Positions 1-64,000 are shown, counted from the stretch's first letter. The stretch: 64,000 bases of DNA from Candidatus Marinacidobacterales bacterium (GCA_965237955.1 OZ250169.1:6976001-7040000), one strand, 5' to 3'. A program made the numbers and translations. The notes: generated from the sequence alone by a model not told the origin.

Positions 1-315
1 ATGAACTCGTCGCCGCCAAAGCGGATCGGGTAGCCGCTATCTCCGGCCACTTCCTTCAAGAGCCCGGCGACGAACACGAGCGCTTCGTCGCCGCCGTCAT
101 GACCGTAGGTATCGTTGATGTCCTTGAACAGATCGACGTCCACGACGATCAAGGACAACGGGAAGCTGTCCTCGCTGTCCCAATGGACTTTGTGCTCGAT
201 GTAGCTGTGGAGAAAGCGCCGGTTGTGGATAACCGGTCAACTCGTCTTCGAATATAAGACGCGAGGGATCCTTTCCTACATTTTGTAGGAAATCGATGAG
301 CTCGCCGTACTGCAT
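1..315 (-). CDS. Diguanylate cyclase (GGDEF domain), runs off the window edge, with a 1-bp frameshift near 231
   Basis: Manual translation across the frameshift gives MQYGELIDFL...FEDELTG/IHNRRFL...LSLIVVDVDLFKDINDTYGHDGGDEAL...IRFGGDEF. Confidence 0.88.
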
Positions 316-497
316 CGAGAAGCGTATCTCCCCGCTGAAAAATCGGCCGGCCGCGCACGCGCGGCAAGACGAAAAGTCTTCGGGATTTTGAACGTGTACT
401 AACAGGTTATCGGATAGAGTCGTAGCGCGCAACCTGCGCGCTTTGACCCTCAGAAAAGAAGTCGAAATTCTAGAAAAAGGATAAGCTCCTAAGAATC

Positions 498-2111
498 ATG
501 AACCTACGCCGGTTTTGCTTCTTCCTGTTGTTGGCGCTGTCGGCGCCTTCGCTGGCGAGCGCCGACGAGTCGTCTCCACGACTTCTGCTGCTTCTGACGA
601 TCGACCAGGGGCGCGGCGACTACCTGGAGCGGTTCCGACCCGCCCTCAGTGGCGGGCTCGCGCGGCTTGTGGACGAGGGCGTCGTGTTCACCGATGCCCA
701 CCACGCCCACGCCCATACGGTGACCGCGGCAGGGCATGCCGCGCTGTCGACCAGACGCCATCCAGGGAGCTCGGGGATGGTCGGCAACAACTTTTACGAT
801 CGATCGGAGGGCAGATGGGTTTACTGCGTCGAGGACCGCACCTCCGCCGTGCTCATACCCGAAGGAGCCGACGGGAGCTCGCCGGGACGTTCGCCGGCGC
901 GCCTTTTGGGAACGGGTCTCGCCGACTGGATCCAATCGGCCAGCCCCGAGTCCAAGGTTTATTCCGTGGGAGGAAAGGATCGCGCCTCCATCCTCATGGG
1001 CGGGAAGAACGCGGACACCGCGTACTGGTACGATCTCAGAACCGGTCACTGGGTGACGAGCGACTATTACACGAGCGCGTATCCAGCTTGGGTTTCAACC
1101 TTTCAGCGAGAACGGCGCGTGGACTCGTACTTCGGCACCACGTGGTCGCCCCTCCCGGTATTGGAAGCGCTCCTTTCGCGGATGGAGATCGACCTCGCGA
1201 GCGGGTCGTTCTCACGCGTGTTCGGACGCGCGAGCCTGTACCCGAACCCGGGGTATTACAACGCGGTGTTCGACTCGCCGTTTCTCGAATCCTTTCTGTT
1301 CGACTTCGCCGAGCGGATGGTCGCCGAGGAAGCGCTCGGCGCCGACGACGCCATCGACGTGCTCGCGTTGAGCTTCGCGAGCGTCGACACCGTCGGTCAC
1401 GGTTACGGTCCGAACAGCCGCGAGCTCCTCGACACCCTCCTGAGGCTCGATCGCGAGCTCGGCGAGTTCTTTCGGTTTCTCGACGAGACCATCGGCCTCG
1501 ACCGCGTCGCCGTATCTCTTTCGGCCGACCATGGCGTCGCGCCGGTTCCCGAGTACCGGGCGTCGAAAGGCCTTTCGGGTGCGCGCCGGTCTACCGAGGA
1601 CTACGTTTGCGTTCAGAGGGCGGGGCAGGCGTTCGAGAAGAAGTTCGGCGACGACGACTGGTTCGTCCGACCGTATCACTTCGACTATGAAACGCTCGCG
1701 CGGCGCAACGTGTCACGGGCGACACTCGAGTCTGCGCTGAAAGCGGAGCTCGTCCAGTGTCCCAACATCGCCCAGGTGTGGACGCGAACCGAGATCGAGG
1801 CAGCCGGCACGAGCGTCTCGATCGACCCGACTCTAGAGCTCTTTGTCCACTCGTTCCATCCGGAACGCAGCCCCGACCTCTACGTCGTGGAGAAAGAGTT
1901 CCTCGTTGGCAACCTCACCGGCACCACTCACGGCTCACCCTACCATTACGACACGCACGTGCTCGCTCTCATAAGATGGCCCGGCGCGAAACCGTCGTCG
2001 GTGTCCGAGCGCATTCATACCGTGGATCTACCGGTGACGCTAGCGTCCCTGCTCGGCGTAACGACGCCGGAGGCCCTCGACGGCGTCGATCGATCGAAGC
2101 TCATTCGGTGA
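498..2111 (+). CDS. Secreted alkaline phosphatase-superfamily protein (PafA/nucleotide pyrophosphatase type)
   Basis: Signal peptide; motifs TIDQ, HAHTVTAAGHA (Thr nucleophile), KDR, DTVGHGYGP, SADHG, THGSPY. Confidence 0.9.
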   Translation: MNLRRFCFFLLLALSAPSLASADESSPRLLLLLTIDQGRGDYLERFRPALSGGLARLVDEGVVFTDAHHAHAHTVTAAGHAALSTRRHPGSSGMVGNNFYDRSEGRWVYCVEDRTSAVLIPEGADGSSPGRSPARLLGTGLADWIQSASPESKVYSVGGKDRASILMGGKNADTAYWYDLRTGHWVTSDYYTSAYPAWVSTFQRERRVDSYFGTTWSPLPVLEALLSRMEIDLASGSFSRVFGRASLYPNPGYYNAVFDSPFLESFLFDFAERMVAEEALGADDAIDVLALSFASVDTVGHGYGPNSRELLDTLLRLDRELGEFFRFLDETIGLDRVAVSLSADHGVAPVPEYRASKGLSGARRSTEDYVCVQRAGQAFEKKFGDDDWFVRPYHFDYETLARRNVSRATLESALKAELVQCPNIAQVWTRTEIEAAGTSVSIDPTLELFVHSFHPERSPDLYVVEKEFLVGNLTGTTHGSPYHYDTHVLALIRWPGAKPSSVSERIHTVDLPVTLASLLGVTTPEALDGVDRSKLIR

Positions 2112-2125
2112 AATCGGCCATCAGC

Positions 2126-3268
2126 TTACCTGTCGAAGATTTCTTTTTGGACGATCAGCCTTTGGATTTGGCTGGTGCCTTCATAGATTTGGTAGATCTT
2201 GGCGTCGCGGTAGAGTTTTTCTACTGGGTATTCCTTGTTGAAGCCGTTGCCGCCGAAGACTTGGACAGCGTCGGTGGCGACCTTCACGGCCGTGTCTGCG
2301 GCGAACAGCTTCGCGAACGCGGCTTGCTTGGTGTTGCGCTTGCCCTGATCGATGGCCCACGCCGACTCCCACACGAGGAGCCGTGCCGCCTGGATCGCCA
2401 CTGCCATGTCGGCGATCATGAAACCGATCGATTGGTGCTTGTAAATAGGTACTCCGAAGGTCTTCCGTTCCTTCGCGTACGCGACGGCGTGATCGTACGC
2501 CGATTGCGCTAGCCCCACGGCGGCGGACGACACCACCGGGCGGGAGTGGTCGAATGCGGACATCGCCACGCGCCACCCGTCACCCTCTTCTCCGATCCGG
2601 TTCTCGATGGGAACCTTCACGTCCTGAAACGTGACCGCACGCGTGTCGGAAGCTCGCTGGCCCATGTTGTTCTCTTTCTTGCCGACGGAAACGCCGTCGG
2701 AATCGCGCGGGACGATAAATGCCGACATGCCTCGGTAGCGTTGCTCTGGCTCGGTATAGGCGACCACGAAGTACCAATCCGCAACGCCGCCGTTCGTGAT
2801 CCAAATCTTGCTTCCGTTGAGAACGTACGCATCGCCTTGGCGCTTGGCCATCGATTGGATTCCCTGGACGTCGCTTCCGGCACCGGACTCGGTGACACAG
2901 TAAGCGGTGAGCAGGAACTCATCGGCAAACGGCGTGAGCCATTTCTTCTTCTGCTCGTCGCTTCCGGCGACGATCACCGGGCCCTCGGCGAGCGCGTTCG
3001 CTTCCATCGCGGTGCCGATGCCGGTGCAACCCCAAGAAACTTGCTCGGCGATGACACAGCCTTCGAGGACGCCGAGGCCGAGTCCGCCGTACTCCTCGGG
3101 GATGTGCGTGTTCATCAGACCGAGCTCCCACGCCTGGCGACAGATCTCCATCGGGTACTCCCCGGTGTCGTCGTGGTACGCCGCCTTGGGAACGATCTCT
3201 TTTTCGGCAAACTCGCGGGCGAGATCACGGAACTGTTTCTGCTCTTCACTCAAGCCAAAATCGATCAT
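2126..3268 (-). CDS. Acyl-CoA dehydrogenase
   Basis: [39 protein letters not shown]. Confidence 0.95.
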
Positions 3269-3270
3269 GC

Positions 3271-4056
3271 TTATTTCCCCTTGAAATCAGGAGGTCGTTT
3301 TTCACCGAAAGCGCGAAGCCCTTCGAGCGCATCCTCGGAGCGAAAGCACGCGAGTTGTGCCTCTTCCTCGTAATCGAGAATCTCATCGAGCGAGGCATGC
3401 TCCGCGCGCGCGATACCCTCTTTGGCGTAACGAATCGAGGTCGGCGCCGCGCGCGCGAGCTCGAGTGCCGTCTCAAGCGTCCTCTCGACGAGCGATTCGT
3501 GATCCACGACAACGTTTACGAGACCAAGCTTCAGTGCTTCCTCGGCGTCGATGAGACGGCCGGAGAAGATGAGGTCGCGGGCGACGGCAGCGCTGCCCAG
3601 TCGCGTCAGAAAATAGGTGCCGCCCCAGTCCGGGTGCAAACCGATGCGCGCGAAGCTCGCGCCGAAACGCGCCTTGTTCGAGGCGACACGGAGATCGCAC
3701 GCAAGCGCCAAGCTGAAGCCCGCACCGGCGGCAACGCCGTTGACGGATGCGAGCGTCGGGATCGGGAGCGAGGAGAGCCGCTTCACGACGTTCTTACCCT
3801 GCTCGATGAAAGGCTTCAGCTCGTCCGCACTCCCCTCGACGCGCATCGACGCCAGGGCGCGGACGTCGCCTCCGCTGCAAAACGCTTTGCCCGCACCGGT
3901 TAGAACGAGCACGCGTGCACTTTGGGCGGCTTCGTCGATCGCGGCCAGGAGATCCGCGCGCATCGAGCCGACGAACGCGTTCAGGGCGTCGGGACGATTC
4001 AGCGTAATCGTCGCAATAGAGTCGTCGAATCCGAACTCGATATGCTCCCACGCCAT
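3271..4056 (-). CDS. Enoyl-CoA hydratase/isomerase (crotonase, PaaG-like)
   Basis: [38 protein letters not shown]; start placed at MAWEH. Confidence 0.92.
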
Positions 4057-4067
4057 CTCCGCGGAGC

Positions 4068-5252
4068 CTACAACGCTTCGATCAGCAACGCGAGGCCCAT
4101 CCCACCGCTGATGCACAGGGTCGCGATGCCGCGCTTCGCTTTGCGCTTGGCCATCTCATGGGCGAGGGTGACGACGATACGCGCACCGGTGGCGCCGATG
4201 GGATGACCGAGCGCGATCGCACCGCCGTTAACGTTGAGCCGATCGAGATCGAGCTCGAGCTCACGGTGACACGCAAGGACTTGGGCCGCGAACGCTTCGT
4301 TGAGCTCGATCAGATCGATGTCGTCCAGTCTGAGACCGGTCCTATCCAAGAGCTTTCGAATAGCCGGGACGGGTCCGATGCCCATGATGGCCGGATCGAC
4401 TCCAGCGGAGGCGTAGCCGACGATGCGCGCCATCGGCTCCACGCCGAGAGCCGAGGCCTTGTCTTCGCTCAGCACGACAAGAGCGGCCGCACCATCCGTG
4501 ATACCAGAGGCGTTTCCGGCATGCACGGTACCGTCTTTTCGAAAAACCGGAGCGAGCTTGGAGAGGCTCTCTAGCGTCACGCCATCTCGCGGGTGCGCAT
4601 CGGTGTCGATGACTTCGACGGTGCCTTTGCGAGCTGGAACTTCGACGGGAACGATCTCGTCTCGGAACCGTCCCTCTCGGCGAGCTCTCTCGCAGCGATG
4701 CTGTGTCTCCACCGCGTAGCGATCCGACTCCTCGCGGGTGATACCGTACTTGTCGACTAGATTCTCCGCGGTGTCGCCCATGAGCTGCTCGCACAGCGGG
4801 CACAAGAAGCCGTCGCGGTACATCCCGTCGACGACTTCGGTGTTGCCGAGGCGGTGTCCCCAGCGTGCATCGAGCAGCATGTAGGGGGTGTTGCTCATGC
4901 TCTCGGTGCCACCGGCAAGCACGACGTCCGCGTCGCCGAGCGCAATCGCGCCGTAGGCGTTCATGATGGCCTTGAGGCTCGATCCGCACGCCTTATTAAT
5001 AGTGTGGGCGGGCACGGCATCTCCGGGCCCAGCGTGGTACGCGACCTGTCTCGCGACGTTCGGGCGAACGCCGGCTTGGCGGCCGTTTCCGAAAATGACT
5101 TCGTCGACCGCTTCGGCAGGGACACCGCTTTTTTTCAGAGCACCTTTGGCCGCGGCGACACCGAGGTCACCGGCTTGTAAGGATTTGAGGGCGCCACCGA
5201 ACTTGCCAATGGGAGTTCGTGCTGCGCCTGCTATTACGATGGATTTAGTCAT
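4068..5252 (-). CDS. Acetyl-CoA acetyltransferase (thiolase)
   Basis: [36 protein letters not shown]. Confidence 0.95.
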
Positions 5253-6663
5253 TGCGTGTTCTATCTTTCCTCACGTATTCGAACTCGAACGGCTTGCCTT
5301 TGACTCCCGATTTCGGCGGGGCGATCCAACTGGCGATCTTGCCGGGCTCGACGACGGGGTGCATCAGGCTCTTGATGAAGGCGTGATCTTCTTCCGAAGG
5401 AAGCCACTCGCCTCGCTTTTGGTTCCACTCGTCCTCCGAGATGAGCTCCCCTTCGGGATTGAAGTGATAATCGCCATACGCGCCAAACTGGCGATGGAAG
5501 CGTCGATGGGGCATCGTCAGACAATCGGAAATGCCGGCCTCTTCGAGAATCTTGTTCCAACGCGTCACGCCCCGTTGGCAGTCTTGGAGGTAGTCATCCC
5601 GCAAGATCTCGTTCATCGCGTTACGCATCGGGATCTCTTCCTTCACGATCTTGGTGTCCTTGACGAGCTCCATCGTGTAGTAGCTGTCGAGACACTTGTG
5701 TTCATCGTAGCTGTCTTCGCGATTGCGGCCCTTCACACCGGTTGCGAAGTACTGCGCTGCGTTCGTCGAGACCTCGCCGCCGAAGAGATCCGTTGATGCG
5801 CTCACCCAGAAGTTCAAATACTTCTGGATCGTGAGAAGATCGATGCCGCCGTGCTCTCGTACGTTGTCGCCGTGCTCCCTCATGAGCTGGGCGGCGCGCT
5901 CGACGATCCGCCCGACACCCGTTTCGCCGACGGACATGTGGAACGCCTCTTCGGTGAGCATGAACTTCGTCGTCCGCGCCAGAGGGTCGAACCCGCTCTC
6001 CGCCAGCGCGAGGAGCTGATATTTGCCGTCGCGATCGGTAAACATCGTGAACATGTAGAAATTCAGCCAGTCGTCGCACGGCTGATTGAACGCGCCGAGA
6101 ATGCGGGGCTTGTCCTGGTCGCCGCTCCGGCGCTGAAGGAGGCCTTCCGCTTCTTCGCGACCATCGCGACCGAAATACGAATGCAGCAGATAGACCATCG
6201 CCCAGAGATGGCGGCCCTCTTCGACATTCACTTGAAAGAGATTCCGCAGATCGTAGTTGCTCGGCGCGGTTTTGCCGAGCTGGCGTTGTTGCTCGACACT
6301 GGCCGGCTCGGTATCACCCTGGGTGACGATGAGCCTCCGGAGCTGGGTGCGCATCTCGCCCGGCACGTCCTGCCACACCGGTTTTCCCTCGTTGTCTCCG
6401 AAGCCGATCTTGGGATCCTCTTCGGCGGGTGCCAGGAAGATTCCCCACCGGTACTCGGGCATTTTCACGTAGTCGTAGTGCGCCCAGCCGCCGGGCTCCA
6501 CCGAGATGGCAGCGCGAAGGTAGATGTCGTCGTTCTGGAATCCGTCGGGCCCCATCTCCATCCACCAGTCGACGTAGTTGGGCTGCCATTTCTCCAAAGC
6601 GCGTTTGAGCTTCGGATCGGCAGACAAGTTCACGTTGTTCGGAATCTTCTCGTGAAGCTCCAT
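5245..6663 (-). CDS. boxB: Benzoyl-CoA 2,3-epoxidase subunit B (diiron)
   Basis: EKIPNNVNL, VTQGDTEPASVEQQR, NVEEGRHLWAM, DRDGKYQL, TEEAFH; GGAGGA RBS before ATG 6663. Confidence 0.95.
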   Translation of the reverse strand: MELHEKIPNNVNLSADPKLKRALEKWQPNYVDWWMEMGPDGFQNDDIYLRAAISVEPGGWAHYDYVKMPEYRWGIFLAPAEEDPKIGFGDNEGKPVWQDVPGEMRTQLRRLIVTQGDTEPASVEQQRQLGKTAPSNYDLRNLFQVNVEEGRHLWAMVYLLHSYFGRDGREEAEGLLQRRSGDQDKPRILGAFNQPCDDWLNFYMFTMFTDRDGKYQLLALAESGFDPLARTTKFMLTEEAFHMSVGETGVGRIVERAAQLMREHGDNVREHGGIDLLTIQKYLNFWVSASTDLFGGEVSTNAAQYFATGVKGRNREDSYDEHKCLDSYYTMELVKDTKIVKEEIPMRNAMNEILRDDYLQDCQRGVTRWNKILEEAGISDCLTMPHRRFHRQFGAYGDYHFNPEGELISEDEWNQKRGEWLPSEEDHAFIKSLMHPVVEPGKIASWIAPPKSGVKGKPFEFEYVRKDRTRND

Positions 6664-6667
6664 GGTC

Positions 6668-8314
6668 TCAGGTCCTCCTCCAGTCGAACTCGGGCATGCT
6701 TTGCTTGCCGTAGAGCGTGAGCGCGCCCTTCTCACCAACCGCGTTGGGGCGCTGAAAAATCCAGTTCTGCCACGCGGTGAGGCGTCCGAAAATCTTGCTC
6801 TCGAGCGTTTCCGGCCCCGCGAACCGAAGCGACGCTTCCATACCGGTCATGGCATCCGGCGAGAAACCGCAGCGCTCTTCGATCGCGATACGCACTTCGT
6901 CGTCCCAATCGAGATCATCGGGAGCGAAGGTGACCAGGCCGAGCTCGAGCGCAGCACTGGCCCAAATGAGTCTGCCGAGGCCGTCGCTCTCGAGCGCTTT
7001 AACCAGCGCTTCGGCGTCACCAAGAAAGCGCGTCGCGAGCCGCGAGAGCCCGTTGGCTTTGGGAAAGCGAACTTTGTTGAGCGGGCCGACCGCGATGTGC
7101 ACCGGGCGGTCGGGATCGTCGAGCATGTAGCTGCGGTCCGCGGCGAGCGCCAGCTCGAGGAGGCTTCCCGCGAAACACGAGCCGGGCTCGATGAGCGCGA
7201 AAATGCTCCGCGCCGTCTGATCGATCCGCTTGAACACGCGGCGCATCTTCAAGAGGATCTCGTTGACCAGCCAATGATCGGCGTGCTTGCTCAACGTCTC
7301 GTCGACGGCGAGCACAGTGTCGCAGCTCCCTTGGGTCTTGATAAGCAGAAGCCCGCACGTCGCCTCGTTGAATCGAAGATGGCAGAGTGCGTCGTCGAGC
7401 TCGCGTGCGACCGCGAGCGGCCAGTAGTCAGAACCCGCGTCACGGATCGCCTCGGGCGTTTGCGGCTGCTCGCCTTCGGGTCCTCGCACCACGATCTCGG
7501 CGCGACGGCTGTCTTCGTCGATGGTGACGGTGACATGTTTATACTCGAGAGACTTATCGGTTCGCTTCGCGTCGAGCGGCTTCAGCTCGATGCCGGGACC
7601 CTTTGCATTCCGCGTCGACGTTTTCGCCAAGGCTTCCGCTCGCTCCTTTACGGCCTCGTCGAAACGGCTGCGCGCGGCCAAGGCGTCGACGAGCTTCCAC
7701 TCGATGGCGCGCTGTCCCTTGATGCCTTCGACGAGCGTCGAGAACACGTCCGCGCGATCGCGGCGCACCATCCTTTTGTCGACGAGACGCGTGAGCCCCC
7801 CCGTTCCCGGAAGCACCGCCAGAAGAGGCGCCTCGGGAAGCGCCACTGCGGCGTTGCCATCGTCCACCAGCAGGATTTCATCGGCGGCGAGTGCCAACTC
7901 GTAGCCTCCGCCCGACGTGATGCCATTCAACGCGGCGAGATATTTCTGACCGCTCTCCTTGCTCGCCTCTTCCATGCCGAGCCGGGTCTCGTTCGTGTAC
8001 TTACAGAAATTGACTTTGAAGTTGTGGGTCGAGCTCGCGAGCATATAGATGTTGGCGCCCGCCGAGAAGATCCGATCCTTGCCACTGGCAATGACGACGG
8101 CTTTCACTTCCGGATGCTCGAAACGCAGTCGCTCGACGGCATCGGCGAGCTCGATATCGACGCTCAAGTCGTAGCTGTTGAGTTTGAGCTGGTAATCCGG
8201 CCGCAGCCCCGCGTCCTCTTGAACATCGAGCGTGAGCGTCGCCACCTGCCCGTCGACTGCGAGCTTGAAGTGCTTGTAGCGGCTCGGATCCGTCTCGAAA
8301 TAAATGGGTTCCAT
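6668..8314 (-). CDS. boxC: 2,3-epoxybenzoyl-CoA dihydrolase (tandem crotonase domains)
   Basis: LKLNSYDL, LRFEHPEV, KVNFCKYTNETR, IFGRLTAWQNWIFQRPNAVG; adjacent to boxB. Confidence 0.93.
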   Translation of the reverse strand: MEPIYFETDPSRYKHFKLAVDGQVATLTLDVQEDAGLRPDYQLKLNSYDLSVDIELADAVERLRFEHPEVKAVVIASGKDRIFSAGANIYMLASSTHNFKVNFCKYTNETRLGMEEASKESGQKYLAALNGITSGGGYELALAADEILLVDDGNAAVALPEAPLLAVLPGTGGLTRLVDKRMVRRDRADVFSTLVEGIKGQRAIEWKLVDALAARSRFDEAVKERAEALAKTSTRNAKGPGIELKPLDAKRTDKSLEYKHVTVTIDEDSRRAEIVVRGPEGEQPQTPEAIRDAGSDYWPLAVARELDDALCHLRFNEATCGLLLIKTQGSCDTVLAVDETLSKHADHWLVNEILLKMRRVFKRIDQTARSIFALIEPGSCFAGSLLELALAADRSYMLDDPDRPVHIAVGPLNKVRFPKANGLSRLATRFLGDAEALVKALESDGLGRLIWASAALELGLVTFAPDDLDWDDEVRIAIEERCGFSPDAMTGMEASLRFAGPETLESKIFGRLTAWQNWIFQRPNAVGEKGALTLYGKQSMPEFDWRRT

Positions 8315-8337
8315 CAAAATACCTCCGTGTCCGTAAC

Positions 8338-8385
8338 ATGCATTATACTACTTGTTATACGATCTAACCATGCAATATAATACAC
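8338..8385. promoter_or_regulatory. Divergent boxC/boxR promoter with two BoxR/BzdR-type operator boxes
   Basis: ATGCATTATACTAC (8338) and ATGCAATATAATAC (8370), 32 bp apart, resemble TGCA-N6-TGCA operators; TATAAT at 8376-8381. Confidence 0.7.
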
Positions 8386-8387
8386 GT

Positions 8388-9125
8388 ATGCGGCCCGAGG
8401 TGTTTCTCAAAGAGCTGGGAAAGCGCGTCCGAGCGGGGCGCCTTCTCAACGGGTTGAGCCAGCGGCGCCTCGCGGAGCTCGCCGGACTGTCCCCCCGCTA
8501 CGTCTCGCAGCTCGAATCGGGTCACGGCAACATCTCCATTGTGCGGCTTTACGAGTTGACCCAGGCGCTCGGTGTCGCGCTCCACGATATGGTACGGGTG
8601 GTACGGCTCGAGGGTCGGCGTCGCATCATAGCGCTCATTGGACTACGCGGGGCGGGAAAGAGCACGGTGGGCAAGAACGTGGCGGAGATGCTCGGGCGTC
8701 CCTTCGTCGAGCTCGACGCACTCATCGAAGAAGAGGCCGGGCTCGGGCTCGCCGAGATTTTCGCCCTGCATGGTGAAAGCTATTACCGCCGCCTCGAGCA
8801 TGACGTCCTCTCGCAGCTCGTCTCCGCCGAGTGCGACGCGGTTCTCGCGACCGGCGGAAGCCTCGCGACCGAGCGCCCGACGTTCGAGCTCTTGAAGGGG
8901 AGCACCGTGACGATTTGGCTCAAAGCCAAACCCGAGCAACACCTCGAACGCGTCGCAGCACAGGGCGATCGCCGTCCCATGGCGGGACGCGCCGATCCGC
9001 TCGCCGAGCTGCGCACGCTCCTCAAAGAGCGCGAGCCACTCTACCGCGAAGCGGAGATCGTCGTCGACACCAGCGCGCTCACCTCGCAACAAGTAGCCGA
9101 CGAGATTCTTCGGAAGATCGCATAG
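8388..9125 (+). CDS. boxR: XRE helix-turn-helix plus shikimate-kinase-like regulator (BoxR/BzdR family)
   Basis: N-terminal HTH (LSQRRLAELAGLSPRYVSQLESG), IALIGLRGAGKST P-loop, QGDRRPM; divergent from boxCB. Confidence 0.9.
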   Translation: MRPEVFLKELGKRVRAGRLLNGLSQRRLAELAGLSPRYVSQLESGHGNISIVRLYELTQALGVALHDMVRVVRLEGRRRIIALIGLRGAGKSTVGKNVAEMLGRPFVELDALIEEEAGLGLAEIFALHGESYYRRLEHDVLSQLVSAECDAVLATGGSLATERPTFELLKGSTVTIWLKAKPEQHLERVAAQGDRRPMAGRADPLAELRTLLKEREPLYREAEIVVDTSALTSQQVADEILRKIA

Positions 9126-9142
9126 AGTACAATCTGTTCATC

Positions 9143-11026
9143 ATGAACATGCTGGGCCTGCAGCGGTTCACTGCGCTCGCGTGTCTTCTCAGCTTCCCCG
9201 CGCTCGCTCAGGAAATGATCGAGCCTATCGAGCTTCTCACGATCCCGCACATCCTGAAGACCCCGGTCATTGCCGATTTTGCTCTCGCGCCCGACGGCAA
9301 CCTCCTTGCCCTCAGCCTGTCGGCGCTCGGAAAGCAGACCGTGTGGATGATCCCGCCCGACGACGCCGCCGGCTCTCCGATCGCAACCACTCGAGGCTCG
9401 AACGAGCGAGACGTCGAGTGGTCCCCCGATGGCGAGCGCATCGCTTTTGTCGGAAGCCGGGGGAGACAGTGGCACATCTTCGTGTCGGATCCGAAAGGTG
9501 AGAACGCGCGCCAGCTCACTCGTCATCGAGGTCGAGATCGCCGGCCGCGCTTCTCGCCCGATGGGACGCACATTGCTTATTTGTCCGAGCGCATCGCGAC
9601 CGACACCGGATGGGACCTGTGGGTGATGTCGCTTGCGGAAGGACGTCCGCGACAACTGACGAGCCATCCGTTCGATGAGGCCGACCCGCGCTTCTCGCCC
9701 GATGGGACGCAGATCGCAATCACGTTCCGCGCCGGACGACACGTCAACCGTCGCATCGCGATCGTCTCGTCGGCGGGCGGCGACCTCATCGACCTCCTGC
9801 CGACCGCGTGGGAGGGAGATAGCTTTGGCGCCCGGTGGTCGCCCGACGGAACCAAGCTCGTGTTCGTCTCCGACGAGAGCGGTCGCAAAGCCGTCTACAC
9901 CGTGGCGGTTGCGCGCAGCCAACCGGCGCTCGTGGTCGATTCGGACTTCGAGCTGACCGAGCCCGCGTGGAGTCCGGACGGCCAGCGGATCGCGTATCTC
10001 GAAAACCGCGACGGCAATCTACGGCTGAAGCTCTACGATCTCGATAGCGGGAAAGACAGGACGTTGACGCTTCGAGCCGGCGTGCACTCACAGCCTGAAT
10101 GGCGAAGCGACGGGACCGCTGTCCTCGCCATGTTCGAAGCGTGGAACTACCCGCGGGACGTTTGGGCGTATCCGGTGGAAGGCGGACGCGAACGGTTGAG
10201 CGACACGCTACCACCCGAGCTCGACGTGCGGCGCATGGTGCGCCCGGAGCTGGTTCGCTTCGAAAGCTTCGACGAGCGGGAGATCACGGGGTTTTTGTAC
10301 GCTCCCGAAGATGCAAGCCCCGAGAATCCGGCTTCCCTTCTCGTGCGGCCCCACGGTGGTCCCACGTCCCAATGGAAAAACGGCTGGCACCCGTTCGCGC
10401 AGCTTCTCGCGCAGCAAGGCTACGCCGTTTTCGCGCCGAACGTTCGTGGTAGCACCGGCTACGGTCTCGATTTCGAAAACCTCAACGACCGCGCCTGGGG
10501 GCAAGGGGATCTCGAAGACTTGATCGCGGGCACGCGCTCTCTCTCGGAGCGTCCGGAGATCCGGGACGACCGCATCGGCATCTGGGGGGTGAGCTACGGC
10601 GGGTTTCTGACGCTCGCGGCCGTGACTCGCTATCCCGAGCTCTTCGCGTGTGCGATCGAGGCCGTCGGCATGCCCGATCTCGAAAAGCTCTACCGCGAGA
10701 CCACCATCGAAGGCACGAGCTACTTGGACCGGGAGATCGGCCCGCTGCGAGGAAATCTCGAGCTCTATCGAAGCTTGTCGCCGGTGCGCGACGTCGCGAA
10801 CATCGAAGTGCCGCTCCTCTCGTTTCATGGCCAGATCTACCCGCTCGTTCCGTACGAAACCAAAAAGCCTTTTTTCGACGCCATTCGAAAACGTCCGGAC
10901 TACCCGCTCATCGAGCTCTTCTTCAAGGATGCGGAAGTGCGAGGGACCTACCGCCACGAACTTCACCCGGAAGCTGCCTGGGCTTACGTCGAAAAGATTC
11001 TGGAGTTTCTGGAAATCTACCTGTGA
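9143..11026 (+). CDS. S9 family (acylaminoacyl/prolyl oligo) peptidase with PD40 beta-propeller
   Basis: Signal peptide, repeated W/FSPDG, HGGP, NVRGSTGYG, GVSYGG. Confidence 0.88.
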   Translation: MNMLGLQRFTALACLLSFPALAQEMIEPIELLTIPHILKTPVIADFALAPDGNLLALSLSALGKQTVWMIPPDDAAGSPIATTRGSNERDVEWSPDGERIAFVGSRGRQWHIFVSDPKGENARQLTRHRGRDRRPRFSPDGTHIAYLSERIATDTGWDLWVMSLAEGRPRQLTSHPFDEADPRFSPDGTQIAITFRAGRHVNRRIAIVSSAGGDLIDLLPTAWEGDSFGARWSPDGTKLVFVSDESGRKAVYTVAVARSQPALVVDSDFELTEPAWSPDGQRIAYLENRDGNLRLKLYDLDSGKDRTLTLRAGVHSQPEWRSDGTAVLAMFEAWNYPRDVWAYPVEGGRERLSDTLPPELDVRRMVRPELVRFESFDEREITGFLYAPEDASPENPASLLVRPHGGPTSQWKNGWHPFAQLLAQQGYAVFAPNVRGSTGYGLDFENLNDRAWGQGDLEDLIAGTRSLSERPEIRDDRIGIWGVSYGGFLTLAAVTRYPELFACAIEAVGMPDLEKLYRETTIEGTSYLDREIGPLRGNLELYRSLSPVRDVANIEVPLLSFHGQIYPLVPYETKKPFFDAIRKRPDYPLIELFFKDAEVRGTYRHELHPEAAWAYVEKILEFLEIYL

Positions 11027-12914
11027 CGCCCGACACGCGGTACTACATCTTCGATTTCGATAGTACGCTCGTTCAGAATCGCTTCCCGAGCTCGCGCGGG
11101 TCTCGCTGAAAAATCACCCGGAACGCGCCGAGCGGCTCCGAGAAGTCGAGCGCATCACCGAGCTCACCGCGACCGGCAAGATGTCGATGGCCGAAGGGCT
11201 TGCGCTTCGCATCGAGCTTCTGAACGGACACCAAAAACACCTCAAGAGTCTCGCGCGGGTCCTGAAGCGCTCGATCTCGCCGTCGGTCAAACGGAACAAA
11301 GCTTTCTTCAAGAAGTATCGCGATCACATCTACGTGCTCTCGAACGGGTTTCGCGAGTTCATCGTCCCCATCGCGGAAGGTCTGGGTCTTTCGAAAGATC
11401 ACGTCTTTGCGAACGGGTTCTTGCTCGACGCCGACGGCTACATAATAGGCTTCGACTCGCGCAGCCCGCTGATCCATCAGGATGGGAAAGCACGCGTCCT
11501 ACGCGAGCTCGGACTCGAGGGCGAGATCTACGTCATCGGTGACGGGTTCAGCGACATGAAGACGCGCGAAGCCGGTCTCGCCACGCGCTTTTACGCGTTC
11601 ACCGAGAACGCACGGCGCGAGCCGGTCGTAGAAGTCGCCGACCAGGTTCTTCCGAGCCTCGATGAGTTTCTATACCTGCACCAGTTCCCGATGTCGATTT
11701 CCTACCCTAAAACGCGTATCCGTACGCTGCTCCTGGAACGCATCCACGCCGCCGCCGAGGAGCATTTCGACAAAGAAGGGTATTCGGTCCGTTCGGTTCC
11801 CGAGAGCTCGAGCGAGGACGAGCTCATTAAAGAGCTCGACGGCGTCACGCTGTTGGGCATTCGATCAGGAACGAGAATCACCCGGCGCGTTCTCGAGGCC
11901 GCGGACAAGCTGAAAGGCATCGGCGCGTTTTGCATCGGCGTCAATCAGATCGACCTCGAAGCCTGTTCCGATCACGGGGTCATCGTCTTCAATGCCCCGT
12001 ATGCAAACACCCGGAGCGTCGTCGAGCTCGCCATCGGAGAGATCGTCATGCTCGCGCGGCGCGTGTTCGCGAAGTCGTCGAATCTCCACCGAGGGGTTTG
12101 GGATAAGTCCGCCGAAGGCTCGTTCGAAGTCCGGGGCAAGAAGCTCGGCATCGTCGGCTACGGGAACATCGGCTCGCAGTTGTCCGTCGTCGCCGAGGCG
12201 CTCGGTCTCGACGTCTACTACTACGATATCGTCGAAAAGCTTCCGCTTGGAAATGCCACGAAGTGCCCGTCGTTGAAGGACCTTTTGAAGCGGGCCGACA
12301 TCGTCAGTGTCCACGTGGACGGCCGCGCTCACAACGCTATTCTTTTCGGCGAGCGCGAGTTCCGCTCGATGAAAAAAGGTGCCCTGTTCTTGAATCTATC
12401 GCGCGGTTTCGTCGTCGAACAAAACGCGCTCGCCAAGGCTCTCGAAAGCGGGCGCGTCGGCGGCGCCGCTCTCGATGTCTTCCCGGTCGAGCCGGCTTCT
12501 AATGACGAACCCTTCGTGTCACCGCTCCAGGGTCTGGACAACGTCATCCTGACACCGCACATCGGCGGCAGCACCAAGGAAGCTCAGGAGAACATCGCCG
12601 AGTTCGTCGCGGGGGCGTTGATCTCCTTCGTTAATTCCGGAAACTCGTTCGGGAGCGTGAACTTTCCCGGCGTGCAGCTACCGGATCTCAGACGCGCGCA
12701 CCGCTTCATCCACATCCACAAGAACGAGCCCGGTGTGCTCGCCGCGATCAACCACGTCATGGCCGAGCACAAAATCAATATCCTCGGCCAGTACCTGAAG
12801 ACCAACGAGCGCATCGGCTACGTGATCACTGACGTAAGCAAGAAGTACCAGTCGCGCGTGATCGAAGAGCTCAAGGCAGTGCCCCGCACGATCAACTTCA
12901 GGGTGTTGTACTAG
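11023..12914 (+). CDS. serA: HAD (SerB-like) domain fused to D-3-phosphoglycerate dehydrogenase plus ACT; frameshift near 11078
   Basis: GTG 11023 gives YIFDFDSTL (HAD motif I); then GK...VIGDGFSD; AFCIGVNQ, NTRSVVE, GYGNIGSQ, TPHIGGST; C-terminal ACT HKNEPGVL. Confidence 0.9.
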
Positions 12915-13084
12915 GCGGCTGCCAGTTCACTACTAGTGTGATCGGAGCGCCCGCGCTAGAGACAACGGTTTTGATCAGAAACCGCTTACTTTGGACAGCG
13001 ACCTTTGATTCAAGCGACCCGACCACCACGAACTCGCCCGCCGAAACCGCTGTGCGGGAGCGCGTTCGAGTTTATTGACCCTAC

Positions 13085-13276
13085 GAGGTAACGCTCGCGG
13101 GCACGGCCGTCTTGGTGGCCGACAACCCCGACATCGCGGGAAACTTCCAGGCCGACGCGGATGAGATTGCCTCGAGCCTCCTCGCCTCTCGTCCGGTGAA
13201 GAAGATTTACCTGAGCGAGCTGGGCGCGGCGGCGACGACGAGCGCCATCTTCGAGGCCTTCGACGAAGGAGCCTCC
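13085..13276 (+). repeat. 192-bp direct repeat, copy 1 (orphan fragment of the C25 domain)
   Basis: Base-for-base identical to 20139-20330. Confidence 0.97.
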
Positions 13277-13320
13277 CAAAAGCGTTGCGGCCGCCAATAC
13301 CAACTGTGGCCCTCTTCCCT

Positions 13321-13452
13321 GTGGGAGGAAATTCCCAGGTTGGGGTATTCGCCCCCCGGTGGCGGTGTGTCGGTTCGTGTAAAGCACCGTAATTGCCTTT
13401 CCTGCAATGACTTGCCGGAGCTCCCTCTGTGCTGTCTGGCATCGCAATTGCA
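13321..13452 (+). promoter_or_regulatory. sigma54 promoter with upstream palindromic enhancer-like sites and an IHF-like site
   Basis: CTGGCATCGCAATTGCA (GG 13438-9, GC 13450-1, N10 spacing); GGAGGAAATTCCCAG and TTGGGGTATTCGCCCC upstream; CAATGACTTG near 13405. Confidence 0.78.
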
Positions 13453-13511
13453 ACGTACTGACCTGCGTGTGCCGTCCCCCGACCAATGGGAGAGATTCGA
13501 CATTGATAGAG

Positions 13512-16500
13512 ATGCAGCGATCGGGGAACTCCAACGCCAGACCGTGCGCCCATGGGCATGGGCTGGCCTCCATGGCATTCGCCGTCGCGGCGCTCGCTGT
13601 GACCTTTGTCTCCTCGGCCGAAGCCCAGACCTTCAGCTTCCGCAAGCAGATCACCGTCGACTTCAATCAAGTTTCGGGGCCGACCAACCATACCGACTTT
13701 CCGGTCCTGATCGACATCACCGGTGACTTGCAGCTCCGCACCGTGGCAAACGGAGGGAACGTCCAGAACGCCAACGGATACGACATCGTCTTTACCGACT
13801 CCAGTGGCACCGAGCTGGATTTCGAGATCGAACGCTACGACGGGTCGAACGGAGACCTTCGTGCCTGGGTACGCGTCCCGACTCTATCCGTCAGCGCCAA
13901 CACGATCCTCCATGTGAACTACGGCGACGCCAGCATCACCACCTCGCAGGAGTCCCCCTGCGGCGTCTTCGACAAGAACTACGTCGGTGCCTGGCACCTC
14001 GAAGAAAGCGGTAGCGGGGTAGCGAACGAATTCAAAGGCAGCTCGAACTACCAGGACCACGGCCAGGGTGGTGAGGGCGATCCTCTTTTCGTCCCGACTC
14101 GTGTCGGTGGAAAGATCGGCTTCGCTCAGGATTTCAATAACCTCGACGGGAAGTACGATTTAATTGACGTCGGAACCTGCCCCCGCCTCGACATCACCGG
14201 TGATCAAATCACCCTCCAAGCCTGGATCAAGCACAACATCGTACCGGCACCTTCCGTGTTCTACGGGATTCTGAATCATAAAGGCTTCAACCAAGGCTAT
14301 CGTATTGTGATTCCACAAAATGTGAACGCGATCCAGTTTCAACTTGGAACCGGCAAAAGCCTAGTCGGCAGCACCGTTACCCCCACAAATAACTGGACCC
14401 ACGTTGTCGCGACTTACGACGGCGCGACGATGAAAATCTATATCGATGGCGTCAAGGATCCGACCGAGCTGGCGACCACAGGCAACATTCCTACCGAATT
14501 TGATAATGCCACCTGGATCGGCCATGGGGACCAACCCAAAGACGTCCCGTGGAGCTACGAGTGGGAGGGTCAGATCGACGAGGTTCGCATCTCCAACATT
14601 GCGCGCGACGCCGGCTGGATCGCCACCGAATACAACAACCAAGAAACCCCTTCTACTTTTTACACGGTTGGCGGCGAAACACCCGGGCCGTTCGCCGTCG
14701 GCACGCTCACCATCAATTACCGCTCTATCGGTGCGAACTCCGGCATCCTCTATAACAGTGGCGACGCTCAGCTCCCCATCGGAACAACGGTGGTGGCCTT
14801 CGGAGGAGTTGCTGACTTGCCCACCACTATCGGGAGGGGCGATGAGCTCATTCTGAACCCGGGCGCCGGCCCGCTCGAAGAGACGCTCTACATCCTATCC
14901 CGCGACACCGCTACCCAGGTGAGGGTTCAGACGGCCGCGACGATAAACCACGTCCCACCGGTCCCCTACGAGATCCGGCGCGCCCACAACGTGCTCCAAA
15001 CTTGGGAAGACAACAGCGATGGCGACCTGGTGGGGCAGAACCGTCGCGAGGTGGGCATCCGTCTACGACGACGGACCTCTCCTTGCCGCCGCGTCGCCTA
15101 TGCTCCAGATCGAAGACTCCACCACCGACTGCACGCGCTACATGCACCTCACCGTGGCCCAGGGACACGGGCATTACGGCATCGAAGGAACCGGCGTTTA
15201 TCTGGACGGCGGCGGTAACACCAAGTTCGGCATTCGCATCCAGGACGACTACACCCGCGTCGATGGGCTGGAGTTACGACGCTTCCACGATCCCACCTCT
15301 GGAGGCGCAAGCGCTGTCCTCATGCAGAACGCGGACAATGTCCTCATCGAGCGTCTGCTGATTCACAATTTCTTCGAGCCCGCCCAAAGCGCTTACGGCA
15401 TCCGCGCCTCGACAACAGGCTCATCCACATCGGAGATCCGCAACACCATCATCCATAGCGGTGACCAGGCCGGGATCCAACTAAACGACCCCGATTCCTC
15501 GATGATTGTCGACAACTGCACGATCTATGGAATGGACTTCTTCGGTGTGAACGGTGCTTCCGGGAGCTTGGCGGTGCGGAACACCATCGCCATGGGTACC
15601 ACCGTCAACGACGATTTTGGTGGCACTCTGAAACAAGAGTACAACATGTCCGAGGACCTCACCGCCGCGGGCACCGGCTCCTTGACGGGCATGATTCCTG
15701 CCAACCAGTTCGTCTCCACGGCAGGACCCCTCGAGGATCTGCACTTGAAAGACAGCGCCGCCGATGCCGTGGACGCCGGAGCGGATTACTGCCGGCACTA
15801 CTCGCACGACATAGACCTTGAGTCGCGGTTCGGACTAACTTGGGACATCGGGGCCGATGAGTACTCGTCATCCGTTTTCTACCGTTCGATAGGTACCGCC
15901 ACCGATTACTCGGATGGAGACGTCGACGTTGTCAACGGCTCTCCCAACGTCATCGGCAACGGCACGCTCTGGAAGACCAATAATCGGGGGCGGGGCGACC
16001 TGTTCACGGTCAACGGGACGAACTACACCATCCTTTCCGTGGACTCGGAGACACAGCTCACACTCACCGCTCCGGTGACCGATCCCTCTGCCAACTATCC
16101 CGCCTACACCATTGCTCGGAAGTTCAAGGGTGCGGACCCTGTCCGAGATTGGGAGAAGTGCGTCGACGGCTCGGTCGTTGTCCTTCCCCAGTGTCACGAC
16201 GTGTCTAGCAACAGCCTCATTGCCGACAATCGCTCGGAATTCGGAATCCTCTACGACGATTCGACGTTTACTCTCACCAATAACTTGCTGATTCAAGGCT
16301 CCATCACCGACGCACAGCATACGATCACCTTGACCGACGACGACGGAAACCGCCACTACGGAATCGCGGGGGATGGAGTGGTGATCAACAACACCGACAC
16401 CGCAGATGCGATTCGTGCCTTGGACAATTACATCACCATCGAGTGGATCGAGCTGACGGGCGGCGGAGCCTCGGCGAGCGGCATCGAAGTCGACCCGCTT

Positions 16501-17523
16501 AATGCCACAAATAAGGTGATCCTCCGAAACAACCTCATTCACGATACACCGGGAGACGGTTTTCAGCTTCTCGATCCCAACCTAAATGTTGACGTCTACA
16601 ACAACATCATCTACAGGACTCGCAGAGGCATTCGCATCAGTGATCCCATCAACGGGCAGATCTTCAATAACACGTTATACGACAACAGCCATACGACGGA
16701 ACCGAGCGGCATCAACGGTGACCCGGTAAGTGCACCGTTTCCCAACGTGATCCTTCGCAACAACATCGTCCACTCGAACAACAACGCCGATATCGACGTG
16801 TCCGGCTTGAGCTCCGCGAGCAGCCACAACTTCACTAGCGACGGCACTGGAACCACGCACAGCCCGGCCGGTTTTGGCATGAACAGCGTGCCGCTTTCGG
16901 GCGCCGGTGGGATGAACTTCGTGGACGACGCCCTACCGGTCCTCGACCTTCACATTAAGAGCACCAGCGTGGCGAAGGACAAAGCCACCAACCTGAGTAC
17001 GGTATTCAAGTACGACATCGACGGAGGAGGACAGCAATCCCTCTGGGACATCGGTGCCGATGACCTCGCTGCCACCACCGCGGTGGAGCTGGTAGCTTTC
17101 GAAGGCCTCGGGCTCGATGGTGCGGTAGAGCTTCGGTGGGAGACGGCCTCCGAGCTGAACAATTTGGGTTTTCATCTCTACCGGGCGAGCTCCGAAGATG
17201 GCCCGTTCGAGCGCATCACGGCGAACGCGATTCCTGGACTGGGCAGCTCCCCGGTCGGAGCGCGCTATAGCTACCGTGACACGAACGTCGTCAACGGTGT
17301 GACGTACTTCTACGAGCTCGAAGACATCGAGACGACGGGGAAGACCGAGCTTCACGGGCCGGTCTCGGCGACGCCGGGGGCAGGAGCGCCAGAGGGAGAA
17401 GAGAGCGGGGCGGAAGGTGAAGCGGAGGAGCTTCCAGAGGAGACCGCCCGGATCGAGTATGGCGATCCTTCCGCCAATGGCTGGCGTGTGTTGAAGCAAG
17501 GCCGCCGGCAGGTAATTCATTGA
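13512..17523 (+). pseudogene. 5' part of a giant secreted protein (DUF2341, LamG, two beta-helix modules, TAVEL/Ig-like domain); frameshift near 15060; cut by IS200
   Basis: Signal peptide (..VSSAEA-Q); DUF2341-like FRKQITVD..DFPVL..YDIVFTD..EIERYD..AWVRVP; LamG WTHVVATYDG..YIDG..GQIDEVRIS; module YRSIG...DLHxK...WDIGAD present twice; TTAVELVAF..LRWETASELNNLGFHLYR. Confidence 0.8.
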
Positions 17524-18170
17524 GGTAAACCCCCGGCTCTGCCGGGGTGACTCCCAGAGGTTTGACCGTGTAAGGAAGTAGGAAAGAAAGTCCTCCTTGG
17601 AAAGCGCGAACTTCCAAACAAGGAGGACTACCAAGGTGAAAGAATACAAGAGCCTATCCCACACACGATGGGACTGCAAATATCACGTTGTGTTCATCCC
17701 GAAGTACCGAAGGAAGAAGATGTATGGTGCAATCAGAACGCATCTGGGAAAGATTCTCCACGAGCTGGCGAAACAAAAAGAGGCCTGGATTCTGGAGGGC
17801 CACTTGATGTCGGACCACGTCCACATGTGCATCAGCATCCCACCGAAGTTTGCGGGTGTCGAACGTGGTGGGGTTCATCAAAGGCAAGAGTGCGATCTCG
17901 GTGGCACGGAACTTCCGCGGACGCAGACGCAACTTCACCGGCGAAAGCTTCTGGGCACGCGGTTACTTCGTGTCGACCGTAGGCTTGGACGAAGAGATGG
18001 TCCGCAAGTACATTCCAAGATCAGGAGGACCAACGTCTGGACCAGCTGAATATGGACTGGTCGGGCTCGTAGTTGGGGAGCAAGATCGCCCCCTTTAGGG
18101 GGCTCATGGACAGCCCCTTCGAGGGGCTCTTATGAATAGGCCCCCGGCTTTGCCGGGGGTCACTTTAACT
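17518..18170 (+). mobile_element. IS200/IS605-family insertion sequence (tnpA only, ~650 bp)
   Basis: Subterminal hairpins CCCCGGC-TCT-GCCGGGG (17531-17547) and CCCCCGGC-TTT-GCCGGGGG (18141-18159); no target duplication; host frame reads ..RQVI | LE.KTKGFY.. across it. Confidence 0.92.
17636..18072 (+). CDS. tnpA: Y1 HUH transposase, with frameshifts near 17856 and 18016
   Basis: AGGAGG RBS; CKYHVVFIPKYR, DHVHM (HUH), VVGFIKGKSAI, FWARGYFVSTVG, RKYI (catalytic Tyr). Confidence 0.93.
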
Positions 18171-20738
18171 TTGGAGTCAAGACCAAGGGCTTCTACGCGA
18201 TACCGCAAGAAGACGGTACGGTGCGGCTCGAGATTCCGGGCTTTGTGGAGGCGGCCGAAGCGGGCCTGCCTTCGGTTCCTGTCAAGCGAGCCTGGGTGAA
18301 GGCGGTGGCGGGGCGAGACGTCCGCATCGCTTCGGTGCGTCCGAGCGACGTGGTGGCGTTTTCCTCGTTGAGACCTTCCGCTGCGGAGGCTCCGGAGGTG
18401 ATTGCAGACCAGTCGGGAGTGGTTCAGGCGGGCCGACGGCGGCAGAGATGGTTGAGGACACTCTTCCGTGGGGATGGCTTGTACCCCGAGGAGACGGCGC
18501 ATGTGGTGAGTGTGGCCTTTCAGGGCGAGGTGAAAAAGGCTCTGATGGAGCTGGCGCCCCTGCGCTGGGACCCTGGCTCGGGACAGCTTCTTCTAGCGCG
18601 GCGTCTGGTGGTGCGGCTTACGTTTGCCGGCCGCGTGCCGGATGAGCTCGGGCAGGGCGGCTCGCGGGGCCACCACCACAGGGAGCGCGGCCAGCCATCG
18701 AACTCGAGCCAATGTGGTAGTAGTGCGGTTTCTGGCGCGGGAGAAGGGAGTGTACGGGGTGAGGTTTGAGGACGTGTTCGGCTCGCGCCGGCGTGGGGTG
18801 CGGGTGTCCTCGCTGCGATTGAGCCGTCTCGGAGAGCCGGTGGGCTTCCACGTGGAGCCCGACAAGGGCCCGTTCGGCCCCGGCTCGACGCTGTACTTCG
18901 CGAGCGACGGCGCATCCTTGAATCCTTACGGGGACGCGGCGGTGTACGAGCTGGAGCGCGCGCGCGGCGGGGTGTTGATGCCGCTCGAGGAGGCATCGGC
19001 ATCGGGGACGGCGACGGAGTTTTACTGGCATCGAGCGGAGTGGGAGGAGAATCGTATTTACCAGGCCGCGATCTTGGATGCGCCCGACCTATGGACGTGG
19101 GACGCGCTTCTCGCTCCGGTGCTGAAGAGCTATCCGGTGGACGTGGACCAGCTCGCCCCCACCACCGAAGCGGCGCTTCTTACGCTGTGGCTGCAAGGGG
19201 TGAGCGACTTCGACGCCTCGCCGGACCACCATGTGCGGGTGTACCTCAATGGAAGCCAGGTGGCCGAGGAGTGGTGGGACGGCGGCAAGCCTTTGAAGGT
19301 GGCCGCCGAGCTCGCACCGGGGCTTTTGGTCGAGGGAGCCAATGAGCTTTCGATTGAGAACGTGGGGGAGACCGAGGCTGCTTACTCGTTCGTGCTTCTC
19401 GACCGCTATGCGGTGAGCTATCCACGGATGGCGGTGGCGGAACAAGGCTATTTGGAGGGGAGCTGGAGCACGTCGGGAGTGGCGGAGGTCTCCGCTCTTA
19501 GTGGCAAAGCGTACGTGGTGGACGTGACGGAAGAGCCGCCGCGCTGGTTGACGGGGGTCGAGCTCCTGGACGCAGAGCGGGCTCGCTTCGGGGTCCGAGC
19601 CGATCGGAGCTACCGGGTGGTGAGCGCGGAGGCGGCTTTGTCTCCGCAAGTGCTCAAACCTCTTCGCAGTCGCTTGAAGAGCAAGCGGAACCGGGCGGAC
19701 TACCTGGTCATCAGGCCGCAGGCGCTGCTCGCAGCAGCCAAACCTTTGCTCGAGCTCCGGCGCAGCCAGGGACTACGGACGAAGGCAGTCTCCATGGAAG
19801 AGATCTACTCGGAGTTTGGCTTCGGGGAGACGCGTCCGGAAGCGGTGAAGGAGTTCCTGTCCTACGCCTACCACCACTGGCGCTCGCCCTCGGTTCTCTA
19901 CGTGCTCTTGCTGGGCGATGCGACGTACGACTACAAAGACTACCTGGGCACCGGAGTCGCGAACCAAGTGCCGCCGCTCATGATGAAGACCACGTACATG
20001 TGGACCGCCTCCGACCCGGCGTACGCCGCGGTGAATGGGGACGATATTCTTCCCGACCTGGCCATCGGTCGTCTGCCGGCGGCCAATGTGGAAGAGGTGG
20101 AGCGATTGGTGGCGAAGATCCTGGCCTACGAGACGGGGGAGGTAACGCTCGCGGGCACGGCCGTCTTGGTGGCCGACAACCCCGACATCGCGGGAAACTT
20201 CCAGGCCGACGCGGATGAGATTGCCTCGAGCCTCCTCGCCTCTCGTCCGGTGAAGAAGATTTACCTGAGCGAGCTGGGCGCGGCGGCGACGACGAGCGCC
20301 ATCTTCGAGGCCTTCGACGAAGGAGCCTCCTTGGTGAGCTATGTGGGCCACGGAGGTATTGCCATATGGGCGTCGGAGAATCTCTTCAATATCTTCAATG
20401 TCAGCTCCCTGGCTCCGCAGTCACAGCAGCCGATCGTGCTGACCATGAACTGCCTGAACGGCTACTTCATCTTCCCCTACTTCAACTCGCTGTCGGAAGA
20501 GCTCCTGAAGGCGGAGGGCAAAGGTGCCATCGCGGCCTTTTCTCCAAGCGGCCTCAGCGTGAACGGGCCGGCGCATCTCTTCCACAAGGCACTGCTCAGC
20601 GAGCTGTCCAGCGACAGGCACGAGCGTCTCGGCGACGCGGTGCTGGCAGCTCAGACGACCTATGCGGACCGCGGCGCCTTCGTGGAGCTTCTGAGCATTT
20701 ATCACCTGCTCGGAGATCCTGCTCTGACGCTTCGGTAA
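18171..20738 (+). pseudogene. 3' part of the giant protein: propeptide-like region plus C25 (gingipain/PorU-like) cysteine peptidase; frameshifts near 18177 and 18690
   Basis: ADYLVI, IYSEFGFG, YVLLLGDATYDYKD, PDLAIGRLP, SYVGHG (His), MNCLNG (Cys), YHLLGDPAL. Confidence 0.88.
20139..20330 (+). repeat. 192-bp direct repeat, copy 2 (inside the C25 coding region)
   Basis: Identical to 13085-13276. Confidence 0.97.
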
Positions 20739-20739
20739 G

Positions 20740-20891
20740 GGAGCCGAGTCGTTCACGACACTTCCCGCGGGCGCCTCCCAGCGAACGGTTGGTTCGACGA
20801 AGGCGAAGTCGGCGGTCAGCTCCATGTCGCGGTCTTCGTCAGAGCCCGTCAACCATTTCGTGATCACATCGTTCTCGAAATGACTTGCCAT
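20740..20891 (-). pseudogene. Truncated DUF1353-like gene (N-terminal ~50 codons only)
   Basis: MASHFENDVITKWL..DRDMELTADFAFVEPTVRWEAPAGSVVND resembles DUF1353 N-termini; the similarity ends where the C25 gene ends. Confidence 0.55.
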
Positions 20892-20955
20892 AGACTCCCC
20901 CGTTAGCCGCGCGTTCGACATCGCCAAACTTACCCCTGATACTAAGTGAAAAGCG

Positions 20956-21378
20956 ATGAGCAAGACACTGCTGTACCGCTGGTTCGGATTCGGCCGGTTG
21001 CCGAAACCGATGATGCCGATCCTCGAGCAGAAGGGCATTGCGTTGTTGGAAGAAGGTATCGGACGGTCGATCACGTTCCGGAACTTTCGCGCACCCGGAA
21101 AACGCTACAGCTACCGCAAGAACTGGTTTACCGGCTCGCTTATCGTGACCGAGCTGCGCTTCGCCGGGTTCGCCTTCAGAAGACCCGTCATCAACGTCCC
21201 GCTCGAAGGCCCGTACCTGGACAAACTCGACTGCTCATTGGAGAAGGAGCACGCAGTTCTTCGCGTCGCCTTCGATTCGTCAGATTTTCACGAAGATTGG
21301 TCCGGTATGATCGAGTGCAGATTCCGAACACCGATGGCCCGACAGTTTCTGGAGCGAATTGGGGTATCGAGTCAGTGA
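20956..21378 (+). CDS. Hypothetical protein (140 aa)
   Basis: Protein-like composition, ATG start, fits between neighbouring genes. Confidence 0.75.
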   Translation: MSKTLLYRWFGFGRLPKPMMPILEQKGIALLEEGIGRSITFRNFRAPGKRYSYRKNWFTGSLIVTELRFAGFAFRRPVINVPLEGPYLDKLDCSLEKEHAVLRVAFDSSDFHEDWSGMIECRFRTPMARQFLERIGVSSQ

Positions 21379-21391
21379 TAGACTGCCGCGA

Positions 21392-22135
21392 ATGGAGCAG
21401 GGCGAGTACCGACGGCTCTACGAGCTCGAAGAGAACCTTTGGTGGTTCCGTGGGATGGAGCGGATCTCCATGGCCTTGCTCGATCGGTTCGTGGACTCGG
21501 AGAGAGAGCTCGATCTCCTCGATGCCGGGTGCGGCACCGGGGGCATGCTGTCCGCTCTCGCGCGCTACGGGACCGCGACCGGGCTCGACCGTTCACAGGA
21601 CGCGCTTCGATTTGCGCGCGAGCGCAACGACGGTTCTCTGACTCGAGGAAGCGTCGCGCGGCTACCGTTCGCGAACGATAGCTTCGATCTGGTGACGTCG
21701 TTCGATGTTCTCTATCACGTCGGCGTCAGCGACGACGTCGAAGCGCTCCGAGAGATTGCGCGCGTCATCCGTCCCGGTGGGACGCTTCTCGTTCGCGTCC
21801 CGGCGTTCGAGTCGCTCCGAAGCCAGCACGACGAGGCGGTCCACACGCGACAACGTTACGGGAAACAAGAGCTCACCGAAAAGCTTCGGAGCGCTAGGCT
21901 CGAGCCGGTGTTCGTTTCGTTTGCCAACTGTTTGTTGTTCCCCGTGGCCGTTTTACGGCGCGGAGCAGAGCGAGTGTTCGGCTCCGGGCGAGAAGGCTCT
22001 GAGGTGGAGGCAATAGGTCCCATCCTCAATAAGACGCTCTTGTTACCGCTTCGAATCGAAGCATGGTTACTGCGACGGACAGCGCTCCCGTTTGGGCTTT
22101 CGCTCGTTGCGGTCGCAAGGAAGCCCGGCGCATGA
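21392..22135 (+). CDS. Class I SAM-dependent methyltransferase
   Basis: LLDAGCGTG, LPFANDSFDLV, HDEAVHTRQRY. Confidence 0.9.
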   Translation: MEQGEYRRLYELEENLWWFRGMERISMALLDRFVDSERELDLLDAGCGTGGMLSALARYGTATGLDRSQDALRFARERNDGSLTRGSVARLPFANDSFDLVTSFDVLYHVGVSDDVEALREIARVIRPGGTLLVRVPAFESLRSQHDEAVHTRQRYGKQELTEKLRSARLEPVFVSFANCLLFPVAVLRRGAERVFGSGREGSEVEAIGPILNKTLLLPLRIEAWLLRRTALPFGLSLVAVARKPGA

Positions 22136-22165
22136 CGGATTTTAACGCGCTTCCTGCGCACTATC

Positions 22166-23029
22166 TCAAGAAATCTGGTTTGCGGCGTGGTAGGAGCTTC
22201 GCACTAGTGGACCCGCCTCCACGTGGCGGAAGCCGATCGCACGGCCTCTATCTGCCAGCTCACGGAACTCGTCGGGATGAACGAAACGCTCTACCCGCAG
22301 GTGCTCTTTCGTCGGCTGCAGGTACTGGCCGATGGTGAACACGTCGACACCGGCGTCGTCGACGAGCTCGCGCATGACCGCTTCAACTTCGTCGAGGCTT
22401 TCGCCGAGCCCAAGCATGATGCCCGTCTTGCTGACGATGTCGTTTCTGATTTCCTTCACCCGCCTCAAGAGCTCGACCGATTGCGCAAAACTCGCTCCCG
22501 GGCGGACGTGCCGGTAGAGCCTGGGCACGGTCTCGATGTTGTGGTTCAAAATTTCGGGCCGCGCGCCCAAGACGGTCTGGAGTGAGGCGCGTGAGCCCTT
22601 GAAGTCGGGAATCAACACTTCGATCCTCGTATCCGGCATGCGCTCTCGTACGGCTTCGATCGTTCTCGCGAACATCACCGCTCCGCCGTCGGGAAGCTCG
22701 TCCCGATTCACCGATGTGATGACGGCGTGGGTCAAACCCATGGCCTCGACCGCATCGGCGACACGCCGCGGCTCGTCCTGATCGAGAACCTGTGGAAGCC
22801 CGGTCTTGACGGCGCAGAACCCGCACGATCGCGTGCACACGTCGCCCAGGATCATGAACGTCGCCGTCCCCTGTCCCCAACACTCGGCGACGTTCGGGCA
22901 TCGCGCCTCTTCACACACGGTGTGCAGGCCCTTGTCCCGCATGATGCCCTTCAGGCGAAAGTAGTCGTCGCCGGTGGGAAGGCGTACTTTCAGCCAATCG
23001 GGTCGCGGGGAGCGCGTCATCGTCGCCAT
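22166..23029 (-). CDS. lipA: Lipoyl synthase
   Basis: CEEARCPNVAEC, CTRSCGFC, RSSYHA. Confidence 0.97.
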   Translation of the reverse strand: MATMTRSPRPDWLKVRLPTGDDYFRLKGIMRDKGLHTVCEEARCPNVAECWGQGTATFMILGDVCTRSCGFCAVKTGLPQVLDQDEPRRVADAVEAMGLTHAVITSVNRDELPDGGAVMFARTIEAVRERMPDTRIEVLIPDFKGSRASLQTVLGARPEILNHNIETVPRLYRHVRPGASFAQSVELLRRVKEIRNDIVSKTGIMLGLGESLDEVEAVMRELVDDAGVDVFTIGQYLQPTKEHLRVERFVHPDEFRELADRGRAIGFRHVEAGPLVRSSYHAANQIS

Positions 23030-23041
23030 GGATGTAGCCTA

Positions 23042-24367
23042 CTACAAGATCTTCTCGTCCCAGTCCTCGAGCCGCTGCTTCAAATCGGCCATGAACTGAT
23101 CGGCGAGTGCACCGTCGATGAGCCGGTGATCGAACGACAGCGCGAGGTACACCATGGAGCGCACCCCGATGCCGTCGTTGACGACGACCGGCCGCTTGTG
23201 AATCCCGCCGAGAGCGAGGATCGCAACTTGCGGTTGGTTGATGATGGGCGTTCCGAAGAGTCCGCCGAACACACCGGGGTTCGTGATCGTGAACGTTCCG
23301 CCTTGAACGTCGGCGGGCATCAACTTCTTCGTGCGCGCACGCTCGCCGATGTCGTTGACGGCACGAGCGAGGCCGAGAAAGCTTTTCTCGTCCGCATGGT
23401 GGATGACGGGAACGATGAGCCCGCCGTCGAGCGCGACCGCGATGCCGAGGTTTTTGTCCTTGTGGTAGACGATGGAGTCGCCGTCGATCGATGCATTGAA
23501 AATCGGAAACGCTTTCAGCGACGACAAAACCGCGTGCACGAAGAAAGGTGTATAGGTGAGCTTGACGCCGTCCCGTTGAAAAGCGGCCTTGTACTCGGCT
23601 CGCTGGGCGACGATGCGGCTCACGTCGGCTTCGAACACGGTGGTGACATGCGCCGAGGTCTGCTGCGACACCACCATGTGCTCCGCGATGGACTTCCGCA
23701 TCTTGCTCATGGGCTCGACGTGGACACGTGATTCGTGCGCGGACGCCGGCGCGGCAGGCGGAGGCGATGCTGCCGGCGGCCCAGATTGAGGAGCGGCGGG
23801 CGGCGCGGGAGGTGCCGGTGTCGGGACAACCCCCATAGGCGCCGCTGGCGGGGCGGGTGGAGCCTCGACAAACTTCAAAACGTCTTGCTTGGTGACGCGC
23901 CCACCGCGTCCGGTGCCCGTCAGACGAGAGAGGTCGATGCCGTGCTCGCGCGCCATCTTGCGCACTAGCGGCGAGCTGCGGAGGCCCGGTTGGGGATGTT
24001 GGGCCGGTTGAGGACGTTCGGGATGTTCCGGGGGCGAAGTATCAGTCCGAGGCTCCGGGGCAGCACCCGGTGGCGACGACGACCGAGCAGGGGTTGGCGG
24101 CGACGGAGGAGAAGGAGTGGTCGCCTCTTTGACTTCCCCACCGATGACTCCGATGACGGTATTAATGGGAACGGTCTCGCCTTCCTGCACTTTGATCTCG
24201 GACAACACCCCGGACGTCGGCGCGGGGATCTCCGTGTCCACTTTGTCGGTGGAAATCTCGAGGAGCGGCTCGTCACGCTCGACGGTATCGCCTACTTTCT
24301 TGAACCATTTGGTGACCGTTCCCTCGGCGATGCTCTCACCCATTTGCGGCATGATCACGTCAGTCAT
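23042..24367 (-). CDS. 2-oxoacid dehydrogenase E2 (dihydrolipoamide acyltransferase)
   Basis: Lipoyl domain STDKVD, peripheral subunit-binding SPLVRKMA, catalytic FDHRLIDG. Confidence 0.95.
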   Translation of the reverse strand: MTDVIMPQMGESIAEGTVTKWFKKVGDTVERDEPLLEISTDKVDTEIPAPTSGVLSEIKVQEGETVPINTVIGVIGGEVKEATTPSPPSPPTPARSSSPPGAAPEPRTDTSPPEHPERPQPAQHPQPGLRSSPLVRKMAREHGIDLSRLTGTGRGGRVTKQDVLKFVEAPPAPPAAPMGVVPTPAPPAPPAAPQSGPPAASPPPAAPASAHESRVHVEPMSKMRKSIAEHMVVSQQTSAHVTTVFEADVSRIVAQRAEYKAAFQRDGVKLTYTPFFVHAVLSSLKAFPIFNASIDGDSIVYHKDKNLGIAVALDGGLIVPVIHHADEKSFLGLARAVNDIGERARTKKLMPADVQGGTFTITNPGVFGGLFGTPIINQPQVAILALGGIHKRPVVVNDGIGVRSMVYLALSFDHRLIDGALADQFMADLKQRLEDWDEKIL

Positions 24368-24397
24368 GAAACCGTCTTCCTTCTTCTAGATCCCCAT

Positions 24398-25381
24398 TCA
24401 ATACGCGTGGAGCGTCCGCGCTGCTCGCACCACGTCCTCGGGTTGGGGGATGAACGCATCTTCCAGTGATGCAGCATAAGGGACCGGAGTGTCGGGCGCG
24501 GTCACGCGCACGATGGGCCCGTCCAAATCGTCGAAAGCTTCTTCGGCGATGATTGCCGCGACCTCGCCCGCCATACCGCCGGTACGCGTGTCTTCGTGGA
24601 GGAGCATCACTTTGTTCACTCGGCGCACGGCGTCGAGAATACACTCTTGATCGAGCGGTACGAGACTTCGCAGATCGATGACCTCGAGCTCGATACCTTC
24701 GCCCGCCAACGTCTCCGCGGCCTCGAGCGCCGTGTACAACATCGCGCCATAGGTGATGAGCACGATGTGCTTCCCGCGCCGTTTCACCGCGGCCTTCCCG
24801 ATGGGCACGATGTCGTCTGCGGCGGCGAGCTCGGACTCGGGCACTTTGATATGCCGATAGAGCTTCTTGTGCTCGAGATAGAGCACCGGGTCTTCGTCGC
24901 GGATCGCGGCTTTCATGAGACCGCGCGCGTCGGCAACCGTCGCCGGGGTCACCACTTTGATGCCTGGCGTGTGGACGAAGTGCATTTCGGGATTCTGCGA
25001 ATGGAACGGGCCCGCTCGAACCCCGCCTCCCGACGGCCCTCGCAGAACGATGGGAACGCCGGCGCCCCAGCGGTAGCGGCTCTTCGCGGCGAAGTTCGTG
25101 ATCATGTTGAACGCGTTCGCGATGAAATCGATGAACTGGAACTCGACGATCGGGCGGAGCCCGTTGAAAGCGGCGCCGATGGCGACGCCGGTGTACCCCT
25201 CCTCGCTGATGGGGGTATCGATGACGCGCTCGGGACCGAACTGTTCGAGAAACCCCGCGGTGACTTTGAACGCGCCGCCGTAGAGGCCGATGTCTTCGCC
25301 GAGGAGCACGATGTTCTTGTCACGCTCCATCTCGTCCCACATCGCTTGGCGTATGGCTTCGAGGTAGGTGATTTCGGACAT
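24398..25381 (-). CDS. 2-oxoacid dehydrogenase E1 beta subunit
   Basis: GEDIG, DTPISE, EFQFIDF, GPFHSQ, IDLRSLVPLD. Confidence 0.95.
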   Translation of the reverse strand: MSEITYLEAIRQAMWDEMERDKNIVLLGEDIGLYGGAFKVTAGFLEQFGPERVIDTPISEEGYTGVAIGAAFNGLRPIVEFQFIDFIANAFNMITNFAAKSRYRWGAGVPIVLRGPSGGGVRAGPFHSQNPEMHFVHTPGIKVVTPATVADARGLMKAAIRDEDPVLYLEHKKLYRHIKVPESELAAADDIVPIGKAAVKRRGKHIVLITYGAMLYTALEAAETLAGEGIELEVIDLRSLVPLDQECILDAVRRVNKVMLLHEDTRTGGMAGEVAAIIAEEAFDDLDGPIVRVTAPDTPVPYAASLEDAFIPQPEDVVRAARTLHAY

Positions 25382-25409
25382 ATCGTGCTCGGGCTCTAGT
25401 ATTAGCTGG

Positions 25410-26390
25410 TTAGAGCGGTGCGTAGAGACCTTCCTCGAGTCGTTCGACGTCTGCGGGCGCCGCACCGTCGGCAGCACGCAACGCATCGGATACGGATTCT
25501 TCGGCGCGCGCGACGAGTGTCGAGCGGTCGGCCTCCGAAAGCCAGTCTTGCTGGAGTAGAAACTTCTCGAACCGCCACGCGGGATCGTTGTCGACGTCCT
25601 TCGCTTCTTCGCCACCGTCGGAGTCGAGCCGTCCCACATCCCCGAACGGCGCGGGCACCGCGCTCTCGTTTCCGAAATAGCGCCGCGAGCTTCGTAACAC
25701 CGCTTCGATCAACGTCGGACCATCGCCAGCCTGGGCACGAGCCATCGCGGTCTCCACGACTTGGACCACTTGCAGCAAATCGCTTCCGTCCACGGGAAGC
25801 GAAGCGAGCCCGTAGCCTTTGGCGCGTTCGTAGAGCTGCGCGACTTCGGAGCCTTCGCCCGACGCGGGGTAGCGGACGACGATGATGATGAGCGGGCACT
25901 TCGAAACAGCCGCGAAGTTGACGCCTTCGTGGAAGTCTCCGGTCGCGACCGCCTCTTCGGGCACGAGCGCGAGCGCGACGCGCTCTTGGTTCTGCACGCG
26001 GTAAGCGAAGGCCATACCCGCCATGACGCTCACGTGCGTCGCCGTGTGGCCGGTGGTCGCCACGAGACCGCGGGACAGATCGCCAAAGTAGCGAAGCCCT
26101 TCGCGGCCCCTGCTCGGTCCTGCCTCCTTGCCGAGAAACTGCAGCACGATCTCTTCCGGCTTGACGCCTCTGAGCAACAACGCCCCGACGGTCGGAAGCG
26201 ACGATGCGAGCGCGTCTTTGGGAGTCGGCACGAACGATGCGCCCACACTGATGGCCTCGAGGCCGGTGCGAAGCCCGAGCGGCGTCGTGAGCTCGTTTTC
26301 GCGATGGAGCCGAACGAGAGCTTCTTCGAGCCGCCGGGTGAGCACCATGTAGTACAGGAGCTCTTGAAGCTGGCGTTTACCCAAACGCAT
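25410..26390 (-). CDS. E1 alpha-like subunit with a degenerate ThDP-binding motif
   Basis: E1a fold by sequence (GLEAISVG, GDFHEGVNFAAV, VDGSD, GPTLIEA) and operon position. Confidence 0.85.
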   Translation of the reverse strand: MRLGKRQLQELLYYMVLTRRLEEALVRLHRENELTTPLGLRTGLEAISVGASFVPTPKDALASSLPTVGALLLRGVKPEEIVLQFLGKEAGPSRGREGLRYFGDLSRGLVATTGHTATHVSVMAGMAFAYRVQNQERVALALVPEEAVATGDFHEGVNFAAVSKCPLIIIVVRYPASGEGSEVAQLYERAKGYGLASLPVDGSDLLQVVQVVETAMARAQAGDGPTLIEAVLRSSRRYFGNESAVPAPFGDVGRLDSDGGEEAKDVDNDPAWRFEKFLLQQDWLSEADRSTLVARAEESVSDALRAADGAAPADVERLEEGLYAPL

Positions 26391-27073
26391 TAGCGCGCGA
26401 ACACCTCGAGATCGGCTTCGTGGGCCTCTCTGACGTCTCGGTCGAAGATACGCGCAAAGGCGCTTGAGGCGGCGTCTCTGACCGGACCACGCGCAACCGG
26501 TTCTTCTAGAAGATTTTCCATGGAACTTACTGTGCGCCCGAAGATACCACAGGGAACGATGTGTTTGAAATATTCGAGATCGGTAGCGACGTTGAGCGCA
26601 AAGCCGTGGGACGTGACCCAGCGCGAGACGCGAACGCCAATGGCGGCGAGTTTGCCACGTGGGTGCCAAACACCTGTCAGTCCCTCCTCGCGCGTCGCTT
26701 GGATATCGAACTCGCGGACGGCGTCGATGAGAAGCGCTTCGAGCGCTCGAAGATATTCGTGGACATCCGTCTTCCACGACTTCAGGTCGACGATGGGATA
26801 TCCGACGAGCTGGCCGGGGCCGTGGAACGTGACGTCACCACCGCGGTCGGTTTCGATCACCGAAGCCTCGAGTTTGTCCAGGGTTGCCGCGTCGACGAGG
26901 AGATGTTCCCGCCGCGCGCTCCGACCCAACGTGTACGTCGGAGGGTGCTCGACGAAAACGAGGACGTCGGGTACGCGCCCCTCCTGCCGGGCGGCGACGA
27001 GACGTCTTTGGAGCGCGAGCGCTTCCTCGTAGCCGCGGCGGCCGAGATCGACTTGCCAGCAGGGCTCAGACAT
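26390..27073 (-). CDS. lipB: Octanoyltransferase
   Basis: EHPPTYTLG, RGGDVTFHGPGQLVGYP, KLAAIG, HGFALN, IVPCG. Confidence 0.95.
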   Translation of the reverse strand: MSEPCWQVDLGRRGYEEALALQRRLVAARQEGRVPDVLVFVEHPPTYTLGRSARREHLLVDAATLDKLEASVIETDRGGDVTFHGPGQLVGYPIVDLKSWKTDVHEYLRALEALLIDAVREFDIQATREEGLTGVWHPRGKLAAIGVRVSRWVTSHGFALNVATDLEYFKHIVPCGIFGRTVSSMENLLEEPVARGPVRDAASSAFARIFDRDVREAHEADLEVFAR

Positions 27074-28487
27074 GGAGCGGCAGCTCGTATGCCCCGTGCG
27101 CCGCTTCGGCAACGGCTTCGGAAAGAGTGGGGTGCGCGTGCACCGCATGCATCAGAGATTCGGCGGTGGCCTCGTGCTCGAGCGCCACGACCGCTTCGGC
27201 GATGAGATCGGTGGCGTGAGGTCCGATGATGTGGACGCCGAGAAGCTCTCCGTATTTCGATTCGCTCACGACTTTCACGAAGCCCTCGTTGTCGCCGAGG
27301 ATGGTGGCTTTCGGGCTCGCCGCGAAGGGGAACTTGCCGACCTTGACCTCGTAGCCTTTGTCGTTGGCGCTCTCAATGGCGGCGGCTTCGGTTAGACCGA
27401 CGCTCGCGACTTCGGGCGTGCAATACGTGGCGCCCGGCATGTGCAGGTAGTTCAAAGGCTCAACCGAACGACCCGCAATACGCTCGACGGCGAGGATACC
27501 TTCGGCCGATGCCACATGAGCGAGCTGTTGCGTCGCGACGATGTCGCCGATGGCATAGATTCCTTTCGCCGTCGTCTCCATGAACTCGTCGACGACGACG
27601 TTGCCTCGCTCGAGCTTGGCCCCGACTTGTTCGAGACCGATGTTCTCGGTGCGTGCCTTCCTCCCGACAGCGACGAGGAGCTTGGTCACGTTGCGTGTGT
27701 CCTTCGTGCCATCGGGGCGTGTGAACTGGACGTCGACACCCGAGCCGTCGCTCGCCACATTTACGCCATCGACTCTCGTTTCCGTCAACGTCTCGATGCC
27801 GCGCTTCGTGAACGATTTGTAGAGCTCATCGGAGATTTCCTCGTCTTCGACGGGCACGACTCTCGGCAAGACCTCGATGACGACGACTTTCGTGCCGAAG
27901 CTATGGAACATGGAGGCGAACTCGACGCCGACGGCGCCAGCGCCGATGACGCCGATGCTCTCCGGCTGCGCTGGCAGCGCGAGCATCTCGGTGTTGGACA
28001 CGACCGTCTGACCGTCCATAGGAACGTTTGGTATGGACCTCGGCTCGGAGCCGGTCGCCACGATAATGTTCGTGGCGGCGACGGTCTTCACACCCTCTTC
28101 CGTCTGGACTTCCAGTTTCCCCGCTCCCGCGATCCGTCCGAAGCCTGTGAGCGTCTCGACGTTGTTCTTTCGGAAGAGGTACGCCACGCCGCCGGCGTTT
28201 TTCTTGATGATCCGGTTCTTCCGCTTCATCAACGCGGGCCAGTCGAGCCGAAGTCCCTCCACGATGACACCCTGGTCGCCCGCCCGCCGTAACCGATCCA
28301 GGAGCTCCGCCGTGTAGAGGAAGACTTTGCTCGGAATGCACCCGACGTGAAGGCATGTGCCGCCGAAATACGGGTCTTTCTCGACCACGAGGGTCTTCAG
28401 GCCCAGTTGCCCGGCGCGGATCGCGGCGACGTAGCCACCGGGGCCGCTTCCGAGAATCGCAACGTCGTAGCCTGTCTCGTTCGCCAT
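27066..28487 (-). CDS. lpdA: Dihydrolipoamide dehydrogenase (E3)
   Basis: GSGPGG, GGTCLHVGCIPSK, HAHPTLSE. Confidence 0.97.
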   Translation of the reverse strand: MANETGYDVAILGSGPGGYVAAIRAGQLGLKTLVVEKDPYFGGTCLHVGCIPSKVFLYTAELLDRLRRAGDQGVIVEGLRLDWPALMKRKNRIIKKNAGGVAYLFRKNNVETLTGFGRIAGAGKLEVQTEEGVKTVAATNIIVATGSEPRSIPNVPMDGQTVVSNTEMLALPAQPESIGVIGAGAVGVEFASMFHSFGTKVVVIEVLPRVVPVEDEEISDELYKSFTKRGIETLTETRVDGVNVASDGSGVDVQFTRPDGTKDTRNVTKLLVAVGRKARTENIGLEQVGAKLERGNVVVDEFMETTAKGIYAIGDIVATQQLAHVASAEGILAVERIAGRSVEPLNYLHMPGATYCTPEVASVGLTEAAAIESANDKGYEVKVGKFPFAASPKATILGDNEGFVKVVSESKYGELLGVHIIGPHATDLIAEAVVALEHEATAESLMHAVHAHPTLSEAVAEAAHGAYELPLHV

Positions 28488-28869
28488 CGTTCCTCTTCTG
28501 GCCTTTTGGCCCTACTACGGAGCTTTCTTATTTTGTTCGCACGCCGAGCACGCTCCAGCACGGGTGCAACCTCGCAACTAACTGCGAGTCAATCATTTAC
28601 ACCAACCTAATCAGCTCGCGCGAGCGCCAAAGTGTATCGCGCCTGGGGCGACGAGGCAAATAAATCGTTGAGAAGTAGGCCCGTTATTTTGAGGCTCGGG
28701 GAGCCCTGCGTGATAAACTAACCGAGTAAGGCTCGCCCAGTGGCATCTATTGAGTTTTATTAGGCTTATACGGATCGCTCGTCAAACCATCCCCGACACA
28801 GATGTCCTCACAGTGTTGCCGCGAACCGCAATCCTTACTTGGACCTCCATAAAGCGGTGTTGAGCTCGG

Positions 28870-29622
28870 ATGGCAAAAAAAGCCAAAAAGAAGGTTTCGG
28901 CACGAAGCCGCGCTAAAGCGAAGAAGAAGAAGAAGGCAATGGCGGTCAAGAGAGCGGTCAAGAAGCGTTCTTCCAAGGCAGGGAAGAAGAAGTCCGCAGC
29001 GCGGAGGAGTGCCTCGAGGCCGAAGCCCAGAACCTCGAAGAAAAAACAGGTCAAGGCAGCCAAGACAGCCAAGACAGCCAAGGCCAAGACAGGACGACGG
29101 CCGGTGCCGATTCGCGCCAGAAGGGTCGCGAAGCCAGCCCCGGTCGAACAGACGCCCGCTCTCGTACCAGTTCCCTTGCCCGAAGGGGTTCGCCCGCAGC
29201 GGAGCGGCGAGTCCAACGAGCGCTCCGCCCATCTCGACAAGCTCAAGCAGATGTTCGATGCAGCCCCGATCAGCCACCACCTGGGTATGGCCCTCGGATA
29301 CTGCGAGAACGGTGTCGCTCGCGTGCGCCTTCCGTTCCGCAAGGAGTTCGAAGAGGGCCACGGTGTCATCCATGGAGGACTCATCGGCCTTTTGGCCGAT
29401 ACCGCTGGGAACTTCTCCGTCGGCTCGGTGTCTCCCGGCTCGACCGTGAAAACCGTCGAGTTCAAGCTCAGCCTGCTCACCAGCGTTCAGGGTGACCTTC
29501 TCGCCATCGGCGAGGTGGTTCGCAAGGGCCGAACCCTGGCGACGTGCCGGCTCGAGGTCGTCGAAGGCAACGACCGCGTCGTCGCCATCGGCCTCGCAAC
29601 CTACGCGCTCCAAGCGGTGTAG
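28870..29622 (+). CDS. PaaI/hotdog thioesterase with a Lys/Ala/Arg-rich histone-H1-like N-terminus
   Basis: About 85 aa of K/A/R-rich sequence, then GVIHGGLIGLLADTA, TVEFKLSLL, VVRKGRT. Confidence 0.85.
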   Translation: MAKKAKKKVSARSRAKAKKKKKAMAVKRAVKKRSSKAGKKKSAARRSASRPKPRTSKKKQVKAAKTAKTAKAKTGRRPVPIRARRVAKPAPVEQTPALVPVPLPEGVRPQRSGESNERSAHLDKLKQMFDAAPISHHLGMALGYCENGVARVRLPFRKEFEEGHGVIHGGLIGLLADTAGNFSVGSVSPGSTVKTVEFKLSLLTSVQGDLLAIGEVVRKGRTLATCRLEVVEGNDRVVAIGLATYALQAV

Positions 29623-29654
29623 CCCAGGCAACTCTCCGTTCCCATCGGCAAAGC

Positions 29655-29789
29655 CCTGGTCCCCTGTATCAGAACAAACTAGATAAAGCAGAGCTTGCCG
29701 AAACCCTTCTAAGTGCATGAATCTTATGAATCTTATGGGCTGGCGAAAAGCCTAACTTTGTATAGTAATCAAAGATCCAGGGGACTAGG
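29655..29789. mobile_element. Candidate MITE
   Basis: Terminal inverted repeats CCTGGTCCCCTGTATC / GATCCAGGGGACTAGG (14 of 16 match) around an AT-rich non-coding core. Confidence 0.5.
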
Positions 29790-29817
29790 TATTCGAGCAC
29801 TCCCGTCTCCCGAGCAT

Positions 29818-29880
29818 CCCCTGCCCTTGCCCTTGCCCCTGCCCGTGTGGGGCGGGGCGGGGCGGGACAGGGGCAGGGGA
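29818..29880. terminator. GC hairpin of CCCTG-type repeats between convergent genes
   Basis: CCCCTGCCCTTGCCCTTGCCCCTGCCC pairs imperfectly with GGGCGGGGCGGGGCGGGACAGGGGCAGGGG. Confidence 0.5.
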
Positions 29881-29882
29881 AG

Positions 29883-30803
29883 CTAAGCCGGCTTCGCCGG
29901 CGATCTAGCCTCGGCCTCCACGAAAACGCGCTTCACCCGAGGCAACGACTCCTTCAGTCCTCGATCCAGCTTGGCGATGACGGCCTCGATCTGATCGGCG
30001 GTGGCCGAGTCGACGAACTCGACGCTCAAGTTCACCAGGATGAACTGCGGTCCCATGTGCATCGTCAGGACTTCGTTCACGTGTTGGATCTCGGGCGCGC
30101 TTTCCGCGAGCTCTCGAATACGGTTCACCACTTCGGGGTTGGCGCTCTCACCGATGAGCAAGCTTTTGGTCTCGTAAGCGAGCCAAATCGCGGTGGCCCC
30201 GAGAATCAGCCCGATGACGATGGACGCGGCACCATCGAAGTACACAATGCCGGTCATTTGCGTCAACAACAGGCCGACGAAGGCGACGATTAGCCCCGCC
30301 ATGGCCGCGGAGTCCTCGAACAGCACGACGAACAACGTCGGATCTTTCCCCTCTTGTACGGCGCGGATGTAACCCTTGCGACCCTTGTGCTCCGAGAACT
30401 CCTTTAATGCGAAGCCCCAGGCTCCTCCTTCGAACAGCATGGCGAGACCGAGCACGATATAGTTGACGTGCGGGCTTTCAATGAGCGTGGGATGCAACAC
30501 GTGCCGGGTGCCTTCATAGATCGAAACACCGGCACCCACCGAGAAAATCAGAATCGCAACGATGAAACTCCAAAAGTAAAGCTCTTTCCCGTGGCCGAAA
30601 GGAAAGTCCTTGTCGGGAGGCCGCTGGGATCGCTTGAGCCCGTACAAGAGCAACATCTGATTGCCAGTATCCACCAGCGAGTGGATTCCCTCGGACATCA
30701 TCGCCGAGCTACTCGTCACCGCCGCGGCGGTGAATTTCGTGATCGCGATCAGAAAATTGCCGATGAGCGCCGCATAGATGACCTTCTTCGATCCCAACGC
30801 CAT
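29883..30803 (-). CDS. Cation diffusion facilitator (CDF) transporter
   Basis: SEGIHSLVDTGNQ, FPFGHGKE, LFEDSAA, TMHMGP; multiple transmembrane helices. Confidence 0.92.
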   Translation of the reverse strand: MALGSKKVIYAALIGNFLIAITKFTAAAVTSSSAMMSEGIHSLVDTGNQMLLLYGLKRSQRPPDKDFPFGHGKELYFWSFIVAILIFSVGAGVSIYEGTRHVLHPTLIESPHVNYIVLGLAMLFEGGAWGFALKEFSEHKGRKGYIRAVQEGKDPTLFVVLFEDSAAMAGLIVAFVGLLLTQMTGIVYFDGAASIVIGLILGATAIWLAYETKSLLIGESANPEVVNRIRELAESAPEIQHVNEVLTMHMGPQFILVNLSVEFVDSATADQIEAVIAKLDRGLKESLPRVKRVFVEAEARSPAKPA

Positions 30804-30812
30804 ATCAACACG

Positions 30813-31589
30813 TCAGGTCGCTGGCCCCGACCCTACGAAACGCCACATTTCCTCGAAGAGCTTTTCTTTGTTCGCCGTCAATCGATGATCACCACCCGCG
30901 ATCTCGACGAGCTCGACATGCTCGAGGCGCTCGGCAAAGCGGCGCGAGAGTTGGCACGGCACCACTTCGTCGTCCGATCCATGCAAAATCAGACTGGGGG
31001 TCTTGAGTCGGCGCCGGAGGCTTTCCGTGGGGTAGCGCGTCTCGTCCTCCACAAACCCATATCCGAGATCGAAATCGGCGTAGCCGGTATCGAGATGCAG
31101 CACGCCGTCGCGACGCCACTGCTTCGCCTTGTCCGGCCCGAGCGACAGAAGAAGCCGAGCGGCCATCTCGAACGCCGGTGCGATGACCATAACGCGGGTG
31201 ACGATGCCGGGTTTCTGGGCTGCGAACCAAAGCGCGGTCAACCCACCCATCGATGAGCCAATCAAGTGGACGGCGGCGAACGGACCGTCCCGCGACTCGA
31301 TGAAGCTCAGGCCCCGTTCGAGATCGTTGATGTTCCGCGTGCCCGACAGATCGACGAGGTCGCCTTCCGAGTCACCGTGCCCGGTCAGGTCGAGGCTCGC
31401 AAACGCTTCCCCGCGACGCGCAATCTGTCGCGCGAAGTAGAGTGCTTTTTCGCCTCGACGGTTGGAGCTCAACCCGTGAAGAAAAAACCACAACCGTGAG
31501 CTCTTGGTGGCGGGGGGGATGAAATCCAACGCGAGCCGCGCCTCGCCGGCGTCTTTGGGTTCGACCCACTGGGGAGGGCTTTCGCTCAT
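30813..31589 (-). CDS. Alpha/beta hydrolase
   Basis: FLHGLSS, GHGDSEG, GSSMGG, HGSDDEVVP, GGDHRL. Confidence 0.9.
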   Translation of the reverse strand: MSESPPQWVEPKDAGEARLALDFIPPATKSSRLWFFLHGLSSNRRGEKALYFARQIARRGEAFASLDLTGHGDSEGDLVDLSGTRNINDLERGLSFIESRDGPFAAVHLIGSSMGGLTALWFAAQKPGIVTRVMVIAPAFEMAARLLLSLGPDKAKQWRRDGVLHLDTGYADFDLGYGFVEDETRYPTESLRRRLKTPSLILHGSDDEVVPCQLSRRFAERLEHVELVEIAGGDHRLTANKEKLFEEMWRFVGSGPAT

Positions 31590-31633
31590 GTCAGCGGTAA
31601 GTGTAGCTTCCGCGCTCTAGCGCACGCAATGGG

Positions 31634-32329
31634 TCACGAGTCGACGAGATCGCGCGCTTTCTTGAACACCCGGTGGAACATCGACCGAGTGAGCCTTCCG
31701 GTAAACGTGTTCTGTTGGCTCGGGTGGTAGCTGCCGAGAAGCCGCACGCCGCCGGGGAGCTCGGCGTCTGAACCGTGAGCGAACTTGGGCTTCGGCTTAG
31801 GAACGACCCGACCCGACTCGCGCCACGCGGCGAGAAAACCGTCGAACGCGATACGGCCGAGGACAAGGACGACCTTCACATCGGCGAGCGCCTCGAGCTC
31901 GCGCACGAGATAACCGCGACAAGCTTCGATCTCCTGGCGCGTCGGCTTGTTGTCGGGTGGGGCGCAGTGCGCCGTTGCCGTGATGTAGGCGTCTTCGAGC
32001 TTCAAGCCGTCACCGATCGCGGTGGCGTCGGGCTGGCTCGCAAACCCGTGCTCGTGCATCGCCCGGTACAACCAATCGCCGCTTCTGTCACCGGTGAACA
32101 TGCGACCCGTTCGATTGGCCCCATGAGCGGCGGGAGCAAGGCCGACGATGAGCAGGCGCGCCCGTGGATCGCCGAAGGACGGAACCGCTTTCGCCCAGTA
32201 ATCCTCGTCAGCGAAGCGTTTTGTTTTCGTCACCGCGATGCGCTCGCGATGCGCAACCAAGCGAGGGCAGATGCGGCACTGAGTGACTTCGTTCGAGATT
32301 AGCGGTATTCGGTTTTCAGCATTCAGCAT
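31634..32329 (-). CDS. Uracil-DNA glycosylase family 5 (UdgB-like, Fe-S); start uncertain
   Basis: CRICPRL, GLAPAAHGANRTGRMFTGDRSG, HCAPPDNKP, YHPSQQN; the predicted ATG lies in a repeat arm. Confidence 0.92.
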   Translation of the reverse strand: MLNAENRIPLISNEVTQCRICPRLVAHRERIAVTKTKRFADEDYWAKAVPSFGDPRARLLIVGLAPAAHGANRTGRMFTGDRSGDWLYRAMHEHGFASQPDATAIGDGLKLEDAYITATAHCAPPDNKPTRQEIEACRGYLVRELEALADVKVVLVLGRIAFDGFLAAWRESGRVVPKPKPKFAHGSDAELPGGVRLLGSYHPSQQNTFTGRLTRSMFHRVFKKARDLVDS

Positions 32330-32482
32330 TCAGTTCACTTAGCGCCTTGCCGGCATCGACGTCGTACAAATCAACTCCAACGTGCTGGTAAAGAGGCTAG
32401 CCTCGTTACCGGCGATACCTTATAGGCTCGGCACCACTTTGGCGAACGGCACAACGCGAATTGGACTGGATGCTGAATGCTG
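32317..32482. repeat. Repeat-armed cassette, copy A
   Basis: 21-bp heptamer-built inverted arms (32317-32337 / 32462-32482) around a cargo homologous to 41185-41306. Confidence 0.85.
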
Positions 32483-33908
32483 GATGCTGATCTCCGACTA
32501 CTCCCCCCCCCGCGGCGTCCAGAACCGCTCTATAACGCTCGAAGTCGCCGCGTGCGATGTGGGGCCTCAGAAAAGTAATGTCAAAGTTTTGGGACGCGAC
32601 ACGCACCGTCAACGCGCTGGCGCTGACGCGGGTCAATCGCTCGATTTCAGCGACGTGCCAGTGCCACGTGCCGTGTCGCGACGTCTCGAAAGCGATCCCG
32701 TCCGCCCGCAGTAACAAGTCTCCGGTGCAGTGGCCGACGAGATGCTCGTGACGCGCGACGAAGCGCATGGGAAGGGACTCTTGAAACCGAGCGCGCTCGA
32801 GCCCCTCGGACAACTCCGCCGAGCCCGGGTAATCGGGATGGTGTGCGGTGATAGCGTTCAACAACGCTTCGCCGTCGTCGACCCTGCCTTCTTCGCGCGC
32901 ACGCTCGGCGTCGGCAAACAGTGCGCTCATGGATTGTGCTGGTTGGGTTGCGCTCTGTTCCGGCGCCGGTTGCGGCCAAAACCAAGCGGCCAGTGCGACG
33001 CCAGTCATGAGCGCCGCGGCCATCCATCGACGAAGCCGGCTCGGGCGGGTTGACGGAATCGGCTGCGTGGGTTCCAGATCGACGAGCGTTCCTCGCTCGA
33101 GAGCGTCGAGGTGGTCGATCAAAGAATGCGCCGAGCGATACCGATCTTCCGGCTTTTTCTCGAGCAGTCGAGCGCACACGACGTCCCAGAGGGGCGAAAC
33201 ACCGGGACGCGCGACCGACGGCGGTATCGGCTCATCGTGCAGTACGCGATAGATCGTCCGGCTCACCGTCGCCGCATCGAACGGGCGCTCTCCAGTCAGT
33301 AGCTGATAAAGAATCACGCCGAGCGAGAACAAGTCACTCCGTCCGTCGACGCGTTCGCCCGAGAAGATCTCCGGCGACATGTAGCTCGGTGTTCCGATGA
33401 ACTCTCCCGTTGCGGTCAGGTCGAGAGCTTCGACCTTGGCGATGCCGAAGTCGACGAGCTTGATCATGGGACCGGGCTGGTAGAGAACGTTCGCGGGTTT
33501 GATGTCGCGGTGTACGATGCCTTCACCGTGAGCGTAGTCCAGAGCGCTCGCGAGCTGGCGAATGATGAGCCGCACTTCGTTCTCTTCGGGAAGACCGCGT
33601 TCGATTAGCTGCGATAGTCCAATCCCGGGAAAGTACTCCATGGCGATGAACGGCTCATCACCCGTGAAGTCGGTGTCATAGACGCTGACGATGTGCGGGT
33701 GTAGCAGATTGCCGGCAATTTTCGCCTCGCGGCGGAAACGCTCGAGAAACGTTTGCCGTTGGGCGTCGTCGAGAGAGAAGCCGAGTCGCACGACCTTGAT
33801 AGCTAATATCCGATCGAGCTCGGGATCGCGCGCCTTGTAAACGACACCCATATTGCCTCGCCCGATCTCTTCGAGCAGCTCGTAGCGGGAAAGGTAATTT
33901 TCGGGCAA
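32406..33908 (-). CDS. Membrane Ser/Thr (Hanks) kinase with a TPR-like helix pair and a C-terminal beta domain; both ends uncertain
   Basis: IGRGNMGVV, HRDIKPAN, DFG, YMSPE, one TM; may start at ATG 33994 and end at TAG 32498 if indels (poly-G near 32505) are errors. Confidence 0.9.
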   Translation of the reverse strand: MPENYLSRYELLEEIGRGNMGVVYKARDPELDRILAIKVVRLGFSLDDAQRQTFLERFRREAKIAGNLLHPHIVSVYDTDFTGDEPFIAMEYFPGIGLSQLIERGLPEENEVRLIIRQLASALDYAHGEGIVHRDIKPANVLYQPGPMIKLVDFGIAKVEALDLTATGEFIGTPSYMSPEIFSGERVDGRSDLFSLGVILYQLLTGERPFDAATVSRTIYRVLHDEPIPPSVARPGVSPLWDVVCARLLEKKPEDRYRSAHSLIDHLDALERGTLVDLEPTQPIPSTRPSRLRRWMAAALMTGVALAAWFWPQPAPEQSATQPAQSMSALFADAERAREEGRVDDGEALLNAITAHHPDYPGSAELSEGLERARFQESLPMRFVARHEHLVGHCTGDLLLRADGIAFETSRHGTWHWHVAEIERLTRVSASALTVRVASQNFDITFLRPHIARGDFERYRAVLDAAGGGVVGDQHPAFSIQSNSRCAVRQSGAEPIRYRR

Positions 33909-34043
33909 TGTGCGTGGCTCGGCACGGCGTCCTGGTTGTGGACACCTGAAAACGCTGGGGGGTTCGACGTGTCGAATTTGTGTTCTTCAGTCATGTTAGC
34001 ACCTGGAGCCCGATTTCCAACGGGGCTGCCGCTCTCTGAGGGT

Positions 34044-34083
34044 GTGTGGTTTTCCCCACAACAAAGCGTGGGGAAATTCCTAC
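34044..34083. promoter_or_regulatory. Pair of 16-bp quasi-palindromic operator-like sites between the divergent kinases
   Basis: GTGTGGTTTTCCCCAC and GTGGGGAAATTCCTAC. Confidence 0.6.
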
Positions 34084-34209
34084 GCCATTGAATCGACCCG
34101 CGAACACTTGCGTTTTGCGAACGGACAAATTAGCCTGAAGGTATCTCCCGTCACGATCGAAATGTACTCACCCTCGACGTGTGCATGGTCGCGATCGTGA
34201 GGAGGCTGG

Positions 34210-35931
34210 ATGGAGCTCGTTGGACACCAAGTAGGCGCATACAGAATCTTGTCTCTCCTCGGTCGTGGTGGTACGGCCGAGGTCTATAAAGCGTTTCACC
34301 CCGCGTTGAAACGTGAGGTCGCCGTCAAGGTGATCCTCCAGGAAGTGAGCCACGACCACGACTGGGTGCGGCGCTTCCGCCAAGAGGCTGAGCTTCTCGG
34401 TCGGCTCGACCACCCGCATATTCTCCCGGTCTACGACGCGGGCGAGCACGAGGGAAGACCTTACCTCGTGATGAAGTACATGGCCGACGGCCGAACGCTC
34501 CGCACGCAGCTTTCGGGGCAACCGTGGCCGCTGAACCGAGCGGTCAAAGTCGTCGGTCAAGTCGCCGAGGCTCTCGACGCAGCGCACCAAGCGGGCGTCG
34601 TCCACCGCGACATCAAACCCTCGAACATTCTGGTCACGCCAGACCTCAGATGTCTGGTGTTCGACTTCGGTATCGCCAAGCCGTTCCGACGGGACGAGAA
34701 CACCACCGGCTCCGGCCTCATCGTCGGAACACCCGAGTTCATGTCGCCCGAACAGTGCAAGGGCGACAAGATCGACCACCGCTCCGACATCTACTCCCTC
34801 GGCGTCATGACATACCAGATGCTCACCGGCCACGTACCGTTCTCCGCGGAGACAGCGGTCGGCATTCTCATGAAGCATCTGACCGAGCCGCTTCCGATCC
34901 CACCGAAAGGGGTCGCGCTCCCGCCGGCGGTCAACGGTGTGTTGCGGAAGTCGATGGCGCGTGACGCAAGGGACCGCTTCGATGCCGCAGGCGAGTTTGG
35001 GGTCGCGTTTCATCAATCGGCTGATCAGCGCGCGACGGTCACGCTGCACGCTGGAGAGATCCGACGGGCGGCAACGCCGACGTTGAAACTCCCTCAGTGG
35101 GTGCGCAAGTGGAAGCGCCAGGAGATCCGCCTCGGTCTCGCCGGCGCGGTGCTACTGACAATGGCGGGAGCGATCTATGCACTTTGGCCGAGCTCGTCAA
35201 CACCACAACAAGGGACCGCGATCGCCGGGCCGCCGGCACCGCCGCTCGTTACGGAGGGGGCGGAGGGAGCAACGACCGATGCCAACGCCGACGCTCCCGA
35301 GTCTCAGCCCGCTCCGCTACCGCTTCCCCCTTCGGCGCCGGTTCGCCGCCCGGGACATATCGATACGAACCCATCGATATCGCTCGGCAGCCTCCATATC
35401 GAGTCGAATGCGCCGGCGAGCGTGCTGTTGGATGGACACCCGATCGGAGCGGCGCCCGGCGTCTTCCAATCGGTCGAGCCCGGTGAGCGAAGCGTTATCC
35501 TCGACGCCGGCCAAGGCCGCGTCCACGAGCAAACCGTGGTTGTCACCGCCGGCTCCACGCACCACCTTCGTTTCGATTTCGAGACGACGCCGGTGGACGT
35601 CACCGGTGCGATGGCCCGACCGCATCAAAGCGAAAGCATCGTGTCGAGCGCTACGAGCACGACGTCACGAAGATTCGACCGACCGCCGCGCATTCGCGAG
35701 TGGACAGGCTGGCTGACGGATGCGGATTGCGGAGCGACGGGGGGCAAGCAAGGCGCCCTTCACCTACGGTGCGCCGAACGTTGTATCCGATCGGGACAGC
35801 AGCCGATGCTGTACTCGCGCGGCAAGCTCTATCGCATCGATGGATTCGAGAACGTGACCATCGTTCGCGGCGAGCCGCTTACGGTTCGAGGCTGGCTCGA
35901 GCTCGACACGATCCACGTCAGCGAGCCATAA
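34210..35931 (+). CDS. Membrane Ser/Thr kinase with a PEGA domain and a C-terminal Cys-containing OB-fold-like domain
   Basis: GGAGG RBS; LGRGGTAEV, HRDIKPSN, DFG, FMSPEQ; TM; GSLHIESNAPASVLLDG; WLTDADCG..CAERC. Confidence 0.92.
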   Translation: MELVGHQVGAYRILSLLGRGGTAEVYKAFHPALKREVAVKVILQEVSHDHDWVRRFRQEAELLGRLDHPHILPVYDAGEHEGRPYLVMKYMADGRTLRTQLSGQPWPLNRAVKVVGQVAEALDAAHQAGVVHRDIKPSNILVTPDLRCLVFDFGIAKPFRRDENTTGSGLIVGTPEFMSPEQCKGDKIDHRSDIYSLGVMTYQMLTGHVPFSAETAVGILMKHLTEPLPIPPKGVALPPAVNGVLRKSMARDARDRFDAAGEFGVAFHQSADQRATVTLHAGEIRRAATPTLKLPQWVRKWKRQEIRLGLAGAVLLTMAGAIYALWPSSSTPQQGTAIAGPPAPPLVTEGAEGATTDANADAPESQPAPLPLPPSAPVRRPGHIDTNPSISLGSLHIESNAPASVLLDGHPIGAAPGVFQSVEPGERSVILDAGQGRVHEQTVVVTAGSTHHLRFDFETTPVDVTGAMARPHQSESIVSSATSTTSRRFDRPPRIREWTGWLTDADCGATGGKQGALHLRCAERCIRSGQQPMLYSRGKLYRIDGFENVTIVRGEPLTVRGWLELDTIHVSEP

Positions 35932-35934
35932 AGT

Positions 35935-35989
35935 TAAAGTTAAAGCGGGCACGGCTCTTTGCCCCCACGCCCTTAACCGTGCCCACTTT
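35935..35989 (-). terminator. Intrinsic terminator-like hairpin
   Basis: AAAGTGGGCACGG...CCGTGCCCGCTTT followed by AACTTTAACTTT on the minus strand. Confidence 0.65.
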
Positions 35990-36167
35990 TCTCGAGAACG
36001 CTACCGGAGGAAGAACGCCTGCCACAGGACGGGAATTCTGCGGCTCGACGTTCTCCCTCCGGTCCCCGGATGCCGGCCTGGTCCGAACACTCACCCCCCA
36101 CACGAGCGTTACGTGTCCATTCCCAGCCGGCTTCGCGTCGCTCCAACCAAAGTAGCCCCACAATGCC
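35935..36167 (-). ncRNA. Candidate sigma54-dependent structured small RNA (~230 nt)
   Basis: Lies downstream of a -24/-12 promoter; three long stems; those with non-Watson-Crick pairs show G-U on the minus strand; U-rich tail; no credible ORF. Confidence 0.6.
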
Positions 36168-36177
36168 CCTCAGGTAT

Positions 36178-36359
36178 TGCAAGGCGAATGCCAGGAGCAC
36201 GCTCGCGAGCCGATCGCGCTAACCACTACGGCATAACGGGTTACGCTTTTGGCGTGATCAGCGGGAGTGTAGCGGCGGTGGGAACACTCGATCGTTTACG
36301 CCGCCCCGGTGTAGCGCCGGTCGCTACACTTAATCTTGCTCAGCGAGGGTCGCTACACG
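36178..36359 (-). promoter_or_regulatory. sigma54 promoter plus palindromic enhancer sites
   Basis: Minus strand CTGGCATTCGCCTTGCA (GG 36192-1, GC 36180-79); GTGTAGCG-N5-CGCTACAC at 36309-36329, degenerate copy at 36267-36287, half site at 36352-36359. Confidence 0.8.
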
Positions 36360-38138
36360 TCGCTTTCGCCCGGATCGCGCCCCTTCCGCGAGCGCAGGTT
36401 CTTGTGAATCAAGGTGCGATGCATCCCGGACTCTTTCGCGGCGTGGCTGATGTTACCGTCCGTTTGCGACAGCACGTAGTCCACGAAGCGGTCCTCGAGC
36501 TCCTGGGCATAGATCCCAGAGAGCTCCTGAAGCTCGTTGCGGCGGCGTTTCAGCTGGGCGTAGTCCCGCGGGAGGTCGGCCATGAGCCGCTTGAAGGGGT
36601 CTTTGGCAATCTTCAAAATATTCTTCCGCGTGCCCGAAACCTCTTGGGGCAGATCGTCGAGGGTGATCGATCGGCCGCGATTCTCGACGACGAGCCGTTG
36701 CACCACGTTCTCGAGCTGGCGGATGTTGCCGCGCCACTCGTGATTTCGTAGACAGTCATAAACCTCAGGCTCGATCTGAGGTCGTTCCTTGAGGCCAATC
36801 TCGATCGTGAAAACGTTCACAAAATGGTCGACGAGCAACGGAATGTCTTCCTTCCGCTCGCGCAACGCCGGGAGCTCGATCGGGTACACCCACAGGCGAT
36901 AGTACAAATCCTCGCGAAATTCCCCTTGTTGCACCAGCTCGCGAAGGTCTCGATTCGTCGCCGCCACCACGCGCGTGTCCACGCTGATCGTGCGCCTGCC
37001 ACCGAGGCGCTCGAACGTGCGCTCTTGCAGGAACCTGAGAAACTTCGCCTGCAGCTTTTTCGATAGCTCGCCGATCTCGTCGAGAAAGAGCGTCCCCGAA
37101 TCGGCCATTTCACAACGGCCCATGCGGTTGACCGCTCCGGTGAACGCGCCCGGCTCGGTACCGAAGAGCTCCGCCTCCAGCAAATCCTCGGGGAGGGCGT
37201 CGCAGTTCACCACGACGAGAGGTTTGTTCGCGCGATCGCTCGCTTTGTGAATCGCGCGCGCGACGAGCTCTTTACCGGTGCCGCTCTCGCCGTCGATGAG
37301 CACGGTCGCTTGTGTGGGCCCTACCTGCTCGATGCGCTCGATGATCTCGAGCATCCGCGGTGACGAGCCGACGAGCCCGTCGAAATACGTTTTCCCCTTC
37401 ATCTCGCGGTACAGACGCTTGCGGGCTTCCACCTCCTCGTCGAGGCGGAGGGTCGCGTTCAAAAAGACCGCGGTAAGTCGTCCGAGAGCTCGCAGTAGCT
37501 CGAGATCTTTCTCACCGAACGCGCCGCTGGCCCGCTGGTTCTCGAAATAGATGCAGCCCGCCAGATAGTCTTTGAAGCGCAACGGGATGGCGAGAACGGA
37601 GCGGAGCTTGAGCTGTTGAGCGCTCTCCTCGTTCGCGAGGAGCTCGTCGACTTGAGCGTCGTCGACGAGCACGGAGTCGTTTCCGGCAGCGATCTCTCGG
37701 ATGATGGTGCGGCTCACCCGGGGGTCGTGGTCAATGCTTTGGTGCCGGTCGTTGCGCGCGGCCATGACCTCTGCCTCGGACTCGGCGCTGCGAAAAAGCA
37801 AAACCGCGCCCGAGCCGGCTCCGACTTCGGCAAGCAGGTCGTCGAGCACTCGTTCCGAAGAAACGGTGTGCGGAGCGCTCCTCGAAAAAATGCATGGCGG
37901 TCCGAGTCGCGAGATCGACGAAGGGCGAGTGCAACACCCCGGTGCCCTTCGTGTAGAGCTCGTTCTCGAGCTCGGTGATGGCGGCGTCCAACGACTGGAG
38001 AATTTCGGGGGCGACCGACGGTCGTGGTTGGTGAGCGGCCGACAGATCGTGAACGCGCTGGTGCAGCCCCTTCAGTCCGGTCAGGACTTTCTGATACGAA
38101 GCGCCTTCTTCGGAAATAGGATCTTTACGTCGCGACAC
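36353..38138 (-). CDS. sigma54-dependent activator (GAF, AAA+, Fis HTH); frameshift near 37860
   Basis: GESGTGKE, GAFTGA, LFLDEIGE, FREDLYYRL, WRGNIRQLEN, GNISHAAKESGMHR; N-terminus in ORF 37731-38159 (GGAG then GTG 38138). Confidence 0.92.
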
Positions 38139-38212
38139 GTCGGCTCCATAAACAGGCACCCCGGTTGCGAGAATCTGCGGGGGAGCCCGCAGCCCGCAGC
38201 CTTTACTCTAAC

Positions 38213-38458
38213 TCAAGACGACGCCGGGGGGGAAGAAGAAGCCACCTCCCCGTTCCTATGGCTCTTTGGGGCGGGGTGGAGGATGTTTCGTAGGACGAAT
38301 CGCTGGCTTTCTACAAACACATTCAAACATAGCGGGCATCGGTCGAGATGACTCAGGATCTTCGAACGGGTGCCGCCGTCACAAAGCCCATCGATGAGCT
38401 GAGCGAGCGCCTCGGCGTCCGGGCAAACCCCGCGCGCCAACCGCCGTTGGATCATCAT
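38213..38458 (-). CDS. Short zf-HC2 anti-sigma-like protein, probably truncated
   Basis: CPDAEALAQLIDG...HLDRCPLC (HxxxCxxC); GGAGG RBS; directly follows the ECF sigma gene. Confidence 0.75.
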   Translation of the reverse strand: MMIQRRLARGVCPDAEALAQLIDGLCDGGTRSKILSHLDRCPLCLNVFVESQRFVLRNILHPAPKSHRNGEVASSSPPASS

Positions 38459-38474
38459 GGCTCATCCTCCCGTT

Positions 38475-39056
38475 TTATCCAGGCCGTTTATAGCAGGCAA
38501 TTCTGGGCAACTTCTGCCCTGCCTGCCCTGCCCGGGTTAGACGGCTAGCGACGTAGTCTTCACGCCCGGGGACGCCGACGTTTTCGAGAGCATCCTCCTC
38601 GACGCGCTTGGCACGTTGGCGGCGTGGGAGTTGGATCGCGAGATCCCAGAGAGCCTCCCCGCTGAGAGCTGTATCTGTCCGGGTGAGAAGCATTTCTCGG
38701 GCCTCGTGGAAGTCGATACCATCGCGGTAGAGGAGCGTTTCCAGCTCGACCGCAGTCGCCCCGAGCCTCGTGGCGGTCGTGGACGGACGCCATTTACCCC
38801 ACTTCTGGGTACGGTAGTCGAGGAAAAGTCGCTGCATGACGACGGTGAGGTACGTCCGGAAGCTACTGTCGCCACGGTATTTCCGAAGCCGGGCGTAGTC
38901 GTTCTCGACGAGTTTCAGCATGGCGTACGACGTAAAGTCCTCGCGTTCGTCCGTCTCCAGGCGATTGCGACGGGATAAAAAGCGAATGAGCTCCTCGACC
39001 AGCGAATAATGGGCCTCGAAGAGCTTGCGGCCTTGGGCTTTCGTGCTGTTCGACAT
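38475..39056 (-). pseudogene. ECF sigma factor lacking region 4
   Basis: Region 2 (EDFTSYAMLKLVENDYARLRKYRGDSSFRTYL...GKWRPS); similarity breaks at the CCCTG repeats near 38515-38535. Confidence 0.7.
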
Positions 39057-39243
39057 ATCGTTCCTCCCACTCGACTCTCACAAGAAAGATTCGAGCGCTT
39101 CTATTGGAGTCAACGTCGAGGATCGAAAACCCGAACAGGTTTTTTTTGGGATTTTTTTCGGCAGGAAGGCAGGAGTTCGTCGCGGTTTCCTGTACTAATA
39201 ACTCTCGAAAGCTTCTTTTCTGGAAAAGAAAACTCACCGGTAT

Positions 39244-39282
39244 CTCTGCGAAACCTCTGCGTCCTCTGCGCCTCTGCGGTGA
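39244..39282. repeat. Tandem CCTCTGCG repeats (REP/STRR-like)
   Basis: Four (C)CTCTGCG units downstream of bshA. Confidence 0.75.
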
Positions 39283-39302
39283 TTTCTTTCTTTTGAAGCC
39301 GG

Positions 39303-40415
39303 CTAGAGCAATCGTTCGTAGAGAGCTTCGTATTGGGGAATGATCTTGTGGCTGTCGAACTCGGATTGAGCGCGCGCGCGGCCGGCATCGGCGAAGCGGC
39401 CGTGTTTCTCGGCGTCCGAGAGGAGTCCGATGGCGGCGTCAGCCATGGCCCGGACCTCACCCACCGGGACCAAATAGCCGGACTCACCATCGGTCACGAC
39501 TTCGGGAAGCCCGCCCACCCGCGTTCCTATTACAGGGACGCGGCAGCTCATCGCCTCGAGCGCAACGAGACCGAAGCTCTCCTGCTCACTAGGAAGAAGC
39601 AGCAGATCGGCGCAGCTCAATAGGTCCTCGAGGTAGTCCTGCTCGCCGAGGAAATGTACGTGCTCGGCCAGACCGAGCTCTTTGGCGAGCTGCCGCACGA
39701 AGAGTCTTTCAGGCCCCTCGCCGACGAGCAGCAACTTCGCCGGGATCTCGCGTCGAACGAGATCGAACACGCGAACGACGTCGGTCACGCGTTTCACCGG
39801 ACGGAAGTTGGACGCGTGGATGAGGATTTTCTCGCCCGCGGGCGCCCAGTGCTCGGCGCCGTAGTCCGAGGTTGTTCGTCCTCGCGACGTATCGATGAAG
39901 TTGTAGATGACGTCCACTTCGCGCTCGAGCGAGAACTCATCGATCGTGCGTTGTCGCAGAAACTGAGACACCGCCGTCACTGCGTCGGAAACTTCGATCG
40001 CGAATTTGGTGACGCGGTGGAACGATTCGTCGGCGCCGACGAGGGTAATGTCGGTGCCGTGCAAGGTCGTCACGATCTTCGGGGCGCCTTCGCCAATGAT
40101 TTCTTTGGCGAGGAACGCGCTGACGGCATGCGGCACCGCGTAGTGCGCATGGATCACGTCGAGGCTCTGCTCCGCGGCCACTTCGGCGAGCTTCGTCGCC
40201 AGGCCGAGCGTATACGGCGGGTACTTGAACAAAGGGTACGTGGCGACTTCGACCTCGTGGACGCGTACCCGCGGATTGAACTCTCGGAGCCGAAACGGCA
40301 CCGAGTAGCTCACGATATGAGCGATATGCCCGCGCTCCGCGAGGCCGAGCGCGAGCTCGGACGCGATGACCCCGCTGCCGCCATGTGAGGGGTAGCACAC
40401 GATGGCGATGTGCAT
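39303..40415 (-). CDS. bshA: N-acetyl-alpha-D-glucosaminyl L-malate synthase (bacillithiol biosynthesis)
   Basis: [55 protein letters not shown]. Confidence 0.94.
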
Positions 40416-41140
40416 CAGGTAATCCTCGTGAACAAGCGATCGAAGAACTGAATCGGGTCGTCCACTTTCATGGCCTCGCGTAAGTAGAATGCCTCGCCGA
40501 AATCGGTGTCGATCAACGCTCCGTGATAGCGATCGATGGCTTCCACGCGATTCAGAAAACAGGGCTGGCTGATGTAGGTCTCGGGACCCGCTTTGTCTTC
40601 GCTATGAAGTTGGGACGCATACGCACGCACCGCGCGCATCTTGACTTCGTAGAACGGCGTGATATCGATGACGAACGAGGGCGCTATCTTGTGCGGCACG
40701 AGATAGTAGAGCACGCAGTTCGGCCGGTGTGGCGCTCCGCCGGCTTGGTATTTGCTGAGACCGGCGAGATAAGCCGCTTCTGCGACCAAGGTGCCCGACG
40801 CGGTGTGGTCCGGATGGTTGTTCTCCGGATAGTTCGTGAACACGAGCTTGGGTTTGTGCTCGCGAATGGATTCGACGACGGCTCGTTTCGTTGCTGCGCT
40901 CACGACGAGACCGCCGTCGCCCAGATCCAGCGTCTTGCGGACGGACGCGTGCAGAAGCTCCGCCGCCTCGGCCGCCTCACGCGACCGATCTTCACGCGTT
41001 CCCCGCGTCCCCATTTCCCCCGCGGTGAGATCGACGATACCGGTGCGATACCCGAGCGAGTGCAGCTTGAGAAGCGTGCCCCCCATGGTGAGCTCGACAT
41101 CGTCCGGGTGCGGACCAAAAGCAAGCACGTCGACATGCAT
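40415..41140 (-). CDS. bshB1: Bacillithiol biosynthesis deacetylase
   Basis: HPDDVEL, DLTAGEMGTRG, HPDH; adjacent to bshA. Confidence 0.92.
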   Translation of the reverse strand: MHVDVLAFGPHPDDVELTMGGTLLKLHSLGYRTGIVDLTAGEMGTRGTREDRSREAAEAAELLHASVRKTLDLGDGGLVVSAATKRAVVESIREHKPKLVFTNYPENNHPDHTASGTLVAEAAYLAGLSKYQAGGAPHRPNCVLYYLVPHKIAPSFVIDITPFYEVKMRAVRAYASQLHSEDKAGPETYISQPCFLNRVEAIDRYHGALIDTDFGEAFYLREAMKVDDPIQFFDRLFTRIT

Positions 41141-41163
41141 TGGTTGGATTCTACAGCATTGTT

Positions 41164-41327
41164 GGTATTCGGCATTCGGTCCAAATCAAGCCCGGCCGGT
41201 CATCGACATTGTGCAGGACAACGAGCCTGCCGGTAAACAGGCCAGACTCGTTACAGGCGAGACCTCAAAAGATTGGCACCAGGGTGCCTAACCGGCACAA
41301 CGTGAATTGGACCGAATGCCGGATGCC
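41164..41327. repeat. Repeat-armed cassette, copy B
   Basis: Arms GGTATTCGGCATTCGGTCCAA / TTGGACCGAATGCCGGATGCC; cargo homologous to copy A. Confidence 0.85.
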
Positions 41328-41330
41328 GCC

Positions 41331-42502
41331 TCAGATAACTAATTCCAGGTATATAGCGCCTCTCGTAGGTCGATCCTGATTTCCAAAACCGAGCTCGAAG
41401 GCCAGGCGCACGCGGGGATGGAGCCAGATCTTCAGTCCGGGGAAGAACTCGAAGAAAGATTTGGCGGGATCGGCCGTGCCGGGAGGAGGGCCGCGAACGA
41501 GCTCCGCGCGAGCTGTCACCACGAGCTCGTCGCGGATGGCGAAGTCGAGTTGGGCGAAACCGCCAGAGAAGCTCAGCGCTTCGTTCGTCCCGCCGGGGTT
41601 CGCCGGATTTGCGAACGAGTTCGCGTTCCGGCCGTAGAGAAACGTGCCATAGACGTGGGCTTGCCCGAGGTACACCGATACATCACCACCGAAGCGCAAG
41701 AGGTCATCATCCCAATTCAGAATCTCCTGCTCGATCATTCTTGCGAGCCTGTTGCGGCCCCAGTACACGTACATCCCCGCCCGGCCTTCGCCGAAGCGGC
41801 GCATCAAGCGGCCGAAAACATTCGCGTCGAACTGCCCGCGCTTCCTAGAAGCTCGGTTTGCTCCTCGCTTTCGTTCGCATCCACGACCGAGATCGACCAG
41901 CGGGTCGCGTCATCGATGAAGCCGCCGAGCTCGAGGCCGTCATGATGAACCCCGATGTTGTCCGTCTCGAATCCGGTATTCGCAAAATAGATTTCGTAGC
42001 GGAAGAGCTGCGGTGTCCTCGTTTGCGTGAACGGAAGGTCGAGCTCGATACGCCCGCCTCGGACGTAGATCTCGTCGGGAGCCAGCTCGACTCGCAGGAA
42101 GGCGTTGTCCAACCCGACCCGTGTCGAGTCCTCACTTTCGATGACGTAGTTGTCGTCGATCCAATAGGACACGCGGCTTCCAAGATTGCCGGCGCTCACG
42201 AGTCGGAACAGCCCGCGCGTCTGAGCGTCGCCTTTCTCTTCGAACGTCTGACGCAGCGTGGCGCGCAAGCTCACCGGAACCGATCTCAGCCAGTCCGAGA
42301 CTTCGGTCACGTCGTCGTCGAGACGATAACCCCTCTCTTTGAACTGTTCGCCCAAAACGCTGAGCTGGGGATAACCGTCGTGGCAGAAATGACACGGGAG
42401 CTGGTAGCGCCGGGCGAAGGCAGGAATCGCATCCGCGGCCTCGGGCACGATGACCGAGACGGTCCAGAACAGAAGAAGAAAACGGAACGGGCATTTGAGC
42501 AT
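41331..42502 (-). CDS. Cyc2-like fused monoheme cytochrome c and beta-barrel porin; frameshift near 41833
   Basis: Signal peptide, then IPAFARRYQLPCHFCHDGYPQLSVLGEQFKERGY; alternating beta-strand pattern to the C-terminus. Confidence 0.8.
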
Positions 42503-42697
42503 GGGGAGATGAAATCGTTATCCAAACGATATCAACAAGTTGCAGATTTGTCGAGATGCGTTTGCCAAACAAGGGTCTCTTGGTTAACAATCACTCACAC
42601 GAATCCGGAGGGGCGCCGGCGAACCCCGCTTCCGTGCAGGCGGCGTCCTGACGTAACGGCAGGCTGAAATAACGTATCCTCGAGAAATGGAGGGGCT

Positions 42698-43132
42698 GTG
42701 GATTTACTGAAGATTGCGAGCGTACCGGCCGCCACGGTTTCACCGACCTCCACGGTCGTCGACGCGGTGCATCTCATGAACGACCAGCGCGTCGGAGCCG
42801 TCGCGGTCACGAACGACAACACGTTGGCAGGCATTTTCACGGAGCGCGACTTGATGATCCGAGTCGTGTTGGAAGGCAAGGATCCGAAAACGACTCCAGT
42901 TGGCGACGTCATGACGGCGAACTGCACCTCGGCCCAAAAAGACATGTCGATGGGCGAAGCGCTCCAGATCATGACCGAGAAGCATTTCCGTCACCTCCCA
43001 GTCGTCGACGACGACAATCAGGTATTGGGGTTGTTGTCGATACGGAACTTGCTACACCAGCGAGTGGACAAGCTCAGTCAGGAGTTGGATTCCGTCGTAG
43101 CTTTCTTTACCGCCGACGGCATTGGTGGTTGA
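42698..43132 (+). CDS. CBS-pair domain protein
   Basis: GIFTERDL, VGDVMT, FRHLPVVD, GLLSIRNL. Confidence 0.92.
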   Translation: MDLLKIASVPAATVSPTSTVVDAVHLMNDQRVGAVAVTNDNTLAGIFTERDLMIRVVLEGKDPKTTPVGDVMTANCTSAQKDMSMGEALQIMTEKHFRHLPVVDDDNQVLGLLSIRNLLHQRVDKLSQELDSVVAFFTADGIGG

Positions 43133-43138
43133 GTCGGC

Positions 43139-43709
43139 GGTCGCTATCCGCTTCCCGCCGTCCGCTATCCGTGGTTGAGCAGACCGGGTAGCGGATTGCG
43201 GAAAGCTGCCACCATAGAATGCCCAATGAAACACCTCCGAAAAACCCTAACCTTCGAAGTTCCCGCGCGCATGGACTTCGTGAATATCACGTCAGACATT
43301 GAAGATGCCGTACGTGAGAGCGGTGTCGCGGAGGGCCTTTGCCTCGTGAACGCGATGCACATTACCGCGTCGGTGTTCATCAACGATGACGAGCCCGGCC
43401 TTCATGAAGACTACAAGAAGTGGCTCGCACCGTTCGATGCCAGCCCCGAGCGCTATCACCACAACCGCACCGGCGAAGACAACGGCGATGCGCACCACAA
43501 ACGCCAGGTGATGGGCCGCGAAATCGTCGTCGCCATCACCGAAGGCAAGCTCGACTTCGGCCCGTGGGAGCAAATCTTCTACGGCGAGTTCGACGGCCGA
43601 AGGGCGAAGCGAGTTTTGGTGAAGATTATTGGGGATTAGGCGCTAAGTTTCGCCGCCCGCTACCCGGTCTGCAAACCGGACGGCGGACGGCGGGAAGCGG
43701 ATAGCGACC
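43139..43709. repeat. Long inverted repeats bracketing yjbQ
   Basis: Perfect 27-bp IR (43139-43165 / 43683-43709) plus a perfect 16-bp inner IR (43179-43194 / 43657-43672). Confidence 0.9.
43226..43639 (+). CDS. yjbQ: UPF0047/YjbQ family protein
   Basis: [39 protein letters not shown]. Confidence 0.93.
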
Positions 43710-44072
43710 TCAATCGCATTTCGCGAATTGACTTCCACCGAGCCGCTGGCACACTGTCGGGGCACGAGCGGCCTTTCCGCCGTCGAGCAATACCGCATCG
43801 CTCCACCCCTCGGGCACGGGCTGTTCGAGCACGTCGAGGACGCCGAGGTCCACGGCGCCTATTCGCATCGCCTGGTAACGCAGATAAGGGATGAGCTCAT
43901 CGAAATTTCCAGGATGTGCGACCGCGAGAAAGGTCTCGCCTTGTTTCATGTCGAGGCGCTCAATGATCTTCTTCGCCATCGCTTCGTAGTCGAGCTCGAA
44001 CCGAGGTGGCACCGATTGCGCATGCACGGATGCCGTCATCACGACACTCAGAACCCAAACGCCGACTCTCAT
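43710..44072 (-). pseudogene. Secreted protein, apparently C-terminally truncated
   Basis: Signal peptide (..SVHA-Q), then about 90 protein-like residues ending beside the inverted repeat. Confidence 0.5.
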
Positions 44073-44284
44073 CGCTTCCTGTACGGATCGTCTTTGGCAA
44101 GCAGCCAGCCGACGACGAAAAACACCGCACCCGCCCCGGTCACCGCGAGCATCGATCGCATCTGGCTGCTGCCGAAGAACATGAACATCGCCCAGGTCAC
44201 GAGCAACATGCCGAAAATCTGAAGCGCGCGCCCGATGTAGTAGCGAATCCACGCGCTCCAGTTGACCTTTTTCTTCTTGGCCAC
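44069..44284 (-). CDS. Small two-TM membrane protein
   Basis: GTG start, two hydrophobic segments, ATGA overlap with the next gene. Confidence 0.7.
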   Translation of the reverse strand: MAKKKKVNWSAWIRYYIGRALQIFGMLLVTWAMFMFFGSSQMRSMLAVTGAGAVFFVVGWLLAKDDPYRKR

Positions 44285-44309
44285 GCTTGTCAGGTCTTTC
44301 TCAGATGGC

Positions 44310-46025
44310 TCAGATTCGGCCGAAGTTACGCTCGATCTGCTCGAGGCCGATGCGGAGCGTCGTGGGGCGTCCATGCGGGCACACGGTGGGCTGGCTCGCG
44401 CGCCACAGCTCGCGCACGAGATACTGCATCTTCTCCATCGCGAGCGGAAAGTTCACCTTGATCGCAGCGTGGCACGCGAGACGCGCGCCGATACGGCTCT
44501 GCGCTTCGATCACGGACGAGCTCCTACAATCACGCTCTGCTTCCCCGAGGGCGGCGCGGACGAGTCGCAAGGTGTCGAGACCCGCAAGCGACGCGGGCAC
44601 ACCCCGGACGACGAAGCTATCGCCGCCGAAGGGCTCGATGTCGTAACCGAAGGCAAGCAATTGGTCGAGCTCTTCTTCCATCGTGACACGCTCGGACGGC
44701 GTGAGCTCCAGTGGGAGCGGCGTCAACAAAAGCTGCTGTTCTCCACCTTCGCTCCTACCTACGAGCTCTTCGTAAAGAATGCGCTCGTGCGCGGCGTGTT
44801 GGTCGACGAGCCAGACGTCCTCGTCGTCAGCCGCAAGAATGTAACTCTCGCGGAACTGGCCGATGGGCGTCGGCGGCGTGTCGGCAAACTCGCTGAACGT
44901 CGGCGTCGTTTCCGGCGCGCGCTCGGCGAACAGTGCTTCCGCCATCGCTGTCCCCGACATCGCCGGCAATGGTTCTCTCACGGCAGAAGACACTGTGGAC
45001 GTCGACGTCGAGCTCGAAACGAAGACCTCTGGCGCGCGGCCATCGGCGGAGAGAGCGTTCCGCACGGAGGAGAACACCGCTTGATGCACGAGCTGCTGGT
45101 CGACGAAGCGCACTTCAGATTTCGACGGATGGACGTTGACGTCGAGCTTGTCCGGTGGCAGCTCGAGGAACAGGTACACGAGCGGCGTCCCCGATTTCGA
45201 CGAGACTTGGCGATAGGCATCCACCACCGCGTGCGTAAGAATTCGATCTTTGACCGGCCTCCCGTTGACATAAACATGAAGACGCGACGACGCTCCTCGG
45301 GACTCAGCCGGAGGTGACAACCATGCTTGGAGGGCCAGGCTTCCCACGTGATCATCGAGCGTGACCGCGCTCTCGATCCAGCTCTTTTCGACCTGGTAGA
45401 GGCGCTCCCGCTTCGATGAGACCGAGGGCACATCGAGGAGCGTGCGCTTTGCGTGCTCGAGGCGAAAGTGAACGTCGGGATAGCACACGGCGAGATTCGA
45501 CATCCGTTGAGCGATGTGGGTCGACTCGGTGACGTCGGCACGCAGAAACTTTCGTCGCGCGGGAACGTTCTCGAACAAACGCCGGACATCGACGATGGTA
45601 CCAGGCGGCAGCCCGAGCTCACCCTCACGAACGAGCTTTCCTCCCTCGATCGAAAGCTCGTAGCCGGCGTTCGAAGATGCCTCGCGCGTTTGTAGTGTGA
45701 AGTGGGACACCGATGCGATCGACGGGAGCGCTTCTCCTCGAAACCCCAACGTCGAGATGTTTACGAGATCTTCCGTCGAGAACAGCTTGCTCGTGGCGTG
45801 GCGTTCGAGCGCGAGTCGCGCGTCCTCGGGAGACATGCCGATGCCGTCGTCGACGACACGAATCCGATCTTTGCCGCTTTTCTCGATGAGCACGAAGACC
45901 GACTGCGCTCCGGCATCGAGAGAGTTCTCGACCAACTCTTTGACGACCGACGCCGGCCGCTCGACCACTTCGCCCGCGGCAATTTGATTCGCCAGAGCAT
46001 CGGGCATCAAGCGGATTTTGGTCAT
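44310..46025 (-). CDS. mutL: DNA mismatch repair protein MutL
   Basis: IAAGEVVERP, GFRGEAL, DQHAAHER, CPHGRP. Confidence 0.97.
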   Translation of the reverse strand: MTKIRLMPDALANQIAAGEVVERPASVVKELVENSLDAGAQSVFVLIEKSGKDRIRVVDDGIGMSPEDARLALERHATSKLFSTEDLVNISTLGFRGEALPSIASVSHFTLQTREASSNAGYELSIEGGKLVREGELGLPPGTIVDVRRLFENVPARRKFLRADVTESTHIAQRMSNLAVCYPDVHFRLEHAKRTLLDVPSVSSKRERLYQVEKSWIESAVTLDDHVGSLALQAWLSPPAESRGASSRLHVYVNGRPVKDRILTHAVVDAYRQVSSKSGTPLVYLFLELPPDKLDVNVHPSKSEVRFVDQQLVHQAVFSSVRNALSADGRAPEVFVSSSTSTSTVSSAVREPLPAMSGTAMAEALFAERAPETTPTFSEFADTPPTPIGQFRESYILAADDEDVWLVDQHAAHERILYEELVGRSEGGEQQLLLTPLPLELTPSERVTMEEELDQLLAFGYDIEPFGGDSFVVRGVPASLAGLDTLRLVRAALGEAERDCRSSSVIEAQSRIGARLACHAAIKVNFPLAMEKMQYLVRELWRASQPTVCPHGRPTTLRIGLEQIERNFGRI

Positions 46026-48127
46026 CGGTTCTCAGGAACGATTTCGGAGAGCTCGGCCACCTCGGAGAAGAGCGTTCGCAAGCGGTGGAGAAGCGCCAGG
46101 CGATTCTCGCGAAGTTTGTCGTCTTCCGTCATCACCAGAACCTCGTCGAAGAAACGATCGACGTGAGGCCTGAGGGTCGACAGTGTGCGGAGCGCGTCCT
46201 CGTACCGGCCGGCTTCGATTTGCTTGTTCGCGTCCGGCTCGATCGCGACCAGCGCCGCGAACAGGTCCTTTTCTTCTTTCTCGAAAAACACCGCCGGGTC
46301 GACGGCGCCGGTTGTCTGCCCGGACAAAATGTTGGCGACGCGCTTGAACGCCACGGACAGCGCTTCGAAGTCTTCCGAGTCTCTCAGAGCCGCAACCGCG
46401 GCGAGTCTCCGTTCGAGGTCGGTGACAGGTCTCTCGAGCGCGCCCAGCGCGAACACTGCGTTGATCTCGTCGTAGCGAAACGTGCGAGAAAAGACGAATC
46501 GCAGACGTTCGATGAAAAACTCGGATAGCTTCTCCAGTGCGTCTTTGTCGTCGACGGCTTCCGCCAGCAGTGTCTTGGGTGCGACGTCGATCGGGAACGA
46601 GAGCCGTTCACCGCTCTCGAGAAGAACGCGGATGATACCGAGCGCGGCCCGGCGTAACCCGAAGGGATCGCGCGAACCCGTGGGCACGATGCCGACGGAG
46701 AACATGGACGCGAGCGTATCGAGCTTGTCCGCAAGGGAGATCACTGCCCCTTCACGATTCAACGGGAAACCGTCGTCGTCTCCGAGACCCGTGGGCTCGT
46801 AGTGGCCGTACACCGCTTTCCACACCGGCTCCGGCTCACCTTGCTCCTTCGCGTAGAGACCTCCCATGACGCCTTGGAGCTCGGGGAACTCTCCGACCAT
46901 CCCGGTGACGAGGTCGCACTTGGCGAGCGCCGCGGCACGGCGTACCGGCGTTTCACGGGCGCCCGATTGGGCGGCGATCGCGACCGCGAGCGGCACCATG
47001 CGATCTTTCTTGGCGCGGTAGCTTCCGAGCTTCGCGTGGAACAAGACGCCGTCGAGCTCTTGTTCCCGATCCGCGAGCGGCTTTCTCAGATCGTCGTCCC
47101 AGAAAAACTTGGCATCCTGCAACCGCGCGACCACGACACGCTCCGCACCCCGTTTCATGTTGCCCTTGGGATCCGACCCCATGTTGGTCGGCGCGATGAA
47201 CGCCGCGGTGTTCGCGAGCGGGAAGTAATGTTGATGGTGGATCAACACCGTATGCCGAACTTCTTCGGGGAGACTCAGAAACGCCTCAGGGTAGGATCCC
47301 ATCACCGCGCCCGGCCATTCGACGAGCTCGGCAACGAGCGCCGGGTCGAGACCCGGAGCCCGCTCGGCACGCGCCTTGGCTTCGAGCTTCTCGAGGGCTT
47401 TCAAGAGCCGCTCGCGACGCTCCGCGGGGTCGAGAACGACATAGTGCTGCTTGAGCTTCGCCTTCAGCTCTTTGAAGCTCGCGACCGTGAACGGCTGCCC
47501 GGCACGTTTGCCTTTGGGCGCGAGAAAGCGGTGGCCTCGAGATTTCCGTCCGCTCACAACCGCCGGCGAGCCTGTTACCCGTATCTCGAAGGGCACGATC
47601 CGCGTCCCGAAAAGGGCCACCATCCAGCGGATAGGTCGCCCGAACGGCAGGGTTGTGCCGTCTTTCAAAGTCGCGTCCCAGCGCATGAACTTGGGAAAAG
47701 AAAGGCCGCGCAGAACGTTCGTCATCACCTCGGGCAAAAGCTCGACCGTTTTCCGACCTGGCGTCGTCTTCTCGAACCCGATGTAATCGCCCTTCGGCGT
47801 CGACACGACCGCGAGCTCGTTCGGTGAGACCGAGCTCTTCTTCGCGAAGCCGAGCGCGGCTTTGGTCCACTCGCCTCGATCGTCGCGAGCGATCTTGACG
47901 GGAGGCCCGGTGACCTGCTCGGTGCGGTCGGCTTGGGTCTCGACGAGCTTGGGCACATGGACGACGAGCCGCCGCAACGTTCCACACGCGGTGACACCCT
48001 CGGGCACGAGGCCGGCCTCGGACAACTCCTTCTCTAAGAGCTTGCCGAGCTCTTCGATGAGCGGCGGGAGCCACGACGCAGGAATCTCCTCGCATCCGAT
48101 CTCCCAGAGGAACGGAATCTTTTTCAT
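46022..48127 (-). CDS. glyS: Glycine--tRNA ligase beta subunit
   Basis: [41 protein letters not shown]. Confidence 0.96.
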
Positions 48128-48984
48128 GGAGCTTCCTCAGCTTCCTCTTTTGGGCCCACATAGGCTTTGGCCACCGCGCACGCGAGCTCGCGCACTTTCA
48201 AAATCATCGCCATGCGCTCGTTCACGGAGATCGCGCCGCGAGCGTCGAGCGTGTTGAACAGATGCGAGCACTTCAGCGTGTGCTCGTACGCGGGCAGCAC
48301 GAGACCATCGCTCAAGAGTCTCTCGGCATCGCTCCGAATCTCTTCGAAGTGGCGCCGGGTGAGCTCGACGTTCGCGGCGTCGAAGCTGAATCGTGAGCCT
48401 TCGACTTCGTCGCGATGACGCACGTCGCGATACGGAACACCAGGAGCCCACTCGAGATCGTAGACGTCGTCCACGTTCTGGAGGTACATGTCCAAACGCT
48501 CGAGCCCGTAGGTGATCTCACCCGAAATTGGAGCGAGCTCGATGCCACCCGCCTGCTGGAAGTATGTAAACTGGCTGATCTCGAGCCCATCCAGGAGCAC
48601 TTGCCAGCCGATGCCCCAGGCACCGAGCGTGGGAGACTCCCAGTTGTCTTCCTCGAACCGGATGTCGTGCTCGCGCGGATCGATCCCGCACGCGACGAGA
48701 CTCTCCAGATACAGGTCCTGGATATCGTGCGGCGGCGGCTTCAAGATGAGCTGCAACTGGTGGTGCTTGTAGAGGCGGTTCGGATTGTCCCCGTAGCGCC
48801 CATCCGCCGGTCGCCGGGACGGCTGGACGTACACGACGTTCCAAGGGTCGGGGCCCAGGACCCGCAGGAACGTCTCCGGGTGCATCGTGCCAGCGCCCAT
48901 CTCGGTGTCGTAAGGCTGTTGGACCAGGACGCCGCGGTCCGACCAGAATTTCGTGAGAGTAAAGATCAGCTCTTGGAGAGTCAT
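48124..48984 (-). CDS. glyQ: Glycine--tRNA ligase alpha subunit
   Basis: [38 protein letters not shown]. Confidence 0.97.
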
Positions 48985-49736
48985 CGACCTTGGCTCTCGC
49001 GCAGCAAGTCCTCGAATACCCGATGTGATTTCAAATCCTTTTCCAATTGCTCCTGGATGAGGCGGTAGTGGAACACGCCGAGCTCCCGGAGCACGTTCGG
49101 TGCCTCCGGTGGCGCCAGCTCGTCGGGCGGCTGGCTCCAAATGGCATCAACGTAGCGGACCGACTGCGGGGACAAGAATACCCCGGTGCTGAGGCAACGC
49201 CCGCATTCGATACGCTGCTCGGACGCGAGATAGCGCGCGCCCTCGTCGGCGAGCGCGCGGCCGCAGGACGGACAGCTCGTTCTCCTGGGATACCATCCTA
49301 CGAGTCGCAGAAGCCACGCTTCGAAGTACCGGGCGCGCGTCTCCGGACTCGGGCGCTCGGCGAGAGCACCTATTGTCGCGCGGAGCAACCGATAAAGGCG
49401 TTCGTTGGGCTCGCGCTCGGGCGCGAAACTATCTATTAGTTCGGTCACGTAACCGAGAGTCGACGCAAGAATGGGTTCTCCCAGCTTCGAAAACCTGGAA
49501 CGGACTATATCACAGCGATCGACGCTCACGAGCTCGCGGCTCTCCTTCTCGAAGAAGGTGAGCTCCACTTCCGTCCCCATTTCGAGGCTCGCGCCGAAGC
49601 GGGAGCGCGGTCGACGCGCCGCCCGCGCCATCCCGCGGAGCTTTCCGTACTCTTGGGTGAAAAAGACGACGATCTTGTCAGACTCGCCCACCTTGTAGCT
49701 TCGCAAGACGATGGCCAACGCCCGCCGCAGAGGCAT
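48981..49736 (-). CDS. recO: DNA repair protein RecO
   Basis: [18 protein letters not shown]; zinc motif CPSC..CGRC; era-recO-glyQ synteny. Confidence 0.93.
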
Positions 49737-49745
49737 GAAGCGATC

Positions 49746-51104
49746 TTAGAACCGAGCCAGGGCCAGCGCACCCAATCCGAGAAACAGCAAGAACCCGGTG
49801 ACGTCGGTGGCCGTGGTCACGAATACCGAGGACGCGAGCGCTGGGTCGATCTTGAGCCACCGCAGGAACAGCGGGACGAGCGTCCCGGTCACCGCGGCCA
49901 CGAGGAGCGTTCCGAGCATCGCGAGCGACAGCACTGCGCCGATGATGGGGTCGCCCTTCCATAGAAACGCGACGACGCCGACGAGAGCTCCGAGGACGAT
50001 CCCATTGGCAACGCCGACCACGAACTCTTTGACGAGCGCCTTGCGGCTGTTCGCCCATGAGAGCTCACCGAGGGCGATGCCACGCACCATGACGGTCAGG
50101 GTTTGGTTTCCAGCATTTCCAGCGAGAAGCGGCACGACGGGCATGAACACCGCGAGGGTCGCGAACTGCGCGATCGTTCCCTCGAACTGCGCGACGACGA
50201 GCGCGGCGAGAAACGCGGTGGCAAGGTTCACGACGAGCCAGGGAATGCGTTTGCGAATCGACGTCCGTGGCGGCGTGAAGACGCGCTCTTCGACGTCGAG
50301 ACCGGCGAGGCGGTACATGTCCTCGGTGGCCTCTTCTTTGATCACGTCGATAACATCGTCGACGGTGATGACGCCGACGAGCTTGTTCTGTGTGTCGACG
50401 ACGGGAATGGCGAGGATGTTGTACGAGGCGACGAGCTGGGAGACCTCCTCCTGATCGGTGTCCGTCGTCACCCGGATGACGTCGGTCTCCATGATGTCCT
50501 TGAGCGGGATCTCGGGGCGTTTCAGAAGAAGCTGTCGCAACGACAACACGCCGACAAGGTTCCCGTGTTCGTCGACGACATAGATGTAGAAGACCATTTC
50601 CAGGTCGCCGGCGTCCTGAAGCTCGCGGATCGCCTCCTCCACCGTGCTCTCTTCCTCGAGAGAGAACACCTTCGGGCTCATGATGCGGCCCGCGGTCTGC
50701 TCCGGGTATTGCAGGAGATCCTCGACCTCCGAGGCCTCCTTTTCGCGCATCGCGCCGAGAATCTCTTCCTGGAGCTCGTCGGGCAGATCGGCGACGAAAT
50801 CCGCGGCGTCGTCGGGATCGAGCTCTTGGAGGATCAAAGAGATCTCCTGAGACGACATATCCGACAAGATCACGGCGCCGCGCTCGGGCCCGAGCTCGGA
50901 AAGCGCCTCGCTCGCGAGCGTCAAGTCACGCCGGTAGAGCGTTTTGAAGGTGTCGCGACGAAGGTGCTCGGAGAGATCGCCGAGGATGGCGGCGATGTCA
51001 GAGGGATGGAGACGATTGAGGATCTTGTATGCGTTGACGTACGCACCCCTCGCGACGAGCTTCCGCACGGTCTCGGCGAGTAGAGGTGTCCGGGTCAACG
51101 GCAT
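49746..51104 (-). CDS. mgtE: Magnesium transporter MgtE
   Basis: TAGRIM, CBS pair, GNAGNQ, DPALASSVFVTTATD. Confidence 0.96.
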   Translation of the reverse strand: MPLTRTPLLAETVRKLVARGAYVNAYKILNRLHPSDIAAILGDLSEHLRRDTFKTLYRRDLTLASEALSELGPERGAVILSDMSSQEISLILQELDPDDAADFVADLPDELQEEILGAMREKEASEVEDLLQYPEQTAGRIMSPKVFSLEEESTVEEAIRELQDAGDLEMVFYIYVVDEHGNLVGVLSLRQLLLKRPEIPLKDIMETDVIRVTTDTDQEEVSQLVASYNILAIPVVDTQNKLVGVITVDDVIDVIKEEATEDMYRLAGLDVEERVFTPPRTSIRKRIPWLVVNLATAFLAALVVAQFEGTIAQFATLAVFMPVVPLLAGNAGNQTLTVMVRGIALGELSWANSRKALVKEFVVGVANGIVLGALVGVVAFLWKGDPIIGAVLSLAMLGTLLVAAVTGTLVPLFLRWLKIDPALASSVFVTTATDVTGFLLFLGLGALALARF

Positions 51105-51289
51105 CGTGAAAACCTATCGGAATCAATTCGGCCATCGGTAGCTTGTAGACTAGCACAAGTGCTTTCGAGGGCCAACCCCTTTTCAGCCAAAACTGGTGTA
51201 TTTTCTTCGATTTAGGGCCCTGCCCGCACCCGGCCGCCTTCGGAGAGGTTTGTGCGGGGCGGGGAGATCGGCTTCGTTGGGCGTTGGGG

Positions 51290-52168
51290 TTAGCTGTTGA
51301 TGCCTAGGTCGGTTAGCGTTCTCTTGTTGTCGCGCCAGTCGCCTCGGACTTTTACGTGTATGCCTAGGTAGACTTTTGTGCCGAGGAACTTTTCGGCGTC
51401 TTCCCGGGCGGCGGTTCCGATCTTTTTCATCATACCGCCGCCCTTGCCTACGAGAATCGCCTTCTGCGATTCTCGCTCGACGAAAATGGACGCTTCGATG
51501 CGGGTGAGCGCGGAGCCCTCTTCCCACGCTTCGACAACGACCGCGGTCGAATGCGGCACCTCCTGCCGGGTCAGGCGCAAAATCTTTTCCCGCACCATCT
51601 CGGCGACGAAGAACCGCTCCGGTAGATCGGTCAGAGTTTCCTCCGGATAGAGCGCTTCGCCTTCGGGGAGATGCTCGACGAGAACCTTCTCGAGACGGTC
51701 CACGTTGTCGCCGGTGAGGGCGGAGAACGGGACGATGTCGACGAAGTCGTGCAGGTGACGGTAGCGCTCGATGACCGGGAGAATCTCTTGCTTTTTCTTC
51801 GCATCGATCTTGTTGATGCCGAGTACGACCGGCACCTCGACTTTCTTGATAAGCCCAAGGACGTGCTCGTCTCCGCGGCCAAACGGCTGCTCGATATCGA
51901 GCACGAGCAGGACGAGGTCCACGCGCTTCAAGCTCTGAACCGCAGTCTCCAGCATGACACGGTCCATCTCGTAGTGCGGTTTGTGGATACCAGGAGTATC
52001 GAAGAACACCAGCTGGGCGTCGGGTTTGTTTCTGATGGCGAGGATGCGATTCCGTGTCGTCTGCGGCTTGGGGGTTACGATCGCGACCTTCCGCCCGACG
52101 AGGCGGTTGACGAGCGTAGACTTCCCGACATTGGGCCGCCCTATTATGGTGATGAACCCAGCGCGCAC
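51290..52168 (-). CDS. era: GTPase Era
   Basis: GRPNVGKST, DTPG, NKID, KH domain VGKGG. Confidence 0.96.
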   Translation of the reverse strand: MRAGFITIIGRPNVGKSTLVNRLVGRKVAIVTPKPQTTRNRILAIRNKPDAQLVFFDTPGIHKPHYEMDRVMLETAVQSLKRVDLVLLVLDIEQPFGRGDEHVLGLIKKVEVPVVLGINKIDAKKKQEILPVIERYRHLHDFVDIVPFSALTGDNVDRLEKVLVEHLPEGEALYPEETLTDLPERFFVAEMVREKILRLTRQEVPHSTAVVVEAWEEGSALTRIEASIFVERESQKAILVGKGGGMMKKIGTAAREDAEKFLGTKVYLGIHVKVRGDWRDNKRTLTDLGINS

Positions 52169-52180
52169 GATCTTCTTTTT

Positions 52181-52247
52181 AACGCAAAGGCGCAAGGGCG
52201 CAAGGGCGCAAAGTGAATTGGACTTGGCGCCTTTGCGTCTTTGCGTT
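52181..52247. repeat. Palindromic hairpin built from CGCAA(A/G)GG octamers
   Basis: AACGCAAAGGCGCAAGGGCGC...GCGCCTTTGCGTCTTTGCGTT; the loop contains GTGAATTGGAC. Confidence 0.85.
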
Positions 52248-52256
52248 GGAAAAGAA

Positions 52257-53513
52257 TCAACTCGTTCCTTCGGTGGCGTGGAGGCGGAAGCGGACTTTGT
52301 TGATCCTTTGGCCGTCGGCGTCGACGACCTCGATGCGAATGCCGGCGTGCTCGATGACTTCGCCGGTCCGCGGGATGCGGCCGATGGCGTCGAGGATGTA
52401 ACCGGAGACGGTTTCGAATCCCGAGCCGTTGACTTCGAGGTGCAGCTGGTCTCGAACGTTATCGATGTCGGCGCGCCCGCTCACGAGGAAGACGTCGTCC
52501 CTTTCCTTGATGATCTCCTCGTCGACGATGTCGAACTCGTCATGAATCTCTCCAACGATCTCCTCGAGAATATCTTCGACGGTGACGAGCCCCGAGATCC
52601 CGCCGTACTCGTCGACGACCATCGCGAACGTCTGGTTGCTCTTCTGGAACTCCCGCAACAGCTCAGCGACCTTCTTGGTCTCCGGGACGAAGCGAACTTC
52701 GCGGATCAGCGGCTTGATCGCGAAGTCGGGATTCGCTTCGGTGAAAGCGATGAGATCGATCGCGTACACGAGGCCTTCGATATGATCCAAATCGCCGCGA
52801 TAGGCGGGAACCCGGCCGTGTTTCTCCTGGATGAAGAGCTCGCGCACCTCGGCGAACGTCGCGTCGTGCCGAATCGCCACCATCTCGGGCCGCGGGGTCA
52901 TCACCTCTCGTACGACCGTGTCGCCGAGGTCGACGATGGATTGCACCATACGCCCCTCGTCGCCTTCGAGAATGCCCTCTTCCTCACCCGCTTCGATGAA
53001 CGCCTGCACGTCCTGCTCGGTCACGTCCTCTTCGTCCTCGGTCTCCTCCACGAAGACGCCGACGAACCACGCGAGCGGACGGCTGATCGGTGTGACGAGC
53101 TTCGCGTAGACGCGGTACGCGGGGAGGAGCGTCAACAGCACTCGTTCCGGATTATTGCGCGCGATGATGTTGGGGGCGGCTTCCCGGAACACCAGAAACG
53201 CGCCGAGCATCGTGAAGAACGCGAACGCCATCAGCAGCGCCAGCGGCTGGGGCATTCCCGAGGTGATGAACAGCATCGTGACCAGCACCGTGGTCGCGGT
53301 GAAAGCACCCTGCAGTCCGATACGAAGCGGCAGGAGAAAACTCATCGGGTCTTCGAGCGAGGTCGTCAGGTACTCGGTCTTCCAGCTTTCCTCCCGGTAA
53401 GTCCGGATCGAAATCTTGGAGAAGTAGTCGAACGCGACGTCGATGAGCGCGAGCACGAACGCGACCATCAACAACACGGCGATGCCGACGAAAGCCAGCC
53501 ACGTTGGTATCAC
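52257..53513 (-). CDS. HlyC/CorC (CNNM-CBS-CorC) transporter-associated protein
   Basis: TM region, VREVMTPR, VVDEYGG, EDILEEIVGEI. Confidence 0.92.
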   Translation of the reverse strand: MIPTWLAFVGIAVLLMVAFVLALIDVAFDYFSKISIRTYREESWKTEYLTTSLEDPMSFLLPLRIGLQGAFTATTVLVTMLFITSGMPQPLALLMAFAFFTMLGAFLVFREAAPNIIARNNPERVLLTLLPAYRVYAKLVTPISRPLAWFVGVFVEETEDEEDVTEQDVQAFIEAGEEEGILEGDEGRMVQSIVDLGDTVVREVMTPRPEMVAIRHDATFAEVRELFIQEKHGRVPAYRGDLDHIEGLVYAIDLIAFTEANPDFAIKPLIREVRFVPETKKVAELLREFQKSNQTFAMVVDEYGGISGLVTVEDILEEIVGEIHDEFDIVDEEIIKERDDVFLVSGRADIDNVRDQLHLEVNGSGFETVSGYILDAIGRIPRTGEVIEHAGIRIEVVDADGQRINKVRFRLHATEGTS

Positions 53514-53971
53514 GCCGTCACCGCCCGCGGAGTCGTGATGGCGAAGCGTCGTCGCAATCGATACTCGATGCGCCGCATCTCGCCTTCGTCCGTCTCATGG
53601 CAGTAGCCCAGCAAGTGCAAGAACCCATGGAGGCTGAGCAGCTTGAGCTCGCGCTTCAGATTACTGCCGCGTCTTCTTGCCTGCCGGTTGGCAGTGTCCA
53701 CCGATACGACGATGTCCCCGAGATAGTCGGGGTCATCCTCGTATCGGGCGGCCGCAAACGACAAGACATCGGTGGGTTTGTCGTAGCCACGAAAATCGCG
53801 ATTGAGCTTCTGGATGCGAGCATCGCCGACGAGTGCGAGCGTCGCCGACGCTTCGGGGGCGCGGAGCGTCACCGCCACTTCTCTCAGGAACCGCTCGAGC
53901 ACACGGCTGTCGACTTTGTGTCGCCGCTGTAGATTTAGGACGATGAGACTTTGGTCAGGGTCCTCGTTCAT
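53510..53971 (-). CDS. ybeY: rRNA maturation endoribonuclease YbeY
   Basis: LNRDFRGYDKPTDVLSF, HGFLHLLGYCH. Confidence 0.95.
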   Translation of the reverse strand: MNEDPDQSLIVLNLQRRHKVDSRVLERFLREVAVTLRAPEASATLALVGDARIQKLNRDFRGYDKPTDVLSFAAARYEDDPDYLGDIVVSVDTANRQARRRGSNLKRELKLLSLHGFLHLLGYCHETDEGEMRRIEYRLRRRFAITTPRAVTA

Positions 53972-56331
53972 CGACTGTCCTGAACCACCACCGGCTCGAT
54001 CTGCTTCTCGAAATCGAAGCCGGGATAGCTCACTCGTTGATGGTGAATACCCATGAGAGCTCTCAGAAAGCTTTGGGCAATCTTCTCTAGGTCTCGAAGG
54101 GTGAGATCGCATTCGTTGAGCTGACCATCCAGGAAGATGTAGTCGATGATCTGACGGATCATCCCCTTGAGTCGCGCGGGGCTCGGCTCGTCGAGCGTCC
54201 GCGACGCTGCCTCGACCGCATCGGCAATCATGATGATACCGGCTTCTTTGGTCTGGGGCTTCGGGCCGGGATAACGAAACTCTTCCTCGGTGACTTCTCC
54301 CAAAGCCAGATCTTGATGCTCTTTTGCCTTCTGGTAGAAGTAGGTGATGAGCTTCGTTCCGTGATGCTGCGGAATGACGTCGACGATCTCTTGGGGAAGG
54401 TCGATTTCTTTCCCCATCTCGATGCCCTCTTTCACGTGGCTCGCGATGATGAGAGCACTCATCCGCGGCGACAGATTGTCGTGTTTGTTGCCACCGATCT
54501 GGTTTTCCACGAAGTAGTTCACTTTGGTGAGCTTCCCGATGTCGTGGTACATCGCGGCGGTGCGGCAAAAGACCGCGTTCGCGCCGATGGCTTCGGCAGC
54601 GGCCTCGGAAAGCGAGCCGACGACCACGCTGTGGTGATAGGTGCCCGGAGCCTCGAGTGCGAGCTGTCTCAAAACGGGAACATTGTTGTTCACGAGCTCG
54701 AGCAAGCGGATATCGGTGGTGCGGTGAAAAAGAGCCTCCAACGCAGGGAGCAGAAACGAAACGACGATCGAAACGCTTGCACCGCCGAGAAATGCGCACA
54801 ACAAATCGAACGAGAACGTGCTCGGCGGAAAGTAACGCCCGGCGAGAAGATCGATCGCGAGGACGGTCACGAAATTCACGCTCCCGACGAGAAGCCCGAG
54901 TGCGAAAAGCGCAGTACGCCGTTTGTACTGAAACAAGCCCAAAATTGCCGCCAGGCACGAAAGCAAACAGAACACCGCGAGCTGCAGGTTGCCGGTCATC
55001 ACGCCGAGCGCGATGGCAAAGAGCGCCGATGCCAGGAGCGCTGTCGGCGTGTGCTCGAGCAGCAGGATCAGCACCGCCACACCGGCGAACGGGACGGCAT
55101 AGAAATAGGAGGTCGTGTTGCTGAACGGGGCGGCGACGAGTTGCTCGGAGAACACGCGCGCCACGAAAAACGCCACGCGGGCCAACGCGAGGTGACCAAC
55201 GATGACGATGCCAACCATCGCGAACGATTGACGCCGCCACGCTTCACTCGTGCGCGATGGCCTCAACAGATACCACTGAATCAACAACAAGACGCCGGCG
55301 AGCAACAACGCTCCTATTGCACCGGCCAAACCCCAGCGTTGATCTTGCTCCGATGCGAGGATTTGCAGCTGGCGCAATCCGTTCTCATCGATCTCGTCGC
55401 CGGCGCGAACGATGGTCTTGCCGCGCTGGACTTGATAGTACACAGCATCGACGCTACGTCGCGCTTCGGCTCGCTCCCGTTTGGTCCCGGCGAAATCGAA
55501 GGTGAGCGTCGGCTCGACGAACCGCGCCCCGATACTCGCGAGCTTGCGGCGCTCGGCCTGCCTCAAGTCCGAGAGGCTCGCCATGTGCACGACGAGGAGC
55601 TCTTGTGCCTCGCCCGTCGTGAGAATGTTCGAGTAATCACGCCGTAGTTGGGTCGACTTGCTGATCGCTTCACGCCGACTGATGGCGCGCCCCGACGCGA
55701 GGAGCCTTTCTTTGCTGGTAACGATGTCGCGGGACAAGACACTCGTGACCGCGCGGGTCAACACTTGCTCCACGTCCGTCGAGAATTCCTGCTCGAGCAA
55801 CAGGTCGAGCTCTTCGTCGCGGAGCGTTACCTCGAGACGGTCCTGGAGATCGGAGAGAAGCTCTTCGCGTGGAAGCACGAGCTCCGGCGGAGTGTCCTCG
55901 CCTGCTTCGGCGGCTTCGGCTCCGGTAACATCAGTGATACCCAGCGCCTCGCGGCCGAGCTCGAACGCAGACGCAACGCGGTTGCGCGCGTCGGCCATCG
56001 CCGCATCGTTGAACACGAAAATCTCGGGCACCGCATCCGCGGCCTCTTCGCGGCGAGCCTCGGTCGTAACTTCATCCTCGTAGCTGAAGTCGAAGGGTGC
56101 CCGCACGGTGACCGGGGAGATGTCCCCGAGCTCGAACTCCTGGACACGAATGCTGAGACCGGGTGTCAGGAGCGCCGTCAGGCATACGAGGAACAGAATG
56201 ACCCAGGGCCAAACCGAGGAGTACGCCAAGTCGAACAGGTCCCGCATGCGGAACCTGCGGAGGCCGCGGCGGGACTTCTCCTTTTTCGGTTTAGGAGAGC
56301 TTTCGTCGTCCGTTAAGGGCATTAAAGTCAT
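53968..56331 (-). CDS. 7TM-HD (HDIG) phosphohydrolase, PgpH-like
   Basis: Extracellular domain plus TM bundle, APGTYHHS, YHDIGK, QHHGT, RYPGPKP, IADAVEAA. Confidence 0.92.
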   Translation of the reverse strand: MTLMPLTDDESSPKPKKEKSRRGLRRFRMRDLFDLAYSSVWPWVILFLVCLTALLTPGLSIRVQEFELGDISPVTVRAPFDFSYEDEVTTEARREEAADAVPEIFVFNDAAMADARNRVASAFELGREALGITDVTGAEAAEAGEDTPPELVLPREELLSDLQDRLEVTLRDEELDLLLEQEFSTDVEQVLTRAVTSVLSRDIVTSKERLLASGRAISRREAISKSTQLRRDYSNILTTGEAQELLVVHMASLSDLRQAERRKLASIGARFVEPTLTFDFAGTKRERAEARRSVDAVYYQVQRGKTIVRAGDEIDENGLRQLQILASEQDQRWGLAGAIGALLLAGVLLLIQWYLLRPSRTSEAWRRQSFAMVGIVIVGHLALARVAFFVARVFSEQLVAAPFSNTTSYFYAVPFAGVAVLILLLEHTPTALLASALFAIALGVMTGNLQLAVFCLLSCLAAILGLFQYKRRTALFALGLLVGSVNFVTVLAIDLLAGRYFPPSTFSFDLLCAFLGGASVSIVVSFLLPALEALFHRTTDIRLLELVNNNVPVLRQLALEAPGTYHHSVVVGSLSEAAAEAIGANAVFCRTAAMYHDIGKLTKVNYFVENQIGGNKHDNLSPRMSALIIASHVKEGIEMGKEIDLPQEIVDVIPQHHGTKLITYFYQKAKEHQDLALGEVTEEEFRYPGPKPQTKEAGIIMIADAVEAASRTLDEPSPARLKGMIRQIIDYIFLDGQLNECDLTLRDLEKIAQSFLRALMGIHHQRVSYPGFDFEKQIEPVVVQDSR

Positions 56332-57306
56332 CTAAGACTCGTCCGCGACTGCGACAGGACGAGTCTTCCGCTTGCCTCGATCATACGCCCGGATGATGGA
56401 TTGTACGAGCGGATGCCGGACCACATCCTGTGCGTCGAAGTGAACGAAGCCGATGCCGCTGATGCCCTGGAGGATTTCCGTGGATTCGACGAGGCCACTG
56501 GTCTTGCCGGACGGCAGGTCGATTTGGGTCACGTCGCCGGTCACGACCGCCTTGGAGCCGAACCCGATGCGGGTCAGGAACATCTTCATTTGCTCGGACG
56601 TCGTGTTCTGAGCCTCGTCGAGGATGATAAAGCTCCCGTTCAACGTGCGCCCACGCATGAAGCCGATGGGTGCGATCTCGATGGCGCCGCGCTCGATCAA
56701 ACGCGCCACTTTCGCGGCATCCATGACGTCGTAGAGCGCGTCGTAGAGTGGCCGCAGATAGGGGTTGATTTTTTCCTGAAGGTCTCCGGGTAGAAAACCG
56801 AGCTTTTCGCCCGCTTCGACCGCGGGCCGCGCCAAGATGATGCGATTGACGTCCTTCTGGTTGAACGCGGCAACGGCCATCGCCACAGCGAGATAGGTCT
56901 TGCCCGTACCCGCCGGACCGATCCCGAGCACGATGTCGTTCTCGTCCATCGCTTTCAGGTACGCGCGCTGGTGCAAGCTCCGCGGCATGACCTTTTTGTT
57001 CTTGGAGGGATACAGGACCGCGTGCACGAAGTAGTCCTTCAAGGACACGTTCGGATCTTGCCGGATCAGCCGAAGCGCGATGCGCAGATCGCCCGCGGTA
57101 AGGCGATGACCGTCCGCTGCAAGCCCCGAGAGTTGCTGGAAGATGTTCTCGAGTTTTTCGACTTGCTCCGCGGCTCCCTCGACGAGGAGCTCTTCCCCGC
57201 GGCTTACGATCTGGACACCGAGAGTCTTCTCGAGGGATTTCAGGTTCTCGTCATGGACACCGAATAGAGCGAGAGCGCCTTGTTCCGGAACCGAAATCTT
57301 CTTCAT
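56332..57306 (-). CDS. phoH: PhoH family ATPase
   Basis: GPAGTGKT, RPAVEAGEKLGFLPG, MRGRTL, LDEAQN. Confidence 0.95.
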   Translation of the reverse strand: MKKISVPEQGALALFGVHDENLKSLEKTLGVQIVSRGEELLVEGAAEQVEKLENIFQQLSGLAADGHRLTAGDLRIALRLIRQDPNVSLKDYFVHAVLYPSKNKKVMPRSLHQRAYLKAMDENDIVLGIGPAGTGKTYLAVAMAVAAFNQKDVNRIILARPAVEAGEKLGFLPGDLQEKINPYLRPLYDALYDVMDAAKVARLIERGAIEIAPIGFMRGRTLNGSFIILDEAQNTTSEQMKMFLTRIGFGSKAVVTGDVTQIDLPSGKTSGLVESTEILQGISGIGFVHFDAQDVVRHPLVQSIIRAYDRGKRKTRPVAVADES

Positions 57307-57462
57307 GTAACGGAAGTACCTGCCTCCACAATTCTGATCATGAGGGAATGCGACAACGCAAAAGCGTCAGGTTTCTTGTTCAATTATCGAGTGGGGATGA
57401 TGACGGTTGGCATGGGACGGCACCGCGAAGTCGGTTGCCGAAGAAGCTGCATACTCGAGTCG

Positions 57463-57491
57463 AAAGTAGCACAGCACTTACATGCCGTCAA
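57463..57491 (-). promoter_or_regulatory. sigma70-type promoter for the phoH operon
   Basis: TTGACG-N17-TACTTT with TG just upstream of the -10. Confidence 0.55.
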
Positions 57492-57500
57492 ACCGGCTGC

Positions 57501-59267
57501 CTAGGTCTTCTTAATATTGATGCCCAGCTCGTCTAGCTGCTCTTGGGCGACTTTGGAGGGGGAGCCGGTCATCATATCGAAGGCAGAGGTCGTCTTGGGG
57601 AACGCGATCACGTCCCTCAAGCTCGTGCCGCCGGCGGCCAGCATGGCGATGCGGTCGAATCCGAGCGCGATCCCGCCGTGGGGTGGGGTGCCGTATTGGA
57701 GCGCCTCGAGGAAGAAGCCGAATTTCTCCTGGGCTTCCTCGTCGCTCAGGCTCAAGGCGCGAAACACCCGCTCCTGAGTTTTGGAGTTGTGGATCCGGAT
57801 GCTTCCACCACCCAGCTCGTGCCCGTTGGCAACGCAGTCGTAGGCGAGAGCGCGTACCTTGCCCGGGTGGGACTCCAAAACGTCGATATCGTCGGGATGG
57901 GGCGACGTAAACGGGTGGTGCATGGAATACCAGCGCCCGTCCCCTTCGTGGTACTTCAACAGGGGGAATTCGGTCACCCAGACGAACTTCCAGTCGCCTT
58001 GCTGGATCCACCCTTCTCGCTTCGCGAGCTGCACGCGAAGACCGCCGAGAACTGCGGCGACGAGCCGGCGCTCGCCGGCGACGACGAGCAAGAGATCACC
58101 CAAACCGCCGCCGGTCGCTTCGAACGCCTTGCTCAGCCTGTCTTCGCCGACGTGACGCGCGAGCGGTGATTTGAGCTCGGCGTCCGTCCAGCGCGCCCAA
58201 CCGAGTCCTTTGGCCCCGAGCTCCTTCGCCGCCGCCTCGAGATTATCGAGGTCTTTGCGCGAATACTTGGCACAGCCTTCGGCGGCCACGGCACGCACCA
58301 CCCCACCTGCTTCGAGAACGGACTCGAAAATCCCGTATCCCGAGCCTTGCATCACGTCGGAAACGTCGGCAATCTCGCAGCCAAACCGCAGATCGGGTTT
58401 GTCCGAACCGTAGCGATCGATCGCCTCGCGGTAGCTGAGTCGGGGAAAGGGCGTTTCGAGCTCGTCGCCGATCGTTTTCAACATCGCGGCGAATAGGCCT
58501 TCGACGAGTCCGTACACATCGTCGGGCTCGACGAATGACATCTCGATATCGATCTGGGTGAACTCGGGCTGACGGTCGGCACGGATGTCTTCGTCGCGGA
58601 AGCACCGGACGATTTGGAAATACCGCTCCATTCCGGCGATCATCAAAAGCTGTTTGAAGATTTGGGGCGATTGCGGCAACGCGTAGAAAGCGCCTTTGTG
58701 CACGCGGCTCGGCACCAGATAGTCACGTGCGCCTTCCGGCGTCGACTTCGTCAAGTAGGGTGTCTCGATCTCGTAAAAACCCTGCTCGGCGAGATAGTTT
58801 CTTCCCGCGGCCGCGAGCTTGCTGCGGCGCTCGAGATTGCGCCGCATCACGCCACGTCTCAAGTCGAGATAGCGGTAACGAAGCCGCAAGTCTTCACTGG
58901 TCTTGAGATCGTCGTCGATGGCAAACGGCGGCGTCTTCGCTTCCGACAACACTTCGAACGCGTCCGCCCGAACTTCAATCGCGCCGGTGGCGATCTTGGG
59001 GTTGACGGTGTCATCGGAGCGACGGAGTACTTCGCCTCGTACGGCGACGACCCACTCTGAGCTCACTCGCTTGGCGAGCTCGATCACCTCGGTGCTCGCC
59101 TGGACTCCGATGAGTAGTTGCGTCACTCCCTCGCGGTCGCGAAGCTCGATGAACGTGATGCCGCCGAGATCGCGGACGACGTCGACCCAGCCCATGAGCG
59201 TGACCGTGCTCCCGACGGCGTCCGGGCCGAGCTCACCGCAAGTATGGGTTCGTCGCCAAGAGGTCAC
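57501..59267 (-). CDS. aspS: Aspartate--tRNA ligase
   Basis: RTHTCG, RDLGG, RYRYLDLR, FRDEDIRADRQPEFTQ, PPHGGIALG. Confidence 0.97.
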   Translation of the reverse strand: MTSWRRTHTCGELGPDAVGSTVTLMGWVDVVRDLGGITFIELRDREGVTQLLIGVQASTEVIELAKRVSSEWVVAVRGEVLRRSDDTVNPKIATGAIEVRADAFEVLSEAKTPPFAIDDDLKTSEDLRLRYRYLDLRRGVMRRNLERRSKLAAAGRNYLAEQGFYEIETPYLTKSTPEGARDYLVPSRVHKGAFYALPQSPQIFKQLLMIAGMERYFQIVRCFRDEDIRADRQPEFTQIDIEMSFVEPDDVYGLVEGLFAAMLKTIGDELETPFPRLSYREAIDRYGSDKPDLRFGCEIADVSDVMQGSGYGIFESVLEAGGVVRAVAAEGCAKYSRKDLDNLEAAAKELGAKGLGWARWTDAELKSPLARHVGEDRLSKAFEATGGGLGDLLLVVAGERRLVAAVLGGLRVQLAKREGWIQQGDWKFVWVTEFPLLKYHEGDGRWYSMHHPFTSPHPDDIDVLESHPGKVRALAYDCVANGHELGGGSIRIHNSKTQERVFRALSLSDEEAQEKFGFFLEALQYGTPPHGGIALGFDRIAMLAAGGTSLRDVIAFPKTTSAFDMMTGSPSKVAQEQLDELGINIKKT

Positions 59268-59809
59268 GTTGGCCTCCTGTGATTACTTGGAAATAAGAAA
59301 TCATGATTCAAATAGTCATCCTTCAGTGCGCAATACGTCTCTGCCGAAAAGGCCAGATGTGCGAGCTCTTCGCCGGTCAAATCGCGGACCACGCGCGCCG
59401 GGACCCCACGGGCCAGCTTGCGCGACGGCACGACGGTGCCGGGGCTCACGAGAGAGCCCGCGGCGACGAACGCCTGTTCTTCCACCAAGACGTCGTCGAG
59501 GACGATAGCACCCATCCCGATGAGAGAGCCCGACTTCACGTGACACCCGTGCAGAATAGCGCGATGGCCTATGGTGACGCCGTCGTCGAGCACGGTGGGG
59601 CCGCCGCCGTGGTTGACGTGGATGACCGTCAGATCCTGAACGTTGGTGCGCTCGCCGATTCTGATGTGGTGGACATCGCCACGGATCACCGAGCCAAACC
59701 AGATGCTCGAGTGGGCGCCGATGACGACGTCGCCGAGGACGTGCACCCCTTCGGCGATGTATGCGGTTTCGTGGATTTTCGGAGTTTTGTCGAGGTAGCT
59801 CCGGATCAA
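59264..59809 (-). CDS. Gamma carbonic anhydrase-like hexapeptide-repeat protein
   Basis: IRGDV, NVQD..IH, IGH..LHGC. Confidence 0.92.
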   Translation of the reverse strand: MIRSYLDKTPKIHETAYIAEGVHVLGDVVIGAHSSIWFGSVIRGDVHHIRIGERTNVQDLTVIHVNHGGGPTVLDDGVTIGHRAILHGCHVKSGSLIGMGAIVLDDVLVEEQAFVAAGSLVSPGTVVPSRKLARGVPARVVRDLTGEELAHLAFSAETYCALKDDYLNHDFLFPSNHRRPT

Positions 59810-60693
59810 GACGGGTCGTCCCCAAGCTCCGTCAACCACACGAGATCGCGGGCGAAATCGTAAGTCATGGAAATGGTGCGCAGCACGTCGGAGCCGATGA
59901 CCCCCGCGGGATTGCCGTCGTAGGGTAGCGCGTGCATGTTGGCAAGCAACATCGGCATCTGCTCACGTCGAAATCCACCAATCTCGACGACGGCGATATC
60001 GGTCTGCGGGTCTTTCTTGTTCGCCAACTTGGTGTCGACTGCCCACTTGCGATCCAGGACCGAACCCGACGTGCCCGGATCGAGCACGAAAGTCGCGTCC
60101 TCGTACCCACCTTCTTTTTCGAGCCGTACCGGGACGTAGATGAACCGCCCTTCAGTCGTGTAGGTCACGCCGCCTTCGGGCACGTCGTTCTCGGGCGACG
60201 GCTCGATCAACAGCAGCTGGCGCGGGTAGTGGATCGTAAGTCTCAGCGGCTCGAGAATGTCGCGGCCGATGCGGCCGTAGCTGCGCAGCCCGCCCGAGCC
60301 GGTGCCGTCTTCGCCGTCGATGAGAAGCGTTCTCACGAGCTCGAACTTCGCTTTGCCGATCTCGAGCGTCTGCACGTACGAGACGGGGACCAATTCTTCC
60401 TTGCCGTAGAAGTCGATCTCTTGCACTTCGCCGCGGCTGACGAGCTTCATCCCCGCCCCGTCCACGAGCATTGAATCGAGGAGCAAGTCCTGGAACCCGA
60501 CGTCGACCACGAGCCGATGCCCGCCCATGCCGTTGACTTTGCCGCGCACGATCGGGAGTGCCGACGATTCGATGAGCTCGAACTTGACCCATTCTTGCGC
60601 GGGAAGCTCCGCACCGGACACGAGCATCGCCCCAAGAAGGACCACCACTTTCGGCAGCTTCACGAGATTTCGCTTCATTTCGTCTTGCGTCAC
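59806..60693 (-). CDS. Secreted tandem retropepsin-like (aspartyl protease fold) protein
   Basis: Two lobes: LVVDVG..GRIGRDIL and FVLDPGT..GVIGSDVL. Confidence 0.7.
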   Translation of the reverse strand: MTQDEMKRNLVKLPKVVVLLGAMLVSGAELPAQEWVKFELIESSALPIVRGKVNGMGGHRLVVDVGFQDLLLDSMLVDGAGMKLVSRGEVQEIDFYGKEELVPVSYVQTLEIGKAKFELVRTLLIDGEDGTGSGGLRSYGRIGRDILEPLRLTIHYPRQLLLIEPSPENDVPEGGVTYTTEGRFIYVPVRLEKEGGYEDATFVLDPGTSGSVLDRKWAVDTKLANKKDPQTDIAVVEIGGFRREQMPMLLANMHALPYDGNPAGVIGSDVLRTISMTYDFARDLVWLTELGDDPS

Positions 60694-60748
60694 GAGACGA
60701 TAGCAGATTTGATGAGCGTTTGCTCGCCGTTTCGGAGAATAATGGCGC

Positions 60749-62368
60749 GTGGCTCACGCTGTCCGGTGGAAGGACGTCCTCCTCGCTACCGCGGTATTCT
60801 CGCTCGCGAGCCTGGTGTACACGTTCCCCCTCATCACCGCTCCAGCTCACGCGAATCGACTCGACAGCCCCGATGCACTCCTCAACGCCTGGATCATCTC
60901 GTGGGACGTCCATCAGTTACGAGCCGACCCGCTTCACCTCTTCGACGCCAACATCTTCTTTCCTGAAAAAGGCACACTCGCGTATTCCGAGAACTTGGTG
61001 ACGGGCGCGCTCATCGCCGCGCCGGTGGCCGCGTTCAGCGACAACCCCATCGTGGCCTTCAACACCGTGCTGTTGTTCGCGTTCGTGCTCACCGGCGTCG
61101 CAACCTTCGTCCTCGCCTACGACCTCACCGGCGACCGTCTGGCCTCGATACTCGCCGGCGTTCTGTTTGCTTTCGCACCCTACCGGTTCGCACACATTCC
61201 CCATCTGCAACTTCAGCTCGCGTTTGGCATTCCGTTGAGTCTGCTCTTTATTCGCCGGCTCGTCATGAATACGGCGAGTACGTTGACTACGTCGGGAACG
61301 TCGGCGGGATACGCAGCGGTCGGCTTCGCGCTCTCTGCAGCGCTGACGTTTGGCTCGAGCGTGTACTACGCGGTTTTCGTCGCGAGCGTCGCGCCGCTCG
61401 TCGCGCTCACCGAGATCTATTGGCTCCCTCGGCGCCGGCGTCTGGCTGCGATCGGGCGGCTTTTCCTCGCCGGCATCGGCGCTATCGTCCTGACGTTGCC
61501 GCTCGCACTTCCCTATCTCGACAAGCTCCAAGGCGGCACGGTGCGCTCCCTGGAAGCCGCTTCGAGTTTTTCCGCCGGCGTTACCGAATATGTCTCGAGC
61601 TTCTCCCGAGTCCACGCCTTTCTACCCAAGGCGGCCGAGCCTCTGTTTCCCGGGTTCGTTGCTCTGGGGCTTGCGGCAGCGGCGCTCATCGGCGTCTCCC
61701 GTGAGGGGACGAGGAAGCGGTGTTGGGCTCTAATAGGCATCATCGGCGTTGTGCTCTCGGCAGGACCGGCGCTTGGCCTGTTCTCGTTTCTGTATCACAT
61801 CGCGGGGCCGTACCGTGCTCTCCGCGTGCCCTCGCGGGCGGGAGTCCTCCTGTTGCTCGCGGTTGCGGTGCTCGCCGCTCTCGGGCTGACGCTCGTTCGC
61901 AAGAAAGCTTTTCGATGGGCGCTCGTCGCGATCGCGGCCGTCGAGTGTATGGCCGCGCCACTCCCGCTTCGGCTCGATGTCCCGACCTATCCGCCGATCT
62001 ATATGGATGTCGAAGCTCTGGCCGGGCCCGGTGCTCTCGTCGAGCTTCCGCTCCCACCGCCCGAGCGATTCCAGGACAACGCGCTTTTCGTCTATCGATC
62101 GATCTACCACCGCCGGGAGCTCGTAAACGGCTACAGTGGCTTCGTACCCCGGAGCTACCGGCGCGCGCATCGCCTGCTCATGCGACGCAATTTCACGCGG
62201 GGTCTAGAATCGATGTGGCAAGACGGGGTGCGGTTCGTCCTCGTTCACGAAGGCAGACTCGGACCGCGCATGCTCCGACAGATCCAACAAGCGCGGGATT
62301 CCGGAGCTCTGGTGATGGTGTCGGAGAGCGCGCCGGATCGTCTCTACGCTATCGCGGCTTTGCGATAA
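60749..62368 (+). CDS. Polytopic membrane protein, GT-C/YfhO-like
   Basis: DALLNAWI, FDANIFFP..LAYSE, FAFAPYR, LRVPSR, VNGYSGF; many TM helices. Confidence 0.75.
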   Translation: MAHAVRWKDVLLATAVFSLASLVYTFPLITAPAHANRLDSPDALLNAWIISWDVHQLRADPLHLFDANIFFPEKGTLAYSENLVTGALIAAPVAAFSDNPIVAFNTVLLFAFVLTGVATFVLAYDLTGDRLASILAGVLFAFAPYRFAHIPHLQLQLAFGIPLSLLFIRRLVMNTASTLTTSGTSAGYAAVGFALSAALTFGSSVYYAVFVASVAPLVALTEIYWLPRRRRLAAIGRLFLAGIGAIVLTLPLALPYLDKLQGGTVRSLEAASSFSAGVTEYVSSFSRVHAFLPKAAEPLFPGFVALGLAAAALIGVSREGTRKRCWALIGIIGVVLSAGPALGLFSFLYHIAGPYRALRVPSRAGVLLLLAVAVLAALGLTLVRKKAFRWALVAIAAVECMAAPLPLRLDVPTYPPIYMDVEALAGPGALVELPLPPPERFQDNALFVYRSIYHRRELVNGYSGFVPRSYRRAHRLLMRRNFTRGLESMWQDGVRFVLVHEGRLGPRMLRQIQQARDSGALVMVSESAPDRLYAIAALR

Positions 62369-62371
62369 CGG

Positions 62372-62584
62372 CTACTGCTCGAGCAGAGAGTCGGGCTCGA
62401 GGAGCCAGCCATAGTCGTGCAGGCGCTGGGTGCGGGGCTCGCCGAGCGGTGGCTCGTCGCTGTGCTCTTTGAGGATTGCGGGACCGGGAACGAGCCAGCT
62501 GTTCACCAGGTATTCCCAATAGGCCAACCGTTGCCCGTACTCTTCCGCTTCGGACCACTCTGCTCTGGGGATTGCTTCTGCCAC
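62372..62584 (-). CDS. 70-aa hypothetical protein, Trp/Glu-rich
   Basis: GGAGG RBS before GTG; own sigma54 promoter. Confidence 0.65.
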   Translation of the reverse strand: MAEAIPRAEWSEAEEYGQRLAYWEYLVNSWLVPGPAILKEHSDEPPLGEPRTQRLHDYGWLLEPDSLLEQ

Positions 62585-62616
62585 GGTAACCTCCAGGACT
62601 CGCTACCTTGGGAGCA

Positions 62617-62786
62617 TGCAACCCACATGCCACAACCAGACGGGCACATGCGTCGGTATTTCTTGCTTGTTTTCATAGACTTAGAAGTCCTGTGGAAAAA
62701 CTCCCTCGCCTCGGCGTGGTAATTAACCTACGAAGGTGACTACGGTTGGCTACAAAACCGGAAATTTTGTAGTGCACCCCGCTACA
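62617..62786 (-). promoter_or_regulatory. sigma54 promoter, IHF-like site and enhancer palindrome
   Basis: Minus strand GTGGCATGTGGGTTGCA (GG 62631-0, GC 62619-8); TTCATAGACTTAG near 62672; TGTAGTG-N5-CGCTACA at 62768-62786. Confidence 0.78.
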
Positions 62787-62811
62787 TTCATTAAGGGGTG
62801 TGTTCGGACTA

Positions 62812-64000
62812 TCAGTAAAAAGACTTGCGGTTGGACAGGAACTTCGGGGGTTCGAAGCGGCGTCCTAGCTTGTCCTGCCACTTTTTCAGGTTGTCGACGA
62901 TGCGATTCAGACCGTAGCCGTCGGCGTATCGCAACAAGCCTCCGCGGAATGGGGGGAACCCGGTGCCCATCACCATCGCGAGGTCGAGCTCGCCGGCGCT
63001 CGCCACGATCTCGTCGTCGAGACACCGCGCCGCTTCTGCAACCATGAGACCGAGGGCGCGCTCGATGAGCTCGTCCGCGGGCACCCGGCTTTCATTGCGG
63101 AGGGGATCAACTCGCGCAATCGCGAGCACGGTGGCGTCGGGGGTCTCTTTCTTGCCGGGCTTGCCGTCATAGCGATAGAAACCGCGTCCTGCCTTCTTCC
63201 CCAAACGTCCCTCGGTAACGAGCTTGTCGACGAGAGCTGACGGTTGTGTGCGCTCGCCAAACGCCGCCTTCAGAACCTTTCCCGCTTTCTGCGCCACGTC
63301 GAGCCCCACTTCATCGAGAAGTCTCAACGGCCCCATCGGCATCCCGAAGTCGACGAACGCGCGGTCGATGGCCTCGACGTTTCCGTACTCGGCGAGAAAG
63401 TGTCCCGCCTCGTTGAGGTACGGCCCCAGGATACGATTCACCAAAAACCCCGGCCCATCGTTGACGAGCACCGGAGTCTTCCCAAATCGCTTCGCGAGCG
63501 CAACGAGAGACCGAACGGTTGTATCATCCGTCTCTTTGCCGCGGATCACTTCGATGAGCGGCATGCGGTCGACGGGGTTGAAAAAGTGGAAGCCCGCCAT
63601 GCGCGCCGGATCGTCGAGGACGCTTTGCATGTCGGACACCGATAGCGTCGAGGTATTGGTGGCGATGATGCAATCCGCCGAAACGTGTGGCTCCAGCTCG
63701 CGCAAGACGCTCTTTTTGATGGCGAGGTCCTCGACGATCGCTTCGATCACGACGTCCGCGCGCCGAAAGCCAGTGAAATCGAGCGTGGTGGTGATGAGCG
63801 CCATCTTCCGATCGAGCTCCCATCGTGTCATCCCCAGCGGGCGCCGGCGTTTCCGGCGCTTTTCGAAAATATCGCGCGCCGCACGTAGTCCTTGGCCGAG
63901 CGCATCGGGGCTTATGTCCTTGAGGCGGACCGGGATGTCCACGGACGCCAGGATACGCGCAATCCCACCCCCCATCGTGCCGGCGCCGAGGAGCGCAGCG
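62812..64000 (-). CDS. 3-hydroxyacyl-CoA dehydrogenase half of a FadB/FadJ-type multifunctional enzyme (5' end outside the window)
   Basis: GAGTMGGG, EAIVED, TNTSTL, HFFNPV, PGFLVNR, GFPPFRGG. Confidence 0.93.
   Translation of the reverse strand, partial: AALLGAGTMGGGIARILASVDIPVRLKDISPDALGQGLRAARDIFEKRRKRRRPLGMTRWELDRKMALITTTLDFTGFRRADVVIEAIVEDLAIKKSVLRELEPHVSADCIIATNTSTLSVSDMQSVLDDPARMAGFHFFNPVDRMPLIEVIRGKETDDTTVRSLVALAKRFGKTPVLVNDGPGFLVNRILGPYLNEAGHFLAEYGNVEAIDRAFVDFGMPMGPLRLLDEVGLDVAQKAGKVLKAAFGERTQPSALVDKLVTEGRLGKKAGRGFYRYDGKPGKKETPDATVLAIARVDPLRNESRVPADELIERALGLMVAEAARCLDDEIVASAGELDLAMVMGTGFPPFRGGLLRYADGYGLNRIVDNLKKWQDKLGRRFEPPKFLSNRKSFY

Follow-up and report, generated by a model that had tools for sequence, protein, structure and literature searches.

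The DNA examined here (the window) is a stretch of 64,000 nt from Candidatus Marinacidobacterales bacterium (GCA_965237955.1 OZ250169.1:6976001-7040000), in which a gene at 13512..20738 on the plus strand joins an adhesin-like passenger to a peptidase of the C25 family. This raises the question of whether such a protein could cleave or anchor its own passenger, as the initial annotation proposed. According to our analysis, the gene is a broken member of a large family of giant proteins in which diverse N-terminal cargo is followed by a tag domain (TAVEL) and a PorU-type cysteine peptidase. A full-text search, with most subscription papers outside its reach, found no description of this family. 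New here are the predicted TAVEL-enzyme complex, the fit of T|AV to the PorU consensus and a split form in Anaerolineae.

The gene in the window and its inactivation

Translated alignment to intact homologues placed frame changes near 15059, at about 18176 (at the insertion sequence, IS) and near 18700. The pieces total about 2186 codons, and the intact homologue P0159 (2179 aa) is collinear with the window gene from end to end, in good agreement with the roughly 2200 aa estimated previously after removal of the IS and repair of three indels. The domain order proposed at that time, from signal peptide through DUF2341, LamG, two beta-helix modules, TTAVEL and a propeptide-like region to C25, was borne out by Pfam and alignments (Table 1), with a weak match for Propeptide_C25 and a leader assigned by reading, which the leaders of intact homologues resemble. 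In the frame from 13512, DUF2341 (PF10102) was matched with E 1e-9 and LamG (PF13385) with E 8e-22. The two beta-helix stretches match PF13229 (E 4.5e-19), and each module closes with a WDIGAD motif, which in homologues gives weak NF041518 matches at or below the cut-off.

Table 1. Features of the gene and its upstream flank, in window coordinates
Feature	Position	Strand	Basis
IS end, integrase-core transposase type, remnant only	13005..13084	-	87% matches elsewhere in genome
Exact 192-nt duplicate of 20139-20330 (which lies in the C25 domain of the gene)	13085..13276	+	Direct repeat
Start codon and leader resembling a signal peptide, hydrophobic up to Ala-Glu-Ala	13512..13625	+	Sequence reading
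Passenger part 1: DUF2341 and LamG (concanavalin A-like)	13626..14700	+	Pfam
Passenger part 2: two beta-helix modules, choice-of-anchor Q-like	14701..17067	+	PF13229
TTAVEL motif, with Thr|Ala at 17079/17080 as the predicted scissile bond	17074..17091	+	Conservation, predicted interface, consensus fit
TAVEL domain, fibronectin type III-like fold	17077..17385	+	AlphaFold, 3mpc, Foldseek
Acidic linker and start of propeptide-like domain	17386..17517	+	Alignment to intact homologues
IS200/IS605-family element	17518..18170	+	Y1_Tnp, dispersed copies
Remaining propeptide-like domain and basic linker	18171..18700	+	Propeptide_C25 (below cut-off), Kgp prodomain 5mun
PorU-like middle domain; predicted TAVEL docking surface	18701..19700	+	NF033707, 6za2, predicted interface
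C25 catalytic domain with His at 20349-20351 and Cys at 20451-20453, ending with the stop at 20738	19701..20738	+	PF01364

Elements of the IS200/IS605 family insert at a fixed target sequence without duplication. The element in the gene has the hallmarks of this family: a Y1 transposase, dispersed copies and a fixed target. Its transposase is split over two frames by a break near 17854 (Y1_Tnp PF01797, E 3e-18 and 1.5e-11), and all seven near-identical copies in the genome, that of the window included, lie after TAAT.

The window copy is thus a pseudogene, inactivated by the IS200 element and three frame breaks, and the self-processing envisaged for it could not operate in this copy. All seven TAVEL-bearing copies in the source genome are broken. 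The breaks at 15059 and 18700 are each crossed by gap-free contigs in the public runs X1, X2 and X3, and that at 18176 by one gap-free contig of X1, which is possibly the source sample; sequencing errors are therefore ruled out as their cause. Run X2 has an IS-free in-frame joint (17517-18177), possibly from a second cassette copy. Since X2 carries two cassette alleles at 18187-18439 (with 0 and 18 differences), it is unsafe to take this joint as an intact allele of the window locus. A sponge metagenome label was found on only two runs with small shares; one of them, the RNA run X22, covers the IS only, so that both habitat and expression are unsupported.

Upstream of the gene, the IS remnant has 87% matches at 1421.9 kb and 4228.6 kb of G000, each beside a transposase-like ORF. 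The adjacent direct repeat is 100% identical to its counterpart at a spacing of 7054, and contigs of X1 and X2 start or stop 30 nt inside it and continue into unique sequence, a pattern expected of a true repeat. This copy is likely what a duplication and a subsequent deletion next to an IS left behind.

A variable passenger on a constant cassette

The grafting of variable passengers onto a conserved cassette, with a break at TAVEL, is well supported by the family at large. Junctions could be parsed in 107 of 118 homologues; they fall into seven named classes and 20 others, all with the junction at T-x-V-x-L (T in 105, A in 87, V in 107 and L in 105 of the 107; the residue after Thr is Glu in 14). 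At least seven passenger types meet the cassette exactly at T-A-V, and the collected homologues accordingly have constant C-termini, differing N-termini and a breakpoint at this motif. The passengers range from a few hundred to more than 5000 residues, with a nearly constant peptidase behind them. The tree of 28 intact cassettes shows 17 changes of genome label, where shuffled labels average 22.5 (none of 300 shuffles as low), and 15 changes of passenger label, where they average 16.0 (29% as low); the cassette tree tracks the genome, not the passenger. Among 72 loci outside Chloroflexota, cassette pieces follow TAVEL in 70 and the other two stop at a contig end. The family genes also occur in tandem arrays of at least six, and within about 3 kb of 47 loci no recurrent downstream partner gene was found except further family members.

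A shift in codon style near TAVEL had been read as a sign of two modules of different origin. The shift itself is real: at four-fold sites of the window gene, C/(C+G) is 0.63-0.67 before TAVEL and 0.32-0.44 after it (Mantel-Haenszel OR 3.0, chi2 63, z ~7.9); in 254 long genome ORFs split in halves, |z| did not exceed 3.9. It is gradual over the second beta-helix and is a family trait, with the same direction in 9/9 homologous ORFs and z>2 in seven. Being family-wide, it neither dates the graft, a use that was ruled out, nor indicates a different origin at this locus.

Tag, peptidase and predicted cleavage

The catalytic domain is matched by Peptidase_C25 (PF01364) with 267 bits against a cut-off of 23. 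The His (20349) and Cys (20451) that the initial annotation regarded as intact in YVGHG and MNC do align, as GHG and NC, with the dyad of RgpB and PorU, and they are present in 50/50 aligned rows. Ahead of this domain, Propeptide_C25 (PF08126) scores 20.4 bits, below its cut-off of 22; the propeptide-like domain matches the Kgp prodomain 5mun (profile E 0.002) and reaches a Foldseek TM of 0.56-0.59 to prodomains. In homologues, positions 104-732 of model NF033707 are covered, which takes in the PorU-type N-terminal and middle domains that precede the catalytic one. The best structural match is PorU 6za2 (Foldseek E 1e-28, 778 columns, TM 0.38, rmsd 10.4), and the profile scores of PorU and RgpB are E 7.5e-23 and 1.5e-21. 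In the column aligned with the S1 residue of RgpB, which we take to be the Asp giving Arg/Lys specificity, sequence alignment alone places Asp in 34/50 and Asn in 11/50 rows.

Judged by sequence, the enzyme is PorU-like yet outside the PorU family. The window scores 195 against a cut-off of 420 (NF033707) and 127 against 450 (PorU2, NF052324), and intact homologues score 153-206. The position of Arg722, the residue proposed for PorU sortase activity in PMC4560394, lies 32 residues after the catalytic Cys and is occupied by Gly in 48/50 rows, with no Arg counterpart. The C-terminal Ig domains and type IX secretion system (T9SS) sorting domain (CTD) of PorU are absent from the window gene, whose open frame ends together with its catalytic domain.

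The TAVEL domain was modelled with a pLDDT of 92 (AlphaFold) and matches 3mpc (Z 10.7, rmsd 2.6, 90 aligned); Foldseek gave E 8e-5 for its fold. A profile search with it was swamped by generic Fn3 repeats (50,816 matches) and yielded no taxa. Its kinship with the domain that precedes T9SS tails, suggested earlier, is supported: an Atlas search gave unnamed clusters and no more than a 0.86 lead to CTD-bearing proteins, and in P0125 a TAVEL-like domain, with Pro replacing Ala, stands before a T9SS tail. Tandem copies of TAVEL-like domains are present in P0122, P0130 and P0161, and in P0140 such a domain precedes a MYXO-CTERM-like tail, labelled by eye. These occurrences indicate that the fold can serve as a plain spacer.

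The cleavage consensus of PorU according to PMC4560394 is X/(GSA)(VLI), e.g., T/ATEQ and D/SVED, which the candidate site T|AV matches; the same paper describes ligation of cargo by PorU to peptides starting with (G/S)(V/L/I). PorU cuts in the coil between folded domains and, in Prevotella, favours a hydrophobic residue at +2 and tolerates variation at +1 (PMC11969387). In the structure model, T-A-V lies directly ahead of the first strand, and the T and V at this point are 98-100% conserved, unlike the linkers.

When TAVEL and the enzyme were folded as two chains, with one paired alignment from the single polypeptide and the propeptide left out, the complex scored 0.86 against 0.01 for the best of three controls; the mark applied to such scores is reached by 116/157 solved pairs and 2/215 mismatched pairs. 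Contact agreement between runs was at least 90% and partner pLDDT at least 85. On the partner side, the confident interface comprises residues 69-74 (DGTTAV); on the enzyme side it comprises 962-967 and 995-997, including His962 and Cys996, together with 531-536 and 579-582 of the middle domain (P0007 numbering). The best contact pairs listed all lie on the middle domain, and contact of T-A with the Cys is deduced from the residue lists. In the single-chain model, residues 1-73 were placed without confidence. Interface conservation adds little (TAVEL 0.79 vs 0.79; middle domain 0.74 vs 0.65). The Fn3-like TAVEL is thus predicted to dock on the enzyme, with TTAV and the catalytic His/Cys sharing one interface.

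A split arrangement was found in Anaerolineae (Chloroflexota). Genome G042 has 18 TAVEL matches, of which 14 domains were retrieved. In 13 of these 14 the domain is at the C-terminal end of unrelated secreted proteins, with a second, bare motif and then a hydrophobic helix behind it, and 12 of the 14 proteins have a basic end. The bare copy of the first strand, tethered to the membrane helix, keeps V, L/V and F and varies in its first two residues. C25 matches number five in G042 and six in G043, and four of them adjoin TAVEL genes. Both parts are near universal in the Anaerolineae family (39/41 each), and their co-occurrence there is thus non-discriminating. NCBIfam sorting-signal models had no match in four Anaerolineae proteins or P0155. 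The combination of motif, membrane helix and basic tail is absent from the window's family.

The suggested check of the genome for T9SS genes gave no match above cut-off to SprA, PorP, GldN or PorV, and its controls were weak: SprA (also 0/19 family genomes), PorP and GldN gave no match in the control genomes either. The best PorV match reached 62.7 bits (cut-off 90), in a gene surrounded by LPS and type IV pilus genes. The CTD model TIGR04183 had no match on the window pieces or six homologues, and four weak matches elsewhere in the genome scored 22-30 bits (cut-off 23).

For intact members, we regard it as somewhat probable that variable cargo, tag and PorU-type peptidase work together, the peptidase cleaving its own chain at Thr|Ala-Val before transfer to a putative envelope acceptor or release. 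After export by the signal peptide, a gingipain-like propeptide would keep the enzyme latent until displaced or removed. TAVEL would then fold back onto the middle domain via the GLGSSP and ETTG loops, which is predicted to bring T-T-A-V into the His/Cys cleft, and attack by the Cys after Thr would give a cargo-enzyme thioester. Given cleavage, the odds are about even that this intermediate is resolved by an amine acceptor, the mode used by PorU, and not by water. New cargo would enter through recombination at the homologous cassette, either within it or immediately upstream, and frequently within tandem arrays. Of the cleavage and anchoring in cis put forward initially, self-cleavage appears modestly likely, favoured by the predicted complex and the Anaerolineae split form; for surface display no outer-membrane route was identified, and the peptidase may attach the cargo to the cell envelope. 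More tentatively, and in our estimate rather doubtful, TAVEL and the PorU-type C25 could form an undescribed T9SS-independent sorting system that ligates cargo to the envelope at Thr|Ala-Val, acting in trans in Chloroflexota and as a single-use sortase in cis in Acidobacteriota of the Marinacidobacterales type.

Alternatively, the proteins might be targeted secreted proteases like the adhesin-bearing RgpA and Kgp, with a passenger that binds a surface or glycan, TAVEL as a spacer and outside substrates to digest. The propeptide-C25 layout is that of gingipains, the RgpB profile score is near that of PorU, Asp prevails in the S1 column, TAVEL-like domains can be tandem spacers and Arg722 is missing. 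We nevertheless consider this unlikely: it leaves aside the conservation of T and V next to unconserved linkers, the predicted interface shared by motif and catalytic residues, the PorU-type middle domain, the use of TAVEL as a terminal tag of unrelated Anaerolineae proteins and the constancy of the peptidase behind passengers of very different size. Gingipain-processed type V pili provide the model for a further alternative, in which peptidases cut the TAVEL sites of neighbouring molecules and the conserved beta-strand may swap from one subunit to another, building chains or sheaths. The tandem arrays, the tethered bare first strand of Anaerolineae and a complex predicted from two chains would suit such processing, and the new Ala-Val end would resemble the PorU acceptor peptides (G/S)(V/L/I) of PMC4560394. 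By this analogy the scenario is conceivable, albeit improbable, since each assessable Acidobacteriota TAVEL has its own cassette, which would be redundant for action in trans, and no polymer-specific feature was found. That the fusion is an artefact of assembly or annotation, or that passenger and peptidase are separate genes, might be suspected from the four interruptions in the window and from the 27/72 related loci that are also broken. This is highly improbable, and the artefact is refuted by intact homologues: one frame is open from TAVEL to the C25 end in 31/72 loci, P0159 is intact and collinear, and independent contigs reproduce the window sequence.

Relation to known systems

The value of the family lies in the intact relatives, the window copy being inactive. 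A single chain for which both cut site and docking surface are predicted would offer a minimal model for substrate recognition by C25 sortases and possibly a self-cleaving or self-ligating protein tag. To our knowledge, PorU chemistry is known only within the Bacteroidota T9SS, where PorU needs PorV, PorZ and anionic LPS; if the reading of self-cleavage by a PorU-type peptidase is true, this chemistry would extend to other phyla, and a candidate enzyme would be named for a so far unassigned Chloroflexota C-terminal tag.

With PorU (PG0026; T9SS C-terminal signal peptidase/sortase; 6za2; NF033707) the family shares the C25 His/Cys dyad and the middle domain, and PorU is its best match in sequence and fold. 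In contrast to PorU, the family holds cargo, tag and enzyme in a single chain and has many paralogues per genome; the tag is Fn3-like instead of a T9SS CTD, the Ig/CTD tail is missing, Gly stands at the Arg722 position, and matches were absent for SprA, PorP and GldN, with only a sub-cut-off PorV-like gene. The gingipains RgpB, RgpA and Kgp (1cvr, 4ief, 5mun) resemble the family in a propeptide-like domain before C25 and in the aligned dyad, and adhesin domains are present in RgpA and Kgp as well; in the present family, however, highly variable passengers stand at the N-terminus, propeptide and catalytic domain are separated by an additional middle domain, and there is no IgSF/CTD tail.

The Anaerolineae TAVEL relatives share motif, helix, basic cluster and abundance per genome with the LPXTG, PEP-CTERM, GlyGly-CTERM and MYXO-CTERM systems, a design described as a tripartite sorting signal in bioRxiv 10.1101/2023.06.07.544157. 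Here a C25 peptidase is the candidate enzyme, and the window's family, which lacks a membrane tail, has its enzyme in cis. Finally, autoprocessing caspase-fold domains of clan CD in large surface proteins and polymorphic toxins have been proposed to release the domain attached to them (PMC3482391). The clan is the same, whereas the family described here departs from the polymorphic toxin layout, with no immunity-like gene recurring downstream in 47 loci, a variable, adhesin-like part at the N-terminus and the peptidase last.

Structure and decay of the locus

The window gene joins a variable N-terminal cargo (the passenger) to a cassette consisting of a TAVEL domain (a tag whose TTAVEL motif starts at window position 17074), a propeptide-like and a middle domain, and a C25 peptidase. 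The window (G000:C1:6976001-7040000) lies on a single 8.13-Mb contig of the host genome, G000; its closest relatives with names are Candidatus Marinacidobacterales and Vicinamibacteria of the Acidobacteriota. Its pieces total ~2186 codons, and P0159, an intact homologue of 2179 residues, is collinear with it end to end (33–57% identity by piece); the anatomy proposed in the initial annotation, ~2200 residues once the insertion sequence (IS) is removed and three indels are repaired, holds.

The window gene is a true pseudogene. The breaks near 15059 and 18700 are spanned by gap-free contigs in three public sequencing runs (X1, X2, X3), and that near 18176 by a gap-free contig in X1, which may itself be the source sample. 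A 210-nt deletion allele just 3′ of the catalytic Cys (window 20470–20681), found in runs X2, X5 and X6, suggests that decay has gone further in related strains. All seven TAVEL-bearing loci of G000 are disrupted by IS elements, frameshifts or truncation, and more C25 fragments occur elsewhere in the genome; orphan 3′ fragments were seen at 931, 1421, 4481 and 8098 kb.

Since serA directly adjoins the downstream methyltransferase gene, without an intervening cassette gene, in three of nine relatives' loci, and low-depth contigs connect 12918 to 20954, the window gene is an insertion at its place. Upstream, an exact 192-nt copy of part of its own C25 domain adjoins an IS end and is probably a rearrangement scar; recombination between the two repeats could excise or amplify the intervening sequence. 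An X2 contig in which the first beta-helix module ends directly against TAVEL (window 15860–17071) may represent a one-module variant or another paralogue.

Features of the window, its genome (G000) and related loci
Feature	Position	Strand	Remarks
Passenger-cassette gene	13512-20738	+	Spread over four frames; leader, DUF2341, LamG, two beta-helix modules, TAVEL, propeptide-like, middle, C25 peptidase
IS200/IS605 element inside the gene	17518-18170		7 copies in G000
Frame breaks of the gene	near 15059, 18176 and 18700
192-nt exact direct repeat	13085-13276 and 20139-20330		Flanks 7054 nt containing most of the gene
Beta-helix passenger module	G000:C1:2091067-2095545 and 5031594-5034297		Joined to Fn3-like domain and propeller, not C25 cassette
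Full-length PorV-like barrel gene	G000:C1:4790686-4791615		62.7 bits, cut-off 90; between Kdo/LPS genes and type IV pilus genes
Repeated C-terminal signal	L093, L096, L097, L110-L138 (loci of G042)		TAVEL, bare (T/S)-A-V-x-L-x-x-F motif, hydrophobic helix, basic tail
Cluster like benzoyl-CoA (box) pathway genes (by eye)	2126-9125		Includes a regulator fused to a shikimate-kinase-like domain
Lipoate synthesis and 2-oxoacid dehydrogenase genes (by eye)	22166-28487		Ordinary
Several Ser/Thr kinase and GAF-like ORFs (by eye)	32406-38071		Closely grouped

Passengers and cassette

In G000, passengers ahead of one cassette, with domains named by eye in the paralogues, comprise DUF2341-LamG-beta-helices, DUF2341-LamG with a propeller, a delta-60-like propeller and an unnamed repeat region, and the window's beta-helix module recurs with other C-termini at 2094 and 5031 kb. 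Of 41 related genomes (G000 included), 25 have TAVEL matches, as many as 18 in a single genome, whereas all 14 genomes of one family have none; one relative, G025, carries a six-gene tandem array with open frames of up to 6188 residues. The junction could be parsed in 107 of 118 database homologues, yielding 7 named junction classes and 20 others joined at the consensus T(105)-A(87)-V(107)-x-L(105), which upholds the modularity suggested earlier, that of variable passengers on a conserved cassette. Outside Chloroflexota, 72 loci were classified: a single open frame runs from TAVEL through the end of C25 in 31, and 27 are broken; contig ends cut off another 12, whose cassette pieces can still be seen, and the other 2 stop before any piece comes into view.

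On a quick tree of the 28 intact cassettes passing a stricter filter, genome labels cluster (17 changes vs. a shuffled mean of 22.5; 0 of 300 shuffles as low), and passenger labels do not (15 vs. 16.0; 29% as low). The homologue P0019, with a different passenger, shares 95% identity with the window in the propeptide and 72% in TAVEL; therefore, recent crossovers can also fall within the cassette.

The C/(C+G) ratio at four-fold sites drops from 0.63–0.67 to 0.32–0.44 along the window gene (OR 3.0, z ~7.9), a larger shift than in any of 254 control ORFs (maximum 3.9). A drop is likewise seen in 9 of 9 homologous ORFs; in G000's own paralogues, in which only short stretches were usable, it is weak. 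The codon shift previously reported near TAVEL is real; it is a family trait that marks the cassette and does not show separate origins at this locus.

A second, divergent subfamily (L017:4362-12254 and L018:4186-10314; ~36% identity in C25) carries a TAVEL-like domain devoid of T-A-V, which makes it a natural control for the cleavage hypothesis. A giant open frame exceeding 6000 residues, at L016:1815-20003, has ordinary Fn3 repeats, and its fetched part contains no cassette.

The split form in Anaerolineae

Six Anaerolineae loci were found in a genome scan. In the Anaerolineae genome G042, 13 of 14 fetched TAVEL domains lie at the end of secreted proteins that are otherwise unrelated; behind each come a second bare motif and a hydrophobic helix, with a basic end in 12. 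The remaining domain is internal and adjoins a C25 gene. Most tails in G043 are short or belong to a Tyr/Phe-Leu-Pro-Leu type that also occurs in its C25 proteins. C25 matches number five in G042 and six in G043, with none in G041. Motif, helix and basic cluster are the standard design of sortase signals (bioRxiv 10.1101/2023.06.07.544157). The four signal-bearing proteins scanned gave no match to any NCBIfam model of a sorting signal; the tail is a candidate undescribed CTERM signal, with the C25 enzymes as its putative sortases.

Because TAVEL and C25 are fused in one lineage and separate yet neighbouring in another, they are suggested to form a functional pair. Counting against this, both are near universal in the Anaerolineae-side family (39 of 41 each), and TAVEL-like domains also occur in tandem or ahead of other tails. 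In G064, from the same family, both matches apparently share one 2915-residue frame (C4:4145-6553), so the fused form may exist there as well.

Predicted processing and comparison with PorU

TAVEL is predicted to fold as an Fn3-like sandwich, with T-A-V just ahead of the first strand. For PorU, the C25 sortase of the Bacteroidota type IX secretion system (T9SS), the cleavage consensus is X/(GSA)(VLI) (PMC4560394), and the cut falls in a coil ahead of the folded sorting domain, with conservation in Prevotella strongest at +2 (PMC11969387); PMC11285876 provides background on the attachment complex. TAVEL (residues 62–172) was folded against the middle and catalytic domains (417–1090) of the intact cassette P0007, with the propeptide omitted and the alignment paired from one chain. 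The predicted complex scored 0.86 vs. 0.01 for the best control, with at least 90% of contacts agreeing between runs and a partner pLDDT of at least 85; 116 of 157 solved pairs reach this mark, as do 2 of 215 mismatched ones, although these figures apply just approximately to a user-supplied alignment. The confident predicted interface has two patches: one is the invariant GLGSSP loop and ETTG of the middle domain, the other DGTTAV and the residues surrounding His962 and Cys996. The model supports binding but does not prove it.

We modestly favor a reading in which the cargo carries its own tag and a PorU-type enzyme, which would cut its own chain in cis at Thr|Ala-Val; anchoring of the cut cargo might or might not follow, with roughly equal probability. 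That the enzyme is instead a targeted protease seems unlikely, and processing between molecules slightly more so. A full-text literature search found no description of the cassette family; new here are the docking prediction, the argument for the cut site, the test on the tree and the direct tie to the Anaerolineae tail.

Core T9SS parts are likely absent: searches for SprA, PorP and GldN found nothing in G000, although the control genomes were equally silent; the best PorV match is below cut-off, and two secretins are present. The catalytic His and Cys are retained in 50 of 50 aligned rows. The best structural match of the P0007 AlphaFold model (mean pLDDT 80) is PorU (PDB 6za2; E 1e-28, 778 columns, TM 0.38), followed by RgpB, Kgp and the prodomains of both. 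The window enzyme is not a member of the PorU family (195 bits vs. a cut-off of 420), and the cassette family lacks the tail and has Gly where PorU has Arg722.
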